The notes under the pieces: generated by a model
Told to the model about the DNA's origin: nothing
The model's database searches: none
What the model saw: the letters and a program-made list of their open reading frames with translations, nothing else
Position numbers and translations under genes: made by a program
NCBI GenBank assembly: GCA_965248735.1
Contig: OZ252146.1
Span: 2,276,154-2,340,153, forward strand
Length of the DNA stretch: 64,000 bases
Source of the DNA: Candidatus Aldehydirespirator sp.
Lineage (GTDB): Bacteria; Actinomycetota; Acidimicrobiia; Acidimicrobiales; Aldehydirespiratoraceae
Direction: 5' to 3'
Part shown: in pieces, positions 1 through 64,000 of the stretch
How the letters are laid out: every line of letters starts with the position of its first letter
Position numbering within the stretch: the stretch's first letter is position 1

Positions 1-1
1 G

Positions 2-376
2 ATTCAGACGATCTGCGAATGGTTCCGCCGCTCGCTGCCCCGCTGGGAGGGGGCCGGCGTCGAGCGGAGCCGGCTGATCCTCGACCCGGGCACCGGGTTC
101 GGCCCGCCCGACTGGGAATGGGAGGACCGCTACCGGTACCAGAAGCGGGTCTACGAGAACCTCGACGCCCTGCGGGCCTTCGGTCTGCCCATCTACCTGC
201 CCCTGCCCTGGAAGCAGACCGCCCAGCACGACGAGCTGCTGGAGATCTGCATACGGTCCGGCTTCGACTACGGCCGCTGCCACCGCCCCGACCGCGTGAT
301 CGAGGCGATGCGGCGTGTGACGGCCGGCGACGGGCTCTGTGCGCCCGTGCCTGAGTCATCCGTAGCCGACAGGTAG
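2..376 (+). CDS. Pterin-binding (dihydropteroate-synthase-like) protein, C-terminal part; 5' end lies outside the window
   Basis: Frame 2 is open from the window edge to TAG at 374-376. The translation contains 'RLILDPGTGFGP', resembling the DPGxGF motif of pterin-binding barrels. It is absent from the ORF track because it has no Met. Confidence 0.4.
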   Translation: MQTICEWFRRSLPRWEGAGVERSRLILDPGTGFGPPDWEWEDRYRYQKRVYENLDALRAFGLPIYLPLPWKQTAQHDELLEICIRSGFDYGRCHRPDRVIEAMRRVTAGDGLCAPVPESSVADR

Positions 377-402
377 CCGGTCGCGGCCGAGGAGGAGCAG
401 GA

Positions 403-3267
403 ATGCCCGACCGCAGCCTGAGTCGATCCGGTGCCCCGGCGCCCTACGACGCCGTACGGGCGGCCGGGCCCGAAATCCTGGGCCGCAGCGTGCTGGTGTC
501 GCCCGGTCAGAGTCCGCCCGCACCGTGGGAGCGATGCCCCCGGCTGCCGGTGGGCACCGCATCGCCGGACGCGGCGACGGGGCGGCGGCTGCGATCGGCG
601 TGGCACGGCCGCGAGCGGCTGGTGATCGAAGTGGACGGGCCGCTGCCCGGCGCCGAGCCGGCGATGCAGAAGCCCTGGTGGGAATGGGGACCCGGCCTGA
701 CGCTGACCGACGAGATCTGGAATCACCTTCTGACCGCCAACGCCGTGGACGCACGGAATCCCGACCGGTTGCGCTTCGCTCCCCGACAGAGGGCTCTGAA
801 ACTCGGCGCCCGCGCCGCGGACGGCCAGCCGGGTGACGTCATATCGCCCGCCGGTGGTCCCGCCTGGTGCGACGGCGGTCCCCTGGACTCCTTCGACATC
901 GCCGAGATGCAGGGCGCGGCCCTGATCCCGGCCGCGAATCTTGCCGCCGGCGATCTCTCGGTCCTCGGGCACTGCGAGCCCGACGCCGACTTGGCCTCCG
1001 ACCAGCGGCTGGCGGTGGGCCATCTCGGGGGAGGGGCCTGCATCGTGGCCCCGGCCGGATCGGGAAAGACCCGGGTGCTCACCGAGCGGGCCCGCTGGCT
1101 CGTGCGGGACCTGGGCGTGGCCCCGGCCGCGGTGTGCCTGGTGGCCTACAACGTGAGGGCCCGAGCCGAGATGCAGGAGCGCACCGCCGACCTCGCCGGC
1201 CTGGAGGTGCGCACGCTCAACAGCCTGGCCCTGGCGGTGTGCAACGGCACCGGCCCCTTCACACGTCCCTCCCGCCATGGCCGGGTCGAGGTGATCGGCG
1301 AGCGGGAGGTGCGCGACCTGTTGCACGGGTTGGTGGGGGAGCGGGCGCCCCGCCGCCGGCGCCGGGCCATGACCGACCCGCTGGCGGCATGGGTGGAGGC
1401 CCTGAGCGCTTCCCGGCTGGGACTGCGGGACCCGGCTGACGTGGAGCGCGACTACGCCCCCGACGTTCAGGGCTTCACCGAGCTGGCCCCGGCCTATGCT
1501 GAGACGCTGGAGGAGCGCGGTGTCGTCGACTTCGACCATCAGATCGTGCGGGCTATCGACGTGCTGCTCACCGACCCTGCCGCCCGGGCCACAGCCCGCC
1601 GAGTGTGCGGCGTGCTGCTGGTGGACGAGTTCCAGGACTTCACGCCCGCTCACCTGTTGATGATCCGCCTGCTGGCTGGTCCGAGGTCCGAGGTCTTCGG
1701 CGTGGGCGACGACGACCAAACCATCTACGGGTACTCGGGCGCATCGCCACGCTGGCTGATCGAGTACGAGCGCTGGTTCCCTGGCGCGGCCCGCCATCTG
1801 CTTCATGTGAACTACCGATGCCCGCCCCCGGTCGTGGAAGCGGCCTCCAACCTGCTGTCGCACAACCGGCACCGCATCCCTAAGGACATCGTCGCCCGCC
1901 CCGGCCGTGCCAGTCGTGCTGAGGGCGTCCCCCGCGGCGCCGAAGACGCGGATGTCGATCGGGGCGAGTCCCGCCGCGCGGAGGCCTCGACTCTGGCAGG
2001 CGTCGCGGTGGAGGTGGTGGCCGACGGCGGCGCGGCTGTCGTGGAACGGGTCAGAGACCTGGTCGGCGGTGGCGCCGAGGGCAAGGACATCGCGGTGTTG
2101 GCCAGAGTCAACAGCACGCTGCTGGCACCGCAGATCTTGCTGTCGGAGGCCGGGATCGACTGCATGGCCCCGGTAGGCCCGTGGTTCCTGGAGCGCACCG
2201 GGGTGGCTGCCGCCCTGGCATGGTTGAGGCTGGCGACAGCCGGCTCGGCCCGGCTGCCCGCCGGTGCGCTGGCCACCGCGGCCCGCCGCCCGCCCCGGGG
2301 CATCTCGCCGCGGGTGATCGAATGGATCGCCGAGCAGCACAATGTGGGTGCGCTCAGGAGGCTGGCGGGCCGGATCTCCGACGAGCGGACCGCGGAGCGG
2401 GTGTCGGACTTCGCTGACGACGTTGAGCGCTTGGGCGACATGGCCCGCGAGGGCGCCGACACTCTGCGCCTGCTGGAGGCGATCCAGCACGGCACCCAGC
2501 TAGGGGCCAGCCTCGATGAACGTCTCGACGCGTCGCGCCGCTCGGTGGACCGCTCCGCCCACGGCGACGATCTGCGGGCCCTGTTGTCGGTGGCGCCGCA
2601 CTGCGATGACCCTTCAGAGTTTGAGCACTGGCTGTCGCATCGCCTCACCGAGGGCCGCCGCGACGGTGACGAGGGCGACGCGCGGCCCGGCCGTCCGTCC
2701 TGGGGCCGGGGCGTGCGGCTGGCCACCGTGCACCGGGTCAAGGGCCTGGAGTGGCCCCACGTCATCGTCCTGTCGGCCACCGAGGGCTTGATGCCCCATC
2801 GCCTGGCCAGCGACATCGAGGAGGAGCGCCGCGTGTTCCACGTGGCCCTCACCCGCGGCTCGGAGTCGGTGGCGGTCATCGCCGACGGCCCCCGCTCCCC
2901 CTTCATTACCGAGATGTCCTGGCGGTCCAAGCTGGAACCTGCCGGCCTGCCCGCCGAGAGCCCTGCTCGTCCTCACCGCGCCGCACTAGCCAAGCCCGCT
3001 TCGCCAGCATCGAAGTCCCAGAGCCCTCCGATTGGCGAGGAGGCCGAACCCGAGGCCGCCGCGATGTTCGAACGCCTGCGCCAATGGCGCCTGGAACGCA
3101 GCAAGGCTGACGAGGTGCCGGCCTTCGTGGTCTTCTCCGATGCCACTCTCCGTGAGCTGGCCCGCCGCCGCCCCACCACCGACGAGGCCTTGCTGGCCGT
3201 GCCCGGCATAGGCCCGGCCAAACTCGCCGCCTACGGCGAAGCTCTCAAGCCCCTCCTGGCCCGCTAA
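403..3267 (+). CDS. UvrD/Rep/PcrA-family ATP-dependent DNA helicase with C-terminal HRDC-like domain
   Basis: 954-aa ORF. Walker A 'APAGSGKTRVL', 'LLVDEFQDFTP' (motif II), 'TVHRVKGLEWPHV' and 'RRVFHVALTRG' (motifs V/VI). C-terminus 'FERLRQWRLERSKADEVPAFVVFSDATLRELA...VPGIGPAKL' is HRDC-like. The true start may be downstream of 403. Confidence 0.85.
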   Translation: MPDRSLSRSGAPAPYDAVRAAGPEILGRSVLVSPGQSPPAPWERCPRLPVGTASPDAATGRRLRSAWHGRERLVIEVDGPLPGAEPAMQKPWWEWGPGLTLTDEIWNHLLTANAVDARNPDRLRFAPRQRALKLGARAADGQPGDVISPAGGPAWCDGGPLDSFDIAEMQGAALIPAANLAAGDLSVLGHCEPDADLASDQRLAVGHLGGGACIVAPAGSGKTRVLTERARWLVRDLGVAPAAVCLVAYNVRARAEMQERTADLAGLEVRTLNSLALAVCNGTGPFTRPSRHGRVEVIGEREVRDLLHGLVGERAPRRRRRAMTDPLAAWVEALSASRLGLRDPADVERDYAPDVQGFTELAPAYAETLEERGVVDFDHQIVRAIDVLLTDPAARATARRVCGVLLVDEFQDFTPAHLLMIRLLAGPRSEVFGVGDDDQTIYGYSGASPRWLIEYERWFPGAARHLLHVNYRCPPPVVEAASNLLSHNRHRIPKDIVARPGRASRAEGVPRGAEDADVDRGESRRAEASTLAGVAVEVVADGGAAVVERVRDLVGGGAEGKDIAVLARVNSTLLAPQILLSEAGIDCMAPVGPWFLERTGVAAALAWLRLATAGSARLPAGALATAARRPPRGISPRVIEWIAEQHNVGALRRLAGRISDERTAERVSDFADDVERLGDMAREGADTLRLLEAIQHGTQLGASLDERLDASRRSVDRSAHGDDLRALLSVAPHCDDPSEFEHWLSHRLTEGRRDGDEGDARPGRPSWGRGVRLATVHRVKGLEWPHVIVLSATEGLMPHRLASDIEEERRVFHVALTRGSESVAVIADGPRSPFITEMSWRSKLEPAGLPAESPARPHRAALAKPASPASKSQSPPIGEEAEPEAAAMFERLRQWRLERSKADEVPAFVVFSDATLRELARRRPTTDEALLAVPGIGPAKLAAYGEALKPLLAR

Positions 3268-3271
3268 CGGC

Positions 3272-4144
3272 TCAGAGGGCGGGCGAATGGGCGGGATCGG
3301 GTCGGTCCGCGTGTTCGCCGCCTAGGTCGTGATAGATGGTGAAGCAGGAGATGCTGAACAGCATCTCCGGGAACACGCTCACGACGACGGCGACCACGCT
3401 CTCCAGAGGGGCGGCGAATATACCGAGGAACTCTGCGAACAGTGACAGCACTATCGAAGCGATGACGTACAGGACGCCGACCAGGGCGAATCGGCCGAAG
3501 GTCGCCCAGTACGAGCCCCTCAGCAGGTTTCGGGCATAGGGCAACGACGGTTCGACCGGACCCACGGCCGCGGTCATCACGGCCACCAGCACCAGCGGCG
3601 CCGCGCCGACCATCGCCACCAGAAGGGTCAGGCACAACACCACGCCGAGAACTGCCCCCAGCACCCTCGACCACAGGCTGAGCAGTCCGACCGCCAGCAA
3701 CCCCGCGAACCAGATCGACAGGAGCATCAGGACCACACCGAGAACACGAGGCAGGCGGCGCAGCCCGTTGAGCAGGGATGCCGCGGCTCCGGCCGGCCGG
3801 TGGTCGAGTCGCCGCACCGTCAGCTTCCCGAACGAGGCGAACTCGACGATGTTGGCCGCGGCAGCAACGAGCACCCCCGCGGCCATGAGCGCCACGCCGG
3901 TGGCCACGGTGCCTGCACCCAGATTGCTGAGCCGGTCCTTCAGCATGTCCCAGTTGTCGTTCAGAACAGCTTGGAAGTCCTCGCCGTCGGCCTCGGGCTC
4001 AAGTATCGACAGCTCGTTGGCCAGCACCTCGAGCGTGTCGCCGAACACCCGGTCGTATCCGATAGCGACGACCTGCTCGCCGGCAAGGTAGACGACGACG
4101 ATCACCGCCCAGATGACGAGCAGCGGCCGCCAGTTGGCGGCCAT
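3272..4144 (-). pseudogene. 3' (polytopic membrane) portion of a DUF2510-membrane protein gene split by IS insertion
   Basis: 290-aa strongly hydrophobic ORF. After removing 4169-6426 it is in frame with the DUF2510 N-terminus at 6427-6561 (...GHRPVGALLSGTWRL-MAANWRPLLV...). Confidence 0.7.
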
Positions 4145-4160
4145 CAGCCTCCATGTGCCG

Positions 4161-4168
4161 CTAAGTAG
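4161..4168. repeat. 8-bp target-site duplication CTAAGTAG (left copy)
   Basis: Identical octamer directly abuts both terminal inverted repeats (4161-4168 and 6419-6426). Confidence 0.8.
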
Positions 4169-4245
4169 GGTGACTACTTACGGTTTTAGCCAAACCGCAG
4201 GTCACAGCACCTATTGATGTCACACCCCCCTGCAACAATAGGGGT

Positions 4246-5247
4246 ATGAGTACAGCGCACCAGATCATCAAGAACGGCATGAGCCTCGCAGGGTTCTTCC
4301 GCCGCTACCCCACCGACACCGAAGCCGAAACACAGTTCGAGGCTTGGCGCTGGCCCAACGGCACCGAATGCCCGCACTGCGACAGCGCTAACATCTCGGC
4401 CGTGGCCTCCCGCCAACCCCAGCCGTACCGCTGCCGCAAATGCCGCCGCCATTTCTCCTACAAGACCGACACCCCCATGCACTCCTCCAACCTTGGAGCC
4501 CAAACATGGCTGCTCGCTCTGCTGCTGATCGTCTCCAACCCCAAAGGCCGCTCATCGGTGCAGCTCGCCGCCGACTTGGGCATCACCCAGAAATCGGCTT
4601 GGCACCTGGGGCATCGCATCCGTGAAGCGCTCGCAGCCGGAACGCTGCCAGGCTTCGAAGGCCCCGTCGAAGTCGACGAGACGTTCATCGGCGGCAAAGC
4701 CCGCAATATGCACGCCAGCGTGCGGGCACGCCGGATCCACGGCCGCGGCGGGGTGGACAAGACGCCGGTGGTCGGCGTCAAAGACCGCGCCAGCAGCAAG
4801 GTGACGGCCCGCCCCACCGCTGACACCACCAGCGCCACACTAACCGCGATGGTCACCGACACGACCCGGCCCGGCTCGACGGTATTCACCGACGGCGACC
4901 GCGGCTACGACCCGCTCAAAGAGATGGGATACCTGCACGCCAAGGTCGCCCACAGCGCCGGCGAGTACGTCCGCGGCCCAGTCTCCACCAACGGCATCGA
5001 GAACTTCTGGAGCGGCCTCAAGCGCACCTACATCGGCACCTACCACTGGTGGTCAGATGAACACCTCCACCGCTACGTCGATGAGCACGCCTTCCGCTAC
5101 AACAACCGCGACCGCCACGTCACCGACCGCATGGCCGACGCGGCAGCCGCGATGCAAGGCCGTCGGCTGCCGTGGAGAGAGTTGACGGCCGCAGGCCGCG
5201 CACGGCTAGACTCCGAACAGATGGACGGAACAGGGGTGGACTGGTGA
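4246..5247 (+). CDS. IS1595-family transposase
   Basis: N-terminal zinc ribbon 'CPHCDS...YRCRKCRRHFS', then 'LGITQKSAWHLGHRIREA', 'VEVDETFIGGK' and 'TDGDRGY': the characteristic IS1595 (ISXO2-like) layout. Confidence 0.9.
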   Translation: MSTAHQIIKNGMSLAGFFRRYPTDTEAETQFEAWRWPNGTECPHCDSANISAVASRQPQPYRCRKCRRHFSYKTDTPMHSSNLGAQTWLLALLLIVSNPKGRSSVQLAADLGITQKSAWHLGHRIREALAAGTLPGFEGPVEVDETFIGGKARNMHASVRARRIHGRGGVDKTPVVGVKDRASSKVTARPTADTTSATLTAMVTDTTRPGSTVFTDGDRGYDPLKEMGYLHAKVAHSAGEYVRGPVSTNGIENFWSGLKRTYIGTYHWWSDEHLHRYVDEHAFRYNNRDRHVTDRMADAAAAMQGRRLPWRELTAAGRARLDSEQMDGTGVDW

Positions 5248-5429
5248 CGACCACAGAGGCTGTATCCCAAGCCGAGTTCGGAGCATTCAAGGGCGAGACC
5301 CGCAAGTATCAGAGCGGCCTTGCATCGGCAGTGGTGGAACTGCAAGATGGGCTGGCCGAGATGCAGACCGGGCTCACAAAGACGCGGAAGGCCGTAGACA
5401 AGATGGCCGACCTGCTCGACGATGCCTGA
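5244..5429 (+). CDS. Small hypothetical protein (passenger ORF, possible GTG start overlapping the transposase stop)
   Basis: The GTGA overlap with the transposase stop suggests coupling. 61-aa helical-looking product 'VTTTEAVSQAEFGAFKGETRKYQSG...'. No recognisable family. Confidence 0.3.
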   Translation: MTTTEAVSQAEFGAFKGETRKYQSGLASAVVELQDGLAEMQTGLTKTRKAVDKMADLLDDA

Positions 5430-5546
5430 ACCCGATCCTGAACCGTTCGCGGGTTTGCCGCTCGATGAGCCCCTCGTTGATGAGGAGACGTGGACCGAGG
5501 CGGGCAAGGCGCTAGTGGCGACGGTGCCCGTCGAGAACGACGACTC

Positions 5547-6068
5547 TTAGCAGTCGAATCCGAACTGGGCGAGGTCGGCGCGGCAGGTGCGGCGCATCTC
5601 GGCCAGCGCAGACTCAGCGGTAGCAGACCCTTGTCGCATGTCGCTGTAGGTGCCAGCGGCGCGGGCGTAGGAGCCGCACTCGGCTAGGAAGGCGTCCACT
5701 CTGTCGATGGCGACCTCTCCCAGCAGCATGGCGTTGTCATAATGCACCTGAGCGCCAGCCACATCAGCGACGGCGGCGCTCTGAGCGAACCAGTCGAGTT
5801 CCAACTGGACCAACCGGATGGTGTCCTGCATGTCGGCGAGGTCGTCGCTGCAACGGTCGAGACGGACCGTGGTGGCCGGTCGGGTGGTGGCGGTCGCGGG
5901 GCGCGGTGCGACGCTGGGATTGTCGGCGGGCTGGTTGAGCCACCAGCAGCCTCCCAGCAGCAGCGCCCCAATCACGATGACTGCTATCGCTTGACGCTGG
6001 CCGGCAGGGTCGCGGCCTGACGGCAGCGGCTCGAACCCCGGCGGCAACGGGGTCGCGGGCTTGGGCAT
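5547..6068 (-). CDS. Hypothetical membrane-anchored protein (passenger gene inside the IS)
   Basis: Trimmed to Met 'MPKPATPLPPGFEP'. Single TM 'AIAVIVIGALLLGGCWWL' followed by a Cys-containing helical ectodomain. No family recognised. Confidence 0.5.
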   Translation of the reverse strand: MPKPATPLPPGFEPLPSGRDPAGQRQAIAVIVIGALLLGGCWWLNQPADNPSVAPRPATATTRPATTVRLDRCSDDLADMQDTIRLVQLELDWFAQSAAVADVAGAQVHYDNAMLLGEVAIDRVDAFLAECGSYARAAGTYSDMRQGSATAESALAEMRRTCRADLAQFGFDC

Positions 6069-6418
6069 GGTGGCTCCCTCCGGTGCGGGTTGGGGTGTTG
6101 CTGCCAACAGACACCTGTGACCGGCCGAAGGGAGCCATGGCAAGCCCACCCGCGGATGATCCCGGTCACTGAAAGGGAGGCTGGCTAAAGCCTCCCGGTG
6201 TCTGTTGGCAACCGCCACCGTAGAGGGCGCGCGGCTGGCTTGGCAAGACCTGTAGACGGAGGGCCACAATGAGCAGTGCCAGAGTGCCCCTGCACGCTTT
6301 GGAGACCGGTCAGGGGTGCTCTCCTAGGCCACCCCTTGGGGAGAACCTTACGGGGCAGGCTAGCCGCAGGGTGCGGCGGGGACCAAGCCGACGATGGCTA
6401 GCACCGTAAGTAGTCACC

Positions 6419-6426
6419 CTAAGTAG
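6419..6426. repeat. 8-bp target-site duplication CTAAGTAG (right copy)
   Basis: Direct repeat of 4161-4168, immediately outside the right IR. Confidence 0.8.
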
Positions 6427-6561
6427 GGCTCCGACGGGGCGATGCCCGGAGGGGCTGATGTGGCGTGGGGCCCGGTGGTCGGTCCACCGCACGCCGTCCC
6501 AGTACCGGTACTCGGCAAAGTTCTCGGGATCGGTGTGCCAGCCGGGCGGCAGGTCGCTCAC
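6427..6561 (-). pseudogene. 5' portion (DUF2510 domain) of the IS-disrupted DUF2510-membrane protein gene
   Basis: 'MSDLPPGWHTDPENFAEYRYWDGVRWTDH' matches the GW(Y/H)xDP...RYWDGxxWT signature of DUF2510. The reading frame runs into the IS right end. Confidence 0.7.
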
Positions 6562-6634
6562 GCGCCGAACGGTACCCGCGCCCGATCAGGCTGTCAGAAG
6601 AATCTTCGGCCGCTGAGCCGAAGATTCTTCACGC

Positions 6635-7122
6635 TCAGGCGAAGGTCTCGTCGAGGGCCTGCACCAGGGTGTTCCACGACAACGTGGCGCACTTGATGCG
6701 CACCGGGAACTTGACCACCCCCCGCAGGGCCTCGAGGTCCCCGAGCTTCACATCGCCGGCGCCGTTGCCGCTGCCGGACTCGTCGTCGAGTTCGTCGTCT
6801 CGGCCGCCGATGCCGCTGCCGTGGATGGACATCATCTGCTTGAAGGCCCGCACCAGCCGGCGCACCTCCGACACCGTGCGGCCCTTGACCGCGGTGGACA
6901 TCATCGACGCGGAGGACTGGCTGATCGAGCACCCCTGCCCGCCCGTGGACACCTCGGTGATCACGCCGTCGCGAACCTCCAGGTAGACGACCACCTCATC
7001 GCCGCACAGCGGATTGAAGCCCACGGCGTGCACCGCGGGCGGCACCTCCAGCTCGCCGCGGTTGCGGGGGTTACGGTAGTGGTCGAGGATGATCTCGCGA
7101 TACAGGTCCTCCAGCCCGGCCA
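6635..7122 (-). CDS. sufU: SUF-system Fe-S cluster scaffold/sulfur acceptor SufU (NifU/IscU-like)
   Basis: Trimmed to 'MAGLEDLYREIILDHYRNPRN'. Conserved Cys motifs 'NPLCGD', 'GQGCSISQSSASMM' and 'RIKCATLSW'. Sits directly downstream of sufS. Confidence 0.85.
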
Positions 7123-7134
7123 TGGTCCCCTCCG

Positions 7135-9134
<2,000 letters not shown>

Positions 9135-9304
9135 GACCCGATCCTACGGCCCGACCGGTTCGGGCGCTACGGCCCGGCGGGCCGAGAGGGCAGGCGTGTG
9201 GCGGATCTAGCCGCCGGCGGCTAGATCGGAGCCTCCGCTGCCGCCCGAGGCTTCAGCAGTCCCGATAGTTTGGCGGCCACACTCGATCCGCAGGAGAGTC
9301 CCAC

Positions 9305-10420
9305 GTGAACTTCGCATTCACCGACGAGCAAGAACAGCTTCGAGACTTCGTCCGCAGCTTCCTGGAGGACAAGTCGCCCGAGTCCGCGGTGCGCGAGCAG
9401 ATGGACACCGAGCGGGGCTTCGACCCCGACGTCTGGGCGCAGATGTCAGAGCAGATGGGCCTGCCCGCCCTGACCATCCCCGAGGCCTACGGCGGCCAGG
9501 GCTTCACCCGCATCGAGCAGGTGGTCGTGCTCGAGGAGATGGGGCGGTCGCTGCTGTGCGCCCCCTACTTCTCCTCGGCGGTGATGGCCGCCAACACGCT
9601 GATGCTCTGCGGCGACGAGGCGGCCAAGCAGGCCCACCTGCCCGGCATCGCCTCGGGCGAGACGAGGGGGACGCTGGCCTTCACCGAGCAGAACGGCCGC
9701 TGGGACGAGCCTGGCACAACGATGGCCGCGACACCGGCGAACGGCTCGTGGCAGCTGGACGGCGTCAAGATGTACGTGCTCGACGGGCACACCGCCGACC
9801 TGGTGATCGTGGCGGCCCGCACCTCCGGGGGCGTCTCGCTGTTCACCGTCGATCCCGACGCCGCAGGGCTCACCCGCACCGCTCTGTCGACCATGGACCA
9901 GACCCGCAAGCAGGCCAAGCTCACGTTCGAGGGAGTGGAGGCCACGCTGATCGGCGAAGAGGGACAGGGGTGGCCGGTGCTGGAGACGGTGCTCGACCTC
10001 GCCGCGGTCGCCCTGGCGGCCGAGCAGGTGGGCGGGGCCCAGTGCTGCCTGGACATGTCGGTCGAGTACGCCAAGGTCCGCGTGCAGTTCGGACGGCCCA
10101 TCGGGTCGTTCCAGGCCATCAAGCACAAGTGCGCCGACATGCTCTTGGAGGTGGAGTCGGCCAAGTCCGCCGCCTACTACGCGGGCTGGTGCGCGGCCGA
10201 GATGAACGACGAGCTGACGCAGGTGGCATCGCTGGCCAAGAGCTACTGCTCGGAGGCCTACTTCCACGCCGCGGCCGAGAACATCCAGATACACGGCGGA
10301 ATCGGCTTCACCTGGGAGCACCCGGCCCACCTCTACTTCAAGCGGGCCAAGAGTTCCGAGCTCCTCTTCGGGGACCCCACCTACCACCGGGAGCTGCTCG
10401 CTCAGCGGATCGGCCTCTAG
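9305..10420 (+). CDS. Acyl-CoA dehydrogenase family protein
   Basis: 371 aa. 'AYGGQG', 'AAEQVGGAQCCLDMSVEYAKVRVQFGRPIGSFQAIKH' and 'IQIHGGIGFTWEH' are typical ACAD middle and C-terminal domain motifs. Confidence 0.85.
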   Translation: MNFAFTDEQEQLRDFVRSFLEDKSPESAVREQMDTERGFDPDVWAQMSEQMGLPALTIPEAYGGQGFTRIEQVVVLEEMGRSLLCAPYFSSAVMAANTLMLCGDEAAKQAHLPGIASGETRGTLAFTEQNGRWDEPGTTMAATPANGSWQLDGVKMYVLDGHTADLVIVAARTSGGVSLFTVDPDAAGLTRTALSTMDQTRKQAKLTFEGVEATLIGEEGQGWPVLETVLDLAAVALAAEQVGGAQCCLDMSVEYAKVRVQFGRPIGSFQAIKHKCADMLLEVESAKSAAYYAGWCAAEMNDELTQVASLAKSYCSEAYFHAAAENIQIHGGIGFTWEHPAHLYFKRAKSSELLFGDPTYHRELLAQRIGL

Positions 10421-10443
10421 CCCGGGCCGCAGCCGGGGACCCA

Positions 10444-10890
10444 ATGATCTGGCTGATAGTCGCCGTCGGCGCCGTCGCGGTGGTGGTCATCGCCTTCGTG
10501 GCGGTGGGAACCGCTGTCGGGCGACTGGAGAAGGAGACCGCCCCGGCGGTGTACCGGCTAGCCGAGGCGGTCGAGTACGTGGCCGACCACCTGCCCGATG
10601 AGGTAACCGCAAGGATCAGCTACGACGACGTTCGGGCGGTTCTCGGCTGGCACCTCGACTGGTTCGCGGCGGTCGGCCTGGCGACCTCGCACGGCCAGGA
10701 GCTGGGGGATCCCGCGGTGGCCGTCGACGAGATGGCCGTGGCCGACACCGACGGGGCCTGCGACGCTGTCGTGGCCCGGTCCCTGGCCGAGGGCGGGCCC
10801 GACCCGGTGGACGTGGTCTGCATCCTGGAGGCGCAGCTCTCCTACCTGGCTGAGATAGGCGCCCTCAGCGCAGGCGCGCCGCCCGCCTAG
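10444..10890 (+). CDS. Hypothetical N-terminally membrane-anchored protein
   Basis: ATG at 10444. 'MIWLIVAVGAVAVVVIAFVAVG' TM helix followed by an acidic soluble domain. Coding-like third-position G+C bias. Confidence 0.5.
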   Translation: MIWLIVAVGAVAVVVIAFVAVGTAVGRLEKETAPAVYRLAEAVEYVADHLPDEVTARISYDDVRAVLGWHLDWFAAVGLATSHGQELGDPAVAVDEMAVADTDGACDAVVARSLAEGGPDPVDVVCILEAQLSYLAEIGALSAGAPPA

Positions 10891-11226
10891 AGCACGCCAA
10901 CTGCCATCTGCACAAAGCGTGGCGCGACGGGTTGGCGTGTGCTTGACTGGTGTCACCAAGGAAAGGAGGTGGTCCAACTGAGTGCTAAACGCTTTGTGAC
11001 CTTGGAGGTGGCTGGCCGCTAGCTACGGCAAGCTGGACCGCCTGGCGAATCCCCGCCAGCTCCACCCCCGGACCCGAGTCGCCGGACCTAGTCACATCCG
11101 GCGCGGCATCAGCGACCGTCTCGACGCGTTGCCTGCCACAAAGCTCGACCGGGATTTCCGGCAATAATCGACCAGTGGGGCGGGCCTGACGGCTCGCCCC
11201 ACTGCGCGCCCGCACACCGCGTTACC

Positions 11227-12039
11227 GTGGCCCGGATGGAGGGCCGGTTCGTCGTCGACTCGAACGTGCTCACGGCTCATCTCGCCCGTCCTGCCCGCAA
11301 AGACTCCGCGGTGCAGCCGGCGGCGGTGATCGTCCATGGCTTCCCCACCGAGGCAGGGGGCGGCATCAACTCCACCCTGACCATGCCCGCCCTCGCGGAC
11401 TTGATCGCGGCCGAGACCGGCTTTGCCGCATTGACGTACGCGTCGAGGGGAGTGGCCGCCTCTGCGGGCGACTTCTCGCTCGACGGCTGGAGGCGCGACC
11501 TCGCCGGCGCGGTCGACTTCCTGGGCTCGGAGGTGAACTGCGACGGCGTCTGGATCATCGGCTTCGGAACCGGCGGCGCACTGGCTGTGGTGGTGGCCAG
11601 CCGCGACGAGCGGGTGCGGGGTGTGGCCGCGGTGGCCGCGCCGGCCGATTTCGAGGACTGGGCCCGCAACCCCCGCAAGCTGCTGGTGTGGGCCCGGGAG
11701 GTGGGGGTCGTGCGCGACCCGGAGTTCCCCCAGCGCTTCGACAGGTGGGCCGGCGAGATCCGGGCTGTGAGGGCCGTCGAGGCCGCGGAGTCGCTCGGTG
11801 ACCGGTCGCTGCTCGTTCTACACGGCAGCGATGACGAGACCGTGCCCGTGTTCGACGCACGCGTGCTCGCCGATGCGCATCCCGGTGCTGACTTGAGGAT
11901 CATCAGCGGGGCCGGCCACCATCTCCGTCACGACCCCCGGGCCGTCGCCGTACTGCTCGGATGGCTAGAGCGCCAGCGCCAGTCGCTACTGGCCTCGGTC
12001 GTCGGCACCGACGGGAACGGTCGCGCCGGTCGCCCCTAG
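11227..12039 (+). CDS. Alpha/beta-fold hydrolase
   Basis: 'VIVHGFP' oxyanion region, nucleophile-elbow-like 'IIGFGTGGA', 'LVLHGSDDETVP' and 'GAGHHL' near the C-terminus. Confidence 0.7.
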   Translation: MARMEGRFVVDSNVLTAHLARPARKDSAVQPAAVIVHGFPTEAGGGINSTLTMPALADLIAAETGFAALTYASRGVAASAGDFSLDGWRRDLAGAVDFLGSEVNCDGVWIIGFGTGGALAVVVASRDERVRGVAAVAAPADFEDWARNPRKLLVWAREVGVVRDPEFPQRFDRWAGEIRAVRAVEAAESLGDRSLLVLHGSDDETVPVFDARVLADAHPGADLRIISGAGHHLRHDPRAVAVLLGWLERQRQSLLASVVGTDGNGRAGRP

Positions 12040-12066
12040 CGTCTAGGCCGACGCTGCGCAGCCGCC

Positions 12067-12468
12067 GTGGCCGCCAGCGGCACCACCCTCACCACCCTCA
12101 CCGGCATCAGCGACGTGCTCGCCGCCAAGATCCTCGGCCACATCGGCGACATCGGACGCTTCCCCAGCGCCGACCGCCTCGCCAGCTACGCCGGCACCGC
12201 ACCCATCGAAGCCAGCAGCGGCGACGTCGTCCGCCACCGACTGTCCCGACACGGCAACCGCCAGCTCAACAACGCCATCCACCTCGCCGCGCACGTCCAA
12301 ACCATCCGCCCAGGCCCCGGACGCGACTACTACCAACGGCGACTCAACACCGGCAACAGCCGCACCGAAGCCCTCCGATGCCTCAAACGACAACTCACCA
12401 AGAGCATCTACCGCACCCTCACCGCCGACGCCGCCCTCACCCCCCACAACGCCCCCGACTTGACATAG
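12067..12468 (+). pseudogene. IS110-family transposase, C-terminal fragment only
   Basis: 'LTGISDVLAAKILGHIGDIGRFPSADRLASYAGTAPIEASSGDVVRHRLSRHGNRQLNNAIH' is the IS116/IS110/IS902 C-terminal domain. The N-terminal DEDD domain is absent. Confidence 0.8.
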
Positions 12469-12473
12469 AGGCG

Positions 12474-13331
12474 CTATAAGGTCACGCCCACCCCGGCCGG
12501 GCCGGTGCGTGCCCCGCCGACCAGGAACAGGCCGACAGATCCAGGGCAAGGCACGAAGCCGATCCCACGTCGGGTCAGACCCGCCCCAGCCGGTGAGGCC
12601 CCACCAGTATGAGTGTCCCACGTCAGGGTCTTGGCCATGTGCGCGGGCACCCGAGCGAACGCAGACGCGACCGCGGCGGCCACTTGGTGCGCGCTGTAGC
12701 CGCTGCTGAGGTCGCCGAGCAGCGTCTGGCGGGTGACGCGCTCGACGAGGGTCACCACCGCGGAGCGGTTGTGCTCACCGATGATCAAGTCGCCCTCCCA
12801 GTGCCCGGCCTCGCTGCGCTCTGAGGCTGCCACGGGCCGCTCGCTGAGGGGCCGGATGTCGCCCAGGGGCCCGCGTTTGGCCTGTTCGCAGCGGCCTCGG
12901 GGCTTGCGGCGGCGCCTGCGGCGCGCCAGACGGCGCCAGGCCCCCGCCTCCAGACCCCGACGGCCTCGGGGGTCGTAGCACGCCGCGTAGATCGTCTCCG
13001 CGCACACCCGCCGCTCAGCGCAGCGGCCCTCGGTGCGCCATTGCGCGGCGACAGCATGCGGCGACCAGCCCATCGCCAGCATCTCAGCGGCCTCTTTGGC
13101 CAGCTCGGGATCCGCGGCCAGCTTGGACGCCCTCGGCCGCGCCGCCCGGGCGTCCGCGGCCGCCTGAGCGCCCACAGCGCAATAGCGGCTCCGCCCGCCG
13201 CCGCGGGCCAACTCGCGGCGCACCGTCGACGCGCACCGGCCCAGCGCCCGCCCGATCCGCTCAGCGCTGAGCCCCTCAATCGCCAAGGCCTCGAGCGCGG
13301 CGCGCTCCTCAGCCGAAAGCCTCCGTGCCAT
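12474..13331 (-). pseudogene. IS30-family transposase, 3'-truncated copy (copy 1)
   Basis: N-terminal 240 aa are collinear with the intact copy at 23557-24540 ('MARRLSAEERAALEALAIEGLSAERIGRALG...GHWEGDLIIG...'). Similarity is lost after 'MAKTLTWD', so most of the DDE domain is missing. The right IS end is near 13409. Confidence 0.8.
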
Positions 13332-13409
13332 ACTGGACACCTCCACCGGTCTGGTTGCTTCGTGGACACAGCCATCATGGCTGACGAGCAACCACCGGTG
13401 GAGCTTTCC

Positions 13410-13835
13410 AACCCTTACAGCGATCACTATTCTATGCCGCTCTCTGGCACATTCTCAGCCAACCCCGTAACTCTCACCGCTGGTCTGACTGCTATGGAAC
13501 TGTTTGATCGCGATCAGGTGCAGCGGATCAATCAACTCGGTGTACTTGCGCGGGATGGCATTCGCCAAGTCATAGAGAGTCGAGGAGTGCCCGCAAGCGT
13601 CACAGGTGCCGGTTCACTATTCCGAATCCACATGAAGCCGATAGCCCCGCGAAACTATCGTGAGACTTATCCTACACCTGAGCAGTCAGCCCGTCTGAGG
13701 AGACTCGTAGACAGTCTCCTCAACTTAGGAGTCCTCGTAACCCACAACTGTACAGGAGCTATTTCTACAGCCATGAGCGAAGCAGAGATTGAACATCTCA
13801 TCAACGTCATCGATTCTGCTATCCCTGAGATATAG
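13410..13835 (+). pseudogene. Class-III aminotransferase (glutamate-1-semialdehyde aminomutase-like), C-terminal fragment
   Basis: 'LSGTFSANPVTLTAGLTAMELF...VTGAGSLFRIHM...MSEAEIEHLINVIDSAI' is the C-terminal third of a class-III aminotransferase. It has no N-terminus, abuts the IS30 end, and is visibly lower in G+C. Confidence 0.6.
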
Positions 13836-14187
13836 AAGAGGTGACGAACATTGCAGGATAGTCGGACTGTGGACATACCGAGTCATGAGCCGCTCGACTC
13901 GCTTGTGGTTCACACGAACGTCCCGAGCCGTGGCCGTTCGGCGCCGCGATGATTGGGCACTGGTGATCCGGCGGCGGGCAAACTAGAGGTGGGAGCGGCC
14001 CTGACGGAGGCGATCTCCCGCTGGCCGGCTTGGCCTCGCGGGCAAGCACCACCGCCTCGCTGGCAAGGACCACCCGCGACAGGACGAGCCGCTGTCGGCG
14101 ACGCTAGGTGGTCCGCGCTCGAAGCGACCCTCTGTAGCCTTGTTGGGTGCGCGACAAGCAAGACCGGCCTGCGGGTAGGAGTATGCG

Positions 14188-16035
14188 TTGACAGACGAAG
14201 TTCTAGGAGACGAGCAGCCCGCCAGCGCTGACGGCGAACTCCTCCGCATCCGACACAGCGCCGCCCATGTCATGGCACAGGCCGTGCGTGACGTCTTCGG
14301 CGGGGATGCAGTGAAGTTGGGCATTGGCCCCGCCACTTCCGACGGGTTCTACTATGACTTCGAGCTGCCGCGCCCTGTTTCCGATGACGATCTGCCTCAG
14401 ATCGAGGAGCGCATGCGCGACATCATCTCGAGGGATGAAGCGTTCGTCGAGCAGGAGATCTCCGCGGCTGACATGCGAGACATGTTCGCCGACCAGCCAT
14501 ACAAGCTCGAACTAATCGACGGGATCCTGTCGTCGGGTCTGGACGATAACGGCGAGCCCATGCCGGAGGGTCAGTCGCCCCGTCTCACCATCTATCGGAA
14601 CGGAGCCTTCGCCGACCTCTGCCGCGGGCCCCACGTTGCTTCGACGGGGACGATCGATCCTGCTGCGGTCAAGCTCCTTAGCGTCGCCGGCGCCTACTGG
14701 AGGGGTGACGAGAAGCGCCCGATGATGCAGCGGCTGTACGGGACGGCTTGGAAGACACGCGAGGAACTCGAACAGTTCCTGTGGCGTCGAGCCGAGGCGG
14801 AGCGACGAGATCACCGACGGCTCGGCAAGGAGCTTGAGCTCTTCCACTTGGAGCCAACGGCCCCCGGCATGCCCTACTGGTTGCCGAACGGACTCAAGCT
14901 CGTCAACGTGCTACTGGACTTCTGGCGCGACGAGCACGAGCGTCGAGGCTACGAAGAGATCTCCGCGCCGCTCGTCAACGAGAAATCACTCTGGATCACA
15001 TCAGGGCACTGGGACCACTATCGCGACGACATGTTCATAATCCCAGTGTCCGAGCACCAGACCTACGGGCTGAAGCCGATGAACTGCCCGAACGCGATGA
15101 TCATCTTCAAACTGAAGACTCGGAGCTACCGGGACCTTCCCTACCGCCTGTCGGACTGCGACGTGCTTCACCGCAACGAGCGGTCCGGGACGTTGCACGG
15201 GCTCCTTCGCGTCCAGCGGTTCATGCAGGATGATGCCCACATCTTTTGCGAGGAAGGTCAGATCGAGGAGGTCTACCGAGACATATTTGATATCTGCGAC
15301 CGCTTCTACCACGTCTTCGGACTCGACTACCGTCTCCGACTCGGCACCCGGCCCGATGACTCGGTGGGCGACGACGAAAGCTGGGAGCGGGCGGAGGCCA
15401 CCCTCATCTCGATCCTTGAAGACCGCGTCGGCAAGGGTCGGTACCTGGTCGAGGAAGGAGGCGGTGCATTCTACGGGCCCAAGATAGACATAATGATGGA
15501 CGACGCCCTGGGCCGATCATGGCAAATGGGCACGATCCAGCTCGACTTCCAACTTCCTCGGCGATTCGACTGCACCTATGTCGACCGAGACGGGCAGAAG
15601 AAGCACCCGGTTGTTGTCCACCGGGTGATCTACGGGTCGATCGAGCGGTTCATCGGCATCCTCATCGAGCACACCGCCGGCTCATTCCCCCTTTGGTTGT
15701 CGCCTATCCAGGTGACGATTGTTCCCGTGCGATCCGAGTTCCTCGGCTACGGCAAGGATCTGGCCGAGCGCTTGCGCTCTGCGAGGATTCGCGCTTCTGT
15801 CCTTGACGAGGAGGGCTCGCTGCGGGCAAAGGTAAGGAAGGCGCAAGTCGGGCATGTGCCGGTCGTGCTGATCGTCGGTGGACGAGAGGAGTCGGAGCAG
15901 ACCGCCAGCGTCAGGATACGGGGCGTGGGCGAAGTCGGCAGCGTCGACGTCGTAAAGCTGATCGATGTCCTCGGCGACGAGATCTCCGCTCGCTCACTCG
16001 GCCTCGACGGACTCGAGGCGTCGTTGCGCACCTGA
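14188..16035 (+). CDS. thrS: Threonyl-tRNA synthetase lacking the N-terminal TGS domain (possible accessory copy)
   Basis: Editing-domain motifs 'RHSAAHVMAQAV' and 'LCRGPHV'. Class-II core 'DHRRLGKELELF', 'MNCPNAM', 'HRNERSGTLHGLLRVQRFMQDDAHIFC'. Anticodon-binding domain 'FPLWLSPIQVTIVPV'. The HxxxH motif lies about 25 aa from the start, whereas it is about 70 aa in for E. coli ThrRS. Confidence 0.85.
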   Translation: MTDEVLGDEQPASADGELLRIRHSAAHVMAQAVRDVFGGDAVKLGIGPATSDGFYYDFELPRPVSDDDLPQIEERMRDIISRDEAFVEQEISAADMRDMFADQPYKLELIDGILSSGLDDNGEPMPEGQSPRLTIYRNGAFADLCRGPHVASTGTIDPAAVKLLSVAGAYWRGDEKRPMMQRLYGTAWKTREELEQFLWRRAEAERRDHRRLGKELELFHLEPTAPGMPYWLPNGLKLVNVLLDFWRDEHERRGYEEISAPLVNEKSLWITSGHWDHYRDDMFIIPVSEHQTYGLKPMNCPNAMIIFKLKTRSYRDLPYRLSDCDVLHRNERSGTLHGLLRVQRFMQDDAHIFCEEGQIEEVYRDIFDICDRFYHVFGLDYRLRLGTRPDDSVGDDESWERAEATLISILEDRVGKGRYLVEEGGGAFYGPKIDIMMDDALGRSWQMGTIQLDFQLPRRFDCTYVDRDGQKKHPVVVHRVIYGSIERFIGILIEHTAGSFPLWLSPIQVTIVPVRSEFLGYGKDLAERLRSARIRASVLDEEGSLRAKVRKAQVGHVPVVLIVGGREESEQTASVRIRGVGEVGSVDVVKLIDVLGDEISARSLGLDGLEASLRT

Positions 16036-16048
16036 ACTGCCAGTGGTG

Positions 16049-16885
16049 TCAGGCGATGCCCACCGGAGGCTCGGCTGACGGGAGGGCTTCGTCGTAGACC
16101 TTGGCGGCGATCGTCGAAACGAGGGCCGCGCAGCGGCCAAGAAACTCCGCAACCCTAGGAGCGTCCGGGGGGTCCGGGGCCCAGGCAAGCGCCTGCTTCG
16201 CGATCTCCGAGAACTCGGGAAGGGCCTCGGCTATGTTGGCCGCGCAACCTCGTAGCTCAGCCTGGTAGACCCCGTGGCGGGCCATCACGAGCGCATGGAG
16301 CCCCCGCAGGACGGTGCGCATTGACCAGGTGCACCAGAACCGTGCGTCACGGGGTGTGTAGCCATAATCAGGGACAGGCTCAGTGGTGATAACCCGGCTC
16401 AGTCGGAGCAGCTCCTTCGGCAGATCCGGATACAGGGCCCGCGACAGCTTGGCGTCGGGACGATACCGCGGCAGCATCTGGGCGAGGCTCGCGCCGCGGA
16501 CGCAGACCGAGCACGTCGCCAGATTCACGCGCCGCTGCTCGCCGCTGGCATCTCCGAGGAGTTGGTCGAGAGAGAGCCACGCAATGTCGACCTCGGTCAC
16601 GACCGGATGGAGGAGATGGAGCCCCTCTGCCATCGCCTGCAACCGAGTCCGGTTCGGTGGGGTTCCCGACACCACGACGATGTCGGCGTCGGCGAACGGG
16701 GACATTGCCTTGCCCGAAGCTATGCTTCCCCGGACCATCACGGTGTCGCCGGGGCCGAGTTCACGCTTCAGTGCCTCCAAGGTGGCGTCCACGAGATCGG
16801 TGAAGGGTCGCACCATCAACGACCTGTGCCCTATGTTTACTAGCGTGCCCGAGTTGTCGACCGGGTGTGAGAGCAACGGCTTCAT
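16049..16885 (-). CDS. Nucleotidyltransferase-domain protein (AadA/ANT-like)
   Basis: 278 aa. Polymerase-beta-type NTase motif 'VMVRGSIASGKAMSPFADADIVVV' (GS-x10-DxD). Size and layout are similar to aminoglycoside adenylyltransferases. Substrate unknown. Confidence 0.5.
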   Translation of the reverse strand: MKPLLSHPVDNSGTLVNIGHRSLMVRPFTDLVDATLEALKRELGPGDTVMVRGSIASGKAMSPFADADIVVVSGTPPNRTRLQAMAEGLHLLHPVVTEVDIAWLSLDQLLGDASGEQRRVNLATCSVCVRGASLAQMLPRYRPDAKLSRALYPDLPKELLRLSRVITTEPVPDYGYTPRDARFWCTWSMRTVLRGLHALVMARHGVYQAELRGCAANIAEALPEFSEIAKQALAWAPDPPDAPRVAEFLGRCAALVSTIAAKVYDEALPSAEPPVGIA

Positions 16886-17263
16886 TTCCTGCTCGTTGAA
16901 GGGGATCGTGATGGAGGATCGCGCTGGAACCTATCTGAGGTGGGTCCGAGACTGCTCGGCCGGGTCAGGATCGGTGATCGAGGAGATTCTCCCCACCAAT
17001 GCCCGCCGATGGACCCCCGCGTTCGGAGCGGCGTGAAGTTGACGGCCGGCCACGAAGGCGGACGTTCGCTCTATCTGGCGTCCCGGCAGGGGGTCTCCGA
17101 TTGCGCAGCGCTGGACGTTCCGGGGTCGACGCTAGAGAGTCTGCTTGAACCATCAGGCTCCCGGAGCCAGCGGCGGGTCAGCGACCACCCGGCCCAACTC
17201 GGCCTACGGGCGCGGAGCCCGAGCCTTCCCGGTCACGCCTCGTGGGCGCCGTCCGGTGCGCTC

Positions 17264-18397
17264 ATGTTCCGGTTGATCGAAGCTTGGATGCGCAATGCCG
17301 CCCAGACGGTGCTCGGCGGCGAGGAAATCGTCACCCCGCTCGTAATCGACTGGGATCCCGGCGGGCGGATCCACGAACTGGCGGGGTTCTTCAACGATCG
17401 TCTCTTCCACCTAGAGGACCGTCGCCCGCAGGTCCTTCGCTACAGCGCAGATCCCGGCTTCCTGTCGATGCTGGCGGGGATGCCTCCAACCGACGAGACC
17501 GTCCGGTTGTGGGAGATCGGGCCGTTTCTGAGGAAGAGCCGACGCGGCGAACTGCGCGGGTCCGAGATCCTCCAAGCATTCACGATGCTGGACTACCACG
17601 CCATTAGTCCAAGCATCGGGGCCGCATCCGATGAGTTCTCAAGGATCCTTGCTGCTCAAGTCCAGCTTGCCGCGACGTGGACGGACGACCCGGCAGTGAA
17701 GCTAACCATTGTCGCGGGCTCGGAGAGCCTGGCGGACAAGCCGATCGCAGCGGCGGCAGAGCTATTGGCTGGTCCGGTCCTCGTCGAGGTCGTGCCCGAG
17801 GCGAAGCGGTACTGGAGGCTCCAGAGCTTCGTGTGCGCCCGGGGTCCCTATTCGCTGTTCAACATCCAGCTCGATGTGGAGAACGCGAAGCGCTTCTCCA
17901 TCGGAGTCCGGGACGGACGGCCGACACCGGGAATCGTCCACGCCAATCTCGCCTCGATCGAGCGTCTGATGCTGGTTGCATCATCGCACGCCCAGACCCT
18001 CGACAACCCGCAGTTCCCTCTGTGGCTGTCGCCGGTTCAAGTCCGATTGCTGCCCATCGACGAACAGCATCTTCGCTCGTGTGACCTCCTCGCAGCTTGG
18101 CTCGGCCGTGCCCCGCTTCGCTGCGATGTCGATGATCGGCCGGTCCCGCTTCGTCGTCGTCTCCGGCATGCCGACATTGAGTGGGTGCCCTTCACGGTCT
18201 GCATCGGACCAGCGGAGGCCGACCACGAGGGCGATTGGGGTGGGGCTCGACTGAAGGTTCGATCGCGTGACGGTGAGCTGACCGAGATGTCCGGCGCAGA
18301 GTTGCGGACGCTCATCTCCGAGCATGGTCAAGGGCTACCGTTCATCCCGCTCGGATACCGCAGAGTGGGGAGCCGAACGCCGCTGTCAGGGGCATAG
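17264..18397 (+). CDS. Divergent class-IIa aminoacyl-tRNA-synthetase-like protein (ThrRS-like catalytic core plus anticodon-binding-like domain, degenerate motif 2)
   Basis: Trimmed to 'MFRLIEAW'. C-terminal 'FPLWLSPVQVRLLPIDEQ' parallels the ThrRS 'FPLWLSPIQVTIVPV' encoded 1.3 kb upstream. The motif-2 region 'LRKSRRGELRGSEILQAFTMLDYHAIS' aligns to 'HRNERSGTLHGLLRVQRFMQDDAHIFC' but loses the RxE residues. Confidence 0.55.
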   Translation: MFRLIEAWMRNAAQTVLGGEEIVTPLVIDWDPGGRIHELAGFFNDRLFHLEDRRPQVLRYSADPGFLSMLAGMPPTDETVRLWEIGPFLRKSRRGELRGSEILQAFTMLDYHAISPSIGAASDEFSRILAAQVQLAATWTDDPAVKLTIVAGSESLADKPIAAAAELLAGPVLVEVVPEAKRYWRLQSFVCARGPYSLFNIQLDVENAKRFSIGVRDGRPTPGIVHANLASIERLMLVASSHAQTLDNPQFPLWLSPVQVRLLPIDEQHLRSCDLLAAWLGRAPLRCDVDDRPVPLRRRLRHADIEWVPFTVCIGPAEADHEGDWGGARLKVRSRDGELTEMSGAELRTLISEHGQGLPFIPLGYRRVGSRTPLSGA

Positions 18398-18544
18398 AGG
18401 CCGAGCGAACGGGCCGCATTATTCCCACGGGGGCACTGCCGGCGCTGAGCGAGGCCGTGGCCCGAGCGGCCCGTGACAGCAGCGAACAAGAGCGGGAGAC
18501 ACGACGCTTCTCGGCGAGGCGGTGTCAAGCTATCTGCGCTCGCT

Positions 18545-20140
18545 TTAGGACGAGTGCTGTCGGTGGGGCGTCAGCACCCGTGATCGACTCATTCGGTAGT
18601 GTTCGGATAGCGCGCCCGTCGATGCGACCACGAGCAGTGCGATGATCAGAACGACGAACGTCGCCGCCCACAACTCATCGAACCTGAGTTGCGCGGCCGA
18701 TGTCGCGAGGAGGGCCCCGAGCCCATCGCCGGTGGCCAGCCACTCAGCGAAGACAGCGCCCGAGGCCGCGAAGGGCCCCGCGATTCTGAGGCCGTCACAG
18801 AGCCCGACGACGCAGGAGGGGATCACGAGGAACAGCAGCCGGCGAATCCGTGAACAGCCGCCGACATTGGCCAGATCATGAAGTGCAGGGGGAATCCCCT
18901 CTAGCTCGCGCAACAAGACGAGGTGCAGTGGCAGGAACGTGGTGATGACGATGACGGTCGTTTCCAAGGCGAGACCTCGGCCCGCGAGCGATACGGCGAG
19001 CGGCACTAGGAGCAGCAGTGGGGTCGCTCTGGCGGCTGAGGCGACAAGGAGCACCGAGCGTTTCAAGGTAGGCACGGCGGCGGAGATCACAGCCGTGGCC
19101 GACGCGACCAGTAGGACGACTGCCATGCCGATGATCACTCGAACGAGTGTCGTCGCCGTGGCATCGATCACGTTTGATCGGAGTTCGCGGTCGGCGACCG
19201 CGGCTCGGAACACGCTGGCAGGCGAGCGGACGACAAGAGAGTCGCCGACCGGGAGCGTGACCGCAGCCCAGACGATCAGCAGAATCCCCGCGGAGAGGAC
19301 AACGGATCCGGGATTGGCCCGCATCGGCTCGTCGTCGCGGCGACCTTCGATCGGACCGCTCGCATCAATTGTGAGGCTGCCCACAGGCAATTGTCGCCGG
19401 AGGAGCGCTGCCACGCTGGCGGCGCCTAGGACGTACAGTGCGCAGTATCCCGCAACCGACCATGTCAGAAGAATCCGGGAACTCGTCTGATAGTTCAGGA
19501 CAAGGACACCGAGTCCCCGGTCCGAGCCGAGAAAGTCTGCGACCAGAGCGCCCAAGAGGCCAGCGGGCACTGCGACTCGTGAGGCGTCGAGCGCGGCGGA
19601 CACCAAATGCGGGAGTTCCAGATACCAGAACACCCGCCAGCGTCGTCCTCCGGAGACTCGGTCGAGCAGGGCCTCCCACTCCCGGTTGCGTTCCGCCGCC
19701 GCCATGATCGCCGCGGCCGCAACGAAGGTCGTGGAGACGGCTGCAAGGAGGATGCGACTGGTGGCCAATGAGAACGTGGACCCGAGTACTGGGCCGAGCA
19801 AGACGAATGGCATCGCCTCCAGGCACGCGAGCAGCGGCCGAGCAGATGATGAGGTCCCGATGAGAGCTGAGCCGATGCCGATCAGGGCGCCTAGACCAAT
19901 CCCAATCGCAGTCCCAGCGAGCGCGCCCGCCATGGTCGGCGGCGCGTGGTGAGCTACGAGCGGCCACGATTCAGCCATCGCGATGGCGAGGTCCCAAGGG
20001 AGCGGCAGCCGGTGACCGTCGACGAGGTTCGCCAGGAGCATCCATGTCGCGAGAACAAGCAGGAGGGCCCGCGTTACCTCCCAGTGCTTCTCGCTCGTCG
20101 GCCGCGACTTCACAACTAACCCGTGAAGCCGAGAAGACAC
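18545..20140 (-). CDS. ABC transporter permease, fused double-domain (NitT/TauT-type)
   Basis: 531-aa polytopic membrane protein, about twice the size of a single BPD-type permease. Overlaps the upstream ATPase gene. Confidence 0.7.
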   Translation of the reverse strand: MSSRLHGLVVKSRPTSEKHWEVTRALLLVLATWMLLANLVDGHRLPLPWDLAIAMAESWPLVAHHAPPTMAGALAGTAIGIGLGALIGIGSALIGTSSSARPLLACLEAMPFVLLGPVLGSTFSLATSRILLAAVSTTFVAAAAIMAAAERNREWEALLDRVSGGRRWRVFWYLELPHLVSAALDASRVAVPAGLLGALVADFLGSDRGLGVLVLNYQTSSRILLTWSVAGYCALYVLGAASVAALLRRQLPVGSLTIDASGPIEGRRDDEPMRANPGSVVLSAGILLIVWAAVTLPVGDSLVVRSPASVFRAAVADRELRSNVIDATATTLVRVIIGMAVVLLVASATAVISAAVPTLKRSVLLVASAARATPLLLLVPLAVSLAGRGLALETTVIVITTFLPLHLVLLRELEGIPPALHDLANVGGCSRIRRLLFLVIPSCVVGLCDGLRIAGPFAASGAVFAEWLATGDGLGALLATSAAQLRFDELWAATFVVLIIALLVVASTGALSEHYRMSRSRVLTPHRQHSS

Positions 20141-20877
20141 TGGCGCACCCGGTTACATGCTTCGTGGAAGCCACCTTGGGTCAGTGTGCTCAAAGTGCGC
20201 GGCCGATCCAGGTCTGTGTTCACCTCCGTGTACCTGCATGCGTCGTCGCCATGGAGCACGAGGATCCGATCAGCCATGAGCACAGCTTCAGTCACGGCGT
20301 GGGTCACCATGATCGTCGTGGTGCCTTCAGTCCAGGTCTCCATCTCCGCGGCTAGAGCTAGTCGCCTGAACTCATCGAGCCACGCAAACGGTTCGTCGAG
20401 GAGCAGCAGTTGCGGTTCACCCACCAAGGCCCGAGCCACCGCAACCCTCTGACGCATGCCGCCCGAGAGCTCTGCGGGCAGCCGACGGCCGATGGTTTGG
20501 AGGCCGACTAGTTCGAGCAGCCTTCGAGCACGTTCACGGTCGAAGCCGTTGACCCGTCGCCGGAGGCGGATCGGCAAGAGCACATTGTCTAGAGCTGACT
20601 TCCAGGGGACGAGCGTCGGATCTTGAAAGGCCATGCCGATCTTGCCGGAACGGGCGACCTCGACTGGATCCTGCCCCGAAAGGAGGATGCGGCCCTCCAG
20701 CGGTTCGTGCAGTCCCGCAAGCGCCCGAAGCAACGTCGACTTCCCGACGCCCGACGGCCCGACGACCGCAATCTTGGCTCCCTGGGCGGCTCGAAACGTC
20801 AGGCGGCGCACTAGCGTGGTCTCGCCGTATCCAAGGGACACGGCTTGAATGTCGACCGTCGGTGAGCGACGCGACAT
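20116..20877 (-). CDS. ABC transporter ATP-binding protein (NitT/TauT-type)
   Basis: Walker A 'GPSGVGKST', signature 'LSGGMRQRVAVARAL', Walker B 'LLLLDEPFAWLD'. Confidence 0.85.
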   Translation of the reverse strand: MSRRSPTVDIQAVSLGYGETTLVRRLTFRAAQGAKIAVVGPSGVGKSTLLRALAGLHEPLEGRILLSGQDPVEVARSGKIGMAFQDPTLVPWKSALDNVLLPIRLRRRVNGFDRERARRLLELVGLQTIGRRLPAELSGGMRQRVAVARALVGEPQLLLLDEPFAWLDEFRRLALAAEMETWTEGTTTIMVTHAVTEAVLMADRILVLHGDDACRYTEVNTDLDRPRTLSTLTQGGFHEACNRVRQCLLGFTG

Positions 20878-20884
20878 GCCGATC

Positions 20885-21916
20885 CTAGATTGATTCGAGC
20901 ACGCTTGTATCGAATAGACTTGGGTCCGCCGCTATTCCAAGAACATCCAGTGTTTGGAGATTGCTCACGATGGCATCTTCGGACATCGAAAAGAGTCCGA
21001 ACTCGTCCGTTACCGGTGACACAATCAGTTCTGCCTGGTCGTGGGCCTCCAGTTTCTGAGTCTCCGGGTCGAGCCCCTCGTTGGCTGCATAGATGTCGAT
21101 TGTGGCCGCCACCGCGGCGTCGGGATCGCCGATGGCGTCTATCCAACCGCGTCGTTCTGCTCGCATGAACCCCCTGATCGCACCGCGTCGAGTGTCTAGA
21201 TCCTGTTCCCGCGCAATATAGACATTCTCGAATAGGTCGAAGCCGAAGTCAGCCAGAAGCATCGTTACTGGAGAAGCTCCCTGCGATCGCAGGATATTGG
21301 GCTGCGCCGTGAAATAGCCTAACAGGGCATCTACGTCGCCAGTAGTTAGAGGCTCGACATCGAACTGGATGGGGACTTTCGTCAGGTCAGCCTCGGTGAG
21401 TCCGTTGATGACGAGGAACGAGGTAAACGCGAGATCGTTCGTCGGGGATACACCAACTACGAGTCCTCTCAAGTCGTCTGGTGTGCGCACCGGCCGGTCC
21501 TCAAGCGAGACAATTGTGAACGGGTTCTTCTGGAAACGGGCGCCGATGATCCGAAGATCCGCACCCTGCGCTGCAGCTGCCGCTGTAACGTCCGTCGAAG
21601 CCATGCCCACAAGCGCGTCGCCCTCAGCGACGATGGCGGGAACGAGAACACTCGGCCCGCCGGGTCGCAGAGACACGCTGAGGCCCTCCTCGGCGAAGTA
21701 GCCGCGTTGATCGGCGAGGTAGGTGCCAGCGAAGCTAACGGTCTTGAGCCAAGACAGCTGCACCTTGATTGCCTGAAGGTCTTCTGCGCTTGGCGCGGTA
21801 TCGGAGTCGCCGGAGCAGGCGGCGAGTGTTGCACCGACAGCGGTTGCCGCGGTGCTGCCTGCCAGCAAGGCGAGAAGCCGCCGCCGGGTCAGAGTGTGTT
21901 GGTGCACGGTACTCAA
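20885..21916 (-). CDS. ABC transporter substrate-binding lipoprotein (NMT1/THI5/SsuA-like) with Tat-type signal
   Basis: 'TRRRLLALLAGSTAATAVGATLAAC' is a twin-arginine signal plus lipobox. Body resembles NMT1/SsuA-type binding proteins. First gene of the SBP-ATPase-permease operon. Confidence 0.7.
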   Translation of the reverse strand: MSTVHQHTLTRRRLLALLAGSTAATAVGATLAACSGDSDTAPSAEDLQAIKVQLSWLKTVSFAGTYLADQRGYFAEEGLSVSLRPGGPSVLVPAIVAEGDALVGMASTDVTAAAAAQGADLRIIGARFQKNPFTIVSLEDRPVRTPDDLRGLVVGVSPTNDLAFTSFLVINGLTEADLTKVPIQFDVEPLTTGDVDALLGYFTAQPNILRSQGASPVTMLLADFGFDLFENVYIAREQDLDTRRGAIRGFMRAERRGWIDAIGDPDAAVAATIDIYAANEGLDPETQKLEAHDQAELIVSPVTDEFGLFSMSEDAIVSNLQTLDVLGIAADPSLFDTSVLESI

Positions 21917-21942
21917 TCCTAGCGTTGCCCCGATCGCGCTAC

Positions 21943-22383
21943 GGATGGCCGGCTCACACTTCAGCGTTGTGCGGGGTGTGCGGTTGGTCGGAACTGCGAT
22001 GCCGTGCCCGGGCGCACCCGAATCCGAGATCGACGAGCACCATCAGGATCGTCACTGCGGTGAGTGCGAGGGTGTAGTCGCCGACGAGACGGTTCCCCCA
22101 GTCGACTTGCTCGCTGAACATGTCGCTGAGCATCACGACCACGACCATCCGATAAGCGATGCCGATCGAGTCCGAGATCGCGAACGCGGTCCACGACAGG
22201 CCCGCGGCTCCAGCTACGGCGCAAGGCACTACACCGCCGAAGAGCACGAGCGGCAGGCCCCGCGACTTGACCATGATGGACTCGGACCACGCGACCAGCC
22301 TCGTGCTGGCTGGAAACCACCGGCGCCCGCGGTCGAGCAGCTTGGGTCCGTGCAGTCGGCCCAGATGGAACGCTATGGGGTCG
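21943..22383. repeat. 441-bp direct repeat, copy 1 (contains a 3' fragment of the DedA/VTT-like gene)
   Basis: Near-identical (3 mismatches seen by eye) to 24651-25091. Encodes 'DPIAFHLGRLHGPKLLDR...' to the same stop as the full gene. Confidence 0.85.
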
Positions 22384-22393
22384 GCAACCACCA

Positions 22394-23014
22394 CTAGAGC
22401 TTGCCCACCCACATGGGCGATATCGGACCCGGTCGGCGGTCGCCAAACATCATCCCTGCGAAGGCGAGTCCGTTCCGCGCCGTTGCGAGCAAGTCCTCCA
22501 GACTCCGAAGCCCCTCATAATTGTCGAGTTCGTCGGGCACATTTGCTCGGATCGACTCGATATAGGTATACTCAACATCAGAGGTATCGGCGGTCCACAA
22601 TCGGCCTGGCTGAGTTGCCTCTCCCTCCGATGCGAGTTGGTGGAGTATCTGAAGATCGAGCGTCGTGAGCCACTCTCGCTGCAGATCTCTCACATCTGAT
22701 ACGGTTGCGTGCCCTCTACTAAAGAACTCGTTAAGGACTATTACCTCTCTCCCCCAGTAACGCTCGTATGCATTGTGGATACCTTGGTCGTCAAGTGTCT
22801 CCTTCAGCTTGGCTATTAGCGGTCGCTGCTCGGCCAATGTCGTGGCGAGATCTTCACTCGAAATATAGCCAGCAACTGCCATCGCAATGGCGTTCAGTGG
22901 AGGGATTAAGGCTCCTGCCAAGTCTTCTGCGGCCTTCCTAGCTGATTTTCTCCCCAACATAGATGTGTCCCTTACGCTACTGATTGGTTGACATTGAGAC
23001 GGGTATAGCCGCAC
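22394..23014 (-). CDS. Hypothetical protein, low-G+C foreign gene
   Basis: 206-aa ORF (likely start 'MLGRKSARKAAEDL') in a segment of about 48-50% G+C by eye. No family recognised. Confidence 0.5.
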   Translation of the reverse strand: MRLYPSQCQPISSVRDTSMLGRKSARKAAEDLAGALIPPLNAIAMAVAGYISSEDLATTLAEQRPLIAKLKETLDDQGIHNAYERYWGREVIVLNEFFSRGHATVSDVRDLQREWLTTLDLQILHQLASEGEATQPGRLWTADTSDVEYTYIESIRANVPDELDNYEGLRSLEDLLATARNGLAFAGMMFGDRRPGPISPMWVGKL

Positions 23015-23154
23015 CCGCGCCTAGATTGTTCATGTGTCCGTGACCCATCCCTGTTCGGCGTAATCACAGCGATATGTTGCGGCCGTTGACCGACGAATAG
23101 CGAGCGAATGACTGGAAGCAATTGTCTACGTTCGTCAACTCGCATCGCACGATT

Positions 23155-23304
23155 CTACTTTGATTCGAATTCCTTCACTTCCCACCCGCACGTGCGACAG
23201 TGATAAACGACATATGTACCCATCGGTTCCTCTTTCTCGCTCTTCGCCCACATGACTACTCCTGGACAACTGTTGCACTTCCGGCCTTTTACCACGTCAA
23301 ACAC
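23155..23304 (-). CDS. Small zinc-ribbon protein (49 aa), tentative
   Basis: My translation gives 'VFDVVKGRKCNSCPGVVMWAKSEKEEPMGTYVVYHCRTCGWEVKEFESK', with two CxxC pairs. It is below the ORF-track size cutoff and has a GTG start. Confidence 0.3.
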   Translation of the reverse strand: MFDVVKGRKCNSCPGVVMWAKSEKEEPMGTYVVYHCRTCGWEVKEFESK

Positions 23305-23548
23305 TCCGTTTCATGTATCGCCGTATGTCCGCAATTCCATAATGACAGACCTCCACCGGTGGATGCAAGTCGGTCATCATGGCCGATCGCACCCGAAGCA
23401 TTCGACCCGGCGGAGGTTCACCGTTCGAGGGACGCTTGGTGCGGCGGCTGGCCCGCCGGCTGGTCGGCGGACGCCCGGGTCATGCCCATCAGCGCGGCGG
23501 CCCGACGCTGCGGTCTCGGCTGGCATGTGGTGATGGCGCTGGTGAGAC

Positions 23549-24618
23549 GGCAAGCTCTAGTGGTGGTTGCTCGCGAGGGCAGTGTGGCGGTCTTGGGCGT
23601 TGTGCCAGTGGTGGAGGCGTCGGGGCATGGTGTTGATGCGGTCCTCTATGGCCCACAGTCGGGCTTGGCCGACGTCGAGGTCGGTGCCTTTGGGCAGCCA
23701 TCTTCGCAGCATGGAGTTGTTCTGCTCGTTGGTCGGCCGCTGCCAGGGGCTGTGGGGCTCGCAGAAGTACACTTCGAGGCCGGTGTCAGCCTCGATGCGG
23801 GGCCAGCGGGCCATCTCGCTGCCCCTGTCCCGGGTCAGCGTCTTGGCCATGCCCGACGGCACCCGGGCGAACGTTGCGGCCACGGCGGAGGCGACCTTGT
23901 CGGCGCTGTAGCCGCCGTGGAGCGCGCCGGGCAGCGTGTAGCGGCTGGTGCGCTCCACGAGGGTGACCACCGCTGAGCGGTTGCGGGCGCCGATGATCAG
24001 ATCGCCCTCCCAATGCCCGGCCTCGCAGCGCCCCTCGACAGCGGCGGGCCGCTCGGCGAGGGACCGGAACTGGCCCAGAGGCCCGCGTTTGGCCTGCTCG
24101 CAGCGCCCGCGGCGCTTGCGGCGGCGGCGGCAGCGCACCAGACACCGCCACGACCCCGCGGCCAGGCCCCGCCCGCCAGCGGGGTCATAGCACGCCGCGT
24201 AGATCGTCTCCGCGCACACCCGCCGGCCCGGCGGGCGGCCCTGAGCGCGCATCAGACCCGCGACGGCGTGGGGCGAGCAGCCCTCAGCGAGCATCTCGGC
24301 CACCTCCGCGGCCAGGCCGCTGTCCGCGGCGAGCTTGCACGTCCTCGGCCTCGCCGCGGCGGCGTCGGCGTCCGCCTGGGCGTCCAAGGCGCTGTATCGG
24401 ACCCGCTCGCAGCGGGCCGCCTCGCGGCGCACTGTCGACGCGGCCCGCCCCAGCGTCTGAGCGATCCGCTCAGCGCTGAGCCCCTCGTTCATCATCGCCT
24501 CTATCGTCGCGCGCTCCTCGAACGCGAGCCTCTGTGCCATACTGGGCACCTCCACCGGTCTGGTTGTTCTGTGACACAGCCATCATGGCTGAACGAGCAA
24601 CCACCGGTGGAGCTTGCC
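23549..24618 (-). mobile_element. IS30-family insertion sequence, apparently intact (copy 2, 1070 bp)
   Basis: Imperfect terminal IRs GGCAAGCTCtagtGGTGGTTGCTCG (23549-) and CGAGCAACCACCggtgGAGCTTGCC (-24618). 'GAC' is present on both flanks, a possible 3-bp TSD. Full-length transposase ORF inside. Confidence 0.8.
23557..24540 (-). CDS. IS30-family transposase
   Basis: 'MAQRLAFEERATIEAMMNEGLSAERIAQTLG' HTH. 'GHWEGDLIIG', 'TLTRDRGSEMA' and 'YFCEPHSPWQRPTNEQNNSMLRRWLPKGTDL' are the DDE catalytic-region hallmarks of IS30. Confidence 0.9.
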   Translation of the reverse strand: MAQRLAFEERATIEAMMNEGLSAERIAQTLGRAASTVRREAARCERVRYSALDAQADADAAAARPRTCKLAADSGLAAEVAEMLAEGCSPHAVAGLMRAQGRPPGRRVCAETIYAACYDPAGGRGLAAGSWRCLVRCRRRRKRRGRCEQAKRGPLGQFRSLAERPAAVEGRCEAGHWEGDLIIGARNRSAVVTLVERTSRYTLPGALHGGYSADKVASAVAATFARVPSGMAKTLTRDRGSEMARWPRIEADTGLEVYFCEPHSPWQRPTNEQNNSMLRRWLPKGTDLDVGQARLWAIEDRINTMPRRLHHWHNAQDRHTALASNHH

Positions 24619-24650
24619 GACCCTTCACTCCACGTTTACGCGCAGGGCCG

Positions 24651-25091
24651 GGATGGCCGGCTCACACTTCAGCGTTGTGCGGGGTGTGCGGTTGGTCGGA
24701 ACTGCGATGCCGTGCCCGGGCGCACCCGAATCCGAGATCGACGAGCACCATCAGGATCGTCACTGCGGTGAGTGCGAGGGTGTAGTCGCCGACGAGACGG
24801 TTCCCCCAGTCGACTTGCTCGCTGAACATGTCGCTGAGCATCACGACCACGACCATCCGATAAGCGATGCCGATCGAGTCCGAGATCGCGAACGCGGTCC
24901 ACGACAGGCCCGCGGCTCCAGCTACGGCGCAAGGCACTACACCGCCGAAGAGCACGAGCGGCAGGCCCCGCGTCTTGACCATGATGGACTCGGACCACGC
25001 GACCAGCCTCGTGCTGGCTGGAAACCATCGGCGCCAGCGGTCGAGCAGCTTGGGTCCGTGCAGTCGGCCCAGATGGAACGCTATGGGGTCG
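24651..25091. repeat. 441-bp direct repeat, copy 2 (3' part of the intact DedA/VTT-like gene)
   Basis: See copy 1. The two copies bracket 22384-24650. Confidence 0.85.
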
Positions 25092-25363
25092 CTCAAGGCC
25101 ATGCCGACGGCTGCGGCGATGACGAAGCGCAGCGGACCGAGGCGCCCAACCAACAGGACCTGCGTTGTGACGCGTGCGTCCATTATCGCCAACAGCAACG
25201 GCATGACCACGAGCATGCCCGGAGCGAGCGCACGGCTCGCGAACCCGGCTGCGGTATAGGCTGCTAGCGCCACGGCGAGGCTCTGATCCAACACCGCGGG
25301 CCGTCGGCCCACTGGGGGGTGTCCGGGTGCGTCGACAACCACCTGAATCCCCGGCCGACTCAT
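24662..25363 (-). CDS. DedA/TVP38-like (VTT-domain) membrane protein
   Basis: 233-aa polytopic protein. 'DPIAFHLGRLHGPKLLDRWRRWFP...SIMVKTRGLPLVLFGGVVPCAVAGAAGLS' resembles the VTT-domain core. Confidence 0.5.
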   Translation of the reverse strand: MSRPGIQVVVDAPGHPPVGRRPAVLDQSLAVALAAYTAAGFASRALAPGMLVVMPLLLAIMDARVTTQVLLVGRLGPLRFVIAAAVGMALSDPIAFHLGRLHGPKLLDRWRRWFPASTRLVAWSESIMVKTRGLPLVLFGGVVPCAVAGAAGLSWTAFAISDSIGIAYRMVVVVMLSDMFSEQVDWGNRLVGDYTLALTAVTILMVLVDLGFGCARARHRSSDQPHTPHNAEV

Positions 25364-25827
25364 CCGAGCCTTGGGCCGAGTCTGCCGAGTTCGGGCGGCA
25401 ACGGCCCCGACAGACCGTCACACTGCAAGTGCAGCGTGTAGAGGTCTGTGAGTTGGCCTAGTTCCGGCGGTATGGGCCCCGACAAACCGTCTTGGCACAG
25501 GCTCAGCATGTGGAGGTTTGTGAGTTGGCCGAGTTCCGGCGGTATCTTCCCTCGCAGGCCGAGGCAATTCAGTTCGATATGCGTTATGTGACCCGTGCGG
25601 TTGGTGGTAATGCCGAACCACAGTCCCACCGGTACATGGCCATCCCAACTCCAGGTACCGGTTGGCTTCGGCCTGTCCCACCGCCAGTTGGGGCCGCCGG
25701 TCGACTTATGAAGTGCCATCAACACAGCCCGCTCACCGTCAGCTTCGCGCGCCCCGGCATCTGCTGGCAGTTCGGGTGTGGAAGCGTCGAGCACGGCCGG
25801 CTTCCCCGAGTCTCCCACGGTCATCAT
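25360..25827 (-). CDS. Leucine-rich-repeat protein (plant-specific-type LRRs), short
   Basis: 'ALHKSTGGPNWRWD...WFGITTNRTGHITHIELNCLGLRGKIPPELGQLTNLHMLSLCQDGLSGPIPPELGQLTDLYTLHLQCDGLSGPLPPELG': 24-residue LxxLxLxxNxLSGxIPxELGxL repeats. Confidence 0.6.
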   Translation of the reverse strand: MMTVGDSGKPAVLDASTPELPADAGAREADGERAVLMALHKSTGGPNWRWDRPKPTGTWSWDGHVPVGLWFGITTNRTGHITHIELNCLGLRGKIPPELGQLTNLHMLSLCQDGLSGPIPPELGQLTDLYTLHLQCDGLSGPLPPELGRLGPRLG

Positions 25828-25948
25828 AGCGAGGTGGGCGCCACGCTCATGCGTTGCGGTCTCCTGCCCAGTCGATCTCCTGTGATCGGCCCGACAACAC
25901 GAGATCGAGTCCACGTGAGAATGCCGCGAGACCGGATCCGCCTGCGAG

Positions 25949-26324
25949 CTATCGTTGAGGGTCAGTTCCGTATTGCGTCTCGAGCTTGTAGACAATTGCG
26001 GCGACGTGTTCCGACAGTCCCTGGATCCAGTCGGCCAATTCCTGGCCATACCCGTAACGCGTACTCGCCTCGTATGCTCGTAGCAATTCGGGACGCAGCC
26101 GGTGAACATCGTCCAGGTGGTCAAAGATCGCCTTTGCGTTGGTGAAGTATCTCAGAATCAAGCGAAAGACGCAACTTGGCAAGCGAACGACGCAACTTGG
26201 TGAGCCGGTAGAGTTCTGGCGGTATCGGCCCCGACAAATCATTCGAATGGAAGTAGAATGCATGGAGGTTTGTGAGTTGGCCGAGTTCTGGCGGTATCGG
26301 CCCCGACAAGCGGTTGTGTGCCAG
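25949..26324 (-). pseudogene. LRR-protein gene remnant (5'-truncated by the IS30 fragment, internally frameshifted)
   Basis: One frame gives 'LAHNRLSGPIPPELGQLTNLHAFYFHSNDLSGPIPPELYRLTKL'. A second frame continues with 'ILRYFTNAKAIFDHLDDVHRLRPELLRAYEAS...'. There is no start codon context. Confidence 0.4.
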
Positions 26325-26602
26325 GGCAAGCTCTATCGGTGGTTGCTCGCGAGGGCAGTGTAGCGGCTCTCGGCGCTGTGCCAGTGGTGGAGGCGTCGGG
26401 GCATGGTGTTGATGCTGTCCTCGATGGCCCACAGTTTGGCCTGGCCGACGTTGAGGTCGGTGCTTTTGGGCAGCCAGCGGCGGATGATGGCGTTGTTCTG
26501 CTCGTTGGTGGGCCGTTGCCAGGGGCTGTGGGGCTCGCAGAAGAACACCCGCAGCCCGGTTTGGGCCTCGATGCGGGGCCATCGGGCCATCTCGCGGCCC
26601 TG
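26325..26602 (-). pseudogene. IS30-family element, 3'-terminal fragment (copy 3)
   Basis: Starts with the same IR (GGCAAGCTCTATCGGTGGTTGCTCG). Encodes 'GREMARWPRIEAQTGLRVFFCEPHSPWQRPTNEQNNAIIRRWLPKSTDLNVGQAKLWAIEDSINTMPRRLHHWHSAE...', collinear with the C-terminus of copy 2. Cut at about 26602. Confidence 0.8.
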
Positions 26603-26618
26603 GATGCTCCTATGTTTG

Positions 26619-27917
26619 TCAAGTCGTGATTTCGGTGAGGTGGCGTTGGTAGCGCTCGGCGAGGTCGCGGTTGTGGTAGAGGCCCCGTTCGAGGGCTGAG
26701 ATGCGGGTGGGCCAGACATCGAGGGCTCGTGCTGTGGTGTTGATTGTGAGCCCGCGTCGGGTGCGTTGGCGGCGGAGGTCCGTTCCGTGGGGAACGGCGG
26801 GCGGGTCTGTGAGCAGCCGGTAGACGTCGCGTGCGATGTAGCGTTTGAGGCAGCGGATGATCTCGCGGCGGGTCTTGCCCTCGGCGCGTCGCCGCGCGGC
26901 GTACTCGATGGTGCGGTCGTCTATTCGCATGCGGATCATGGCGATGCGCTACAGGGCGTTGTTGGCTTGGCGGTTGCCGCCGCGGTTGAGGCGGTGGCGC
27001 ACGGTGGCGCCCGAGGACGCTTCCACGGGGCTGGTGCCGCACAGCGCAGCGAAGGACGCCTCGCTGCGCATCCGGTCGGGGTTGTCGCCGGCCGCGGCGA
27101 GCAGCGCAGCGGCGATGTCGGGGCCGGCCCCGCAAGCGCCGAGCAGCGCCGGGTCAACTTGTTCGCACAGGCTGAGCAGGTCTGCGTCGAGAGCGTCGAT
27201 CTCGGCTGTGAGCGCCCGGTGGCGGCGTGCCAGCGTCCGCAGCGCGGTCTTGGCCGCCGCGTCGACAGCGCCGGCGGCGGTGTCGGGGCGCAGCCGGGCG
27301 CACACGTCGACGATGGCGGCGGTGCGAAGTCCTCGCAGCCGGTCTTTGAGGTGCTCGCCGGCGGTGACGACGAGGCCGTGGACCTGGTTGGCGGCCTGGG
27401 TGCGGGCCTTGACCGCCGATCGGCGGGCCACGGACAGCATCCTGATCGCCTCGACGGGCCCGTCGCCTGCTTTGGGCTCGGCGGCGGCCTCGCCGTTCAG
27501 CGCGGCCCGCGCTGCGGCGATGGCGTCGACAGTGTCGGTCTTGCCCCGACGGCGGCGTGCCTGGCGGTTGGGGCGGTTGACCTCCAGCACCCGTGTCCCG
27601 TCAGCGGCGAGACGGCGCGCCAGGCCCGCCCCGTAGGAGCCGGTCCCCTCGACGCCGACGGCCTCGACCGTCCCGTGGGACTCCATCCAGGCGAGCAGAT
27701 GGTCATAGCCCTTCGCGTCGGCGGGGAACGAGGCCGTTCCCAGCGTCCGTCCCAAGCCGTCCATGACGGAGGCCACATGGGCGTCCTTGTGCGTGTCGAC
27801 CCCGCCGATGACGGAGGCCTGATCCTGTGGCATAGTTGTCCCTGCCCTTGCTGGTCTGTCCGGTGATGGCGCACCACCGGCCGGGGCGGCGGACAGGACA
27901 CTCACGATGTCAAGCAC
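26619..27917 (-). pseudogene. IS110-family transposase with a single in-frame TAG (Tyr position)
   Basis: N-terminal DEDD domain 'VIGGVDTHKDAHVASV', C-terminal 'FAALCGTSPVEASSGATVRHRLNRGGNRQANNAL'. TAG at 26949-26951 is followed in the same frame by 'RIAMIRMRIDDRTIEYAARRRAEGKTRREIIRCLKRYIARDVYRLL'. Related transposases have 'NxALYxIA' here. Confidence 0.8.
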
Positions 27918-28153
27918 AAGGCTCCTGACTTGTTGAAATAGCGGTCAGCATCCCAGTCCCGGCGGGGACATAGGGTGCTAGGTCGGTGACCGGTTGGGCT
28001 CACACGCTCCTTGCCCGCCTCGGTGTGGCTCTCTTATAGCGTGCCCGGCCGGTCGCCGCCCGCTGCGGCGTGGCTCAATAGAGGCGTGAATCGTTTCCTG
28101 AATTCAGGTTGCCCGCCGCGGAACCCGTATCCGGCAACCGCAAGGAACGACTC

Positions 28154-28569
28154 ATGACTGTCGTTATCGGCATTGATCGACACAAGGCTTCCCACACCGC
28201 GACGGTGGTAGGCCCTGATCTGGCCGAGGCCTCCACGATCAGAGTGCGAGCAGCCCGCTCGACGACCGAGGAGCTGCTGAGATGGGCCCAGGCACAGCCC
28301 CAGCGGCGCTGGGCGATCGAGGGCGCCCGCGGGCTGGGCCAGCTGCTGGCCCAGCAGCTCGTCGCCGCCGGCGAGCATGTCGTCGATGTGCCCGCCACCC
28401 TCGCGGCGCGGGTGCGGACCCTCGACACCGGCCACGGCCGCAAGACCGACCGCGCCGACGCCCGATCGGTCGCGGTGGTCGCCGCTCGGCGCCCCGATCT
28501 GCCCCGAGTCACAGCAGATGACCACCACCGCGTGCTGCGGCTGCTCGCAGACCGCCGCGACGAGCTGAC
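28154..28569 (+). pseudogene. IS110-family transposase, N-terminal fragment (different IS110 member), interrupted by IS3
   Basis: 'MTVVIGIDRHKASHTATVV...WAIEGARGLGQLLAQQLVAAGEHVVDVPATLAARVR...GRKTDRADA' is the DEDD N-terminal domain. The reading frame ends at the IS3 left end. Confidence 0.8.
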
Positions 28570-28656
28570 TGTAGTGATTCTGGGATCGTGTCCGGTTTTA
28601 GGTCGTTGATTACGGAGCATCGGGGTGGGAGCATGGCGCTGTGAAAGGAGCGTCAG

Positions 28657-29001
28657 ATGACTGATACCTCGAGGTCCTTGGAGCGTGGCGGACGCCGCGG
28701 GAGGCGGCGGTTGTCGCCTGTGGAGAAGTACGAGGCGTTCGTGCAGGTGCTCACGGGTGAGATGACCGTGGTCGAGTGCGCGGACCATTGGGGCGTGGAC
28801 CGCTCCACGATCATGCGGGCCCGCGAGGTCGCCAAGCGCGGCGCTCTGGACGCGTTGGCGTCGTCTCGTCCCGGGACGCGCTCCGGCGGCGTCGCCCCGG
28901 AGTTGGTGATGGCCCGAGACGAGGCGGCCCGGCTGGGCGAGGCGCTCAAGGAGATGGCGGTCAAGGTCACCTTGTTGGAGGGAAAAGAGCGTTGGGGGTG
29001 A
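28657..29001 (+). CDS. IS3-family transposase OrfA (HTH)
   Basis: 114 aa. 'RRRLSPVEKYEAFVQVLTGEMTVVECADHWGVDRSTIMRARE' HTH plus a C-terminal leucine-zipper-like helix. Confidence 0.8.
   Translation: MTDTSRSLERGGRRGRRRLSPVEKYEAFVQVLTGEMTVVECADHWGVDRSTIMRAREVAKRGALDALASSRPGTRSGGVAPELVMARDEAARLGEALKEMAVKVTLLEGKERWG
28980..28986 (+). promoter_or_regulatory. Programmed -1 ribosomal frameshift heptamer G_GGA_AAA (orfA to orfB)
   Basis: In the orfA frame the codons read ga[G GGA AAA] gag. A -1 slip gives GGG AAA AGA GCG ..., i.e. 'GKRALGVTAGVPPRVEAG', continuous with the orfB frame. Confidence 0.6.
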
Positions 29002-30053
29002 CCGCCGGCGTGCCCCCGCGTGTCGAGGCCGGCACCAAGGCGGCTCTGTTGGACCTCGTCGACGGCGCCGTCGGGGCGGGCTGGAGCACAGCGCGGGCTT
29101 GCTCGGTGCTCGAGCTCGACGGCCGCCGGTGCCGCCGCTGGCAGCACCGTCGAGGCGCGGGCCGCCTCGACGACCACACTGCGGGCGGCACCGCGTCACA
29201 TGCCATCACCCCAACAGAGCGCCGGGCGATCGTGGAGCTGTTCGAGCGCTGGGGCGACATCGACGGCGGCTACCGCAAGCTCGCGCACCGCGGCTCCTAC
29301 GAGAACCTGGTCTGGGTGTCGCCGTCGACGCTGTATCGCGTTCTCGCAGCCCAGGGCCTGGTTCTGCCCGCCCGCCCGCAGCGCACACCCGCGCCGGCGC
29401 GGCCCCTGCCGGACTGGATCGAATGGAAGCGCCACCAGATCTGGATCTATGACATCACCCACTTCCCCAGAGCTGGGCGGGTCGCCTACGCCATCTTGGA
29501 CGTCGTCACCCGCAAATGGCTCGCCACCCTCGTCACCGCCGAGGAGACCGCCACCCAAGTAGAGGCCGTCTTCACACAAGCCCTCGACACCGAGGGCCTG
29601 TGGCCCGCCGTCGAGGCCCGCCAAGCCGACCGCGCCCGCCGAGGCGACGACAGCGACGAGGAGCCCATCCTGTTGGCCATGTCAGACAACGGCCCCCAGA
29701 TGCGCGCCGGCACCACCAGAGAGTTCCTCGCCCTCTGCAGCATCGCGTCGCGCTTCGGCCGGCCCGGCACCCCGACTGACCAGGCATGGATCGAGACCCT
29801 GTTCGGGCACGTCAAAACCGAATGGCCCCACCTCGAGAAGATCACCGACCCCAACACGCTGCGAGCAGAGCTCGACATCGCCCGACACGACTACAACACC
29901 CGCCGCCTGCACGCCTCCCTCGGCTACGTCACCCCCGACGACGAACACCAAGGACGAGCAGAGCGCATCCGCCAGGCCCGCCAAGACGGCCTCAACCGGG
30001 CCCGCCTCACCCGCATCGCCTACCATCGCAACAACAAACCCAACCAGCCATGA
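28986..30053 (+). CDS. IS3-family transposase OrfB (DDE integrase core), expressed as an OrfAB fusion by -1 frameshift
   Basis: 'IWIYDITHFP', 'LAMSDNGPQMRAGTTREFL', 'DQAWIETLFGHVKTEW' and 'YNTRRLHASLGYVTPDDEH' are rve-domain D,D(35)E hallmarks. Confidence 0.85.
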   Translation, partial: RALGVTAGVPPRVEAGTKAALLDLVDGAVGAGWSTARACSVLELDGRRCRRWQHRRGAGRLDDHTAGGTASHAITPTERRAIVELFERWGDIDGGYRKLAHRGSYENLVWVSPSTLYRVLAAQGLVLPARPQRTPAPARPLPDWIEWKRHQIWIYDITHFPRAGRVAYAILDVVTRKWLATLVTAEETATQVEAVFTQALDTEGLWPAVEARQADRARRGDDSDEEPILLAMSDNGPQMRAGTTREFLALCSIASRFGRPGTPTDQAWIETLFGHVKTEWPHLEKITDPNTLRAELDIARHDYNTRRLHASLGYVTPDDEHQGRAERIRQARQDGLNRARLTRIAYHRNNKPNQP

Positions 30054-30460
30054 ACACACCCGCCCAATGCGGCGCAATCAAACCCCCGAAAACGGACATT
30101 TACTCAGAAGCACCTCAATTGACAAACATAGGAGCATCAACCTGCTCCAAGTGCTGCGGCGCACCGCCCACGGCTTCACCAACCCGCGCAACTTCGAAGC
30201 CCGCGGCATCCTGATAACATGACCCGCCAACCGGTGCCGGCAACCCTCAATCCCACGAATACGCGCAGGGCCCACTTTCTCCCCACCGCCAGGATGAGAC
30301 TAGGCCATCGGGGTGATTATCGGTGAGGAGCAGTCGTCGACGCGTCGCCGAGGACACAACCGACGGCCCTGCTCAGGAGGTCCAACTGACGGGTACGCGA
30401 GCACCGTCTTGGTGCTGTCGATAGGATTGGGGGCGTTGGTCATGCTCGTGGGGAGCCGCG

Positions 30461-31204
30461 ATGAGCGCACTTGAGAGCCGGGAAGTCAGTTCGGATGCGA
30501 GCGAGAGTCCGCCGTTCACAGAGTTCCCGGAGACACGCGAGCCCCCGCATCTGGAGATACCGCAGCGACACTGGCTTGGCTCTGACAGCGGCTATAGGGA
30601 CCGACCCCTGAGGGAGTTCCGCGAGCGGTGCCCAGATGAGTACATCGAGCCGTGGGCATCATCGGTGCGAGGAGAGGAGTTTCCTCGCCCGGAGCGCTTC
30701 ACGGACACCGTCAACCCGAAGTTCGGTGAGTCGCCGTCCTACGAAGTCAACTGCAGCGATTGTGCCCGGGCCGTGGAGAGGACGTGGCGAGGCAATCATG
30801 AGACTGCCGCTGGCCGCAGCATCGTGACCGGCTCCGACGGTGTGCCGGAATGCAAGGGGGAGCCTCCCGAGCAAATGGAGGAGTGGGCCGGGGAGCCCTT
30901 CACCTCCGTCGAGGTGGCCGATATCGGCGAGCGAGTCGAGGCAGCCGGGCCCGGGGCCAGCGCCATCGCAATCTCAAAGTTCGAGTATCCCGACAGAGTC
31001 ACCGGTGTCCACGCCTACAACGTGGTGAACGATGGGGGCGAGGTAAAGGTAATAGACGGCCAAAGCGGCGAAGTGCTCCCTTGGAGCGATGAGACAGGGC
31101 ATCCATTCCTGCACGACGTCTCGGATCCACGGCAATCCGGCCTCCGGGGCAGAGGAAGGTCGCTCGCGATGGGCTGGGATGCGGAGGGGCGGTCACTGTG
31201 GTAG
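30461..31204 (+). CDS. Papain-fold toxin-domain protein (glutamine-deamidase-type 'Tox-PL/Gln_amidase'-like C-terminal domain)
   Basis: 'VNPKFGESPSYEVNCSDCARAVERTWRGN' is the catalytic-Cys context NCxxCA. 'GVHAYNVVNDGGEVKVIDGQSGEV' is the catalytic-His strand followed by the DGQ motif. Pattern recalled from polymorphic-toxin papain-fold domains. Confidence 0.55.
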   Translation: MSALESREVSSDASESPPFTEFPETREPPHLEIPQRHWLGSDSGYRDRPLREFRERCPDEYIEPWASSVRGEEFPRPERFTDTVNPKFGESPSYEVNCSDCARAVERTWRGNHETAAGRSIVTGSDGVPECKGEPPEQMEEWAGEPFTSVEVADIGERVEAAGPGASAIAISKFEYPDRVTGVHAYNVVNDGGEVKVIDGQSGEVLPWSDETGHPFLHDVSDPRQSGLRGRGRSLAMGWDAEGRSLW

Positions 31205-31455
31205 GTGAGATGTCGGAGATGCAGGCCCGCAGGGTGCTCTCCCAAGCCGGCTCGCCCGCCGCAGACCCGGCGAGGTACCGCGCGCGCCGCATCAGCGGAG
31301 GCTGGTCGTTCGACTGGCGAGAAGATGCGGGACCGCCGCTGATCGGCACAATCGGGTGGGTGGTCGCCGACAACGGACGATGCCGGGGCCAACGGCTGGG
31401 GATGAGGGCGGACCAAGTCGTGCAGGCATTGATGGATACCGATTCGCCAGACTGA
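31198..31455 (+). CDS. Putative cognate immunity protein
   Basis: 85-aa ORF overlapping the toxin stop by 7 nt. 'RARRISGGWSFDWRED...IGWVVADNGRC' resembles small immunity proteins with a GW-F...vV..nG pattern. The call rests on position. Confidence 0.4.
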   Translation: MVGEMSEMQARRVLSQAGSPAADPARYRARRISGGWSFDWREDAGPPLIGTIGWVVADNGRCRGQRLGMRADQVVQALMDTDSPD

Positions 31456-31506
31456 CGACGGCGACAGATCCGCCAGCTGAACGACTGCCGACCAGAGCCT
31501 GTCTGT

Positions 31507-32121
31507 TCACCGCCTGCGTACCAAGCCGCTCGCCATGCCGGCGATCGCGTCAGGCAGATCGTCCTGGGTTGCCGCGCTTCTGGGCGCTTCGCGGCTCTCG
31601 GTTGATATCTCAGCCAAGCTCTCAGCGCTGGCGTCGCCCAACCCGCACGTGAGAATCCTGATGTTCTTCTCCTGCAGCTCTGCCGCACGAACTCGGGCGC
31701 GGTGCGGATCGCCCAGGTCTCCATCACCGAAGATGGCCACCACCAGATCACCCGACCGCCCGTCCAGCATCTGCTCCGCCAGGTCCAGGGTGGGCACGAT
31801 GTCGTTTCCGCCTCCTGCATCAGCACGGCGCAGGAATCGCTCAAGCTTTCGTGCACCGCGCCGAAAGTCGGTCAAGTCAACGATTCCGTGATGCCAGAGG
31901 ATGATGCCGACCTCATAGTGGGCGTCGAGTGCCTCAGCGACGAAACGCTCCGATCCCCGAACGGCCTGCTCCAAGCGCGTTCCGTACATCGAGCCGCTTA
32001 CATCCAGGCACAGCACCACCGAGCCGCCGAAGCGGTCCTGGAGGGCTCGCAGTGCCTGGCCGGTCGGATACTGAGTCAGTCCGGCGGCGGTGAACTCTCG
32101 TCGGATCCAGGTGGTTGCCAT
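31507..32121 (-). CDS. von Willebrand factor A (vWA) domain protein
   Basis: MIDAS 'LCLDVSGSM' (DxSxS), '...GGGNDI' and 'VAIFGDGD'. 204 aa. Start is 4 nt after the stop of the upstream Hsp70 gene. Confidence 0.8.
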   Translation of the reverse strand: MATTWIRREFTAAGLTQYPTGQALRALQDRFGGSVVLCLDVSGSMYGTRLEQAVRGSERFVAEALDAHYEVGIILWHHGIVDLTDFRRGARKLERFLRRADAGGGNDIVPTLDLAEQMLDGRSGDLVVAIFGDGDLGDPHRARVRAAELQEKNIRILTCGLGDASAESLAEISTESREAPRSAATQDDLPDAIAGMASGLVRRR

Positions 32122-32125
32122 CCGG

Positions 32126-33715
32126 CTACCCTCCTCTCGTCAAGCGCGAGACCGCCTGTTGTTGTTGCTGTGCGGCCGCTGAGTCCACGACCCCGTCCAT
32201 GTACGACTCGATGGTGAGTTGTCGGCCACTGGTCGGCTCGGTCGCGGTGCAGGAGATCCGGCCGTCGGTCGAGACTGAGACAGACACCTCGACCGGTGAA
32301 CCCGCCTTGAGATCGGGAAGGTCCGTGAGTTGCCCGTCGAGCACCCGCCGGTTGTTCACCACCTCTTCAGAGGGGCGCGACCCGGCCTGCTCGTAGAGCT
32401 GTACGCGGATCTCCCTTTGGTTGTCCAGGATTGTGGCGTAGGTGGCGCTCTTGCTGACCACCGGCAGCGGAGTGTTGGGCTCGAGCAGATGGTGAACGAA
32501 CTGCCGGGTGCCGCTGGAGTCGTGACTGTCGTGCAGCAGGATGCCGAGAGCGCGGGGGAGCACGCCGGCTGAGGGCCTCAAAGCGAGCCCGCGACTCGAC
32601 TTCGACGAACGTTCGCCCGTGCCCGAGGCCAGAAACCGCTGGGGGTTGCGGGCTCTATTCAGCGCCGCGGCGTGCAGCGCAGCGCCTTTCGCTACCGCGA
32701 GGTCGGGGTCGTTTAGGTGAACCCGCACATCGAACTGGCGGTTGAGTGCCGCGGCGATCATCGGCATGTGTGTCGATCCGCCGACGAGAATGATCTCGGT
32801 CAGCGATGAGCGACTCTTGTTCCTAGCTTCCTCAATGGTGCGTTCGACCACTTCCATTGTGGCCGTCACCAAGTCGCGGCATAGCGCCTCGAAGTCGTCG
32901 CGTCGAACGTGCACCGTGAGGCGGTTGCCGGGCAAGTAGAGCGTGACGGTGGTGGCCTCTCGGGTGCTGAGCTGACGCTTGGCTCGCTCGACCGAGTTGG
33001 CGACTTGCAGCATCAGGTCGTCGTCGTCAGCCAGGTCGGGGTCGCCCACGATTCCCGCGGCGCGTTCGATGATGAAACCGCCGAGTCGCTCGTCCCAGTC
33101 GAGTCCGCCCATCTGGCTCAGACCGTCTGTGATCAGCACGCTGGGTCCGTGCTCGGTGAGCTCCAGCACCGTCGTGTCGAAAGTACCGCCGCCGAGATCG
33201 TAAACCAGCACGAGCCCCGACGCTCCGGTGTCGACACCGTATGAGATCGCCGCCGCGACGGGCTCGTCCACCAGTTCCATGAGGCTCAATACGGCGATAC
33301 CAGCCGCTAGGGCAGTCGCCTCTCTCTCGCGAGAGCCGAAGTAGGCCGGAACGGTTATCACCGCAGCCAGATCCTCCGAGCTGAGACCCAAGGCGAGGGC
33401 CGCGCTGCGTGCAAGCCCGTCGAGGATTATCGCCGAGATGCCCTCGGGCGTGAATGAGGCCGATCCGAACCTCCTCGTGATGTCGGTGCCCATCTGACGC
33501 TTGATCGCGGTGACGACACTGTCCGGTTCTATGATGCCGAGATCCTTGGCGTCGGCGCCGACAATGGGTTGCCCCTCATCGGGAAAGTAGACAACCGAAG
33601 GCGTCAGCTTCTCGCTGTCTTCGTTCAGTACGGGCACGGCCTCCCCGGCCTCATTGACAGCAGCTACCACTGAGTACGTGGTGCCCAGATCGATTCCGAT
33701 GGGACGTGGTGGCAC
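32126..33715 (-). CDS. Hsp70-family ATPase (copy 1), lacking the C-terminal helical lid
   Basis: 'IGIDLGTTYSVVA', 'VITVPAYFG', 'VYDLGGGTFDTTVLE' and 'IILVGGSTHMPMI' are actin-fold Hsp70 phosphate and adenosine motifs. 529 aa versus about 620 for DnaK. Confidence 0.85.
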   Translation of the reverse strand: MPPRPIGIDLGTTYSVVAAVNEAGEAVPVLNEDSEKLTPSVVYFPDEGQPIVGADAKDLGIIEPDSVVTAIKRQMGTDITRRFGSASFTPEGISAIILDGLARSAALALGLSSEDLAAVITVPAYFGSREREATALAAGIAVLSLMELVDEPVAAAISYGVDTGASGLVLVYDLGGGTFDTTVLELTEHGPSVLITDGLSQMGGLDWDERLGGFIIERAAGIVGDPDLADDDDLMLQVANSVERAKRQLSTREATTVTLYLPGNRLTVHVRRDDFEALCRDLVTATMEVVERTIEEARNKSRSSLTEIILVGGSTHMPMIAAALNRQFDVRVHLNDPDLAVAKGAALHAAALNRARNPQRFLASGTGERSSKSSRGLALRPSAGVLPRALGILLHDSHDSSGTRQFVHHLLEPNTPLPVVSKSATYATILDNQREIRVQLYEQAGSRPSEEVVNNRRVLDGQLTDLPDLKAGSPVEVSVSVSTDGRISCTATEPTSGRQLTIESYMDGVVDSAAAQQQQQAVSRLTRGG

Positions 33716-33741
33716 AGTTTTCTCCTACCTGTTTCTCCTAC

Positions 33742-36540
33742 CTACGGATGGGGGCTATTCGCGGTTGTCCCCGTGGCGGAGGCACGTGACAGAAGGTCTT
33801 CGAGAGCGTCGGATGGGAGACGTCCGGCTTGGGCCGCTTGAGCGAGTTGGCATCTCACCAGCCGGAAGGCCGGGTCCGCGCCCAGCAGCGGTTCGAGCCG
33901 CTCGACCTCTGACCGGGCCCAGCGACCGACGTCGCCGAAAGACTCCCGCCAACCGCGGCCCGCCAGAGCCGGCGGGCCGACGCGGGGCGCCGCCTCGTTC
34001 AGGAAACCGGCCGGCACCCGTACCCTGCACCCCCGCCCGCATGATCGGCACTTGGGGCTTGCGGTGAGACCGGCAACGTCGATGGTTCCTTGGCACGCCG
34101 GTTCTTTGTGCACCCACACCTCATAGGAGCGGTGCAACATCTGGTCGAATGCACGCCGGCTGGCGATGCTGCCCTCGGCGCGCTCTCGCACGAGCACGCG
34201 GCGCAAACCGACCCACGCCAGGCACTCCGGGGGGGTGCTCGTGTTCGGTCGGCTGGCCAGCAGTTGCATGTAGGTGTGGCGGCGCAGTGCGTCGCCGTCT
34301 CCGCTGCCTGCTCGAAGACCCACCAAGAACAGGGCCATGTGGGGCGCCGCGTCGGCCGCAGCGGCCCAGGCTCGGTAGTGGCCTTCGGCTTTGGCAACGG
34401 TGTCGGGCGAACAGCATGGCCACGAAGCCGCTTCCCCTGCGGGCGGGCGTGCCGAGTGGGACCCGTGTTCCTTGGCTGGCTCGACCTGGATGGTCTGTGG
34501 GTGTGGCTCATCCCTCGTCGACATGATTGCCTGTCCGCGCCGCAAGGTTCCGAGCAGGCTGGAACTGTCGTCGTCGAGGCCGATCGCCGCGGCAACTTCG
34601 GCCTGGTCGCCCGGGTGCACAACGCGATGAACCAGCTTGAGGTTCGTGTTGCGCAGGACGTCCGAGGAGACTTTGCCCGGGCTCTGGTCCACGACTATCA
34701 CCTGCTGGCCGAAGCTGCGAACCTCTGCCAGCATTGCCGAGAGCAGCTCTGTCGACACCCGTGACGCGCTGCCGTGCTCGTCGTCGGGAGACGACTCTGG
34801 AATGTGGGGGATGACCCTGTGTGCTTCCTCCAGCACGAGCAGATGGCCGACCGGCTGCGTGGTGGGCTGGCAGCGGGCGCGGTTCCAGGCTGCGAGGACA
34901 AGGACGAGGACAATGAAGGAGCGTTCCTCATCGTCTGGGATGTCGGCGAGGGTGACCATGGTGGGCGCGTGGAACAGCGACTGCACCATGGTTGAGTCGG
35001 TCCAAGTGAACCGGTGGGCGCGAACCGGCGAAAGCAGGACGTTCAGGCGCGTCATCAGGGCGGCGAGGATGTTGGTGCGGGCTTCCGCCGCGTAGCCGAG
35101 GGAATCGACGAGCGGCCCGAGCGCGTCGCGCAGGTCGTGCAGATCGCTGCCCGCGGGGCCCCCAGGCTGCACCGACAGGGAGTCGAACAAGTGGGTCACG
35201 ACGTACGGTGTGGGGCTGGGCATGGTGAACGCGCCCCGAAAGGCTTGCGCCACCCGAGCGACGTGGGCACGCGCGTCGGTGCCGGGCCAGGTCTCGAGCA
35301 AGTTCAATCGCAGCTCGCGGCCGCTCGCCACTGTGACGCCTCCCTCGAACAGCGCCGCGGCCTCGGAGTACTCGTCCTTGACCGGGTCGATCACGAGGAA
35401 GGGGATGCGATGCTTGTTCCACGCCTCCGACAGCACACGGTGCAGCGAGGTCGTCTTGCCGGAGCCGGTGGTCCCGGTGAAGAAGGCGTGCCCCTCCAGG
35501 TCGCCGACCCCGATTGAGGCCGAAGTGGGCTGACCCCAGTACCGGCCGAGAGTGATCGTGCGGCTGTCGGTGGATGGTCGGCGCCCTGACGGGGGCGGAA
35601 GTCGGACCCCGAGCCCAGGGATTCCAGCGCGCGGCGCCTCGAAGAGGGCGCCGACGTCGCGGCTGGTCAGCACCGATCGCGGAGGCGGTGCCCCTTGGCC
35701 GGTGCATTCCAGCGATGAGGTTGCGAACGTGCGTCCCGCGTCGGGCGGAATGGCGGAGCGCAGGGCACCGACGACGCTCCGAATCACGGCTGCATGGTTG
35801 CCCGCCACCCAGGTGTCGACGGTCCATAGGCCGTCGGCACGGCCTCGCACCGCGTGGGAGTGGAGTATCTCGATCCACGACTGCGCCCGACTCCACAACG
35901 GGGAGACCACAGTCGCTGTCTCGATGCCGGTGACGGCGCGGCTCACCGTGACTCTCGCGGCCGCGGCGTCGGCGAGTTTGAGCAGCGTCTCTGCGAACTC
36001 GTCGACCGCCTGGACGCTCACGCCGTCGAGTCGCCAGTGAACCAGCCAGTCCCCGTCGAGCCCTGCGAGCTGGTCGAGCGCGGTGGCAGGCCGAGCATCG
36101 GCAGGGCCGGAGTCTCGCAGCTCCCCCTGCAGCCGGTGGGTCAGGCCGAGCGCCTCCCAGTCGGCGCAAGGCGGCCTCTCCAGCGCGAGGTCACAGGAGG
36201 GAGCGAGCAGGGATCGTGCCCGGTGCCGCGACCGTTCGTCGTCGAAACCAAGAAAGAGCTGGCTACCGGTCGTGTCCGCATGGTGAAGTAGGACCTCGAC
36301 ACTGGTCCTCGCGCCCGTCTGGGGGATGAGCATCTGCTCTAGAGGAGACGGGACAAGGGGATCACGCACGGGAAGCGCCGCGATCCGGAGCCAATGTCTG
36401 GAGCGCATAGGCGGTCGAGGGCTGCATAGCCCACTCTTGAACTGGCCGTAGCTGAGGTCGAGGAGCAGTTGTTCCGGCGGTGAGTCTCCGACCCGCTCCG
36501 GAAGGCCATAGAGTTCGGCGACCGGTGCTTCCGCCATCAC
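33742..36540 (-). CDS. HerA/FtsK/VirB4-like P-loop ATPase (DUF87-type), 932 aa, with C-terminal Cys-cluster region
   Basis: Walker A 'FFTGTTGSGKTTSLH', Walker B 'HLLVLEEAHRVIP', 'VIVVDQSPGKV', 'LRRGQAIMST'. C-terminal 'SPKCRSCGRGCRVRVP'. Confidence 0.7.
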   Translation of the reverse strand: MMAEAPVAELYGLPERVGDSPPEQLLLDLSYGQFKSGLCSPRPPMRSRHWLRIAALPVRDPLVPSPLEQMLIPQTGARTSVEVLLHHADTTGSQLFLGFDDERSRHRARSLLAPSCDLALERPPCADWEALGLTHRLQGELRDSGPADARPATALDQLAGLDGDWLVHWRLDGVSVQAVDEFAETLLKLADAAAARVTVSRAVTGIETATVVSPLWSRAQSWIEILHSHAVRGRADGLWTVDTWVAGNHAAVIRSVVGALRSAIPPDAGRTFATSSLECTGQGAPPPRSVLTSRDVGALFEAPRAGIPGLGVRLPPPSGRRPSTDSRTITLGRYWGQPTSASIGVGDLEGHAFFTGTTGSGKTTSLHRVLSEAWNKHRIPFLVIDPVKDEYSEAAALFEGGVTVASGRELRLNLLETWPGTDARAHVARVAQAFRGAFTMPSPTPYVVTHLFDSLSVQPGGPAGSDLHDLRDALGPLVDSLGYAAEARTNILAALMTRLNVLLSPVRAHRFTWTDSTMVQSLFHAPTMVTLADIPDDEERSFIVLVLVLAAWNRARCQPTTQPVGHLLVLEEAHRVIPHIPESSPDDEHGSASRVSTELLSAMLAEVRSFGQQVIVVDQSPGKVSSDVLRNTNLKLVHRVVHPGDQAEVAAAIGLDDDSSSLLGTLRRGQAIMSTRDEPHPQTIQVEPAKEHGSHSARPPAGEAASWPCCSPDTVAKAEGHYRAWAAAADAAPHMALFLVGLRAGSGDGDALRRHTYMQLLASRPNTSTPPECLAWVGLRRVLVRERAEGSIASRRAFDQMLHRSYEVWVHKEPACQGTIDVAGLTASPKCRSCGRGCRVRVPAGFLNEAAPRVGPPALAGRGWRESFGDVGRWARSEVERLEPLLGADPAFRLVRCQLAQAAQAGRLPSDALEDLLSRASATGTTANSPHP

Positions 36541-36746
36541 GCTTGGAGCCGCGCTATCAGGGGCATTGTCCCATCAATCCCTGCACTACTTCCGCGGCTG
36601 GGATCTCCTACTGACTTGAATGTCTCGCAACCCCACGAGTCAATCCGACCGGAAGACTCACCCTTCAAGATGACGCGGTCTGCGGCATGAGTCGTCTCTG
36701 AGAGTTCAGCGCCAGCATGTTCCACAAGTACGGGCGTATCGCTCAT
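36537..36746 (-). CDS. Small hypothetical protein (69 aa), translationally coupled on both sides
   Basis: 4-nt overlaps with both the upstream and downstream genes. No recognisable domain. Confidence 0.4.
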   Translation of the reverse strand: MSDTPVLVEHAGAELSETTHAADRVILKGESSGRIDSWGCETFKSVGDPSRGSSAGIDGTMPLIARLQA

Positions 36747-37702
36747 AGGACTATCGATAGTAGAAGAAACACCATCAGGACCACAGCGATGACATACAGA
36801 AGCGTCACACCCTTGGATGTTCGGGCCGCGGCAGGGATATAGGGCCTTATGATTGTGCCGGAATCAACATGCGTGACCGTTGTTACGTTGAGCACGTTGG
36901 TGTGCCGCGAAAGGCGTCCATGGACCGTAACCCGGTCTCCGACACTGATAGATCCGCCTCGTAACTCGCCACGCAACGCGCAATGCCGGGTTGTGCCGTC
37001 GTCGACCTGGAGGCGAAACGGAGTGATGGGTATGTGCAAGGGGTCGAGACGTTGCCCGGAGCGCCGGCCGGAATGCAACGACATCATCGCCATCGGTCGG
37101 GAGAACAAGAACATGAGCAGGAAGCCGAGGGCGCGGATCGGTGCCAGCAGGCATCCTCTGGCAGCACCCCGCGCCAGGCTCTCCGCGCGGCGGTCGACGG
37201 TTTCGATCTGCTGCGGCAGGATCTCCGTGACGCGGCCGGAGACTGTAGTGCCCGGCATCAGGCCTGAACTGTCGGCAGTTGTGGAGGCCGAGTCGGCCGG
37301 GCTGCCCGACGTGGTGTGGGTGCCGTCGCCAGTGGCGCGCCGACGGGGCGGGTCACTCCCGCTCCCTGCCGTCGAGGCTGAAGTCGGGGAACGCGGAGCA
37401 TCGCTGGGGCTGGCAGGTGGCACGGAGCCAGGATCGGTGGATGCGGAATCGGTCATGTTCGCACGCCGATGGCCGCCGTCGCCTCGCGCCCGCCCGTCGG
37501 AATCAGCCTGCCCGGGCGAGCGCCAGTGGCACACTCCGCAGCGTTGAGGAACCCGCGAGTCCAGTGTGCGCCCACATCGAGGGCAAGTCTCAAAGATCAA
37601 GACCGTGCTCCTATGCGTCCCAGGGGAAGGGGACAGACCGTGCGATGGAGTTCTGCACGTCCAGGATGCGGCCCCACCAGTCATCCAAGAGGTCAGGACC
37701 AT
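36743..37702 (-). CDS. Zinc-ribbon / S-P-T-rich / two-TM protein with an OB-like beta domain (start uncertain)
   Basis: 'CPRCGRTLDSRVPQRCGVCHW' zinc ribbon, a low-complexity S/P/T/D linker, TM 'LLAPIRALGFLLMFLF', a beta-rich 'FRLQVDDGTTRHCALRGELRGGSISVGDRVTVHGRL', and C-terminal TM 'VTLLYVIAVVLMVFLLLSIVL'. A TTG at 37600 would avoid overlap with the 71-aa ORF. Confidence 0.55.
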   Translation of the reverse strand: MVLTSWMTGGAASWTCRTPSHGLSPSPGTHRSTVLIFETCPRCGRTLDSRVPQRCGVCHWRSPGQADSDGRARGDGGHRRANMTDSASTDPGSVPPASPSDAPRSPTSASTAGSGSDPPRRRATGDGTHTTSGSPADSASTTADSSGLMPGTTVSGRVTEILPQQIETVDRRAESLARGAARGCLLAPIRALGFLLMFLFSRPMAMMSLHSGRRSGQRLDPLHIPITPFRLQVDDGTTRHCALRGELRGGSISVGDRVTVHGRLSRHTNVLNVTTVTHVDSGTIIRPYIPAAARTSKGVTLLYVIAVVLMVFLLLSIVL

Positions 37703-37826
37703 TGCTGTCCGACGTCCACCACACGATGAGAGCGACCGTCAGCACAATGACGAACCCGACGTGTAGCGCGCTCCAACAACGACGGAGCACCTTGTAGAGG
37801 GGCGGAGGCGGAGGGTCCGGGTTCAT
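37611..37826 (-). CDS. Small single-TM protein (71 aa)
   Basis: 'MNPDPPPPP...' followed by TM 'ALHVGFVIVLTVALIVWW'. ATGA overlap with the stop of the upstream GTPase gene. Confidence 0.45.
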   Translation of the reverse strand: MNPDPPPPPLYKVLRRCWSALHVGFVIVLTVALIVWWTSDSNGPDLLDDWWGRILDVQNSIARSVPFPWDA

Positions 37827-39610
37827 GCTGGCTTCTCGGTCTCATCGGGCGGCGCATTCTCGTCTCGCCCAGGTCGATCTTGGGTTGGTGCCGCCTGGCG
37901 TGGCAGGTCTAGCCCCGCTGAGGTCTGAGTTCCATAGAGTGATGCGATGAACGACACCGGACGAAGCGGATGGACTGTGCTGTCTTCGGGCAACCTGGAC
38001 ATGGAATCGACCATGAAGTAGACGACACGCTCGAAGTCCAGTTCCATGCGCTTCACCAAACGATCCTCGCCAGATGCCATCAGCCATTCGCGAATCGACT
38101 CTGAACGAGTCGAGCCCATGAAGACGATGGAGACTTCGCGCAGGACATCGGCCTTCGTGAGCACTAATCCAAGGGCTCGTTTGTGAAGGGGGACGCTCTC
38201 GTTTCGCATCCGATCCACGGCTGATGAGTAGGCGTCAATTGCCTTGCCTGGCGCCACCTGCACCGGTAGCCGAGAATCCATTCGCTCGAGGCGGGCGCGA
38301 CAATGGTCGAGAGCGAGGGGATCTACCACGAAGAGGAGCGCCAACGCATTGTCCAGATACCTCAGACTCGATGTCGATTCCCAGCTACTGAAGTGTTGGC
38401 CAGCGGCGTCGATAAAGTGCATCTCGACCGACCGCCTTCTCGACCTTTTTGTCATGAAGTCATACACGAGGGGGCTATGTGCAACACTCGTATTGGGCAT
38501 TGAACTGCCTACGTCTAGGACACTTGTGAAGTTATTCAAGCCGTTACTGGCCAATCGAGAAAGTGGTACCAACTCTCCTCCATCGGCCGAGAGTCTTGTT
38601 GACAGATGAGCCATAGCCGAACCTAGCAGATGAGTCTTGCCTGCGTTCGATTCACCAATCACGGGAACAAGGAACGTTCGACGCGTTCCTGCACCTTCGG
38701 ATTGCGGCGTGTCACAAGTCGGACACCTTACGGTCATCCCTCGGCTAGCTCGGAGGACCGTTGTCGGTAGGTTGCTTCCGCACTCACACCGTCTAGAAAT
38801 TACACCCAATCGCGTAGCACGAATATCCCGATGCACTACTGGACAGTCGGCATCGGTGCATTCGTAGCTTGGAACTCGAGTCTCAGCGTAGCACTGCGTG
38901 CATACCATAGAGGCCCTTCGTCGGGTAAGGGCAAACCAGCCGATCGCTTGAAATGCCGATTGAAAAATACGTTGTCCTATAGTAATCGTCAGTCCGATGG
39001 CAATCATTACCACTGTCCAAATGAGTAGGGACATGGCTATACCCAAGAAAACAGCTAGGAAAGGGCCTATCATGATAGCAAATCGAATGAAGTCGACTAT
39101 TCCCTTGCTGTATTGCCTTGAGGTCTTCTTGGCAGCAGCGGTATGCGGTCCTGGTGTTGGTACATTCCCGCCAGAGAGATCGCCTACCATAGCGGGTCCC
39201 AACAGCAGCCTGCCTGTCTTCCTGAGCCAATGCAAGACTTCGAGACGCACGGCATTCACATCGCTTTTGGCTTGAAATGGAATGTACGTCGGCCAAGCCC
39301 TATCCCATCCATAGTGCTCTGCAGGTCCGCTCGGATTTGAACGGAATACATGGCCAGTGGCGACACGATCGGGCGTGAGCAGGACAGGTGACGATGCGCT
39401 CCGTCCAGTGAGAACCGCCAGCGGAATCCATGTGCCTAGTCCGCCGCCTACAACGACTGCCGTTGTCGCAACAACAAGATACGTTGTTACGACAATCGCA
39501 AGCAGTCGAACGAGTAGTGCTACCACTATCCAAACGGCAAATACGACAGCCGCCGCAACGATAGCTATGGCAACAATGGACCAAAAACATCCACTGAGAT
39601 CATCATCCAT
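37823..39610 (-). CDS. Membrane-anchored zinc-ribbon TRAFAC-type GTPase (candidate 'double-GTPase' partner 1)
   Basis: N-terminal TM segments. 'CTQCYAETRVPSYECTDADCPV...CECGSNL...RCPTCD' zinc ribbons. G1 'VIGESNAGKT', G3 'IDAAGQ', G4 'VLTKAD'. Confidence 0.65.
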   Translation of the reverse strand: MDDDLSGCFWSIVAIAIVAAAVVFAVWIVVALLVRLLAIVVTTYLVVATTAVVVGGGLGTWIPLAVLTGRSASSPVLLTPDRVATGHVFRSNPSGPAEHYGWDRAWPTYIPFQAKSDVNAVRLEVLHWLRKTGRLLLGPAMVGDLSGGNVPTPGPHTAAAKKTSRQYSKGIVDFIRFAIMIGPFLAVFLGIAMSLLIWTVVMIAIGLTITIGQRIFQSAFQAIGWFALTRRRASMVCTQCYAETRVPSYECTDADCPVVHRDIRATRLGVISRRCECGSNLPTTVLRASRGMTVRCPTCDTPQSEGAGTRRTFLVPVIGESNAGKTHLLGSAMAHLSTRLSADGGELVPLSRLASNGLNNFTSVLDVGSSMPNTSVAHSPLVYDFMTKRSRRRSVEMHFIDAAGQHFSSWESTSSLRYLDNALALLFVVDPLALDHCRARLERMDSRLPVQVAPGKAIDAYSSAVDRMRNESVPLHKRALGLVLTKADVLREVSIVFMGSTRSESIREWLMASGEDRLVKRMELDFERVVYFMVDSMSRLPEDSTVHPLRPVSFIASLYGTQTSAGLDLPRQAAPTQDRPGRDENAPPDETEKPA

Positions 39611-42032
39611 TGCTGCGGTCCTTGGGAGCGGCGCGAGAAGTGGCTTTTCTCCATTCTCTACGTTGAAATCGTTCGCGCAAGGGCGTCACTGTCTTGAGCA
39701 TGCTTCCAAATTTCGCAGCAAATGAATCATCGAGGGATTCTCCAACGAGCATCACCGTAGCCCGGTTGCGTGGGTCGTACCACCAGTCCTTCAATGCAAG
39801 TGCGATTGCCTCACGAAGATCTGCTGGGCAGCCAGGGTGCAACCACATAAGTGTGGAAACATACACTGCATCGATCGGATCAATCGTGAGTCTGTCGGAT
39901 AGAGATTCCAAAATGGGATGACGCCAGTCAATTTGGTGTAGGTTCAAAATGGCTGCCGACGTCTCGACGTCATGGCATTCCATAGCGAGCTTCGCGATGG
40001 TCCGATGTCTCAAGATGATCGCTCGGCGACAATGAGACGCGATTCTCTGAAGAAATGCATTTGGGTGCAGAAGTCTATGATCGACACTGGCTGCTTGGAT
40101 GCTCCACCGCACAATGTCTTCGCTTTCGCTCATCAATTTTCTAGTGGATTCGGTGAGGCCATCCGGTTGGAGTTGAATCAGAAGGTCCACGAGCACAACG
40201 ATGCACGAAGCGTCTCCAGAACTTGTGAGGCGCTGGGTGACGATCCCTTCAATGACAGCGGCTAGGCTTGGCTCAATTGTGTCGTGAACCCGAAGCCATA
40301 GGTCGAGAAGCGGGATGTCGAGCAGATTGCTAAACCCAAAAAATGCGTCCCATGAAGTGGGCGCACAGTGTGAAACGTACCGTTCGAATTCCTGCCGTCG
40401 AGCGGGGGTATCGAGTTTGGCGAGCTTACCGGCGAGAAGCCACGGAAACAGTGGATTGTCAGGAGTGAAGACTTCGGGAACGTTCGCTGCCCAGTCCCAT
40501 ACTCCCGCCCGCAGTTGTGCGACCACCTCTGAACGCTGAGTGCCGTAGAGTCGGGAAGACAGCGTGTCGCATACGGCCATTCGGACGCATTCGGTGTGCA
40601 GCCACGAGGTGTGTTGGCGTTCGAGCTTTGGATTGGATACCCAGAGTTGGCCGAGTCGTTCGATAGATGAATGCACCAGTTCGTGAGAGAGTTCGGTATT
40701 TAGCCATCGTGCGAGCGAAAACATATCGGACAGCACGTCATCAGGCGAATCGTCGACGATTGTGGCCAACAACCTCGCGGCGTGGCTACGCGCATCTTGA
40801 TCGGGCCAGTCGATGGTCGGTGGCACGCCTTCGACCGCGAACGTCCGGGCCCATACAGAGGACGCCACCGTAGATAATGCCGAGACTTCAAGCGCAGCCA
40901 ATGTGCACCCAGTCATCAATTCATTTTGGTCGCATTCGTGTAGTGCGACGATCGCGCGGAGGAGTAGCTCAATAGTCGCGTCATCACTCGCATCAAATTC
41001 GTGCACAGCATCGACCAAAGAGGGTCCAAAAGTGGAAAGATCGGCGCTCTGTTGATGCCTTGCAAGTGCCTCCAATACAGCAGCAGCTGCAGGAGCAGGA
41101 CTGCGAACGTGTCGACTGTTCAGAACGACTCTCTCGGCGGCGATGACAGCGACGTCTGGGGACAACAGGTTCTGCCAGCGCCGGCTGACCTGAACCGCTC
41201 TCAGTGCCTGCAACGGATCGGCCTGAAGGAACCAACGCGCATAGACGTGAGCCGTCTCATCCGTTTCAACTGCGGTACCTTGAAAGGAGCGGAGATCAAA
41301 CCAGTTGGCCTCGGAGGGGATGGGTTGTTCCAACAGATCAGGGTCGGTTCCAACAATATCGAACCGCGCATCAGCTACTGGCCTATTGCTGAAGGCATAG
41401 AAGCTAGTCGACAACGCTGTGTCGCGATCCAAGAAAAGTGTTCCAACCGTTATCCACTGCGCGATAACTTGGAGATCGGTGTGAAGAAGAACGAGGCGCG
41501 TTCTCGGCTTGTGAGATGCTTGCTCGACCATTGTCAGGAAACTGGGAAGAGCATCAACAGCCGCCGTTGATGCTGCAACTAGGTACTGCAAGGCGGAGAG
41601 TCCGAAAGAGTCGCTGACCGACAGCGGAGCCGTGAGCGATGGCAAGGTCGTGGTCGGTGACTTCTGTAGCGTCCAGACTGATGCGCCAAAGAGCTGCGCT
41701 GGAAGATGACTGACAAAGTCGTTGGCGTCATGGGTAACAATACAATGTGTGACTTGATTACCCGACCGTCCATCAGCCATGCGGCCCAGGTACCTTCCCC
41801 GGGCTACGATGAATCTGTCCTCTACCGCCAGGTATGCGAACGATTGAGGAAACTCCTCGTTCTCGAGTCTACGCTGAACGAGTGAGTGTGGCACGACATA
41901 CAGGACATTACGAGCGAGTGCCTCATCTTCTTGATCGGTATCATCACTGACTGCATAAAACTGAAACCCTGTACGAAAGTGAATCGATTCTTCGCGAGAT
42001 GCATCCGTATAGATAAGGCTGGCGAAACTCAC
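39603..42032 (-). CDS. Large cytoplasmic alpha-helical protein, candidate GTPase-associated protein (GAP1-like N-terminus)
   Basis: 809 aa. The N-terminus 'SLIYTDASREESIHFRTGFQFYAVSDD...GRSGNQVTHCIV' resembles the 'QLhYTS...GFQ..A.S' pattern I recall for GAP1 N-terminal domains. Sits between the two GTPase genes. Confidence 0.45.
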   Translation of the reverse strand: MSFASLIYTDASREESIHFRTGFQFYAVSDDTDQEDEALARNVLYVVPHSLVQRRLENEEFPQSFAYLAVEDRFIVARGRYLGRMADGRSGNQVTHCIVTHDANDFVSHLPAQLFGASVWTLQKSPTTTLPSLTAPLSVSDSFGLSALQYLVAASTAAVDALPSFLTMVEQASHKPRTRLVLLHTDLQVIAQWITVGTLFLDRDTALSTSFYAFSNRPVADARFDIVGTDPDLLEQPIPSEANWFDLRSFQGTAVETDETAHVYARWFLQADPLQALRAVQVSRRWQNLLSPDVAVIAAERVVLNSRHVRSPAPAAAAVLEALARHQQSADLSTFGPSLVDAVHEFDASDDATIELLLRAIVALHECDQNELMTGCTLAALEVSALSTVASSVWARTFAVEGVPPTIDWPDQDARSHAARLLATIVDDSPDDVLSDMFSLARWLNTELSHELVHSSIERLGQLWVSNPKLERQHTSWLHTECVRMAVCDTLSSRLYGTQRSEVVAQLRAGVWDWAANVPEVFTPDNPLFPWLLAGKLAKLDTPARRQEFERYVSHCAPTSWDAFFGFSNLLDIPLLDLWLRVHDTIEPSLAAVIEGIVTQRLTSSGDASCIVVLVDLLIQLQPDGLTESTRKLMSESEDIVRWSIQAASVDHRLLHPNAFLQRIASHCRRAIILRHRTIAKLAMECHDVETSAAILNLHQIDWRHPILESLSDRLTIDPIDAVYVSTLMWLHPGCPADLREAIALALKDWWYDPRNRATVMLVGESLDDSFAAKFGSMLKTVTPLRERFQRREWRKATSRAAPKDRSNG

Positions 42033-42050
42033 AATCGGCCCTCAGACTGT

Positions 42051-43223
42051 TTACCTTGAAACTAGACTATCTCGTCTTCGAGCCTTGGAAATCACGCCAT
42101 GCTTGAACATGAGCCACAGCAAGGGTTCTGCCACCCGACGCGAATTGATTTGTGATCCTCGTACGGTGCTACTGCCATAGTCAGGTTCCGCACCCAAGGC
42201 TGAGACTGCAAAGAATCGAAATGTCTTGAAATTCTGATCCAAAGCGGTAAGAACAGGACCGCCACCCCAGTCATCGACTAAGCCCTGCAGATGATGGTGA
42301 AGTTCGGTAGCGTCGTGGTCGTCAAATCCTGGGGAATCAGGTTCGGTACGACGGAGTAGTCCAGTTGAGTCAGTGTCGTTCCAGAAGGAGTCGAGTTTCG
42401 TCAACACGACAGCTAGAGGGCGACGCAGATGCTTCTTGGCAGAAAGCTGCTCTTCTTGGCGGAGGATGACAATGAGTGGTGCGAGCACATCCATCGGACG
42501 GGTAGGTTCGGTAGCTAGTTTGGATAGGCCAGGAAAGTTCGGAAATCCAAAAGGATCCAACAGCAAGATGAGACCGTCCGTCGTACCTATGTACCTCCGT
42601 TCGCGCATACTCGCTTGGGATAGTAGTTCCTCGCCTGATGCGTCATTGAAGGACAAGAAGCCTACTGAAGCACCAGGGTTCTTACGCCATGCGAGAATCG
42701 CAGGCGTATCATTGCCGCGGATGATCGGATTGGTTGCGGGTGGCAAGGAACCGTTGGTCCGGTTCATTCCATCATAATAGCTCCTCAACAGGTTGAAGGT
42801 CTCGTCTTTCTCTCGCTCGATCACGGTATGAACGGTTGCACCGAACCGCTTGTCAGCTATAATGTCAAGTTCGCCGCAGAGGACGGAGAGCAAGACCGTC
42901 TTTCCAGAGCCTCGGACGCCTACGATTCCAAAGAGTGGTGACGGAACCTCGCCAAAGTGAGGCGGTAGAGCAGAATGGCATGTTTGGCAGGCAAGGATTA
43001 GAGCCTTGCCTCCGCAATGTGGACAGGTTCCGTCAGAATTCTTTGGAAAGGTGGGCATAGCCCTTTCCTCGGCAAGCAACCCCAATGCGTCCTGGCGTTG
43101 ACGATCGGGCCGTTTAGTACACTGCGTCTTACCGGGGGCGGGGTGGCTGCCGTTACATTGGCGATGTATGGCCCGAGGATCTATGCGATCATAGCAGAAG
43201 GGGCAGGCAACGGTACGTGGCAT
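42051..43223 (-). CDS. Zinc-ribbon TRAFAC-type GTPase (candidate 'double-GTPase' partner 2)
   Basis: 'CPFCYDRI...CPHCGGKALILACQTCH' zinc ribbons. G1 'GVRGSGKT', G3 'FNDASGE', G4 'VLTKLD', G5-like 'VSALG'. Confidence 0.65.
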   Translation of the reverse strand: MPRTVACPFCYDRIDPRAIHRQCNGSHPAPGKTQCTKRPDRQRQDALGLLAEERAMPTFPKNSDGTCPHCGGKALILACQTCHSALPPHFGEVPSPLFGIVGVRGSGKTVLLSVLCGELDIIADKRFGATVHTVIEREKDETFNLLRSYYDGMNRTNGSLPPATNPIIRGNDTPAILAWRKNPGASVGFLSFNDASGEELLSQASMRERRYIGTTDGLILLLDPFGFPNFPGLSKLATEPTRPMDVLAPLIVILRQEEQLSAKKHLRRPLAVVLTKLDSFWNDTDSTGLLRRTEPDSPGFDDHDATELHHHLQGLVDDWGGGPVLTALDQNFKTFRFFAVSALGAEPDYGSSTVRGSQINSRRVAEPLLWLMFKHGVISKARRRDSLVSR

Positions 43224-43232
43224 GACAGGAAA

Positions 43233-46145
43233 TCAGGTCGGTGGGCGTCGAAGGAGAGTGGAGACTCGACACCGTTGAGTCCGGCTCTTGGGTTTCAAGC
43301 GAACCGATGCGTTGTCGACAGGAAAGGCGCGAATCCATTTGACGTTCAATCGACGAGGAATTGATATTTTCACACGAACGCGATCGCCGCGTGCGGACAA
43401 GACTAGGCGATGGCGTGACAGTTCTTGGTGTCCTTCAGCGATCGTAGGTTCGTAGCGGGCGGAAGCAACAATAATCACCTCTGTATCGATGACCCGTTCC
43501 GATTCTGAGTAGTAGGTCAAGGTACATTGGCGGGATCTACGAGACCGGATGGGATACCAACCGAGGCAATACGAAGCGACGCTGACGCGCGATTCCCAAA
43601 TCGCATCAAACCACTCAGAATCATGGTGAGAGCGAACCAACGACGGAGAGGTTGTCGAACACTGCTCAGGAAGGCTGTATACGCCACGCAGTCGCAGTTT
43701 CAGTGATCCGGTTTCCATGGGTACCTGTAAGAGGTTGTCGGCGATGCTCCGGTGACTAGCCACTATAGTATTCTCATGGAGCTGTCCGCCGGACCACTGC
43801 CATTCAACTTGAACCCGATCGATCGACGCAGGCCAAGGCCAAGAGATCTTCAAGACATCACCGAGCTGCTCAAATGACACACTGTCTATACGCTCAGATA
43901 CGGCGAGAATCTTAACACAACCGCCGAGTGCGAACCTTTCTCGGAGTGTGAATGCTTGCAGGTATGAGACGCCGAATCCGATCGTGGTATCCATTACGCT
44001 AACATCTCCATCAGGTTGAATTGATCCTCGCAGTTGGTAACCCGTCGATGCGGACAAATCTTCCAACTCTTCAATTGAGACTTGTTGTCCGATGCGGTAA
44101 GGGGAAGGTTGTTGGAATGACCAAAGCCCTATTGAGTAGTGATTTTGGCTGGGCAACCTGGCGATGAGATGAGGTAGCTGATCGCGGTTTCGACGGATGT
44201 CTATATCGAAGTCTGTGATCGGCAGCATGGGCGGTCGAACGAGAACATCAAGTGCGACCGGTTCTGATTCATATATCCTGCCATCATTGGTGCGGAAGAG
44301 CGCTGTCGCGTCAAAACTATATTCGGTGAGCAATTCCAAATCAGTGAACGTATGAGAGTCCTTCGCGAATTCATGGAAGACAGTCTTATCTCCCGGTGTA
44401 GATACGGCGATGCGCACAGCCGTGCATCTGCGAGGAGCAGTCCACGTCAATCTAATACTAGATTCGTCTGTCGTGGCCGACAAGCCTGTGACAGGAGGAC
44501 AAAAGAAGATCGGTCCATGAATCGCCGCGGAAGAAAAGAGGGTTTGAGAATCGACCCCAGGCCCGGATACCTCTTGATAAGTTGATATACCATACCAGAA
44601 GTGCCGTGCGATTGGTGGCGTGTCATCGACAAAATCGCTTCGATTGAGTTGCTCCGCGATGACCTGGCCGTCGTTGGCACCAAGCGGTTGGGCGTCCTGT
44701 TTGCATATCAACCGATAGCGAGAATCTAGAGAAGCCTCCGTACCCGATTCCCACACAATCCTGAGTGCTTGACCCAGCTCTCCCTGAGCGTTTTCGCAAG
44801 CTATCACACCCCGAATGTTAGGTGGACTGGGCGGCAGTGCACGGAAGACATTTCGAAGTTCCTCGTCTTCGTTGATTGCCAACGCGGCGCGAATGTCTAC
44901 CCTAGCAGAAATAAAATCACGAACTTCTACAGCCTTGAGTCCGGCTTCTCGTTGTCTAGCATAGCGTTGACTAAGACCGGCCAATTGGTCTCCCAGGTCT
45001 TTGAGTTGGCGCTGTGACGTGTCGCTCGAACCCTTCTTTGCCGTAGTGCTCATCGCGTGCTGGTGGAGGTGGTTGGCTTGGTCAAGATCCTTATCGAGTA
45101 TGGATTGGCGGATCTGTTGTACGAAGCCCTCGATCGAGTCGGTGTGCGATCGACGCGAGAGGTTCCGATGCATGTGAACGTGCACCGCGATGCGTTGTGC
45201 ATCATCATGCGCTAGTCCGAGGCTCTCTAGATAGCCCATGATCCGAGAGGGCACGCGTGGTGCCTGCCTGATCACATGGTCAAGTAGATGCTTGAGGACG
45301 ATGGCGTGCAACTCGTGATCATTGGTGGCTCTGAGTGCGCTCAAGACTGCCTCTCGGTGCTCACCTGTGTCTTGTCGCTCCTGCCTGGCAGAGTCACGCG
45401 CTCGCGCTACGGCCGCCAGCGTTAGCTGGGTTTTGCTGTCTTCACCGTTAGCGTTCAGAATCTGGAATCGATCGACAATCTTGAAGCGACTTTGGGATTG
45501 ACCATTACCGACAATATCATCGAAGATCGCATGCGGAAGCGTTCGACGGTGTGCCTTCTCGAGGCAAACTGTCATAGTGTTCACATCCAACTCGATGTCA
45601 GGGACTGTGATGGCTTCAGCAATTGTAAGGTTAGCATCGGCGGCGCATTGGTGAATATCGTCATCACTGAAGTCATCTTCAGACAACCCTAGCAAGGTGA
45701 TCGTGGCGCGAACAGCGTCCTCCGTCACTACTCCGTAAGCACCAAACTGGCGTTCTAACTCTCCCGAGTCCCGCATCGTGGATGTCGCTCGATTCTGCCG
45801 TTCTCGACGAAGTTCGTTCCAAAACGCGATCGAAGAAACCTGGCGCTGTGCCTTTAGCCATTTCTCAAGACGTTGCAATGGACCCACATACTGAGATAGT
45901 TCCAGCTTCAAATTCGACCAGATATGGTGAATCACGGAGACGCGCTTCTCTATTTCTACCCGGTTCATAGAAGCGCCGATGTCATAGAGTGTGATCAGGT
46001 CCAGATCGTGCAGGCGCGATGAATCGCTCTGCTCCAAGCATTGACAGACGTCTACAAAGTCAGATAGGTGTATCTGGCGAAAGTATGGCCTCAAAACTCT
46101 CGACTTGTAATCCCTAGCGTACGCTTTATCACTAGACTTAGCCAT
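43233..46145 (-). CDS. Large hypothetical protein (970 aa): helical N-terminal half, FN3-like domain and beta-rich C-terminal half
   Basis: 'PVTGLSATTDESSIRLTWTAPRRCTAVRIAVSTPGDKTVFHEF...TFTDLELLTEYSFDATALF' looks like a fibronectin type III module. The rest is unassigned. Confidence 0.5.
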   Translation of the reverse strand: MAKSSDKAYARDYKSRVLRPYFRQIHLSDFVDVCQCLEQSDSSRLHDLDLITLYDIGASMNRVEIEKRVSVIHHIWSNLKLELSQYVGPLQRLEKWLKAQRQVSSIAFWNELRRERQNRATSTMRDSGELERQFGAYGVVTEDAVRATITLLGLSEDDFSDDDIHQCAADANLTIAEAITVPDIELDVNTMTVCLEKAHRRTLPHAIFDDIVGNGQSQSRFKIVDRFQILNANGEDSKTQLTLAAVARARDSARQERQDTGEHREAVLSALRATNDHELHAIVLKHLLDHVIRQAPRVPSRIMGYLESLGLAHDDAQRIAVHVHMHRNLSRRSHTDSIEGFVQQIRQSILDKDLDQANHLHQHAMSTTAKKGSSDTSQRQLKDLGDQLAGLSQRYARQREAGLKAVEVRDFISARVDIRAALAINEDEELRNVFRALPPSPPNIRGVIACENAQGELGQALRIVWESGTEASLDSRYRLICKQDAQPLGANDGQVIAEQLNRSDFVDDTPPIARHFWYGISTYQEVSGPGVDSQTLFSSAAIHGPIFFCPPVTGLSATTDESSIRLTWTAPRRCTAVRIAVSTPGDKTVFHEFAKDSHTFTDLELLTEYSFDATALFRTNDGRIYESEPVALDVLVRPPMLPITDFDIDIRRNRDQLPHLIARLPSQNHYSIGLWSFQQPSPYRIGQQVSIEELEDLSASTGYQLRGSIQPDGDVSVMDTTIGFGVSYLQAFTLRERFALGGCVKILAVSERIDSVSFEQLGDVLKISWPWPASIDRVQVEWQWSGGQLHENTIVASHRSIADNLLQVPMETGSLKLRLRGVYSLPEQCSTTSPSLVRSHHDSEWFDAIWESRVSVASYCLGWYPIRSRRSRQCTLTYYSESERVIDTEVIIVASARYEPTIAEGHQELSRHRLVLSARGDRVRVKISIPRRLNVKWIRAFPVDNASVRLKPKSRTQRCRVSTLLRRPPT

Positions 46146-46191
46146 CTTGGTCGGTCTCTTCCAATCACCACGCTAGAGCCGTTCTGAACCC

Positions 46192-47808
46192 TTAGCCTCG
46201 TACGTTGACCCCGGACATTACTTCGGTAGCGGCTACGACTTCATCGGGTTGTAGAACTGAGATTGTTACCTCGAGCTTGAGTTGCTGCTGCGACTTCGGC
46301 TCTATCGCGTTGAGTGTCGCTCTCAATTCGTTATCAATCGTTAGAAAGAAGTCGATAGCTGATCCCTTCGGTAGTGACGGCAGATTTGTGAAAAGCGCTC
46401 CTTCGGCTGGAGTGATTTCTCTATTGTTGGCCACCTCTTCTGACTCATGTGCGCCTGCCTGCTCGAATATCTCAATATTGATGGTCGTCGCATTGTCATC
46501 CATCGTTTGACCTTGTACGTGCCGATTCTTGATGGGAAGAGTCTCATTCTGGTGTGCAATGAAGCCGACATAATATTCACGAACACCATCGGTCCGGGTC
46601 TCCCGTACAAATCCCACTCCAAGGCCCCGTGAAAGGACATTGTTTACGACTGTTGTTGACGCCAAGTACCGTGTTCGGGCAGTTGACGAGCCGCCGGATT
46701 CAGGGCCCGAGCCCCCGGCCTGATCCTCGGCTGCCTGTTGGTTTAGGGCGGCACCGTATAGCGCTGCGCCCTTGGCTACGGCGAGATCGGGGTCTGCTAG
46801 CCTGAAGGCCCATTGTGGATAGCGCGATTCTAGAGATGCCTTGACTGCTGGCATCCGTGTGGAGCCGCCGACCAGAAGGACTTCGTCAATCTTCAGAGAG
46901 CTATCCTTTTGCATGGCCTTTGCGAGGGTGCGATCGACGGTCTCGAGAGTCGTGTTGAGGAGGTGGGCCGTGACGTCCTCGAACTCCTGACGGCTTACAG
47001 TGACCCGTTCTCGTATCGCTCCGTAACCCAAGATCACAGGGCATTCGATCCGATTGGACAGCTTCTTCTTGGCCCTTTCGGTTTCCTCGGCGAGGCGTTG
47101 CAAAAAGTCGTCGTCGTCACGGGGGTCCTCCTCAAGTGAGACCGCCTGGACGAACTTGTCAGCAAGAATGTTGGACAACTCGCGATCCCAGTCCGCACCG
47201 CCCAACTCGCGGTTGCCGTCAATCACCATGACATCTATCGGTCTGGCGTCTTCATAGGTCCGCATGATAGTAGTGTCAAAGGTGCCGCCGCCCAAGTCAT
47301 AGACCAACAGGGTCTTTGCCTGTTGGGACGAGAAGGAATAGGACATAGCAGCTGCGACAGGCTCTGTCACAATGCTGACAACCTCTAGCCCGGCGATCTC
47401 TCCAGCCTGTTGGGTAGCAGTCCTCTCAAGCAGCCCAAAGTATGCAGGGACAGTAATGACAACCTTGTTTGTGTCGATGCCAGTCTGTTCCTTGGCGAAC
47501 TGTGCGAGGTGCTTCAGTATCAGTGAGGATAGCGTTTCTGGCGTGTGGTCCACACCGTGATACGTGACGCTGTAGTCAGTACCCATCCTGCGCTTAATGA
47601 GTTGTACGACGTTATCAGCGTCGAGGACAGCAGAATTCTTGGCCGTTTCACCGACAATGGTGTTGTGTGACTCTTCAAAATGAACGGCGGACGGTGTCGT
47701 CTCATTGTCGTTGTCAGGATTTCTTATGACCTCCGGCTGGTCTGTCTCATTGATGTACGCGATCGCAGAGTAAGTAGTACCTAGATCAATACCGAATATG
47801 TCAGTCAT
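46192..47808 (-). CDS. Hsp70-family ATPase (copy 2), lid-less
   Basis: 'IFGIDLGTTYSAIAY', 'VITVPAYFG', 'VYDLGGGTFDTTIM', 'VLLVGGSTRMPAVK'. 538 aa. Confidence 0.85.
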   Translation of the reverse strand: MTDIFGIDLGTTYSAIAYINETDQPEVIRNPDNDNETTPSAVHFEESHNTIVGETAKNSAVLDADNVVQLIKRRMGTDYSVTYHGVDHTPETLSSLILKHLAQFAKEQTGIDTNKVVITVPAYFGLLERTATQQAGEIAGLEVVSIVTEPVAAAMSYSFSSQQAKTLLVYDLGGGTFDTTIMRTYEDARPIDVMVIDGNRELGGADWDRELSNILADKFVQAVSLEEDPRDDDDFLQRLAEETERAKKKLSNRIECPVILGYGAIRERVTVSRQEFEDVTAHLLNTTLETVDRTLAKAMQKDSSLKIDEVLLVGGSTRMPAVKASLESRYPQWAFRLADPDLAVAKGAALYGAALNQQAAEDQAGGSGPESGGSSTARTRYLASTTVVNNVLSRGLGVGFVRETRTDGVREYYVGFIAHQNETLPIKNRHVQGQTMDDNATTINIEIFEQAGAHESEEVANNREITPAEGALFTNLPSLPKGSAIDFFLTIDNELRATLNAIEPKSQQQLKLEVTISVLQPDEVVAATEVMSGVNVRG

Positions 47809-48734
47809 GTAAGTTCCTCCGTTGTTGGACGTATCGGGTCATCCAGTAGTGTTATGTTGTCAGGTTTTGTAGCGATGATCTCAGGGTGAGGATCGTCAGA
47901 CTCGTTAGAGAGTTGTGCTTCGTATCGGTAGACATCGACTCTCGCATACAGGATTGGCTTTGTATCCTCAGGTGCAGCGAATCCTTGTCTTCGTACCTTG
48001 GCGATGCATCGGTCGAATGCGGGATCGTGGGTAAGTCGCGTCCGCTCTGCAGTGTGGAGTACGGCATCAAACCTTTCACCGGCGGCGACGTTGAGGGAAT
48101 CGAATCCAAGATGTTCGATGGCTTCCTCGATTCTGTGCGCAAAGAGTCCGATTTCTTTGTGTATTCGCTCACGATCCAGAGAATCCAATGAATGCAACTG
48201 GATGGCATGAGCGTGTAGTTCTGCGAGGGAAACTATGACGGGCTTCAAGAGGCTGCGTATCTGATCGGCGCGCAGGTCTTCGATCTGTGTTTGCATACGA
48301 CGGATGATGTTCTCATGAAACTCAGATCTACCGTGGAAGTCAGTGATTTTACTCCCAATTTGGAGGGTCAATTCGAGAAGCTGAGAGAGTGTTTCGGATT
48401 GTGCAGTCATGGGAGTCTCAAGTGGGTCTGCAACATCATTGCCGAAGGACTGATCGGCGCTCTCGCTGTCTTGTATGTCTTGAGCCTCGATCGGTGATGC
48501 TTGCCGCTCAGCCTCCCATCCGCCGATGACTCCTTGTGTGTCGAGGTCATCGAAATCGGCGGTACTGGAATCGCTATCCCCGGATGGTGGCGCGGGTTCC
48601 GGTTCGGAGGGCACGGATTCCCGGTTGAGGTCTGAGCTGGCTGCGGTCTGCGGGCCGGTGCTGGGCGGCGCCGAATCGCCCGATGCTTCAGGCTGCGTCG
48701 TCGAACCCTGCGAGTCGCTTTCGGGCCGGGTCAT
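47805..48734 (-). CDS. GrpE-like nucleotide-exchange-factor candidate with acidic S/P-rich N-terminus
   Basis: Coiled-coil 'SEFHENIIRRMQTQIEDLRADQIRSLLKPVIVSLAELH' parallels GrpE 'xEFxNYRKR...DLLPVLDNLE'. C-terminal 'AAGERFDAVLHTAE...VRRQGFAA...ILYARVDVYRYE' parallels the GrpE beta domain 'GExFDPxxHEA...VxxxGYxx...xLRPAxVxV'. ATGA overlap with Hsp70 copy 2. Confidence 0.5.
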   Translation of the reverse strand: MTRPESDSQGSTTQPEASGDSAPPSTGPQTAASSDLNRESVPSEPEPAPPSGDSDSSTADFDDLDTQGVIGGWEAERQASPIEAQDIQDSESADQSFGNDVADPLETPMTAQSETLSQLLELTLQIGSKITDFHGRSEFHENIIRRMQTQIEDLRADQIRSLLKPVIVSLAELHAHAIQLHSLDSLDRERIHKEIGLFAHRIEEAIEHLGFDSLNVAAGERFDAVLHTAERTRLTHDPAFDRCIAKVRRQGFAAPEDTKPILYARVDVYRYEAQLSNESDDPHPEIIATKPDNITLLDDPIRPTTEELT

Positions 48735-49008
48735 GGGTTAGACTTGTTGCGAGGGGAGGGTGTCAGACAGGGAGGGCGCCAGTCGCTTGGGGAGGTGGTG
48801 CAAGCGGACTGAGCGCTTCGGGCCGCGACATTCCTGCGACTTGCGATGGAGCTATGGGAAACACGCGTTCCTCCAGGGGCTGGTTCGGCGGTCGCGAGAT
48901 GATAGTGCCCATGACAACAGGGATGCAAGTGCGCCCAAGGCAAGTGGCGCGACTCTAGAAGCCGCCGATGTGACCTAGCTGAGGCAATTTCAATCGTGGA
49001 GCGGGGAC

Positions 49009-50217
49009 TTACTCGTCGTCGTCGAGAGGGAGGGTGAGGGTGAACTGCGCTCCGTAGCCCTCCCGGGAGGTCACACTGACCTCGCCGCCGTGGTTGAGGG
49101 CCACATGGCGCACGATGGACAGCCCCAGCCCGGTGCCCCCGGTGTGGCGGCTCCGGGCCCGGTCGACCCGGTAGAAGCGCTCGAAGATGCGAGACCGCTC
49201 CGCGGCCGGAATACCGATCCCGTCGTCGGCCACCCACACCTTCAGGATGCGCTGATCTGTCTCAACCCCGACGTCGACCCGGCCGCCGGGCTCGCTGAAC
49301 TTGACGGCGTTGTCGAGCAGATTGAACAGGGCCGACTCGAGGTGGAGCCGGGACCCTCGTATCGGCGCGATGTCCTCTTGGCCGGAGACGATCACCTTGA
49401 CGTCCCGCTGTTCGGCCGTCTCCGAGATGCGGTCGATGGCCGCGGCCACGACGGCGTGGATGTCCACCCGCTCGTCGCCGCGGCTGCTGTCGTCCTCCAG
49501 CATGGCCAGAGTCAGCAGGTCTTCGATGGTGTTGGCCACCCGCTGGATCTCCACCTGCATGCGGCCCGCGAAGCGGGCGGCCACTTCTGGCTCAGGATCG
49601 GCGGCCAGCAAGTCCGCCAGCAGGCTCAGGGCGCCTATCGGTGTCTTCAGCTCATGGCTGACGTTGGCCACGAAGTCGCGCCGCACCGACTCGATGCGAT
49701 GATGCTCGGTCCTGTCTCGCACTAGCGCCACTGCTCCGAGCATCTCGCCCTGGCGCTCCACGGGACGGGCCTCCACCTCGTAGCTGCGGCGGGGCTCGGT
49801 GTGCAACTCGACGTTGGTTGTCACTCGCTCGCCGGCGCGCGCCCTCTCGAGCAGGTCCTTGATGGCCCGACTCACCAGAGCCTCACCGTGGCGTGCCCGC
49901 AGGAATACCTTCGCGGCCGCATTGTGGGCGACCACCTGCCCGCTGCGGTCGCACAGCACGAGCCCCGACCGCAGCCCGTCCAGGCTCGCCTCAAGCCGCT
50001 GCGCCGCGGTCTCGGCCGAGAGGCGGCCATCCTCGGCGAGATCCTGGCGTCTCTGCGCGGCTTCGGCGAAGCGGCGGGCCGACAATCGCGGGCCAGGGTC
50101 GGACCGGCCTGCGGATGACAGGCTTCGAAGCCATCGGCGCAGCCGGGCCCGATCCAATGCGATGCCCGCTATCGCGCCGCCCATCACCAGCAGCACTGCG
50201 ACGATGAGCGTCGTCAT
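49009..50217 (-). CDS. Sensor histidine kinase, SenX3/PhoR-like
   Basis: N-terminal TM, PAS-like region, H-box 'SHELKTPIGALSLLADLL', N/G boxes 'LLDNAVKFSEPGG', 'DDGIGIP', 'GGTGLGLSIVRH'. Lies downstream of pst-phoU. Confidence 0.85.
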   Translation of the reverse strand: MTTLIVAVLLVMGGAIAGIALDRARLRRWLRSLSSAGRSDPGPRLSARRFAEAAQRRQDLAEDGRLSAETAAQRLEASLDGLRSGLVLCDRSGQVVAHNAAAKVFLRARHGEALVSRAIKDLLERARAGERVTTNVELHTEPRRSYEVEARPVERQGEMLGAVALVRDRTEHHRIESVRRDFVANVSHELKTPIGALSLLADLLAADPEPEVAARFAGRMQVEIQRVANTIEDLLTLAMLEDDSSRGDERVDIHAVVAAAIDRISETAEQRDVKVIVSGQEDIAPIRGSRLHLESALFNLLDNAVKFSEPGGRVDVGVETDQRILKVWVADDGIGIPAAERSRIFERFYRVDRARSRHTGGTGLGLSIVRHVALNHGGEVSVTSREGYGAQFTLTLPLDDDE

Positions 50218-50278
50218 GGGCGAGCGACTCTAGTCGGAGCCATGCACGCCGATGAGCGGAGTCATTCGGACAGAAACC

Positions 50279-51055
50279 CTAATGGGCCGTGTCGTCAATC
50301 GGCCTTGTCGTCGCCGTTGGGGACATCTCCGTGGGGTCCGGGGCCAGTTCCTCCATGCGGGGCTCGTCGCGGGCCCGATGCCGGGTCATCCCGGCCCGCC
50401 ACGGCATGACGCCCGACACCATGTAGCGGACCCGGTCGCTCACGTTGACGGCATGGTCGCCGATGCGCTCGTAGTAGCGGGCGATCAGGGCCAGCTGGAC
50501 CGCGGGCTGCACGTCGAGGTCGTGGGTGCGGCTGACCTCCAGAAGCGTCCGCACAAACGTGCGGTGGAGGCTGTCGAGCCGGTCGTCGATGTCGTCGAGG
50601 GCGCTGGCCAGGCCGGCGTCGCGCTCGTAGTACGAGTCGACCGAGAGCCGGATGAGCCGGATCGCCTCCTCGCTCATCTCCGCGATCAGGCCCCGCAGCT
50701 TGGGCGGCAGTTCGGTGCGGAACATGCGGCGGGCGCCCTTGCAGATGTTGCAGGCCAGCCCGCCGGTCCGCTCCAGCTCGGCTGTGATCCACATCGCGGC
50801 CAGGATCTGGCGGAGGTCTCCGGCCATGGGCTGCTGCAGCGCTATCAGGCTCTGGCACTTCTCCTCGACCTCGATGGCGGTTACGTCGATGTAGTCGTCG
50901 TCATCGATGATCTGCTGGGCCTCGACGAGGTCGTAGTTGAGCAACGCTTCGGTGGCCCTCGCGACCGCGTCGCCGGCCCGGGCCGCCAACTGGACTATCA
51001 GGTCGCTGATCTCGTCGATCTCGGCGTGGAACGTCCTCCGGGTCTGCTCGGTCAT
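50279..51055 (-). CDS. phoU: Phosphate signalling complex protein PhoU
   Basis: Two PhoU repeats. 'IIDDDDYIDV', 'ELERTGGLACNI' and 'ARYYERIGDHAVNVSDRVRYMVSG' are typical. Confidence 0.85.
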   Translation of the reverse strand: MTEQTRRTFHAEIDEISDLIVQLAARAGDAVARATEALLNYDLVEAQQIIDDDDYIDVTAIEVEEKCQSLIALQQPMAGDLRQILAAMWITAELERTGGLACNICKGARRMFRTELPPKLRGLIAEMSEEAIRLIRLSVDSYYERDAGLASALDDIDDRLDSLHRTFVRTLLEVSRTHDLDVQPAVQLALIARYYERIGDHAVNVSDRVRYMVSGVMPWRAGMTRHRARDEPRMEELAPDPTEMSPTATTRPIDDTAH

Positions 51056-51100
51056 GCTGGGGTCCTCGGTTCAAGCGCCATGCCGGTCCTGCCCTCCTCC

Positions 51101-51979
51101 TCAGCCGAACCGTCCGGTGACATAGTTCTCGGTACGCTCGTCAGAGGGGTTGGAGAAGATCTTCTGGGTGGTGTCCACCTCCACCAGGATGCCGGTGCGG
51201 TTGTCGTTCTCGGAGTGGACCTCAGCGGCGAAGAAGGCGGTGGTGTCGCTCACCCGGGCCGCCTGCTGCATATTGTGAGTCACGATCACGATCGTGTAGT
51301 CCCGCTTGATTTCCTGCATCAGGTCCTCGATGCGGGCGGTGGCGATCGGGTCGAGCGCCGAGCAGGGCTCGTCCATCAGCAGCACGTCGGGGCCGACTGC
51401 GATGGCCCGGGCGATGCACAGCCTTTGCTGCTGGCCGCCAGACAGCTCGAAGGCTGAATCCTTGAGGCGGTCGTTGACTTCCTCCCACAGGGCTGCCTTG
51501 CGCAGCGAGTGCTCCACGATGTCGTCGAGCCCCTTCTTCTGGCCGGCCACGCGGGGCCCGTAGGCGACGTTGTCGTAGATCGACTTCGGGAACGGGTTGG
51601 GCTTTTGGAAGACCATGCCGACGCGGCGCCGCACCTCCACGGGATCGACTCGCTCGTCGTAGAGGTCCGCGCCGCGGTAGGTGATGGAGCCGGTCACCCG
51701 GGCATCCTTGATGAGGTCGTTCATCCGGTTGTAGCAGCGCAGCACTGTGGACTTGCCGCAGCCCGAGGGGCCGATGAGGGCCATGATCTCGTTCTTGCGC
51801 ACGTCGAAGGTGACGTCGCGCACTGCACGGAAGGTGCCGTAGTAGACGTTCACGTCTCGGGAGCGGAACACGACATCGCGCTCGGTTGCCAGCGGGGGCA
51901 TCCCCGGTGCCGGGCTCGTCTCGCCAGCGGTGGCGACCGGGCGTTCGATGAGGCGGGGAGAGTCATCTGTCATCGACAC
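51101..51979 (-). CDS. pstB: Phosphate ABC transporter ATP-binding protein PstB
   Basis: 'GPSGCGKST', '[14 protein letters not shown]', '[12 protein letters not shown]', 'TGRFG' C-terminus. The start may be downstream of 51979. Confidence 0.9.
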
Positions 51980-51980
51980 T

Positions 51981-52943
51981 TCAGCCTCTCTTCTTCTCGA
52001 ATCGGTTCCGCAACAGGATGGCGGCAGAGTTCATTAGTAACACGAACGCGAGCAGGACGACGATTGCGCTGGCCGCGGCGTTGGCGAATCCGACGTCCCG
52101 GCCCGACTGCACGGTCCAGCTCGTGATGACTATGGGCAGCGCGGTGAACTGATCGGTGAGGGCGCCGATGTCGAACAGCCCGGGATTGTCTCCGAGCCGC
52201 CCGGAGATCGCGCCAATCAGGATCAGCGGAGCGGCCTCTCCCACCGCCCTGGCCATCGACAGCAGCGTGCCGGTGAGGATGCCCGGCGCGGCGTAGGGCA
52301 GCACCTGGGTGCGGATCATCTCCCACTTGGTGGCCCCGACGCCGTAGGCGCCCTCCCGCAGGGAGGAAGGCACCGCCCGGAAGGCCTCGCCGGACGTGAT
52401 GACCACTATGGGAAGGACGAGGATGGCCAGCGTGATCCCACCCGACAGGGCCGAGCTCCCGCCGGTGAAGCGGTCGAGGCCGAAGATCTGGCCGTTGAGC
52501 AGCAATGCCAGCCCGAGCAGGCCATACACCACGGACGGCACGCCGGCGAGGTTGCGGATGTTGACCTCGATGAACGAGGTGAAGCGGTTCTTGGGCGCAT
52601 ACTCCTCGAGATAAACCGCCGCGCCGATACCTATGGGGAAGGCCAGCACGGCCACGGTGACGGCGATCCACATGGAGCCGTAGATGCCCTGGTGGATGCC
52701 GAGACGCTCGTCCTCGGACCGGGAGCGCAGCGTGCCATTGAGAAAATCCCACAGGCGGGTGCCGATCTGGTCGGTGCTGTCCCATGCGACGGTGATCAGC
52801 AGCACGGCCAGCAGGGCCAGCGTGATCAGCAAGCACGCCTGCAGCACTGTCTTGAACAGCAGACCCTGGGTGTCTGCCCGGCGCCTCTCGATGGAGGCGG
52901 CGATAGCGGCCCGGGACTTGTCATCGGAGAGGCGGCTGATCAT
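51981..52943 (-). CDS. pstA: Phosphate ABC transporter permease PstA
   Basis: Polytopic. '[14 protein letters not shown]' EAA-loop. Position between pstC and pstB. Confidence 0.85.
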
Positions 52944-52959
52944 TGTTCCCGGCGCATTC

Positions 52960-54111
52960 CTAGTAGGCCTCGCGGACCTTCGACACGAAGCGGGAGGCGA
53001 TGATGTTGAGGCTCAAAGTGATCAGGAACAGCAGCAGGCCCACGAAGTAGAGGCTCTGGAATGTTAGGCCCTCGCCCACGACGCTGTCGGTGCCCGAGGC
53101 CAGCGAGGCCATGGCGGCCGTCATGGTCAGGCCACCCTCGAATGGGGAGTCGGTGAACCGGGCCGCGTCGGCCGCGCCGCCGGCCATGAAGACCACCATC
53201 GTCTCGCCGATGGCCCTGGAGACGGCCACGATGAAGGCCGCCACGACGCCGGAGATGGCCGCGGGCAGCACGATCGAGGTGGCCGTTGACATCTTGCGGG
53301 CCCCGAGCCCCGCCGAGGCCTCGCGCAGCGAGTCGGGGACCGCGGTCATGGCGTCCTCGGAGATCGAGGCCACCAGCGGGATCGTCAGGATCCCCACGCC
53401 GATGCCGGCCGCAGCCAGCGATCCGGCGTTGTTGGGGGCGAAGTCCAGCCAGACATTGAGGGTCCAGGCCAGCGCCAGGGCGAAGAGGACGACCAGCATG
53501 GCTATTGACGCCGCCGCGCCGATGCGGACCGAGGGATCGGCCACTCCCTCCCGGTACTGCTTGATCTTGTTCCGGGCGATCCCTGCAGATATCGCGGCGT
53601 AGCTGAGCAGGATCACCGCGCCCAGCACCAGGAAGGCGTTCTTGCCTATGCGTCCCACGATGTTGGGCGCGATCCAGGTGAGAGCGAAGAAGCCCAGCAC
53701 GACCGAGGGGATGCCGGCCAGGATCTCCAGTGCGGGCTTCAGCCAGGACCGCACCCTCCGGTCGGCGTACTCCGACAGGTACACCGCGGCGCCCAGCCCC
53801 AGCGGTCCGCCCACCACCATGGCGATTCCGGTGACGATCAGGGAGGAGACGACGATGGTGGGAATGTCGTAGAGGCCCCGCCGGGGGAACCATCCCTGCT
53901 GTCCCCATGTGTCGGCCCACACCACCTGGGTGATGAAGGTCCACGCCTCACGCAGGAGGCTCCACACGATCAGAGTGCTCACCAGAACCGACACGAGCGC
54001 CGCCAAGACCAGGGTGTAGCGGATGATCACTTCGCGGTGCCTGCGGGAAGGCGCGATCTGGAGCTGATCGACGGTTAGGAGCTCTGGATGGACGACGCTC
54101 GTGTCGGTCAT
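52960..54111 (-). CDS. pstC: Phosphate ABC transporter permease PstC
   Basis: Polytopic. 'REASAGLGARKMST' EAA-loop. Follows pstS. Confidence 0.85.
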   Translation of the reverse strand: MTDTSVVHPELLTVDQLQIAPSRRHREVIIRYTLVLAALVSVLVSTLIVWSLLREAWTFITQVVWADTWGQQGWFPRRGLYDIPTIVVSSLIVTGIAMVVGGPLGLGAAVYLSEYADRRVRSWLKPALEILAGIPSVVLGFFALTWIAPNIVGRIGKNAFLVLGAVILLSYAAISAGIARNKIKQYREGVADPSVRIGAAASIAMLVVLFALALAWTLNVWLDFAPNNAGSLAAAGIGVGILTIPLVASISEDAMTAVPDSLREASAGLGARKMSTATSIVLPAAISGVVAAFIVAVSRAIGETMVVFMAGGAADAARFTDSPFEGGLTMTAAMASLASGTDSVVGEGLTFQSLYFVGLLLFLITLSLNIIASRFVSKVREAY

Positions 54112-54163
54112 GGCTGTTCAGGGATCTTCTTTGGGTCAGATCCGGGTGTGGCCGCCCGGTGTT

Positions 54164-55216
54164 CTAGCTGATGAGGGTGCGGCTGTGCCAACGCTCCGCG
54201 GTGTCGGCGTGGGCTGCGTCGGCGAGGGGTACGTAGCCGACCTCGCTGACGGCCTGGCTGAGGGCGTCAGAGACGTAGAAGTCGACGTAGGCGACCACAG
54301 CGGGGTTGGCGGCGGCATTGTCGGCGTTGACGTAGATCCACAGGTCCCGGCTGATGGGGTACTCGTTGGAGGCGATGGTGTCGGGGGTGGGCTGGACGCA
54401 TCCGTCGCCGCCGTCGACCTCGAGCAGCTTCACGCCGGCCGCGTTGATAGTGAAGGCGAAGCCGACCCAGCCCAGGCTGGTATCGCTGGACTGGATGCCC
54501 TGCAGGATGACGTTGTCGTCGCCGGAGGGCTTGTAGTCGACGCGGGTGGTGGCATCCACGCCGGCCTCGTCGGCGAGGTCCTCGATCACGATCTCGACGA
54601 ACGAGTCGAAGGTGCCGGACTCCTCGCCCGGTCCGAAGATGTTCAGCGGCGCGTCGGGCAGGCCCGCGGAGGCCTCGGCCCAGGTGCGGGTGCCCTCGCC
54701 GTTGGGGCCGATGAGGTCGAAGAGCTGCTCGAAGCTCAGGCACTCGACCGCGCCGTTGTTGGCGTTGGTCATCACCGCCATGCCGTCGACGCCCACCTTG
54801 AGCTCGACGATGTTGGTGATGCCGGCCTCGAAGCAGGCCTCCTTCTCGGAGTCTTTGATCTGGCGGGAGGCGTCGGAGATGTCGGTCTCGCCCGCGCAGA
54901 ACAGCTTGAAGCCGTCGCCGGTGCCGGGGCCGTCCACGGTCACCGACACATCAGGGGCCACATCCTCGAACAGCTCAGCCGCACGGATCGAGATCGGCTC
55001 AACCGTCGACGAACCCGAGATGTTCACCGAACCGGAGATGCCGGCGTCGGTGGTGCCGGAGCTGGTGGTGCCGGAGCTGGTGGTGTCGGAGCTGGTGGTG
55101 CCGGAGTCGGCCGGCGTGGAGACTTCGTCCTCGTCGCCGCCGCATGCTGCAGCCACGAGCGACATCGTCATGAGAATCACCGGCAGCCACAGCAGCCGGC
55201 GCCTTGTGTTGCGCAC
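54164..55216 (-). CDS. pstS: Phosphate-binding lipoprotein PstS
   Basis: Signal plus lipobox 'LVAAAC', S/T-rich linker, 'ISGSSTVEPI' phosphate-binding motif. First gene of pstSCAB-phoU. Confidence 0.85.
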   Translation of the reverse strand: MRNTRRRLLWLPVILMTMSLVAAACGGDEDEVSTPADSGTTSSDTTSSGTTSSGTTDAGISGSVNISGSSTVEPISIRAAELFEDVAPDVSVTVDGPGTGDGFKLFCAGETDISDASRQIKDSEKEACFEAGITNIVELKVGVDGMAVMTNANNGAVECLSFEQLFDLIGPNGEGTRTWAEASAGLPDAPLNIFGPGEESGTFDSFVEIVIEDLADEAGVDATTRVDYKPSGDDNVILQGIQSSDTSLGWVGFAFTINAAGVKLLEVDGGDGCVQPTPDTIASNEYPISRDLWIYVNADNAAANPAVVAYVDFYVSDALSQAVSEVGYVPLADAAHADTAERWHSRTLIS

Positions 55217-55310
55217 TTAGTCGTCCCTCCCTTGGGAAATGGCATGGCAAGCCCGCAGATCGCGGGTCGGGCGGCAACCTAGACAAGGCAAGGTTTCAGG
55301 CGGCTTCGGC

Positions 55311-55345
55311 AGCTGTGAACCCGAAGTGAATACCGGTGAACGGAG
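55311..55345 (-). promoter_or_regulatory. PHO-box-like direct repeats upstream of pstS
   Basis: The pstS-sense strand reads GTTCACcggtATTCACttcggGTTCACagctg: three (G/A)TTCAC units spaced 10-11 nt apart, about 95-125 nt upstream of the pstS GTG. This resembles actinobacterial PhoP/RegX3 direct-repeat boxes (GTTCAC core). Confidence 0.5.
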
Positions 55346-55354
55346 AGTTAATTC

Positions 55355-56635
55355 TCAGGCCAAGTCGGCCAGCAGCTCCGCGATCCGCCTCGCGTCGAAG
55401 CCGTTGACCTTCCCGACCACCTCGCCGGCACCGTCGAGCAGCACCACGCTGTCGTTGCCGGCACCGTAATGGCGCCAGGTGTCTGAGGAGTCGCTCCAGA
55501 GCATGGTCGGCGGGCCCCCGTAGACGACTGGGAAGTTCTCGGCTCGAGAGAGGTCGTCCTGCGCGCCCACACCGATCACGACGACTCGGTCGGCGTTGTC
55601 TCGGGCCAACTGCCCGACGGCGGACGCACTCCGCCGGCAGAACGGTCAATACGGTGCCCAGAACCAGAACAGCAGCGGCGTGGAGCCGTCCACGAAGTCC
55701 CGGAGACTCACCGTCTCTCCGGTGCGCACATCGATCATCTGGTGATCCGGGACGTCGGTCTCGACGGTGGGTGCGGCCGTGGTAGTGGGCGTTGCTGTGG
55801 TGGTGGGCGCGGCTGTGGTGGTGGCCTCGGCTTCGGCGGCTGCCGCGGCTTGGGCCTCGGCGGCTGCGGCTTCGGCGGCTGCGGCTTCGGCGGCTTGGGC
55901 CTCGGCGGCTGCGGCTTCGGCGGCTGCGGCTTCGGCGGCTTGGGCCTCGGCTTCGGCGGCGGCTTGGGCTTCGGCGGCTGCGGCTTCGGCGGCGGCTTGG
56001 GCTTCGGCGGCTTCGGCGGCTGCTAAGGCTTGGGCTGCGGCTTCGGCGGCGGCTTGGAATGCGGCTTCCTCGGCGGCTTGGGCTGCGGCTTGGAATGCGG
56101 CTTCCTCGGCGGCTTGGGCGGCGGCTTCGGCCTCGGCGGCTTCGGCTTCGGCCTGGGCCTGCTGCAGTTGCTCCGCAAGCTCGGCGACTACCGCGGGGTC
56201 TACAGCTCCTTCAGGCTCAGCTTCGGCAGCCTCGAGTGCAAGCTCGGCCTCGGCTGCCTTGGCAGCGGCAGCTTCGGCGGCGGCAGCGGCGGCGGCGGCT
56301 GCGGTTTCGGCCTCGGCGGCTGCGGCTTCGGCGGCGGCGGCTGCGGCTTCGGCGGCTGCGGCTGCGGCTTCGGCTTGAGCCTGCTCTAGCGCGGCGGCAT
56401 CCGCGGCGCTGGTGGTGGAGGTCTTCGCGTCGGTCTCGGATGCTGCGGTCGTGGGAGGAGAGACGTCCGCGGCGACCCCGGTGTCTCCAGCTGGCTGGGT
56501 CTCCGTGGGCGCGTCGTCAGTGGCACCGGTGCTCTGGCCGCCGACACTCGGCTCCGGGTCGCGGCCGCAGGCGGAGGCCAGCACCGCAAGGGCAAGGAGC
56601 ACCGCGACAGTTGGGGCGCGGGACGGCATCTTCAT
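55355..56635 (-). CDS. Thioredoxin-fold (TlpA/redoxin-like) lipoprotein with a long Ala/Glu-rich repeat; candidate selenoprotein (UxxC, TGA at 55646-55648)
   Basis: The two track ORFs (55646-56635 and 55355-55609) are in the same frame, separated only by TGA. Read-through gives 'LLFWFWAPY-U-PFCRRSASAVGQLARDNADRVVVIGVGAQDD', i.e. the redoxin WCxxC motif with TGA at the first Cys. Lipoprotein signal 'LAVLASAC'. Confidence 0.6.
55610..55640 (-). promoter_or_regulatory. Candidate bacterial SECIS hairpin (gene A)
   Basis: mRNA sense reads CUGCC-GGCGGA-GUGCG-UCCGCC-GUCG-GGCAG, starting 6 nt after UGA. The apical loop begins 17 nt after UGA and contains GU. Confidence 0.4.
55830..56390 (-). repeat. 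Degenerate tandem GCx/GAx repeat encoding an (A/E/Q)-rich low-complexity region
   Basis: DNA is built of ...gcggcttcggcggctgcggcttcggcggcttgggcctcggc... units. It translates (minus strand) to AAEAAAAEAQAA-type repeats between the lipoprotein signal and the thioredoxin domain. Confidence 0.8.
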
Positions 56636-56638
56636 TGC

Positions 56639-57349
56639 TCAGGCCAGTTCGGCCAAGCGTTCCACGATGCTTTGCGGGTCGAAGCGGGCGGCGCTCTCGT
56701 CGACCAGGTTGCCGTCGGAGTCCAGCAGCAGGACCGCGGAATTGCGGGAAACACCGAAGTGGCTCCAGGACTCGAACGAGTCGCTCCACAGCATGGTGAA
56801 CGTGACTCCCGTCTGGCCCAGGAATCTCTCGGCGTGGGCGAGGTCGTCCTGGGCGCCGATTCCCACGACCCTCACTGTTTCGGCGTTCTCTTGAGCGAAC
56901 TGCTCAAGCTGAGGGCCCTCGGCCCTGCAGATCGGTCAATGCGGCGCCCAGAACCAGAACAGCAGGGGCGTCTGGCCGTCCACCACCGACTGGAGGCTGA
57001 TCGCCTCGTCTGTGTGCATGTTGATCATCTGCAGGTCGGGCACGTCGCCTGGACCCGCCAGCGCGGGGGAAGCTGCGTCGCCGTCGTCCGCGACCGCGCT
57101 GTCAACAGTGCTGTCACCGGCGGCGGCGCCGCCGCTCGGGTCTTCGGCTGCGTCGCTGGCCGCAACGTCGCTCTGGGCGACGTCGGCCTCGGTGGTGGCG
57201 GGGCCGGTCGCGTCCGACTGCGGGGACTCGGAGCCCCGAGTCTCGGCGCCGGCCGGCTCTGTGACGGTGGTGGTGTCGTCGGACCCGCAGGCCGCGACGG
57301 CCAAGACCAAGGCAAAGGCCGCGACCAGGACGGGGAGTCGGATTCTCAT
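56639..57349 (-). CDS. Thioredoxin-fold (TlpA/redoxin-like) lipoprotein; candidate selenoprotein (UxxC, TGA at 56936-56938)
   Basis: Track ORFs 56936-57814 (real part from ATG 57349, 'MRIRLPVLVAAFALVLAVAAC' lipobox) and 56639-56875 share a frame. Read-through gives 'LLFWFWAPH-U-PICRAEGPQLEQFAQENAETVRVVGIGAQDD'. Paralog of the adjacent gene with TGA at the identical position. Confidence 0.6.
56909..56930 (-). promoter_or_regulatory. Candidate bacterial SECIS hairpin (gene B)
   Basis: mRNA sense reads CUG-C-AGGGCC-GAG-GGCCCU-CAG, starting 6 nt after UGA. The loop begins 16 nt after UGA. Confidence 0.35.
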
Positions 57350-57948
57350 TCGTCCTTCCTCTTGCCGCGTGCCTTCTGTTCTTTCTTCCAGGCCCGAACC
57401 CGCTGCAGCGCCTGGGGGCCGTCGATGTCGGCCACCGACCGGGGCTGGTCGTCGGAGAACGCTCCGGCCTGTTCCTCCCAGCCCTCGGGGCGGACGCCGA
57501 AGCGCTTGGCCAGCACAGCGGTCAGGATCCGGGCCTTCTCGTCTCCGTAGCCCGGAAGGTCTCGCAATCGCCCGAAGAGCTCCTCGCCGGTCTCCGCATC
57601 GGCCCAGACCCCGCCGGCGTCGCCGTCGTAGCGGTCCGCGACGTGCCGGCAGAGGGCCTGCATCCTGGAGGCCATCGATCCCGGGAACCGGTGCAGCGCC
57701 GGCTTGGCTTTCACCAGCGCCGCGAAGGCCTCGGGGTCTCGCGCCGAGATGTCGTGGGCGTCCAGGTCCGATCCGAGCCTGTCGGCTAGGCGGCGGGGTC
57801 CCATGAACGCCCACTCCATGGGAATCTGCTGGTCGAGCATCATCCCCACCAGCAGCGCCAGCGGGTCCGCGTTGATCAGGCCGTCGGCGGCCTCGTCCCC
57901 TGTGACCGCCAGGGTTCCCGTCGCAGTCCGCGTCATTGGGCCGAGCAT
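57346..57948 (-). CDS. HhH-GPD-type base-excision DNA repair family protein
   Basis: 200 aa. 'DPLALLVGMMLDQQIPMEWAF', 'LPGYGDEKARILTAVLAKRFG' hairpin-helix-hairpin region and a basic C-terminal tail. ATGA overlap with the downstream lipoprotein gene. Confidence 0.6.
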   Translation of the reverse strand: MLGPMTRTATGTLAVTGDEAADGLINADPLALLVGMMLDQQIPMEWAFMGPRRLADRLGSDLDAHDISARDPEAFAALVKAKPALHRFPGSMASRMQALCRHVADRYDGDAGGVWADAETGEELFGRLRDLPGYGDEKARILTAVLAKRFGVRPEGWEEQAGAFSDDQPRSVADIDGPQALQRVRAWKKEQKARGKRKDE

Positions 57949-60674
57949 AACCTCGCGCCGGTGTCGGGATGGCCCGGGTCGTCGCGGTCGGCCTCGATGC
58001 CGTAGCGCTCCATGGCCGCGGCGACCTCGCCAGCCTCAGCCTCGCCCGACGCCAGCAGCGCCGACAGAACGGTCACCACTATGTGGGCGGCATCCACTTC
58101 GAAGAATCGGCGCAGCGCCTCTCGTGTGTCCGATCGGCCGAATCCGTCGGTGCCGAGCACATGCAGGGACCTGGGCGTGAAGCGGGCGATCTGGTCGGGG
58201 ACCAGGGTCATGAAGTCGGTCACGGCCACGATCGGGCCGTCGGAGTCCGCGAGCTTGCGGGTGACCAGCGGGACCACGGGCTCGGACTGGGGGTGCAGGC
58301 GGTTGCGGCGCTCGGTGTCGAGGGCCTCCCGGCGCAGGCGCTGGTAGGAGGTTGCGCTCCACAGCTCGGCCGAGACGTCGTGGTGCTCGGCCAGCAGGGT
58401 TTGGGCTTCGAGCGCCGCGCCGACCGACGCGCCCGAGAACAGGACGGTGGCGCTGCGGCCGCGGCTGCCCGGGCCGTCGTCGAACTTGTAGAGCCCGCTG
58501 GTGATGTCGTCGTCGCCCACATGGTCGGGCCGGGGCGGCTGCTCGTAGTTCTCGTTGTAGACCGTGATGTAGTAGAAGACGTCGGTGCCGTCGGCGGCCT
58601 CCGGCGGGCACATCCGGCGCAGGCCGTCATCGACGATCGCGGCGAGCTCGTAGGCGAACGCCGGGTCGTACGCGTCGCACGCGGGCACCGTCGACGCGAG
58701 CACGTGGCTGTGGCCGTCCTGGTGCTGGAGGCCCTCGCCCGGCAGCGTGGTGCGTCCCGCGGTGGCGCCGATGAGGAAGCCCCTGGCCCGGGCGTCGGCG
58801 GCCGCCCAGATCGAGTCGCCCACCCGCTGGAAGCCGAACATCGAGTAGAAGGCGTAGAAGGGCACCATGGGCACGCCGAGGTTGGCGTAGGACGTGGCCG
58901 CGGCCAGCCAGCTCGCCAGCGAGCCGCACTCGGTGATGCCCTCCTCGAGGATCTGGCCGTCGGAGGACTCGCTGTAGCTCAGCAGCAGATCGTGGTCCAC
59001 CGGCTCGTAGAGCTGGCCGTGGGGCGCGTAGATGCGGAACTCCCGGAACAGCGAGTCCATGCCGAAGGTGCGGGCCTCGTCGGGGACGATGGGCACGACG
59101 CGGGGGCCGAAGTTCAAGTCGCGCAGCAGGTCGCGCAGCAGCGCGGTGAAGGCCATCGTGGTGGACACCTTGCGACCGCCCGAGCCCTTGCGCATGTCCA
59201 GGAAGGGCCCGTCGGACGGCGGCGCGATGGGCCGCCGGTCCCGGACTACCCGGCGGGGCACGGCGCCGTCGAGAGCGCGGCGGCGGTCCATCATGTAGCG
59301 GAGCTCCACCGAGTCGGGCGACGGCCGGAAGTACGGGGGGATGCCGTCGGCGAGGTCCTCGTCGTCGATGTCGTTCTCCATGTGCAGCCGCGACCGCAGC
59401 TCCATCAGCTGAGCGGTGGTCATCTTCTTGATCTGGTGGGTGGCGTTGCGGCCCTCGAATCCCTCGCCCAGGGTCCATCCCTTGATCGTCTTGGCCAGGA
59501 TCACCGTGGGCTGGTCCTTGACCTCGGTGGCGGCCTTGAACGCGGCGTAGACCTTCTGGTAGTCGTGGCCCCCTCTGGGCAGGGTCCGCAGCTCCTCGTC
59601 GGAGAGGTGCTCGACGAGCTTGCGCAGCCGGGGGTCGGGGCCGAAGAAGTGCTCCCGGATGTAGGCGCCCAACTCAACGGCGTAGCGCTGGTACTCGCCG
59701 TCGACGGTGGTCGTCATCTTGTTGAGCAGCGCCCCGTCGGTGTCGCGCATCAGCAGCTCGTCCCACTTGGAGCCCCAGATGACCTTGATCACGTTCCAGC
59801 CCGCGCCCCGGAACACCCCCTCGAGCTCCTGGATGATCTTGCCGTTGCCCCGCACCGGGCCGTCGAGGCGCTGCAGGTTGCAGTTGACCACCCAGTTGAG
59901 GTTGTCCAGGCCGTTGCGGCCGGCGAGGGAGATGGCGCCCAGGGTCTCGGGCTCGTCGCACTCCCCGTCGCCGAGGAAGCACCACACCGTGCTGGCCGAC
60001 GTGTCGTCGATGCGGCGGTGGTGGATGTAGCGGTTGAAGCGGGCGTGGTAGATGGAGTTGATCGGGCCGAGTCCCATCGACACCGTCGGGTATTCCCAGA
60101 AGTCGGGCATCAGCCGGGGGTGGGGGTAGCCCGGCAGCCCGTTGCCGCCCACCTCCATCCGGAAGTTGTCGAGCTCCTGCTCGGAGAGGCGCCCCTCCAG
60201 GTAGGCGCGTGCGTAAACGCCGGGGGCGGCGTGGCCCTGGAAGTAGATGTGGTCGCCGACCAGGCCGTCGTCCTTGCCCTTGAAGAAGTGGTTGAAGCCC
60301 ACCTCGTACAGCGACGCCGAGGAGGCGAACGTGGACAGATGGCCGCCGATGCCGTCGGCGGTCTTGTTGGCTCTGATCACCATGGCCGCCGCGTTCCACC
60401 GGATGAATCGACGGATGCGGCGCTCGACCTGTTCGTTGCCCGGGAAGAAGGGTTGCTCCGACGCCGGGATGGTGTTGATGTAGGGCGTGTAGGTGGTGGG
60501 TGGGACGCCCACCTGCTGCTCGTTCGAGCGTTCGAGCAGCTTGGCCACGATGTAGCGGGCCCGCTCCCGTCCGCCCGCGGCCACCACGGCGTCGAGCGAG
60601 TCGATCCATTCCTGGGTCTCGGCCGGGTCGATGTCGGGGAGCTGGCGCAGAAAGTTGTCGGCCATGGCCCTCAT
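57933..60674 (-). CDS. aceE: Pyruvate dehydrogenase E1 component (homodimeric AceE type)
   Basis: Trimmed to 'MRAMADNFLRQLPDIDPAETQEWIDSL' (or Met at 60665). 'GGHLSTFASSA', 'GDGECDEPE', 'VVNCNLQRLDGPVRGN' and 'GTDGFGRSDTR' are AceE hallmarks. About 913 aa. Confidence 0.9.
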   Translation of the reverse strand: MRAMADNFLRQLPDIDPAETQEWIDSLDAVVAAGGRERARYIVAKLLERSNEQQVGVPPTTYTPYINTIPASEQPFFPGNEQVERRIRRFIRWNAAAMVIRANKTADGIGGHLSTFASSASLYEVGFNHFFKGKDDGLVGDHIYFQGHAAPGVYARAYLEGRLSEQELDNFRMEVGGNGLPGYPHPRLMPDFWEYPTVSMGLGPINSIYHARFNRYIHHRRIDDTSASTVWCFLGDGECDEPETLGAISLAGRNGLDNLNWVVNCNLQRLDGPVRGNGKIIQELEGVFRGAGWNVIKVIWGSKWDELLMRDTDGALLNKMTTTVDGEYQRYAVELGAYIREHFFGPDPRLRKLVEHLSDEELRTLPRGGHDYQKVYAAFKAATEVKDQPTVILAKTIKGWTLGEGFEGRNATHQIKKMTTAQLMELRSRLHMENDIDDEDLADGIPPYFRPSPDSVELRYMMDRRRALDGAVPRRVVRDRRPIAPPSDGPFLDMRKGSGGRKVSTTMAFTALLRDLLRDLNFGPRVVPIVPDEARTFGMDSLFREFRIYAPHGQLYEPVDHDLLLSYSESSDGQILEEGITECGSLASWLAAATSYANLGVPMVPFYAFYSMFGFQRVGDSIWAAADARARGFLIGATAGRTTLPGEGLQHQDGHSHVLASTVPACDAYDPAFAYELAAIVDDGLRRMCPPEAADGTDVFYYITVYNENYEQPPRPDHVGDDDITSGLYKFDDGPGSRGRSATVLFSGASVGAALEAQTLLAEHHDVSAELWSATSYQRLRREALDTERRNRLHPQSEPVVPLVTRKLADSDGPIVAVTDFMTLVPDQIARFTPRSLHVLGTDGFGRSDTREALRRFFEVDAAHIVVTVLSALLASGEAEAGEVAAAMERYGIEADRDDPGHPDTGARLCSAQ

Positions 60675-60705
60675 GATGGTACCGACGCAAACGAGGCGCG
60701 AGAAG

Positions 60706-60775
60706 CGATGCGCGCTTGTGGGCGGCCGGGTGCGCGAGGAACGATGCGCGCTTGTGGGCGGCCGGTGCGCGAGGA
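60706..60775. repeat. Tandem duplication (35 + 34 bp) in the aceE-rnhA divergent intergenic region
   Basis: CGATGCGCGCTTGTGGGCGGCCGG(G)TGCGCGAGGA occurs twice in tandem, ending 7 nt before the rnhA ATG. Confidence 0.8.
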
Positions 60776-60782
60776 TCGGAAG

Positions 60783-61232
60783 ATGCCTGCCGAAAGCACC
60801 GCCGTCTACACCGACGGTGCCTGCCTGGGAAACCCCGGACCGGGCGGCTGGGCTTGGACGGTGCCCGGCGGCGAGTGGGCCTGCGGCGCGGAGCCGCACA
60901 CCACCAACCAGCGGATGGAGCTGCGGGCCGTGCTGGAGGCGCTCCGGGCGGTGAGCGGGCCGGTGGAGGTGGTCTCGGACTCGACCTACGTCGTCAACTG
61001 CTTCCGCGACCGGTGGTACGAGGGGTGGCTGAGGCGGGGCTGGCGCAACTCCAACCGCAAGCCGGTGGCCAACCGCGACCTGTGGGAGCCGCTCATCGAG
61101 GAGTACCTGGCGAGGCCGGGCGAGATCTCGTTCCGGTGGGTCAAGGGCCACTCCGGCGACGAGTGGAACGAGATAGCCGACCAGCTAGCCGCCGGCGCGG
61201 CCTCAGACCAGCGCTCCCGTCGCGGCCCCTAG
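60783..61232 (+). CDS. rnhA: Ribonuclease HI
   Basis: 'VYTDGACLGNPGPGGWAW', 'TTNQRMELRAVLEAL', 'VVSDSTYVVN' and 'WVKGHSGDEWNEIADQLA' carry the DEDD catalytic residues of RNase H1. Only the last 450 nt of the 1087-aa track ORF are real. Confidence 0.9.
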   Translation: MPAESTAVYTDGACLGNPGPGGWAWTVPGGEWACGAEPHTTNQRMELRAVLEALRAVSGPVEVVSDSTYVVNCFRDRWYEGWLRRGWRNSNRKPVANRDLWEPLIEEYLARPGEISFRWVKGHSGDEWNEIADQLAAGAASDQRSRRGP

Positions 61233-61243
61233 TCCCGCGGCGG

Positions 61244-62647
61244 CTAGTCGGGGGTGAACAGCGGCTCCGGTCCGGCACCCCGTAGCGCGGCCCGGGCGGC
61301 TGCCGGACCGGTCCCCGCGTGTACCTCGTCGGCAGGGTCGTCTCGATCGGTCTCTACCAGTGCGGCGTTCGAGTCTTGGGCCTTTGACGGCCTCTCGCTC
61401 AGTCTCGCTGTTCGGCGGGGTGCGTACTCAGCGCCGGGACCGAACTCCAGCGCCGGGTCGGGGCCCTGTGCGGGGCCGTAGTTCACGCTGTCGGGGGGAT
61501 GGAGGGTGCGTTTGCCGGGTGGGCCGTGGATCTGCCAGCCGAAGTAGTGGATCTTGTTGTGGCAGCCCCAGCAGGCGGGCACCAGGTTGTCGACGTTGGT
61601 GGGCCCGCCTTCGGATACCGGTTTGACGTGGTGGGCCTGGCACATGTCGAAGTCGGCTCCGCAGGCGAAGCAGCCGCCGTAGAGGGCTTTGAGGGCTTTG
61701 AGCTGCGTGGAGGTGGCGGTGCGCTTGCTGTGGCCCTGCCACAACAGCGCGCCGCGCGTGTCATAGACGGCTGGTGTGATCTCGGCGTTGCAGGCGAGCT
61801 CTTCTAGCACCGAGGGGGGCAGCCGGTCGCCGCCGGGGAGCTCGGCGATGAGCTTGGCGGTGGTGTCATCGACATGCGCGACCACGCAGATGTCGGCGAT
61901 GGGCTTGCCGCCACTGCCCGCGTTGTTGTTGGCGGTGAGGTTGTCGAGGGCGTCGGCCATGCACTGTGGGAACGAGCGCCTCGCCTCTGAGTCCTCGGAA
62001 CTCTTCTTGTCCTGGTCATACATCTGGGCGGCCTCGGCCCGCAGCCGGTTGCCGATGCGGCGTCCGGTCACCGAGTCGAACTCGCCGCGCAGGTGAACCA
62101 TCCCGTCGTCTGCGTCCCAGACGCGCACGCACCGGCGAGCCCGCTGACGCCGGTGCTCAGACTCTCCGCCGTCCCCCTGGCGCTCGACGGCCCAGCGGCG
62201 GGCCTCCCTGGCGAACTGCTCAGGGCGCATCGACTCGGCCTTGGCCAGCAGATCCCCATCGGCGTCGACGTCAGCGGCAGTCGTCTTGTCCACTGCTTCC
62301 GCGAGCTGTTTGGCGTTGACCGCCGACACCCGGCCCGACTCGACCGCGTCGCGCAACTTGGGCATCTCCCCGATCGCTTGCCCCGTCTTCACCTGGCTGT
62401 GAGCCTCCCGCCGCGACAGTCCGGCAACCTCCGCTAGCACCTCGGCGCCGCCGTCGCCGTGGCGCTCGCGGCCCGCGACGTCCGCGGCGGCCGACACCTG
62501 GGCCACGGACATGATCGCCATAGTGGCCTTGGACACCTCCAGCATCTGGCGCAGTTCCGCGCACGGCGCCGAGCCCTCATTGACGAGCGCAAGCATCTCC
62601 TTGGCGGCGGTCTCGGCCCGTCGAGCGGCTTCGATCAACATGAGCAT
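61244..62647 (-). CDS. DUF222 / HNH endonuclease domain protein (REP13E12-type)
   Basis: Trimmed to 'MLMLIEAARR'. N-terminal DUF222-like helical region, C-terminal 'CFACGADFDMCQAHHVKPVSEGGPTNVDNLVPACWGCHNKIH' HNH motif. Confidence 0.8.
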   Translation of the reverse strand: MLMLIEAARRAETAAKEMLALVNEGSAPCAELRQMLEVSKATMAIMSVAQVSAAADVAGRERHGDGGAEVLAEVAGLSRREAHSQVKTGQAIGEMPKLRDAVESGRVSAVNAKQLAEAVDKTTAADVDADGDLLAKAESMRPEQFAREARRWAVERQGDGGESEHRRQRARRCVRVWDADDGMVHLRGEFDSVTGRRIGNRLRAEAAQMYDQDKKSSEDSEARRSFPQCMADALDNLTANNNAGSGGKPIADICVVAHVDDTTAKLIAELPGGDRLPPSVLEELACNAEITPAVYDTRGALLWQGHSKRTATSTQLKALKALYGGCFACGADFDMCQAHHVKPVSEGGPTNVDNLVPACWGCHNKIHYFGWQIHGPPGKRTLHPPDSVNYGPAQGPDPALEFGPGAEYAPRRTARLSERPSKAQDSNAALVETDRDDPADEVHAGTGPAAARAALRGAGPEPLFTPD

Positions 62648-62877
62648 AGTATCCCATAGGGGTGTGACATTTGTCAAGCATTTATATGATATATAGAGAT
62701 TTTCTATAGTTACTTGGATCGATTTGTGACGTGCACTTGGCGAGTACGACGGACGGCACGACGAATGGCCAGAATTCGCTATCTGCGAATGCGCCGTCCG
62801 CCGCCGGAGCTCACGATGTGGTGGGTTCGCCCGTGGGCTGCCGCTAGCTAGCGGCTCCAAGCCGAGTCGCTAGCCGG

Positions 62878-63000
62878 TCAGACCCTGACGATGGTTACCG
62901 GAGCGCCGAGCGCCGACGCGAGCGTCCTGATGTCGTCTGGATCCGAGTCGTCGCGCTCCAGGGCCACCAACGCCCCGGTGTCGAGGACGAGTGCCGTCAC
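62878..63000 (-). pseudogene. PIN-domain (VapC-like) toxin remnant, only about 40 codons
   Basis: GTG overlapping the antitoxin stop (GTGA). 'VTALVLDTGALVALERDD' is a typical PIN N-terminal strand with the first acidic residue. The ORF stops after 40 aa. Confidence 0.45.
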
Positions 63001-63220
63001 TTGCCGAGTTTCTTGCGCGCCGCCGCAAGCTCCTCTTCGGTGAAGGGTCCATGAATGGCCTCCCACTCGGCGACAACTTGGCGCAGCCCGCGGGCCTTGA
63101 GCCGACGGCGCGCGGCGTCCGCGAGCCATGCGGAAATCCGCTGTCCGTCCTCCTCGGTGGCTCTTGGACTTCGACCGATAGATCCTGGGGAAGAGAGATT
63201 GTCAGATGTCTCTTACGCAT
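62997..63220 (-). pseudogene. Ribbon-helix-helix antitoxin (VapB/CopG-like) with a frameshift
   Basis: The frame from ATG 63220 gives 'MRKRHLTISLPQDL'. The C-terminal part 'ATEEDGQRISAWLADAARRRLKARGLRQVVAEWEAIHGPFTEEELAAARKKLGK' is in another frame. The span is 224 nt, not a multiple of 3. Confidence 0.5.
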
Positions 63221-63297
63221 ATTACCTAGCATATCAATATACATCCAACTGACAACCTCATGAATGCGTCCTGTGCCAGTGACGCCCGTTCGAAGCG

Positions 63298-64000
63298 CTA
63301 GGCCAGCGCGGCGGCGAGGCCGGTGGCGATGTCGGGGTGGGCGAACTGGAAGCCGCCGCCTTGCAGGACTGCGGGGGCTACCCGGGCGCTGCTGTAGAGC
63401 AGGGCCTGGGTGAGCTCGCGGCCCAGCTTGGCCCACAGCGCGGGCTTCGGGGTGGGCAGCACCGCGGGCCGGCGCAGTGTTCGACCCAGCGCCGCGGTCA
63501 GCTCCCGGTTGGTGACCGGCTCGGGGGCGGTGAGGTTCACGGGGCCCTCCACGCCGGCGGTGATCAGCCACATCAGGGCCTCGACCTCGTCGTGCAGGGT
63601 GATCCAGCTCATCCACTGGCGGCCGTTGCCGATGCGCCCGCCGATGCCCAGCCGGAAGAAGGGCAGCATCTCGGCCAGCGCTCCACCCGATCCGCTCAGC
63701 ACTACCCCGGTGCGGGGATGCACGACCCGGATGCCCGCGGATCGGGCCGCGTCCGCTGCCGCCTCCCAGTCGCGGCACACGTCGGCCAGAAAGTCGCTGC
63801 CCCGGCTCGAGGATTCGTCGAGCAGCTCATCGCCCCGGCTGCCGTAGTAGCCGATGGCCGACGCGGACACGAGCACCCCCGGCGGCTCCGAGAGCCCGGC
63901 CAGCGCCTGGGCCAGCACCGCCGTTCCCCGGACCCTGCTCTCGGCGATGCGGACCTTCTGGTCCGGCGACCAGCGCCGGGCCGCGATCGGCTCGCCGGCC
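63298..64000 (-). CDS. TIGR01777/YfcH-like NAD-dependent epimerase family protein (DUF1731 C-terminus); N-terminus outside the window
   Basis: 'GIRVVHPRTGVVLS..GGAL..MLPFFRLGIGGRIGNGRQWMSWITLHDEV', 'GPVNLTAPEPVTNRE' and 'ARVAPAVLQGGGFQFAHPD' are characteristic of this family. The frame stays open to the window end. Confidence 0.8.
   Translation of the reverse strand, partial: AGEPIAARRWSPDQKVRIAESRVRGTAVLAQALAGLSEPPGVLVSASAIGYYGSRGDELLDESSSRGSDFLADVCRDWEAAADAARSAGIRVVHPRTGVVLSGSGGALAEMLPFFRLGIGGRIGNGRQWMSWITLHDEVEALMWLITAGVEGPVNLTAPEPVTNRELTAALGRTLRRPAVLPTPKPALWAKLGRELTQALLYSSARVAPAVLQGGGFQFAHPDIATGLAAALA

Follow-up and report, generated by a model that had tools for sequence, protein, structure and literature searches.

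An islet at about 13.4–23.5 kb of the window (the whole 64-kb stretch of DNA that was analysed) is one copy of a rare, modular gene cassette, gained by horizontal transfer and bracketed by IS elements. It carries a second threonyl-tRNA synthetase gene (encoding ThrRS2), a nucleotidyltransferase (NTase), a ThrRS-like paralog and an ABC importer with a substrate-binding protein (SBP). The features of the islet and its borders are:

12067..12468, + strand: IS110-family transposase fragment, left debris (PF02371 Transposase_20, E 1.3e-22)
12474..13427, - strand: IS30-family transposase, 3'-truncated, left boundary (HTH_38 and partial rve, positions 4-75 of 102)
~13419..13835, + strand: class-III (GSA-aminomutase-like) aminotransferase, C-terminal fragment (PF00202 284-378 of 403; NF000818 297-424 of 429)
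14188..16035, + strand: ThrRS2, TGS-less bacterial-type threonyl-tRNA synthetase, 615 aa (TIGR00418, residue table)
16049..16885, - strand: ANT/AadA-fold NTase, predicted small-molecule substrate (AF2 model, Foldseek)
17033..18397, + strand: ThrRS-like paralog, ORF opens at 16940 (NF003068 partial match, dN/dS)
18545..20140, - strand: fused double ABC permease (two BPD_transp_1 stretches; dN/dS 0.21)
20116..20877, - strand: ABC ATPase (PF00005, 114 bits; nearest NCBIfam models of sulfonate/taurine/nitrate types)
20885..21916, - strand: NMT1/THI5-family substrate-binding lipoprotein, SBP (PF09084, 147 bits; Tat signal and lipobox)
21943..22383, no strand assigned: partial duplicate of the 3' part of a VTT/DedA gene, islet right edge (441 bp; VTT_dom)
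22394..23014, - strand: 206-aa ORF, family not assigned by profiles (G+C 55%)
23557..24555, - strand: IS30-family transposase, intact-looking, right boundary (HTH_38 and full rve)

The ORFs and domains agree with the positions given for six genes in an earlier note made from the sequence letters, and profile matches bear out the IS30, IS110 and aminotransferase-fragment flanks from which it had suggested acquisition. The aminotransferase fragment (62% G+C) is cut by the left IS30, which shares 80% identity with the right one. The other copy of the VTT/DedA duplicate lies at 24651-25091, with 3 mismatches over 441 bases. The 206-aa ORF has zero matches in Pfam, NCBIfam and PADLOC. In the window, the islet is surrounded by IS elements and conflict systems. 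The lower G+C content, also claimed earlier, was computed as 63.7%, versus 68.3% for the genome (4th percentile among equal-sized windows), and GC3 is shifted as well (0.66–0.79 in islet genes versus 0.93 in the housekeeping thrS). Two thrS copies were found in this genome and one each, all TGS-bearing, in 60 relatives; the ThrRS-like paralog is absent from all 60. The islet ThrRS2 is compositionally foreign and unique among these relatives.

ThrRS2 matches the TIGR00418 equivalog model with 606 bits (cut-off 383.65) over model positions 1-561 of 565, and contains the Pfam domains tRNA_SAD, tRNA-synt_2b and HGTP_anticodon. The editing motifs HSAAH and CRGPH (HxxxH/CxxxH) are both present, and the zinc ligands Cys334/His385/His511, motif-2 Arg363/Glu365, Lys465 and motif-3 Arg520 are kept. 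Judged by these residues, ThrRS2 is predicted to be a catalytically intact second ThrRS. Its TTG start follows AGGAG and has an in-frame stop 3 codons upstream, and a TGS domain (PF02824) was not found in ThrRS2. This architecture, with intact editing and catalytic motifs, an anticodon-binding domain and no TGS, is as first described. A full-length thrS elsewhere in the genome had been proposed as a check: a housekeeping TGS-bearing thrS lies 1.1 Mb away (G000:C1:3413634-3415385) and shares 44% identity with ThrRS2, so the islet gene is a true second thrS. TGS is missing in 120 of the 120 best ThrRS2 homologues, and a TGS-less ThrRS is encoded by the single thrS of most Chloroflexota. Its absence is therefore the trait of a large, ordinary clade, and a reading of TGS loss as a special adaptation is not supported. 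Compared with an 81%-identical relative, ThrRS2 shows a dN of 0.117.

The AF2 model of the NTase (pLDDT 94.8) has its best PDB matches in AadA 6fzb (Foldseek probability 1.00, TM 0.59), AAD(9) and ANT(4'), and this predicted-structure search supports the AadA-like assignment of the earlier note. Both the two-domain fold and the catalytic acidic triad of the AadA class are present: G53-S54, D66, D68 and D100 are conserved, and the catalytic carboxylates are intact. At the sequence level, the NTase does not qualify as a member of the AadA aminoglycoside family: its only profile match is PF01909 at E 0.012, with no NCBIfam match and 12% identity to AadA. The NTase dN/dS is 0.20. The adjacent genes encode a binding-protein-dependent ABC importer, with an NMT1 SBP bearing an export signal (its N-terminus reads RRRLL...LAAC), a BPD_transp_1 permease and an ATPase in one operon. 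Their profiles are NitT/TauT/ThiY-like, in line with the NitT/TauT type named before, and the best solved relative of the SBP is ThiY 3ix1 (E 3e-11).

The dN/dS of the ThrRS-like paralog against a 76%-identical relative is 1.6 in codons 1-31 of the ORF from 16940, 0.43 in codons 32-108 and 0.19 in codons 109-485. The rise in codons 1-31 places the start near GTG 17033, which is preceded at 4 nt by GGAG and gives a protein of ~454 aa, not the 377 aa reported earlier; relatives have 451–481 aa. The motif-2 RxE residues had been described as lost; the Glu is indeed replaced (by Ser), but the Arg is retained. In addition, the zinc Cys is changed to Asp, the Lys465 equivalent to Gln and the Arg375 equivalent to Ile. 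The Lys465 equivalent is lost in the subclade of the window and a second locus (L007), and the Arg375 equivalent only in the window copy. The protein still has its anticodon-binding domain and the majority of its pocket residues. Against the archaeal-type model NF003068, the paralog scores 177 bits (cut-off 484) over model positions 215-607 only; the archaeal editing domain PF08915 was not found in it, and the Cys/His/His zinc site is broken by the Cys-to-Asp change. Taken together, these features indicate that the paralog is a fast-evolving, archaeal-type ThrRS-like protein with no editing domain and a putatively remodelled active site. It is still under purifying selection. Its best match among 185,579 species genomes is at 31–32%. 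We define a cassette ThrRS-like family by a length of ~450–480 aa, an archaeal-type catalytic domain plus an HGTP anticodon domain, replacement of the zinc Cys by Asp or Asn, a variable motif-2 Glu, and a neighbouring gene of the NTase subfamily. The window paralog shows all of these features (alignments, residue table, contexts). Across the family, Asp takes the place of the zinc Cys in 7 of 8 members and Asn in the remaining one, and the motif-2 Glu position holds E, Q, N or S.

The islet has counterparts elsewhere: its genes recur together, which the earlier note missed, as a rare cassette in very different bacteria (host G+C 33% to 66%) with the NTase coupled to an importer as its constant core. 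L007 has the same five genes at 74–78% identity to those in the window, and all five are under purifying selection (dN/dS 0.18–0.26). Across all nine loci examined, the NTase gene has an importer as neighbour. An importer adjoins the NTase in 7 of the 8 closest NTase relatives looked up, and also in the Chloroflexia locus L016; the gap is 2 bp in L096, and the genes overlap in L127. Importers have been recruited at least three times, as two distant NMT1 types and one ECF type (NMT1-ABC in L007, L095, L096, L099-101, L127 and L128; ECF in L098 and L016). Class II aminoacyl-tRNA synthetase (aaRS) genes are present in 8 of 9 cassette loci examined, and in every contig long enough. The pairs are ThrRS with ThrRS-like, ThrRS with LysRS-like (L095) or two PheRS-like proteins, so that the aaRS type varies (Thr, Phe, Lys) over an unchanged NTase-importer core. 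A control set of 83 further ThrRS-centred loci (1.39 Mb) contained the NTase only in the cassette locus L016. ThrRS, ThrRS-like protein and NTase co-diverge, each pairing the window with L007 and L098 with L016. In L099-101, the cassette is carried on an element with integrase, primase and DUF3987, and in the Chloroflexia MAG OY969916.1 it stands out as an island of low G+C; the Chloroflexia genome has no thrS besides that of the cassette. Some sister cassettes add an amidohydrolase or a peptidase, namely Peptidase_S66 (MccF type) in L127 and the P0003 contig and S51 (MccG type) in L096; the window copy has no hydrolase. On the P0003 contig, the ThrRS-like protein and a 668-aa ThrRS are encoded within a biosynthesis-like cluster (CapK-type ligase, methyltransferase, aldolase). 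In L008, the ThrRS-like protein is in a biosynthesis-like cluster with KS, HAD, sulfatase and MFS genes. A more distant NTase relative is accompanied by the same CapK/Ldh_2/HpcH trio.

We tentatively favour, at somewhat less than even likelihood, the explanation that the cassette is an acquired module that takes up and modifies a compound aimed at ThrRS, possibly aminoacyl-nucleotide-like, and replaces its target. The compound would enter through the binding-protein-dependent importer and be O-nucleotidylated by the ANT-like NTase; in sister cassettes, it may additionally be cut by MccF/MccG-type peptidases or an amidohydrolase. The extra ThrRS would secure the threonyl-tRNA supply, and the ThrRS-like protein might bind the compound or tRNA(Thr), serve as a decoy for it or process it, rather than work as a standard synthetase. 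Protection is suggested by the NTase fold, which is that of antibiotic O-adenylyltransferases with the catalytic carboxylates intact, by the aaRS specificity that switches while the core stays, by purifying selection on all five shared genes, and by the peptidases of sister cassettes. Detoxification of aminoacyl-nucleotide aaRS inhibitors has been demonstrated for both the S66 and the S51 family (PMC9239234). On this explanation, the module would serve acquired protection or utilisation, not producer self-resistance. Several observations argue against protection. One would not expect a resistance module to include an importer, and the repeated recruitment of importers marks uptake as central, which may point to metabolism instead of defence. 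The known resistance substitutions are all missing from ThrRS2, and its close relatives (81% and 65% identity) are found outside any cassette. The window copy lacks a hydrolase, the ThrRS-like protein also occurs in biosynthesis-like clusters, and the only thrS of the Chloroflexia genome simply serves translation there.

An uptake-and-conversion pathway is possible but on the whole doubtful. In such a pathway, the importer would supply a vitamin- or nucleobase-like precursor, the NTase would activate it as an NMP conjugate, and the ThrRS-like protein, with its tRNA-binding domain retained and its ATP-contacting residues altered, would ligate threonine to the conjugate or move the latter to or from tRNA(Thr), with the canonical ThrRS supplying Thr-tRNA or being immune to the product. 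ECF systems typically carry micronutrients, and their presence in some cassettes is consistent with this pathway, as are the three kinds of importer, their translational coupling to the NTase (L096, L127) and the SBP kinship to ThiY, a pyrimidine-precursor binder. The biosynthesis-like settings and the CapK/Ldh_2/HpcH trio fit as well, and the variable motif-2 Glu suggests an altered nucleotide-site ligand. However, genes for a carrier protein, an exporter or additional tailoring steps are missing from the window cassette, loss of the Lys465 and Arg375 equivalents argues against adenylate chemistry, and the MccF/MccG-type peptidases and the PheRS-like switch are left unexplained. Rather unlikely, too, is an undescribed pathway in which the NTase would nucleotidylate the imported molecule and the remodelled adenylate pocket of a synthetase look-alike, still able to bind tRNA(Thr), would deal with it next. 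The look-alike would either charge tRNA with a non-canonical substrate in a split second step or confer decoy-synthetase immunity by soaking up an aminoacyl-adenylate mimic. If so, the PheRS- and LysRS-like sister cassettes would do likewise for other amino acids. In the self-resistance reading that the earlier note suggested, ThrRS2 would protect the producer of a ThrRS-targeting natural product; the paralog and NTase would then be biosynthetic enzymes. BorO and ObaO provide precedent for a second, divergent thrS, and the P0003 contig has its ThrRS pair inside a biosynthesis-like cluster. This reading is nonetheless improbable: the transporter imports rather than exports, no biosynthetic cluster was found in the 64-kb window, and neither modular PKS nor NRPS condensation (C) domains were found in the 4.19-Mb genome. 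With Gly463 and Leu489 also unchanged in ThrRS2, self-resistance is unsupported.

A stress back-up ThrRS pair, for example under zinc limitation with the Asp/His/His ThrRS-like protein as a zinc-sparing enzyme, is very improbable. The window contains 0 matches within 3 mismatches to TGAAAATNATTTTCA, which we take to be the Zur operator consensus. ThrRS2 keeps its Cys/His/His site, further catalytic residues are also lost in the ThrRS-like proteins, and the NTase, importer, peptidases and PheRS/LysRS-like variants are left unexplained, even though ThrRS paralogs in Zur regulons are documented (PMC2770081, PMC9437257) and the zinc Cys is replaced throughout the ThrRS-like family. There is scarcely any likelihood of a crenarchaeal-style split, in which the ThrRS-like protein would charge tRNA(Thr) and ThrRS2 would mainly edit in trans. 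An editing domain is present in one partner and missing in the other, as in the ThrRS-cat/ThrRS-ed precedent (NF011500 family; A. pernix ThrRS-1, 3a31), but no catalytic residue is missing from ThrRS2, which reaches a full equivalog score, the degenerate partner is the ThrRS-like one, and in L095 the partner is LysRS-like.

Several known systems share parts of this arrangement. Like ObaO and BorO, ThrRS2 is a second, divergent, catalytically intact ThrRS besides the housekeeping enzyme, and horizontally mobile. In the obafluorin immunity ThrRS ObaO, the changed positions are Gly463 and Leu489, and the ObaO/BorO type is recognised by Gly463 to Ser/Ala or a Leu489 substitution in E. coli numbering (PMC11252418). 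In ThrRS2, the corresponding FYGPK and DFQLP are unchanged and no cognate biosynthetic genes are located in the window; unlike ObaO/BorO, it falls within the ordinary TGS-less clade and is accompanied by genes for an importer, an ANT-like NTase and a ThrRS-like protein. Crenarchaeal ThrRS-cat and ThrRS-ed are likewise two ThrRS-family genes with complementary domains, one without an editing domain; in the islet, however, the editing-less partner is archaeal-type and degenerate, and the editing-bearing one is a complete bacterial ThrRS. Zur-regulon paralogs and Anabaena T2 share the duplicated ThrRS, but they keep the zinc ligands, which are altered in one islet partner, and are not accompanied by an NTase or importer; the islet lacks a Zur box. 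The islet importer resembles ThiXYZ and NitT/TauT systems in its NMT1-fold SBP, permease and ATPase, and differs from ThiXYZ in its fused double-domain permease and the distance of its SBP from ThiY; the window SBP shares 22–28% identity with those of other cassettes.

Sister cassettes carry, in an accessory slot, members of the peptidase families of MccF (S66) and MccG (S51), which the window copy lacks. The known substrates of MccF/MccG are aspartyl-nucleotides directed against AspRS, whereas the partner synthetases here are of Thr, Phe and Lys types. The NTase shares with AadA/ANT(3'')(9), AAD(9) and ANT(4') a Pol-beta NTase domain plus a helical substrate domain (TM 0.5–0.6) and the G-S...D-x-D motif with a third acidic residue. 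It differs in its 11–14% identity and the absence of an AadA C-terminal family match, and its helical domain has conserved residues of its own: R194 is invariant, W187 and C214 are nearly so, and the closest relatives share an F-W-C-x-W...L-R block. Its genomic setting differs too, with importers and aaRS genes as partners instead of integron cassettes.

The six genes listed in the earlier note were all found in place by ORF and domain checks. They encode a second threonyl-tRNA synthetase (ThrRS2), an AadA-fold nucleotidyltransferase (NTase), a ThrRS-like paralog, a fused double permease, an ABC ATPase and an NMT1-family substrate-binding protein (SBP). The islet that contains them (about 13.4–23.5 kb, core genes 14188–21916) was acquired. 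Its lower G+C content was borne out by computation, at 63.7% (4th percentile of equal-sized windows) versus 68.3% for the genome, with GC3 of 0.66–0.79 versus 0.93 in the housekeeping thrS. The IS30, IS110 and aminotransferase-fragment flanks were also as described.

Features of the islet and its borders (window coordinates)
14188–16035, plus strand: ThrRS2, 606 bits on the thrS equivalog model (cut-off 384)
From a GTG start at 17033: ThrRS-like paralog, about 454 aa, matching NF003068 positions 215–607 with 177 bits, below the cut-off
Left side: truncated IS30, IS110 fragment and C-terminal third of a class-III aminotransferase
Right side: 441-bp partial duplicate of a VTT/DedA gene, 206-aa ORF and second IS30
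21943–22383 and 24651–25091: direct duplication of the VTT/DedA 3' part (441 bp, 3 mismatches), bracketing the 206-aa ORF and IS30
22394–23014, minus strand: 206-aa ORF, 55% G+C, unmatched in Pfam, NCBIfam and PADLOC
26318–26600: third partial IS30 copy, following a stretch of 72-nt repeats

The 72-nt repeats (25378–26303; 68–100% identity, spacings of 72 and about 750 nt) fall within and just past an unannotated 263-aa ORF (25360–26151, minus strand). Elsewhere in the window, an 11-kb stretch of 52–55% G+C (37823–48737, minus strand) encodes Double-GTPase 2, GAP1 (N2 and M domains), an fn3-containing 979-aa protein, an Hsp70-like ATPase and a GrpE-like protein, and resembles an island for an NTP-dependent conflict system. 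At 32126–36573 (minus strand), another Hsp70-like ATPase (532 aa) adjoins a 943-aa HerA/DUF87-like protein; these two may be another conflict-type pair.

ThrRS2 contains SAD/editing, catalytic and anticodon-binding domains. As the earlier note held, the editing motifs (HSAAH and CRGPH) and the anticodon domain are intact, and a residue table shows that all catalytic and zinc residues are retained. The protein begins 22 residues ahead of position 1 of the equivalog model, from a TTG start preceded by AGGAG. The frame is closed by a stop three codons before this start, so ThrRS2 lacks a TGS domain; the same stop rules out a hidden TGS exon or upstream extension. The genome (4.19 Mb, one contig) also carries the second, TGS-bearing thrS that was to be looked for, at 3413634–3415385 and 44% identical to ThrRS2. 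Exactly one thrS was found in each of the 60 relatives searched (36 from the same genus), with frames of at least 656 aa wherever the gene was unfragmented.

The TGS loss had been taken as noteworthy, but it is an ordinary trait. TGS is missing from all of the best 120 ThrRS2 homologues (57–87% identity; Chloroflexota, Actinomycetes MAGs, Haliangium and others), and 12 of 12 Chloroflexota genomes have a single thrS, mostly with frames of 579–626 aa. Relatives sharing 81% and 65% identity with ThrRS2 lie in unrelated, partly housekeeping-like contexts. ThrRS2 therefore stems from a normal ThrRS lineage, and only its being a second copy here is special. This result corrects the view that a TGS-less ThrRS is in itself unusual.

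The paralog is longer than the 377 aa previously assigned. Compared with a 76%-identical relative, the ORF shows dN/dS of 1.6 over codons 1–31, which evolve like non-coding sequence, and of 0.43 and 0.19 over codons 32–108 and 109–485, which are constrained. This break at codon 31/32, the GGAG ahead of GTG 17033 and the length of the relatives (451–481 aa) indicate a protein of about 454 aa. It combines the catalytic and anticodon-binding parts of an archaeal-type ThrRS and lacks the archaeal editing domain. With just 24% identity to ThrRS2, it is not a decayed form of that enzyme. The motif-2 RxE residues had been reported as lost; the residue table (E. coli ThrRS numbering) confirms this for the Glu, replaced by Ser, while the Arg is kept. 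The motif-3 Arg, both zinc His, Asp383, Gln484 and Asp486 are also retained, and the zinc Cys is changed to Asp, the Lys465 equivalent to Gln and the Arg375 equivalent to Ile. ThrRS2 is intact, and the ThrRS-like protein is remodelled yet constrained.

Eight members of the ThrRS-like family were compared, the word-indexed profile search for more being not exhaustive. Among them, Asp occupies the zinc Cys position in seven and Asn in the eighth, and the motif-2 Glu position varies among E, Q, N and S. Arg363, Gln484, Asp486, His511 and Arg520 are invariant, and the anticodon-binding-domain motifs PLWL.P.QVR, DVDDR and WVP are well conserved. The paralog was found in none of the 60 relatives, and its best match in 185,579 species genomes is archaeal ThrRS (31–32% identity). 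It has no plasmid match, and reviews of aaRS duplicates describe no ThrRS counterpart resembling this family. P0004 (619 aa, on a 92-kb contig), an archaeal-type ThrRS of full length that includes an editing domain, also has the zinc Cys changed to Asp and may represent the full-length ancestor form.

The AlphaFold2 model of the NTase (pLDDT 94.8) has AadA, AAD(9) and ANT(4') as its closest folds in a structure search (11–14% identity), in agreement with its earlier description as AadA-like. Its relatives share the Gly-Ser, the Asp-x-Asp and the third acidic residue, and the helical domain has conserved residues of its own, including invariant Arg194 and near-invariant Trp187 and Cys214. From this model we infer that the NTase acts on a small molecule. 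Only 333 relatives were found among 1.84 billion representative proteins. The sole match of anti-phage defence models was a marginal cyclase score on the NTase core. Two Bacillus plasmids and 20 of 401 Actinomycetota genomes carry more distant relatives, which lack aaRS or SBP neighbours and thus have little bearing on the cassette. Another distant relative (L129, 8235–14090) is found close to flagellin genes, together with genes for an HpcH/HpaI aldolase, Ldh_2 and a CapK-type AMP-ligase. These three genes also stand beside a ThrRS-like gene in the P0003 contig, which holds a 283-aa unannotated gene; a metagenome contig scan with P0003 gave no match.

The cassette recurs in other genomes. In metagenomic contig L007 the gene order of the window is preserved for the NTase, paralog, double permease, ATPase and SBP (74–78% protein identity), with dN/dS of 0.18–0.26 for all five genes. 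An importer lies beside the NTase in seven of the eight closest NTase relatives looked up. The context sample, which is no census, comprises nine loci with the subfamily, of which eight are independent of the lineage to which the window belongs. Including the window copy and the Chloroflexia locus, all nine have an importer and eight have class II aaRS genes; in the ninth (L128) the contig ends just past the SBP.

Gene content of other loci with the NTase subfamily
L095: NTase, NMT1-ABC, LysRS-like, TGS-less ThrRS
L096: shortened ThrRS, NTase, NMT1-ABC, ThrRS-like, Peptidase_S51
L098: Amidohydro_2, TGS-less ThrRS, ThrRS-like, NTase, ECF transporter
L099–101: set as in L098 but with NMT1-ABC, on an element with integrase, primase and DUF3987
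L127, 334–8868: Peptidase_S66, NTase, NMT1-ABC, two PheRS-alpha-like genes, Fic
L016 (Chloroflexia MAG OY969916.1), 8624–15607: ThrRS, ThrRS-like, NTase, ECF genes

The PheRS-alpha-like proteins of L127 have 375 aa and 418 aa, the latter with an FDX-ACB domain, and this locus extends the module beyond ThrRS. The L016 cassette is a 45–54% G+C patch inside 62–67% flanks. Its TGS-less thrS is the only one detected in that 11.3-Mb genome, where the native thrS may have been displaced. The NTase subfamily was found in none of 400 other Chloroflexota genomes. Across 83 further loci centred on ThrRS (1.39 Mb), the NTase model matched only this Chloroflexia cassette; the NTase–ThrRS association is specific. 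Pairwise identities are congruent among cassette components, with ThrRS evolving slowly (58–70%) and the ThrRS-like protein (25–42%) and NTase (30–40%) fast. The cassette ThrRSs do not form a single clade in the tree, leaving a single ThrRS recruitment unsupported.

The islet transporter, called an importer earlier, is upheld as a genuine importer. Its SBP is a Tat lipoprotein, for which ThiY is the best relative of solved structure. This SBP shares just 22–28% identity with those of other cassettes, indicating that importers were swapped on at least three occasions while the other cassette parts were retained. The AlphaFold2 model of the sister-cassette amidohydrolase reached a pLDDT of 50. 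No T-box or other Rfam family was found within 11–26 kb. No tRNA genes were present in the window or seven cassette loci, and an orthogonal tRNA–synthetase pair was rejected on this ground.

We tentatively favor a scheme of "import, modify or cleave, and keep charging", which accommodates all parts. The importer would bring a ThrRS-directed compound into the cell, the NTase would modify it or, in sister cassettes, an accessory peptidase or amidohydrolase would cleave it, and the extra ThrRS would keep tRNA(Thr) charging going. The NTase shares its fold with drug-inactivating enzymes, and aaRS duplication is a classic target-level defence (PMC11252418). The synthetase type is variable, the core constant and the cassette mobile, which also speaks for protection. 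Against it stand the presence of an importer, the sole thrS of the Chloroflexia genome being the cassette copy, and the placement of ThrRS-like genes in biosynthesis-like clusters as well; residue comparison also revealed no known resistance substitution in ThrRS2.

The main rival, possible but doubtful, is an uptake-and-conversion pathway with the ThrRS-like protein as a ligase or transferase. Self-resistance of a producer of a ThrRS-targeting product, raised earlier, is weakened and now seems unlikely, as the genome has no modular PKS or NRPS condensation domain and the window no biosynthetic neighbours. A zinc back-up ThrRS pair would account for few parts, and no Zur box was found in the window (at most 3 mismatches to a consensus), making this explanation very unlikely. 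A crenarchaeal-style split ThrRS is contradicted by the intact ThrRS2 and is highly improbable.

Extra aaRS genes are a known antibiotic-resistance route and the main beacon in target-directed genome mining. Here the extra ThrRS is no lone immunity gene: it travels in a module that is mobile, conserved and spread over several phyla, and its partners there are an importer, an enzyme of antibiotic-modifying type and a member of a new ThrRS-like family. The synthetase type can be exchanged (Thr, Phe or Lys). A metabolic role would mean a new job for synthetase paralogs. Protection, if true, would make the cassette a transferable module that confers resistance to aaRS-directed compounds at several levels, and would hint at natural aminoacyl-nucleotide-like inhibitors of ThrRS, PheRS and LysRS. 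A further point for protection comes from the MccF/S66 and MccG/S51 peptidases, which have been proven to destroy toxic aminoacyl-nucleotides (PMC9239234): these two peptidase families fill the accessory slot of sister cassettes, S66 in L127 and S51 in L096.

Follow-up and report, generated by a model that had tools for sequence, protein, structure and literature searches.

Conflict systems built around DO-GTPases of the GAP1-N2 type, with an accompanying Hsp70/GrpE theme, are known from computational prediction (Kaur et al. 2020, section 29; PMC7159879), where they are reported to correlate with a multicellular habit. The defence role of these systems is itself a prediction. A related theme is found in the Type III-A CoCoNuTs, which combine the Hsp70-like CnuD and a TerY-like vWA protein with inserted EssC-like or EccE3-HerA/VirB4-like ATPases, inserts for which Bell et al. 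proposed a role in secretion (PMC11090510). Most known Tox-PL1 domains belong to polymorphic toxins that are secreted and come with a dedicated immunity protein, and some are regarded by Zhang et al. as releasing peptidases (PMC3482391); peptidases also appear as second-threshold elements in the scheme of Kaur et al. (PMC7159879).

In the window analyzed here, a 64,000-nucleotide stretch from Candidatus Aldehydirespirator sp. (contig OZ252146.1), six co-directional minus-strand ORFs at 31507–37826, joined by 4-nt overlaps or gaps of at most 26 nt, had been singled out in an initial annotation as an independent, undescribed system. All six ORFs and their junctions are confirmed. The proposed boundaries did not hold: the unit extends upstream to 48734 and includes a downstream gene pair at 30461–31455. 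We assign 31507–48734 to a 12-gene GAP1-N2-type DO-GTPase conflict operon with an Hsp70/GrpE theme and read 30461–48734 as one conflict locus made of two interleaved units, an explanation that, taken whole, we give a probability of roughly 0.55. The organization into two units is very probable, a role against invaders is likely, and abortive infection is probably the type of conflict involved.

Unit A consists of genes for GrpE, Hsp70a, an FNIII protein, a zinc-ribbon GTPase, GAP1, a multi-TM zinc-ribbon GTPase, TM71, Hsp70b, and a vWA protein. Unit B, nested between TM71 and Hsp70b, is identified by comparison across loci as a portable four-gene cassette encoding a ZnR/OB membrane protein, a Tox-PL1 enzyme, a small partner, and a 932-aa HerA-clade ATPase. 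The original six genes are thereby divided, with TM71, the lid-less Hsp70, and the vWA protein assigned to the 3′ end of an actinobacterial operon already predicted in 2020, and the membrane protein and ATPase assigned to the cassette, which appears to be the new element. Gene order is conserved at 40–47% protein identity in at least eight actinobacterial genera, an arrangement beyond chance, and all 12 genes are syntenic in L001–L004, L008, L009, L012, L083, and L085. Type III-A CoCoNuTs are a described analogue of the Hsp70, vWA, and FtsK/HerA-ATPase theme seen here, and an earlier statement that no described system combines these proteins was too strong.

GTPase, GAP1, and Chaperone Genes

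All genes of unit A lie on the minus strand. The first encodes a GrpE-like nucleotide-exchange factor (47805–48734; Pfam GrpE 28.8 bits, cutoff 25.8), followed by the 538-aa Hsp70a (46192–47808; Pfam HSP70 E = 7e-86), a 970-aa FNIII-repeat protein (43233–46145; Pfam fn3 25.3 bits, cutoff 25), a 390-aa zinc-ribbon DO-GTPase paralogue (42051–43223), GAP1 with its GAP1-N2 and GAP1-M domains (39603–42032; PF20013 78.6 bits and PF20014 29 bits, both above cutoff), and a 595-aa multi-TM zinc-ribbon DO-GTPase2 (37823–39610; PF19993 56.2 bits, E = 5e-15). The last of these fits the description by Kaur et al., as does the Pfam set of the whole unit (DO-GTPase2, GAP1-N2, GAP1-M, fn3, two HSP70, and GrpE) with section 29 of that paper (PMC7159879). 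PADLOC contains no models for the unit A components. The 390-aa paralogue scores below the PF19993 cutoff (19.8 bits versus 27); it cross-matches with the 595-aa protein and has syntenic orthologues at E = 1e-66 to 1e-85. The FNIII protein, the type of component predicted to act as sensor in GAP1-N2 systems, has orthologues at the equivalent position in L001–L012, but domain searches found in it neither the J-domain nor the TPR described as typical by Kaur et al. (PMC7159879).

The previously noted 71-aa single-TM protein (TM71, 37611–37826) is present, with orthologues at E = 1e-14 to 1e-5, and its gene is joined to that of the DO-GTPase via ATGA, which bears out the suspected coupling to a GTPase module as a shared operon. 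TM71 is assigned to the GAP1 module and is probably a C-terminal TM helix that has been split off. The 529-aa Hsp70b of this module (32126–33715) has an NBD (residues 4–353) and an SBD-β (408–503, aligned to DnaK 415–506) and ends at residue 529; alignment with DnaK confirms that the helical lid is missing. Hsp70a shares this layout of an NBD and a short C-terminal region and aligns over its full length with Hsp70b orthologues, and both Hsp70s carry intact catalytic motifs. The operon ends with a 204-aa vWA protein (vWA204, 31507–32121; VWA_2 E = 7e-12) bearing a conserved 33-aa N-terminal peptide (WIRREF..GLTQYPxG..). Its MIDAS had been called intact, a slight overstatement: DxSxS and the distal D are present, and the Thr position is Asn (GGGND).

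The HerA/Tox-PL1 Cassette

Cassette gene 1, on the minus strand at 36743–37603, encodes the ZnR/OB-like membrane protein. Read from the first ATG, the ORF spans 36743–37702 (319 aa); a start at about 37603 (286 aa), the one that relatives conserve, is preferred because the first-ATG start overlaps TM71 by 92 nt. The layout, which agrees with the initial annotation and is kept across aligned relatives, comprises a zinc ribbon (CPRCG..CGVC), a disordered, low-complexity linker, a β-hairpin, a hydrophobic helix, an OB-like β-domain, and a C-terminal TM, with at most two hydrophobic helices in all. The claimed OB likeness is weak, the β-domain matching RPA/SSB OB domains at E about 0.01 and a target-normalised TM-score of 0.6–0.7 in an AF2 model with a mean pLDDT of 60.

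Cassette gene 4 (33742–36540, minus strand) encodes the 932-aa ATPase, whose HerA-type assignment and Walker motifs were upheld by Pfam DUF87 (24.2 bits, cutoff 23.2), PADLOC HerA models (down to E = 4e-14), and a Foldseek search with its AF2 model (pLDDT 85.5), which matched HerA, VirB4, and HerAs of defence systems with E values of about 1e-13 to 1e-9. Invariant across the family, the Walker A (GTTGSGKT, residue 356) and Walker B (LLVLEEAH, residue 567) motifs lie in a P-loop core (about 346–700) between an N-terminal α/β region (about 1–345) and a helical, Cys-rich C-terminal region (about 705–925). An FtsK/VirB4-like translocase of an actinomycete ICE, serving conjugation or DNA transfer, would agree with the structural similarity to VirB4 and with weak Pfam and NCBIfam P-loop matches to TrwB, TraD, and VirB4. 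This origin is largely refuted: those matches fall far under the family cutoffs (VirB4_plasma, for instance, 18.9 bits versus 590), 72,556 plasmids contain no full-length orthologue and only core matches at 27–31% identity, phage and viral-contig collections contain no orthologue, and relaxase, replication, or integrase genes are never conserved neighbors in the compared loci, in line with the earlier view that T4SS/conjugation partners are missing. We consider a conjugative role extremely improbable.

The convergent toxin/immunity pair noted previously is present on the plus strand; it is no bystander but is identified as the cassette's own genes 2 and 3, relocated and inverted. The first encodes a Tox-PL1/Gln_amidase papain-fold enzyme (30461–31204; PF15644 65.8 bits, E = 1e-17) with predicted catalytic residues C98, H184, and D199-x-Q, and the second an 81-aa partner (31210–31455) with a GGWxFxW..WVVADNG motif, immunity- or inhibitor-like in appearance and matching no Pfam family, Imm35 included. 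Tox-PL1, with its NC..H..DxQ triad invariant, and the ZnR protein accompany the ATPase in all 16 HerA-orthologue loci, while phmmer recovers a partner of about 80 aa in 15 of them and visual inspection adds the 16th. L105–L107 also have the relocated form; every other locus has the pair between the genes for the ZnR protein and HerA. The closest relatives outside the lineage come from one locus, L082, for both the pair (49–50% identity) and HerA (71%), which indicates that the pair is cognate to the cassette.

The 69-aa protein formerly counted among the six genes (36537–36746, minus strand; GC3 0.54) is better assigned as a decayed internal fragment, lacking catalytic residues, of an ancestral in-slot Tox-PL1 gene. 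It matches Tox-PL1 profile positions 116–149 (11.9 bits, E = 6e-6; maximum of 1000 shuffles, 5.1 bits) and is absent from relatives 86–95% identical (L106 and L107). In the history of this lineage, the toxin/partner pair would have moved just downstream and inverted, the 69-codon relic staying behind in the slot.

Separability and Genomic Context

Loci in which each unit occurs without the other mark the six genes as the tail of a known operon plus a separable inserted cassette. L006, L007, L011, and L082 have the cassette but lack the GAP1 operon, Hsp70b, and vWA204. Conversely, L089 and L091 have a GAP1 operon with DO-GTPase, a comparable small TM ORF 3′ of the GTPase, Hsp70b directly after the DO-GTPase, and vWA, and no cassette, while in L087 a TPR protein occupies the cassette slot of a GAP1-N2 operon devoid of HerA. 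In L010 the cassette lies outside the operon and convergent to it, and TM71, Hsp70b, and vWA are contiguous. A self-contained six-gene system merely adjoining a GTPase module would suit the tight coupling of the ORFs and a GC break that coincides with the DO-GTPase/TM71 junction and shows that the 3′ half can recombine as a block. It is contradicted by the loci above and very unlikely, and HerA, Hsp70b, and vWA were never found together without GAP1 genes among the loci compared. TM71, Hsp70b, and vWA are placed in the GAP1-N2 operon, and the HerA/Tox-PL1 cassette has no counterpart in PADLOC or the searchable literature; Kaur et al. may have drawn it, unnamed in the text, in their Figure 6B or source data (PMC7159879).

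The GC break is sharp (0.53–0.55 versus 0.63–0.69), with the GrpE-like gene within the low-GC block, and GC is uniform across the corresponding operon in other genomes. IS elements flank the locus and have broken an LRR gene into fragments (25360–26582, minus strand); intact orthologues of this gene in close relatives carry the N-terminal peptide of the vWA protein, and the LRR gene is possibly a former accessory component. Elsewhere, the cassette adjoins Tubulin_2 with a vWA protein, CHAT, and PIN genes. The conflict context suggested earlier is reinforced by flanks, GC, and neighbors. A developmental or housekeeping role in filamentous actinobacteria, such as membrane remodelling, septation, or protein quality control, would be in keeping with the multicellular habit, the chaperone nature of Hsp70 and GrpE, the tubulin gene beside the Nocardioides cassette, and the dynamin pairs beside distant Firmicutes relatives of HerA. 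We regard it as highly improbable, in view of the patchy distribution (full-length ATPase matches in about 44 clusters at 50% identity), the IS-rich flanks and rearrangements, the foreign GC of half of the operon, the variable slot occupancy, and the pairing of a toxin-like enzyme with a partner of its own.

Proposed Mechanism

In line with the prediction of Kaur et al., perception of an invader cue at the envelope would fall to the two membrane-anchored GTPases together with GAP1 and the FNIII protein. As chaperones and co-chaperones, the Hsp70/GrpE and Hsp70b–vWA pairs may then set a threshold driven by ATP, for which the N-terminal peptide of the vWA protein would provide a docking element, and the cassette would be the output; the earlier idea of a chaperone/vWA layer acting on a membrane/ATPase arm is retained here. 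The ZnR/OB protein would hold a HerA-type ring at the membrane, and this ring, by analogy with SIR2-HerA and DUF4297-HerA, would assemble or activate Tox-PL1, for example by stripping off the small inhibitor. This activation step is tentative.

The background of Tox-PL1 in secreted toxins with their own immunity proteins means that export fits as well as intracellular suicide. The ATPase and the ZnR/TM protein could form a small secretion apparatus, comparable in function to T7SS EccC/EssC or T4SS VirB4, that delivers Tox-PL1 to neighboring cells while the partner protects kin, as the VirB4/TrwK Foldseek match over about 800 columns, the predicted membrane anchor of gene 1, and the secretion proposed for the CoCoNuT inserts would suggest. 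Export is nonetheless unlikely: a single toxin family, diverging alongside HerA rather than polymorphic, occupies all 16 loci, the N-terminal 95 aa of Tox-PL1 show no recognizable WXG, LXG, RHS, or signal domain, the membrane protein has so few hydrophobic helices, no further secretion components are conserved in the compared neighborhoods, and the partner is not recognizably Imm35. Also improbable is a nucleic-acid effector, in which the ring would itself be the effector, translocating DNA or RNA after the ZnR/OB protein has loaded it at the membrane onto incoming phage nucleic acid, with Tox-PL1 a processing or regulatory peptidase, not a toxin, curbed by the small inhibitor. HerA and FtsK are nucleic-acid pumps, the top structural matches are HerA-NurA and defence HerA–DNA complexes, a zinc ribbon precedes a β-domain resembling RPA/SSB/MCM OB folds, and the releasing and second-threshold peptidases mentioned above offer precedents. 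Against this stand the weak OB match and its low-confidence model, the lack of a nuclease partner (NurA, SIR2, or DUF4297) in domain searches of the module, and the classic toxin/immunity layout of a toxin gene followed by a small partner.

Under the preferred reading of intracellular killing, Tox-PL1 would deamidate or cleave a cellular target, and the infected cell would be arrested or killed. The cassette would supply the predicted GTPase operon with a plausible killing device.

Gene Content and Domain Assignments

The genes at 31507-37826 had been interpreted in the initial annotation as a single self-standing module of an undescribed kind. Six minus-strand ORFs do occupy these positions, with neighbors that overlap by 4 nt or lie no more than 26 nt apart, and most of the individual domain calls held up. 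The 932-aa protein (HerA932), called as a HerA-like ATPase, matches Pfam DUF87 just above the cutoff and the PADLOC HerA models with E = 4e-14. The proposed lid-less Hsp70 (Hsp70b) possesses a full nucleotide-binding domain and a β-type substrate-binding domain (SBD-β) aligned to DnaK 415-506, and it ends at residue 529 with no helical lid. For the zinc-ribbon/TM (ZnR) protein, a conserved zinc ribbon, a β-domain, and a C-terminal TM were seen, along with weak OB-fold matches. The 204-aa vWA protein (vWA204) had been credited with an intact MIDAS motif; DxSxS and the distal Asp are indeed present, but Asn replaces the MIDAS Thr. The observation is real and interesting, but its framing is wrong: the locus belongs to a computationally predicted kind of conflict system, and the new element is a portable HerA/Tox-PL1 cassette nested within it.

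An Operon of the GAP1-N2 Hsp70/GrpE Class

The system is identified by six proteins encoded by co-directional genes at 37823-48734, all assessed with Pfam. A multi-TM zinc-ribbon DO-GTPase2 of 595 aa with CxxC pairs scores 56.2 bits against PF19993 (cutoff 27); a second zinc-ribbon GTPase of 390 aa reaches 19.8 bits, below the same cutoff of 27, with its zinc ribbon and P-loop present, and the two paralogues match each other in a cross-search. The gene adjoining the GTPase encodes a GAP1 protein with both GAP1-N2 (PF20013, 78.6 bits) and GAP1-M (PF20014, 29.0 bits) above the cutoff of 24. The fn3 match of the FNIII protein is marginal (25.3 bits, cutoff 25), and syntenic orthologues are present in all canonical loci (see below). 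The Hsp70 pair is unambiguous (HSP70, E = 7e-86 and E = 1e-79), and the GrpE-like protein scores 28.8 bits (cutoff 25.8).

This gene set is an instance of the second theme of the GAP1-N2-type GTPase-centric conflict systems predicted by Kaur, Burroughs, Iyer & Aravind (eLife 2020; PMC7159879), a theme that section 29 of that work describes from actinobacteria and firmicutes and that includes Hsp70 and GrpE, with a second Hsp70 in a subset. The DO-GTPases of these systems belong to the TRAFAC clade and usually bear zinc ribbons at the N terminus; of two paralogues, one has N-terminal TM helices. Shared with the described systems are two zinc-ribbon DO-GTPases, one with N-terminal TMs, a GAP1 protein with GAP1-N2 and GAP1-M, an FNIII-repeat protein, Hsp70 with GrpE, a second Hsp70, an actinobacterial host, and membrane-proximal components. 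The DnaJ/TPR fusion of the FNIII protein, which that text calls "typical" and not obligatory for the Hsp70/GrpE theme, was not detected in searches with the full-length protein or with residues 1-140 or 1-400 at E up to 10. Judged by domain content, the operon displays all core features of the GAP1-N2 Hsp70/GrpE class and lacks the "typical" fusion. The locus carries a HerA/FtsK ATPase, a Tox-PL1 papain-like enzyme, and a ZnR/OB membrane protein, for which the text of PMC7159879 has no mention in these systems; it also carries a vWA protein, none being mentioned there for the Hsp70 theme, and its second Hsp70 retains SBD-β, whereas the one described is "sans peptide-binding domain". The defense or conflict role assigned to GAP1-N2 systems in that work is a computational prediction; our literature search found no experimental paper on them, and PADLOC holds no models for them.

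A Separable Cassette in a Variable Slot

Sixteen loci with HerA932 orthologues (40-95% identity) were compared. Ten of these display a canonical order: FNIII protein, GTPase, GAP1, TM-GTPase, the 71-aa single-TM protein TM71, ZnR protein, an interval of about 1 kb, HerA, Hsp70b, and vWA. They comprise L001 and L002 (Modestobacter), L003, L004 (Cryobacterium), L005 (partial), L008 and L012 (Actinomyces), L009 (Bifidobacteriaceae), and the metagenomic L083 and L085. In four further loci (L006, L007, L011, and L082), the ZnR protein, Tox-PL1, its small partner, and HerA occur alone; neither GAP1 nor Hsp70b nor vWA204 is encoded within 10 kb. The neighbors there differ and include other modules of conflict type: in L006/L007 (Nocardioides; 1599-7866) the cassette is divergent from genes for a 1,117-aa Tubulin_2 protein and a vWA membrane protein of 866 aa, in keeping with the tubulin theme described by Kaur et al. 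(PMC7159879); in L011 (Acidipropionibacterium; 9947-11401) it is followed by a CHAT (caspase-like) protein gene, and in L082 by a PIN gene. Conversely, L089 and L091, found via the vWA protein, encode TM-GTPase, a small TM ORF, Hsp70b, and vWA with the cassette missing, and in L087, found in the same way, a 1,493-aa TPR protein occupies the slot. In L010 (Schaalia), the cassette lies outside the operon in convergent orientation, and TM71, Hsp70b, and vWA are contiguous.

Because loci exist with the cassette only, with the operon only, and with the cassette outside the operon, TM71, Hsp70b, and vWA are members of the GAP1 operon. On this gene-order evidence, the genes for the ZnR protein, Tox-PL1, the partner, and HerA make up a cassette that is separable from it and sits in a variable slot. 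An independent six-gene system, as the close packing had suggested, is disfavored: comparative genomics divides the six genes into a part of the GAP1 operon and the cassette. The expected co-occurrence of HerA, Hsp70, and vWA is conserved in the canonical loci, but Hsp70b-vWA is also found without HerA, and HerA without Hsp70b and vWA204. Mirror-tree comparisons of HerA with the other genes gave Pearson coefficients of 0.73-0.97, driven by a few close pairs, and Spearman coefficients of 0.40-0.77.

Relocation of the Toxin Pair

The ~1-kb interval between ZnR protein and HerA in canonical loci always encodes two proteins: a ~240-aa papain-fold protein of the Tox-PL1/Gln_amidase family (PF15644, E = 2e-19) and an ~80-aa partner with the motif GGWxFxW..WVVxDxG. 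In the window, this slot holds only a 69-codon ORF (36537..36746, minus strand), and the toxin pair is found instead on the plus strand, in convergent orientation to the vWA gene, with Tox-PL1 at 30461-31204 (PF15644, 65.8 bits, E = 1e-17; catalytic C98, H184, and D199-x-Q) and the partner at 31210-31455. Outside the lineage, the closest relative of this pair is that of L082, as is also the case for HerA and the ZnR protein; the window pair is therefore the cognate pair of the cassette. What had been taken for a neighboring toxin/immunity pair is thus the cassette's own Tox-PL1 and partner, relocated. The relocated layout is common to the 86-95%-identical relatives L105-L107.

The 69-aa product was likewise listed as a gene in its own right, a call that does not stand. 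L106 and L107 lack the ORF, the difference being a clean 192-nt indel; the ORF has an atypical GC3 of 0.54, and it matches the Tox-PL1 family profile over the stretch between the catalytic Cys and His with 11.9 bits (E = 6e-6), the maximum among 1000 shuffles being 5.1 bits. Only the family profile revealed this match; tblastn and blastn of the slot against the L082 toxin and partner detected no similarity. By these signatures, the 69-codon ORF is a relic.

Across the 16 toxins, the NC..H..DxQ triad is invariant; the enzyme is therefore under selection as an active catalyst. Only ~50 nt (31455-31507) separate the stop codons of the toxin/partner pair and the convergent 17-kb operon. Transcriptional interference or antisense coupling of pair and operon is possible; no terminator-like hairpin was found in this gap, and promoter/terminator consensus scans near the relocated pair and upstream of grpE yielded no informative signal in this high-GC DNA.

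Composition and Mobile Elements

The genes from GrpE to TM-GTPase (37823-48734) display a GC content of 0.53-0.55 and GC3 of 0.54-0.60, compared with 0.63-0.69 and 0.71-0.80 for TM71 to vWA plus the toxin pair (30461-37826); the host flanks lie at 0.67-0.69. The sharp break coincides with the DO-GTPase/TM71 junction. Since orthologous operons elsewhere are uniform, recombination evidently exchanged the sensor half for that of a lower-GC donor. At 23557-30053, transposase genes and fragments form a cluster that is the probable cause of the rearrangements in the tail of the locus. It comprises an IS30-like element (23557-24555; a 283-nt repeat, 87% identical, lies at 26318-26600), IS110-like elements (26949-27917 and 28109-28609), and an integrase-type ORF (28776-30053). 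No tRNA or inverted repeats delimiting an island were found. A gene for a VTT/DedA-family membrane protein, likewise a neighbor of the L105 locus, lies at 24662-25363; a further copy, partial and with 88% protein identity, is present at 21960-22394.

The HerA-Clade ATPase and the ZnR/OB Membrane Protein

A profile search of PDB sequences with HerA932 matched HerA of archaeal repair and anti-phage complexes, and an AF2 model (mean pLDDT 85.5) matched HerA, VirB4/TrwK, and defense HerAs with E-values of 1e-13 to 1e-9. Throughout the family, Walker A (GTTGSGKT, residue 356) and Walker B (LLVLEEAH, residue 567) do not vary. A housekeeping role is disfavored; the family is small, with 79 matches at 90% clustering and ~44 full-length clusters at 50% identity, after which the E-value steps from ~1e-128 to 1e-82 and a superfamily of >2,000 large HerA-like ATPases follows. 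An NCBIfam search returned no equivalog.

The C-terminal helical domain has conserved cysteines within residues 707-838 (34027-34422; WPCC, C773, CxxCGxxC), a pattern that hints at a Zn-binding or redox element; this family-specific domain was not found beyond the orthologous group. Distant relatives, 29-31% identical over the core, are encoded directly after two dynamin-family GTPase genes in Firmicutes (L014, Paenibacillus nanensis, 3465-8254; L051, Anaerobacillus), and another lies near a DO-GTPase-related protein in Frankia (L023, 14864-17833). From these neighbors, large HerA-like ATPases are recurrently linked with paired membrane GTPases.

A role in conjugation or a T4SS, the explanation against which the initial annotation had proposed to check its module, draws on the VirB4/TrwK structural matches. 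It is disfavored: matches to VirB4, TraD, and TrwB are limited to the P-loop, far below cutoffs and short of family level, and no relaxase, T4SS components, or WXG/LXG substrates were found beside the ATPase in >20 loci. Searches of plasmids, phages, and viral contigs for HerA932 orthologues returned distant core matches or nothing, and a conjugative or prophage origin was rejected.

The ZnR protein consists of a zinc ribbon, a low-complexity linker, a β-hairpin, a hydrophobic helix, a ~70-residue β-domain, and a C-terminal TM. A fold search with its model gave weak OB-fold matches to RPA/SSB (E about 0.01); the assignment is weak because the model derives from a shallow seven-sequence alignment with a mean pLDDT of 60, rising to 84-92 in the β parts. 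Pfam returned no match for the 71-aa, ZnR/OB, 69-aa, and partner proteins. The matches to repair HerA and to RPA/SSB are compatible with a live alternative in which HerA is directed at nucleic acid and Tox-PL1 is a regulatory peptidase; the matches to anti-phage HerA complexes are in keeping with a HerA ring that scaffolds Tox-PL1, the reading preferred here.

A Peptide Shared by vWA and LRR Proteins

vWA204 begins with the 33-aa N-terminal peptide of its family, W[IT][KR][KR]xF..G[LV]T[QE]YPxG..L..LQ...GGS (32020-32121). In close relatives, the same peptide also stands at the start of LRR proteins whose genes neighbor the system (L105, 17373-17978; L106, 15681-16988 and 18352-18909). Its attachment to a vWA domain in some proteins and to an LRR domain in others suggests that it serves for docking or as an adaptor. 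At 25360-26582 (minus strand), the window retains only truncated, IS-interrupted LRR gene fragments with 72-nt/24-aa repeats and no N-terminal peptide; L106 and L107 have an intact orthologue.

Comparison with Known Systems

Because a defining feature of each was looked for and found lacking, the locus lies outside the SIR2-HerA/DUF4297-HerA, CoCoNuT, T4SS/T7SS, polymorphic-toxin, and MoxR-vWA families. A PADLOC search with 14 proteins matched no named system and returned generic HerA-core and mad8 matches plus weak PDC-M61B matches for the Hsp70s.

SIR2-HerA and DUF4297-HerA (8wld, 8xau, 8zir, 9c1m) are, with archaeal HerA, the best sequence and structure matches of the ATPase, sharing the HerA-clade P-loop core, conserved Walker motifs, and a toxic enzyme encoded alongside. 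HerA932 differs in its length, 932 aa versus about 570-620 aa, and in its large family-specific N- and C-terminal domains; it scores 34.1 bits with HerA_antiphage (NCBIfam NF042943; cutoff 800). Neither SIR2 nor DUF4297 was found in the locus or in orthologous loci, the effector being instead a papain-fold Tox-PL1 with a small partner; a membrane ZnR/OB protein is encoded in addition.

The toxin pair resembles the Tox-PL1/Imm35 polymorphic pairs (Zhang et al., Biol Direct 2012; PMC3482391) in the NC..H..DxQ signature of its Tox-PL1 domain and in the small gene that comes next and overlaps it. Unlike those pairs, it lacks a trafficking or secretion domain (no N-terminal Pfam domain was detected on Tox-PL1), the toxin family is identical in every locus, Imm35 was undetectable in 12 partner members at E up to 10, and the pair sits between a ZnR protein and a HerA ATPase, or is relocated in the window lineage. 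Toxin export by the cassette, with its membrane protein and ATPase, is a further live alternative, weighed against by the missing trafficking domain; we favor an intracellular effector.

The MoxR-vWA ternary systems (PMC7159879) likewise join a vWA co-chaperone to an ATP-driven chaperone, a pairing proposed to act as a threshold device. The MoxR AAA+ is lacking here (no MoxR or AAA_3/AAA_5 protein by Pfam in 30.4-48.8 kb), and the vWA pairs with a lid-less Hsp70.

The closest organizational analogue is the 5′ extension of Type III-A CoCoNuTs (Bell et al., eLife 2024; PMC11090510), a GTPase-centered conflict operon with an Hsp70-like NBD/SBD protein (CnuD), TerY-like vWA genes, some copies likewise without the MIDAS Thr, and an inserted, movable EssC-like or EccE3-HerA/VirB4-like ATPase cassette with small accessory genes that also occurs stand-alone. 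The CoCoNuT GTPase (CnuB), however, is McrB-like and of the NxD type and comes with McrC/DUF2357, coiled coils, and HEPN, all of them absent from the locus: its GTPases match DO-GTPase2 and not McrB, and DUF2357 was not found. In place of Tox-PL1, CoCoNuT cassettes encode WXG100 proteins, a small helical protein, or nucleases, and hosts and families differ. CoCoNuTs possess duplicated flanking vWA genes, whereas the window has a single one; only L001 (Modestobacter) encodes two tandem vWA204 paralogues after Hsp70b (14319-15549), both 3′ of the cassette, which recalls this duplication. The likeness looks like convergent design around a different GTPase (McrB). It also makes the earlier statement that no described system combines Hsp70, vWA, and HerA too strong. 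The HerA/Tox-PL1/ZnR-OB cassette itself is present in no PADLOC model and in no paper found by literature search; a search for defense systems joining HerA to Tox-PL1 or papain-like enzymes returned nothing relevant.

Proposed Mechanism and Significance

Composition, order, separability, and intact catalytic motifs of the locus are what the analysis provides; the activation scheme we infer, modeled on SIR2-HerA/DUF4297-HerA, whose HerA ring serves as both scaffold and activator of a toxic enzyme. The envelope-associated FNIII/GAP1/DO-GTPase module would serve as sensor and switch, following the model of Kaur et al. Hsp70a/GrpE, together with lid-less Hsp70b and vWA, would form an ATP-dependent chaperone/co-chaperone threshold layer. 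Output would come from the cassette: the ZnR/OB protein would tether a HerA-type ring to the membrane, and this ring would assemble or activate Tox-PL1, perhaps via removal of a small inhibitor. The activated enzyme would then modify or cleave a cellular target, leading to abortive infection.

A further-reaching reading, at a probability of roughly 0.35, is that the cassette is a self-sufficient, portable HerA-scaffolded immune effector with a papain-fold deamidase/peptidase in place of SIR2 or a nuclease, plugging into DO-GTPase/Hsp70, tubulin, and CHAT sensors, and that the Hsp70b-vWA pair swaps recognition heads by means of the transferable 33-aa N-terminal docking peptide that it has in common with LRR proteins.

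According to the account in PMC7159879, predictions of GAP1-N2 DO-GTPase systems cover about 900 genomes, with an enrichment in multicellular bacteria. Their Hsp70 theme has so far been without an obvious killing component. The locus and its canonical relatives supply a candidate effector arm, in which a papain-fold toxin with an intact catalytic motif and its dedicated partner are accompanied by a large HerA-type motor and a protein anchored in the membrane. Natural "experiments" are provided by operons that have or lack the cassette, by cassettes in loci lacking the operon, and by a lineage whose toxin pair has moved. If the proposed mechanism is correct, the HerA-scaffold principle of SIR2-HerA and DUF4297-HerA would extend to protein-modifying effectors, the wiring of Hsp70-class chaperones into bacterial immunity would be shown, and the parallel with CoCoNuT III-A (GTPase, Hsp70-like protein, vWA, and an inserted FtsK/HerA ATPase) would represent convergent design.

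Follow-up and report, generated by a model that had tools for sequence, protein, structure and literature searches.

The closest described relatives of the locus analysed here are the GTPase-centred conflict systems predicted computationally by Kaur et al. (2020; PMC7159879). In that paper's account of them, a 'second theme' of GAP1-N2 double-GTPase (DO-GTPase) systems makes up about 14% of the neighbourhoods, mainly in actinobacteria and firmicutes, and adds an HSP70, a GrpE, a protein with FNIII repeats and, in many cases, a second Hsp70 to GTPases with two zinc ribbons, one of which has four N-terminal TM helices; the same account links such systems to a multicellular habit and to 'complexes akin to cytoskeletal structures'. 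Our analysis of a 64,000-nucleotide stretch of DNA (the window) from Candidatus Aldehydirespirator, a high-G+C actinobacterium of the class Acidimicrobiia, showed that it encodes a GAP1-N2-type DO-GTPase conflict system of this HSP70/GrpE theme. Like the systems in that account (PMC7159879), it combines an N2- and M-domain GAP1 with a pair of paralogous TRAFAC GTPases, both of which carry zinc ribbons and one of which has some four TM helices at its N-terminus; a protein with FNIII repeats, an Hsp70 with GrpE and a second Hsp70 are also encoded, the host is an actinobacterium and the status is purely computational. It differs from the theme as laid out there in that its FN3 protein lacks the DnaJ fusion and gives a weak TPR-like signal, both its Hsp70s keep the SBD-beta that is missing from the paper's second copy, a separate 71-aa TM protein stands in for the C-terminal TM helix of the membrane GTPase, and GTPase-B has a glutamine in place of the Walker-B glutamate. 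In its treatment of this theme, the main text of the paper does not mention the vWA protein, HerA-type ATPase, zinc-ribbon/TM protein or deamidase/immunity pair that we describe below.

The preliminary description of this DNA had placed six genes, all in one direction, between 37823 and 48734 and related them to the systems of Kaur et al. All six lie on the minus strand. Their coordinates and lengths (309, 538, 970, 390, 809 and 595 aa) are exact, and so is their lower G+C content (0.53-0.55 against 0.65-0.70 in the flanks; GC3 0.53-0.60 against 0.81-0.95). The class assignment held as well, all features in the paper's account (PMC7159879) being recovered by Pfam, motif and hydrophobicity analysis, with matches to GAP1-N2, GAP1-M, DO-GTPase2 (for GTPase-B), HSP70, GrpE and fn3; the literature library searched contained no experimental study under these names, in keeping with the view that the class is experimentally uncharacterised. 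The boundaries do not stand, in that they miss half of the operon, and the low-G+C segment is not the complete functional unit. That unit is a 12-gene operon (48734 to 31507) plus a convergent deamidase/85-aa gene pair (30461-31455), carried on a 37-kb IS-rich island. The operon extension, the island with its empty site, a longin-DENN-like fold predicted for GAP1, the coupling of an FN3-protein insert to the chaperones and the exchange of the GAP1 solenoid all go beyond the preliminary description. That PADLOC returned nothing apart from a weak Hsp70 match and matches to HerA models counts against our overall interpretation.

To assess conservation we compared 39 independent actinobacterial loci, each 20 kb or longer, all retrieved by a single GAP1-N2 sequence pattern and thus a biased sample. 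Gene order is kept in these loci, far beyond chance. GTPase-A, GAP1, GTPase-B and an FN3-family gene are found in every one; an upstream Hsp70 is present in 30, and GrpE in 28, each time directly upstream of Hsp70A. A second Hsp70 follows GTPase-B in 13 loci and a downstream vWA gene is found in 12, while 26 stop at GTPase-B without a recognisable effector. In the window, the gaps between the 12 co-directional genes range from -8 to +46 nt and no terminator-like sites were found between them; from these gaps, the shared direction and the absence of such sites, we predict that 48734 to 31507 forms one transcription unit. The G+C content steps from 0.547 to 0.625 exactly at the junction between GTPase-B and the next gene, tm71, which shows that the two halves of the operon have different histories in the window's lineage alone and counts against our interpretation; core and extension do not differ in G+C in any other genus examined, which points to a single co-resident unit.

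Both GTPases show the motifs and CxxC pairs previously read from their translations. GTPase-A (42051..43223, minus strand; 390 aa) is a soluble DO-GTPase paralogue that carries two zinc ribbons at its N-terminus and has the motifs GVRGSGKT, DASGE and TKLD. Its G1, G3 (DxxGE), G4 and G5 motifs and eight ribbon cysteines are largely kept in 46 orthologues, with one ribbon cysteine missing in loci L017, L024, L036 and L037. It matches GTPase-B by BLASTP (E = 3e-5), and its DO-GTPase2 score of 19.8 bits, under the Pfam cut-off of 27, weighs against our interpretation. The membrane-anchored GTPase-B (37823..39610, minus strand; 595 aa; DO-GTPase2 E = 5e-15) has some four TM helices at its N-terminus (its multi-TM character is confirmed by hydrophobic stretches, residues 4-64 and 170-215), besides two zinc ribbons and the GTPase domain. 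Among 36 sequences its motifs (GESNAGKT, DAAGQ and TKAD in the window) are conserved, except that the G3 motif of the window's protein deviates from the DxxGE found in 31 of the 36. The resulting replacement of the family's Walker-B glutamate by Q is a further point against.

Between the two GTPase genes lies that of GAP1 (39603..42032, minus strand), an 809-aa protein made up of GAP1-N2 (PF20013, E = 6e-22), GAP1-M (PF20014, E = 1e-6) and a HEAT-like helical solenoid, as Pfam and AlphaFold indicate; the tentative recognition of its N-terminus in the preliminary description was thus correct. The family comprises 1124 representative clusters at E <= 1e-3. The AlphaFold model (pLDDT 88.6 over the full length; pLDDT 91.5 and pTM 0.89 for residues 1-400) suggests that the N2 and M domains fold like the eukaryotic longin-DENN GTPase regulators folliculin and DENND10. 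The top Foldseek matches were DENND10, FLCN, TagF and FNIP2 (E = 2e-4 to 4e-4), with a probability of at least 0.99 for the best three, and the best five were all longin-DENN proteins or their relatives; the best PDB matches were 8p0v_M, 6nzd_H, 8dhb_J and 6ulg_N for residues 1-400, and 9v0j_A and 7t3b_B for the N-domain alone. The TM-scores to the DENN proteins are modest (0.34-0.46; 0.24-0.46 over the eukaryotic regulators compared), with no sequence-level link, and we count this against our interpretation. The arginine finger of FLCN and Nprl2 lies in the longin domain, and GAP1 has an invariant arginine, R89, in a GRxGNQxTH hairpin that forms a longin-domain loop. Its predicted fold and its gene's position between two small GTPase genes recall folliculin-FNIP2 (the RagC GAP), the DENND Rab GEFs and Nprl2/3 of GATOR1. 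It differs from them in that the likeness is one of predicted structure and not of sequence, in that its predicted partners are zinc-ribbon DO-GTPases and not Rag or Rab proteins, and in the HEAT-like solenoid that follows the GAP1 module. This solenoid has been exchanged by recombination.

The operon begins with a GrpE-like nucleotide-exchange factor (47805..48734, minus strand; 309 aa; Pfam GrpE 28.8 bits, cut-off 25.8), whose GrpE fold is supported by a profile of 14 orthologues that matches the G. kaustophilus GrpE structure 4ani_A over its whole length (E = 2.4e-5). Its C-terminal tail is acidic, as had been noted, but the main acidic low-complexity region is N-terminal: residues 1-120 are disordered and contain 25 D/E against 3 R/K. 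The gene overlaps by 4 nt that of Hsp70A (46192..47808, minus strand; 538 aa; HSP70 E = 7e-86), which has an NBD aligning with DnaK residues 1-356 and a substrate-binding beta-domain, and is indeed lid-less, its C-terminal profile matching SBD-beta (E = 3.5e-15) and stopping at about DnaK residue 514. A second lid-less Hsp70, Hsp70B (32126..33715, minus strand; 529 aa; HSP70 E = 1e-79; SBD-beta present), is encoded in the extension and is 39% identical to Hsp70A over 511 aa (BLASTP E = 7e-89). The locus thus resembles the canonical DnaK-DnaJ-GrpE triad in its Hsp70 NBD with intact phosphate-binding motifs, its SBD-beta and its GrpE-fold factor encoded immediately upstream, and departs from it in having no helical lid, no J-protein, a 120-aa acidic disordered N-terminus on GrpE, and genes that sit on a mobile island within a GTPase operon.

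Next to this chaperone pair lies the gene of the FN3 protein (43233..46145, minus strand; 970 aa), which is composed of an N-terminal module of about 110 aa, a helical/TPR-like region, two FN3 domains and a beta-rich C-terminal module of about 310 aa. The FN3-like module noted earlier is matched by Pfam fn3 at residues 551-630 (25.3 bits, cut-off 25), and the orthologue profile matches fibronectin FN3 structures (E = 4e-12) and the TPR region of DNAJC3 (E = 1e-4). A central insert of about 515 aa is confined to loci carrying GrpE and Hsp70A; all 28 loci with GrpE have it and none of the 11 without do, which suggests that it is coupled to the chaperone pair. The reported absence of an HPD tripeptide extends to all 12 locus products scanned; a DnaJ match was found in none of 21 FN3-protein orthologues, and hhalign gave the FN3 protein a 0.1% probability against the E. 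coli J-domain. That Hsp70 would act without a J-protein, as the preliminary description had proposed, does not follow from the locus lacking one, as the host DnaJ could serve.

The extension opens with tm71 (37611..37826, minus strand), a 71-aa single-TM protein whose start overlaps the GTPase-B stop codon. Twelve loci have it directly after GTPase-B (tblastn E = 1e-40 to 3e-5), and gene calls exist for it in L001, L003 and L052. It is followed by orf319 (36743..37702, minus strand), a zinc-ribbon protein (CxxC...CxxC in translation) with an S/T/P-rich linker and two hydrophobic segments (TM at 181-209 and 294-319), which matched neither Pfam nor PADLOC and has homologues in L001 and L005-L007; translation probably starts near 37600 in reality, giving 285 aa, the length of the L001 gene call. 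A 69-aa ORF, orf69 (36537..36746, minus strand), overlaps orf319 and the HerA-type gene by 4 nt on either side and is 99% identical in L001; its status as a gene is less certain, as more distant loci give no match. The HerA/FtsK-type P-loop ATPase (33742..36540, minus strand; 932 aa; DUF87 E = 4e-5; PADLOC HerA models to E = 4e-14) has an intact Walker A motif (GTTGSGKT), kept in L001 and L005-L007. It is present in five loci only and missing from the close relative L052, which also counts against our interpretation. The last gene, directly after Hsp70B in 12 loci (4-nt gap in the window), encodes a 204-aa vWA protein (31507..32121, minus strand; VWA_2 E = 7e-12) with an intact MIDAS DxSxS motif, conserved as DVSGS throughout the aligned orthologues.

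Convergent with the operon is the gene of a 247-aa protein with a papain-fold glutamine deamidase toxin domain (30461..31204, plus strand; PF15644, E = 1e-17), whose catalytic Cys (NC[SA]DC) and His (HAYN) are conserved. An 85-aa ORF, imm85 (31198..31455, plus strand), overlaps its stop codon; it has no Pfam match and a dN/dS of 0.09 against L001. The deamidase is linked to the system in L001, L052 and L005-L007; imm85 follows it in L001 and L005-L007 (tblastn), and an 85-aa gene is called at the same position in L052. Together they accompany the system in six loci, and in L005-L007 their place is within the operon, flanked by orf319 and the HerA-type gene. The deamidase is a candidate effector and imm85 a candidate immunity or inhibitor protein; the deamidase cannot be a general output of the system, given the 26 loci that end at GTPase-B. 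A papain-fold domain with its Cys and His, followed by a small overlapping conserved ORF, recalls the PF15644 polymorphic toxins and their immunity genes, although this deamidase has no N-terminal trafficking or secretion domain and is linked to a GTPase/Hsp70 operon, not to a secretion-system locus.

The island (12001..49004) is absent from a near-identical relative, as contig L051 runs from window positions 56054-49005 (98% identity) straight to 12000-10433 (89%), with about 57 bp between. Transposase genes lie at 12067-13427, 23557-24555, 26949-27917 and 28776-30053, and IS elements flank the system on both sides in the window, L001 and L052. The empty site, the flanking IS elements and a recombination mosaic indicate that the system is accessory and mobile.

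Two further predicted systems share parts with the locus. [quoted passage not shown] However, its GTPase is a McrB-type AAA+ protein and not a TRAFAC DO-GTPase, it lacks GAP1, the FN3 protein and GrpE, its Hsp70 ATPase motifs are degenerate where the phosphate-binding motifs of the Hsp70 here are intact, and it is predicted to target RNA through HEPN nucleases, whereas the sole enzyme-like effector here is the deamidase. The MoxR-vWA ternary systems, as presented in PMC7159879, place an ATP-driven chaperone and a MIDAS vWA 'co-chaperone' beside variable effectors, much like the closely spaced Hsp70B-vWA pair, except that an Hsp70 takes the place of the MoxR AAA+ ATPase and that no VMAP or iSTAND component is present.

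For this member of a known, predicted class we infer the following mechanism. The membrane-anchored GTPase-B and soluble GTPase-A, both with two zinc ribbons, would form a paired nucleotide switch at the membrane, on which the N2+M module of GAP1 would dock and set the GTP/GDP state, with R89 as a candidate arginine finger and the exchangeable solenoid as a possible partner-binding or specificity surface. The FN3 protein may be a sensor or adaptor that engages Hsp70A through its central helical/TPR-like and FN3 insert, Hsp70A being recycled by its own GrpE. Past a threshold, the HerA-type ATPase, Hsp70B and the MIDAS-competent vWA protein would come together and release the deamidase from its 85-aa inhibitor, or activate it, and the enzyme would then modify an essential protein and stop growth of the invaded cell. 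We give this explanation as a whole, identity and mechanism together, a probability of roughly 0.55.

It is conceivable, though rather unlikely, that the window holds two or three independent modules juxtaposed in a defence island (the six-gene core, HerA-Hsp70B-vWA and a deamidase toxin-immunity pair) with no joint function. The G+C step, the many loci with the core alone, the dispensability of the HerA-type gene in L052, the opposite strand of the deamidase pair in the window, L001 and L052, and the service of HerA-type ATPases in unrelated defence systems, as the PADLOC models imply, would all fit. Yet the order and orientation of tm71, Hsp70B and vWA behind GTPase-B are unchanged in relatives from Mycobacterium, Rhodococcus, Antrihabitans, Frankia, Pseudarthrobacter, Dermacoccus, Modestobacter and Actinoplanes, tm71 is joined to GTPase-B by a 4-nt overlap, G+C is uniform over both halves in all other genera, L005-L007 have the deamidase pair within the operon, and the second Hsp70 is already counted in the theme in the account of Kaur et al. 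(PMC7159879).

We consider it doubtful that the locus encodes a membrane-associated machine deploying the deamidase against competing bacteria, or serving a cell-envelope or developmental process, and not anti-invader immunity; the HerA/FtsK-type ATPase would then be a translocation motor, and the GTPases and chaperones assembly factors. A toxin followed by its immunity gene is typical of interbacterial polymorphic toxins of the PF15644 type, and FtsK/HerA ATPases power type IV and type VII secretion, so both features suit such a machine, as do the membrane proteins GTPase-B, tm71 and orf319 and the predicted structural likeness of GAP1 to the T6SS accessory protein TagF. The links to multicellularity and cytoskeleton-like complexes drawn in the pertinent part of PMC7159879 point the same way. 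However, no secretion or trafficking domain, TM or signal-like segment is recognisable in the deamidase, the locus has no channel or secretin-like component, most loci lack both the toxin pair and the HerA-type gene, and defence genes typically sit, as these do, on accessory islands with flanking IS elements and allele exchange. That these are ordinary duplicated stress-chaperone genes (DnaK/GrpE paralogues) beside unrelated GTPases, with no dedicated system, is very improbable: the HSP70 and GrpE matches are strong and many bacteria have several DnaK derivatives per genome (PMC13580251), but both Hsp70s are lid-less and fall far under the NCBIfam DnaK equivalog cut-offs (285 bits against 648), the genes are anomalous in composition and missing from a near-identical relative, and their order relative to GAP1, the GTPases and the FN3 protein is strictly kept across genera.

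Our analysis indicates that, by its gene content, the locus fits a known class that has been defined computationally, the DO-GTPase systems of the GAP1-N2 type, and within it the theme built around HSP70 and GrpE (Kaur et al., 2020; PMC7159879). The six minus-strand open reading frames of the preliminary description were all recovered, encoding GrpE (47805-48734), Hsp70A (46192-47808), an FN3 protein of 970 aa (43233-46145), GTPase-A of 390 aa (42051-43223), GAP1 of 809 aa (39603-42032) and GTPase-B of 595 aa (37823-39610). They lie, as described, in a segment of lower G+C content (0.53-0.55, against 0.65-0.70 around it), and at third codon positions the values are 0.53-0.60 for the six genes versus 0.81-0.95 for the flanking ones. 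Of the families named in that description, Pfam recovered GrpE, HSP70, fn3, GAP1-N2, GAP1-M and, in GTPase-B, DO-GTPase2, while GTPase-A stayed below the cut-off and GAP1-C gave no match. The likeness it had drawn to the systems of Kaur et al. is borne out by the joint presence of GAP1, paired GTPases, an FN3 protein, Hsp70 and GrpE. That paper lists an FNIII-repeat protein among the GAP1-N2 system genes and describes a second theme which, in ~14% of neighbourhoods, combines HSP70 with GrpE, sometimes with a second Hsp70, and with an FNIII protein fused to DnaJ or TPR (Kaur et al., 2020; PMC7159879). These systems were predicted in 2020, and our literature searches for later experimental work yielded none, in agreement with the earlier view of the class as experimentally uncharacterised; PADLOC run on the core proteins returned no match except a weak one to Hsp70. 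To the preliminary description we add the full extent of the unit, the boundaries of the island with an empty-site relative, a hypothesis for the GAP1 fold, the covariation of an insert in the FN3 protein, and a recombination mosaic.

In both GTPases the three motifs that had been quoted (P-loop, G3 and G4) can be read from the translations, as can the CxxC pairs. GTPase-B matches DO-GTPase2 (PF19993) at 56.2 bits (cut-off 27, E = 5e-15), and GTPase-A scores 19.8 bits on the same model, under the cut-off. BLASTP aligns the two proteins over a stretch that reaches from the second zinc ribbon to G4 (E = 3e-5), so they are paralogues; as GTPase-A has also kept its motifs, we consider them to be paired TRAFAC DO-GTPases flanking GAP1. 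Motif conservation, on which the original assignment had been made to depend, is clear in GTPase-A, whose G1, G3, G4 and G5 motifs are kept in 46 orthologues. Each GTPase carries two zinc ribbons of four Cys (or Cys/His) ligands, the number given for these GTPases by Kaur et al. (2020; PMC7159879), and the ribbon cysteine columns are largely kept across orthologues, with gaps in some lineages (e.g. L017, L024, L036 and L037 among the compared loci). The Walker B glutamate of the class (DxxGE) is present in GTPase-A (DASGE) and absent from GTPase-B (DAAGQ, residue 404), so that only one GTPase of the two has this feature; residue 404 is Q in the window and in the related locus L001, E in 31/36 sequences, and P or R in L033, L034 and L042. 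GTPase-B had also been described as a multi-TM protein, and its hydrophobic blocks at residues 4-64 and 170-215 leave room for about four helices. In the computational paper, one GTPase of the pair has TM helices at both ends, four at the N-terminus and one at the C-terminus (Kaur et al., 2020; PMC7159879). No C-terminal TM helix was found in the GTPase-B polypeptide; a conserved single-TM protein of 71 aa (tm71, 37611-37826, minus strand) is encoded directly after it, its start overlapping the GTPase-B stop codon by 4 nt.

The identification of the 809-aa protein as GAP1, at first made from an N-terminal pattern, is upheld by GAP1-N2 (PF20013) at residues 3-136 (78.6 bits, cut-off 24, E = 6e-22) and GAP1-M (PF20014) at residues 160-237 (29 bits, cut-off 24, E = 1e-6). 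GAP1-C (PF20052) has no match in it even at E <= 10; the distant full-length homologues P0014-P0017, which carry PF20052, align to 34-69% of the GAP1 query. Its AlphaFold model (pLDDT 88.6) consists of two alpha/beta domains, N2 and M, followed by a helical solenoid, and residues 1-400 modelled alone reach pLDDT 91.5 and pTM 0.89. The text of Kaur et al. (2020; PMC7159879) gives the GAP1 domains no fold. Compared with the PDB by Foldseek, the 1-400 model matched DENND10 (E = 2.1e-4, probability 1.00), folliculin (FLCN; E = 2.1e-4, probability 0.99, and again at 5.4e-3), TagF (E = 4.3e-4, probability 1.00) and FNIP2 (E = 1.4e-2). With the N-domain by itself, further matches are to chains in structures of the GATOR1 complex; we take these chains to be the Nprl longin domains. 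The best of these PDB matches are longin-DENN regulators of small GTPases. The modelled resemblance of GAP1 to the longin-DENN fold is thus a well-supported lead, and a lead rather than proven homology because the TM-scores to the PDB matches are modest (0.24-0.46). It yields a concrete biochemical hypothesis, in which GAP1 would regulate the GTPase pair. Three residues, R89, N92 and Q93, are invariant in the GAP1 alignment and are placed by the AlphaFold model in a beta-hairpin loop of the N2 domain, which makes R89 a candidate arginine finger acting on the two GTPases. If GAP1 does regulate the pair, a bacterial conflict system would be tied to the regulators of the eukaryotic Rag and Rab GTPases.

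The chaperone assignments are also upheld. The 309-aa protein matches Pfam GrpE (28.8 bits, cut-off 25.8), and its predicted GrpE fold is supported by a profile of 14 orthologues that matches, over its whole length, the GrpE chain in the structure of DnaK-GrpE from G. kaustophilus (E = 2.4e-5). Hsp70A matches Pfam HSP70 (E = 7e-86) over the nucleotide-binding domain only, and scores 285 bits on the NCBIfam DnaK model, whose cut-off is 648. A C-terminal profile of Hsp70A and its paralogue Hsp70B matches the substrate-binding beta-domain (E = 3.5e-15). The match ends near DnaK residue 514, the point at which a lid would start, so the term "lid-less" was correct; compared with a canonical DnaK, the nucleotide-binding domain and the beta-domain are present, and the helical lid and a locus-encoded J-domain are absent. 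What bacterial Hsp70 derivatives do when their lid is shortened or missing is named as an open question in a review from 2026 (PMC13580251). In an Antrihabitans locus (L008, 2455-6074), two tandem Hsp70A-like genes lie upstream of the FN3 gene, in addition to a downstream Hsp70B.

No HPD tripeptide occurs among the 12 locus products scanned, in line with what had been seen by eye. A J-domain might have been hidden in the helical N-terminus of the FN3 protein; together with the missing tripeptide, the lack of any DnaJ match in a Pfam search of the FN3-protein orthologues (0/21) and an hhalign probability of 0.1% against the E. coli J-domain rule this out. The host DnaJ could still serve Hsp70A. 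The FN3-like module itself is real, if only just above threshold in the window (Pfam fn3 25.3 bits, cut-off 25): fn3 is matched in 14/21 orthologues, and the orthologue profile matches fibronectin FN3 structures (E = 4e-12). The TPR signal is weak, with Pfam TPR in 4/21 orthologues and a profile match to the TPR region of DNAJC3 at E = 1e-4. The family comes in two forms. A short form of ~450-590 aa, which retains ~110 aa from the N-terminus and ~310 aa from the C-terminus of the 970-aa protein, is found in all 11 loci without GrpE (L020, L024, L028, L029, L032, L033, L036, L037, L040, L042 and L047; in these loci at ~7000-8800). A long form, with ~515 aa added in the centre (window residues ~120-635), is found in 28/28 loci with GrpE and Hsp70A. 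The insert comprises a helical/TPR-like region and two FN3 domains, and its covariation with GrpE/Hsp70A is the best available evidence that it is the Hsp70-coupling part of the protein.

These counts come from 44 actinobacterial loci retrieved through the GAP1 alignment, of which 39 independent ones of at least 20 kb were scored with profile HMMs; the sample is biased, having been drawn through a single GAP1-N2 peptide pattern. The expected co-occurrence in other genomes is complete for GTPase-A, GAP1, GTPase-B and an FN3-family gene, which are present in constant order in 39/39 loci; 28 of the loci have GrpE and 30 an upstream Hsp70. An exhaustive profile search of 1.84 billion proteins for GAP1 gave 1124 representative clusters (E <= 1e-3), mostly of ~800 aa. 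Look-ups for exact matches to the GAP1 of the window, to its histidine kinase and to P0018 returned nothing.

The preliminary description took the unit to be the six genes at 37823-48734, which was right as to the genes and too small as to extent, since the operon runs on past the left boundary to 31507. After GTPase-B and tm71, the minus strand encodes a zinc-ribbon/TM protein (orf319, 36743-37702), a 69-aa ORF (orf69) between orf319 and the next gene, a HerA/FtsK-type ATPase (33742-36540), Hsp70B (32126-33715), a second lid-less Hsp70 that is 39% identical to Hsp70A, and a vWA protein (31507-32121) whose MIDAS motif is intact. The ATPase matches DUF87 (24.2 bits, cut-off 23.2) and the PADLOC HerA models (to E = 4e-14), and its Walker A motif, GTTGSGKT, is conserved. 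All twelve genes read in one direction and are spaced by -8 to +46 nt (-4 to +26 nt in the extension, 31507-37826), and no terminator-like site was found between them; a sigma-70 promoter scan was uninformative (6 sites versus 5.5 expected). Behind GTPase-B, tm71 and vWA each recur in 12 loci and a second Hsp70 recurs in 13, spanning relatives of Mycobacterium, Rhodococcus, Antrihabitans, Frankia, Pseudarthrobacter, Dermacoccus, Modestobacter and Actinoplanes; recurrence of the HerA-type gene and orf319 is limited to L001 and L005-L007. The text of Kaur et al. names vWA proteins for the other two themes and not for the HSP70/GrpE theme, and mentions neither a deamidase nor a HerA-type ATPase (Kaur et al., 2020; PMC7159879).

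Convergent with the operon, on the plus strand, is a predicted papain-fold glutamine deamidase (30461-31204; PF15644 65.8 bits, cut-off 24.1, E = 1e-17) overlapped by an ORF of 85 aa (pair at 30461-31455). The catalytic Cys and His columns are conserved, and the adjacent small gene is conserved as well, being detected by tblastn in L001 and L005-L007 and called as a gene in L052. We regard the pair as a candidate effector with its putative inhibitor (immunity) protein. It accompanies the system in the loci L001 and L052, and in L005-L007 (Modestobacter and a MAG) it is part of the operon itself, with orf319 on one side and the HerA-type gene on the other. It cannot be the general output of the class, since 26/39 loci end at GTPase-B with no recognisable effector. 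One possible target within the system was the G3 glutamine of GTPase-B, which the deamidase would convert to the family-typical glutamate. This predicts that Q covaries with the deamidase; L005-L007 have the deamidase and already have E, and we rejected the idea.

The mechanism that we propose for the locus is inferred from domain content and linkage. In its most far-reaching reading, GAP1 would be a genuine prokaryotic longin-DENN regulator, and DO-GTPase/GAP1 a bacterial counterpart of the eukaryotic longin/DENN-small-GTPase modules (folliculin-Rag, DENND-Rab). In this lineage it would control when the glutamine-deamidase toxin is freed from its inhibitor, a chaperone-driven step involving the lid-less Hsp70s, the vWA protein and the HerA-type ATPase. 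We give this joint reading a probability of about one in four; if true, the locus would be a 14-gene immune device with J-domain-independent Hsp70 action. A possible role in conflict with invaders has indirect support from the mobility of the island with its empty site, the linked toxin domain and the exchange of alleles.

A close relative whose PhoU protein is identical and whose flanks share 98% nucleotide identity served to delimit the island: on its contig the histidine-kinase gene runs straight into the alpha/beta-hydrolase gene (~11.2-12.0 kb in the window). As the two genes are directly joined there, window positions ~12001-49004 represent a 37-kb insertion between two convergent genes; it is absent from contigs L050 and L051. 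No tRNA gene was found, nor any flanking repeat at the junctions. The host probably belongs to the class Acidimicrobiia, to judge by the names of proteins that share a 90%-identity cluster with a flanking acyl-CoA dehydrogenase. The island starts with IS110- and IS30-family transposase genes and has three further transposase genes inside, and in L001 and L052 the block from GrpE to a VTT gene, in other contexts, is likewise bracketed by IS elements. The locus is a compact, complete and naturally delimited case for testing DO-GTPase/GAP1 systems and lid-less Hsp70s, with boundaries known to within a few bases, a near-identical relative lacking the island, and catalytic motifs that are all intact. 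It encodes a GrpE of its own and no J-protein, and the deamidase with its putative inhibitor offers a plausible enzymatic output.

The history of the operon appears to be a mosaic. The G+C content steps from 0.547 to 0.625 exactly at the GTPase-B/tm71 junction, in both the window and L001, and all other genera have equal G+C in core and extension. The confinement of the step to the window/L001 lineage argues that a low-G+C core there joined, or replaced part of, a higher-G+C system. The low identity of GAP1 between the window (39603-42032) and L001 (10001-12427) might have been put down to positive selection. This was rejected on finding that omega is low throughout (0.18-0.35) and that dS instead rises ~6- to 10-fold at residue ~255, from 0.10-0.11 at residues 1-255 to 0.65-1.17 at residues 256-809. 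The jump points to a recombination breakpoint at the boundary of the M domain and the solenoid, so that the solenoid behaves as an exchangeable module. Between the same two loci, dS is 0.50 for Hsp70A and 0.13-0.26 for its neighbours.

Several other genes of the island and its surroundings deserve mention. An IS110-family C-terminal fragment lies at the left edge (12067-12468), and 15 kb from it is an IS110-family gene whose C-terminal domain is truncated (26949-27917); the two pieces may have been left by a rearrangement. The island also has a threonyl-tRNA-synthetase-like gene (615 aa) and a gene for a 485-aa protein with a class-II aaRS anticodon-binding domain (together 14188-18397); these extra aaRS copies could serve in resistance or as decoys. 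The window has two genes for VTT/DedA-like membrane proteins (21954-22412 and 24662-25363), and a VTT gene is also found just past the deamidase pair in L001 and L052, so this gene may travel with the system. In L050 (10839-13280), the PAS-histidine kinase gene beside the insertion site is interrupted by a DDE transposase, leaving fragments of 198 and 237 aa, and the site appears to be a hot spot for insertions.
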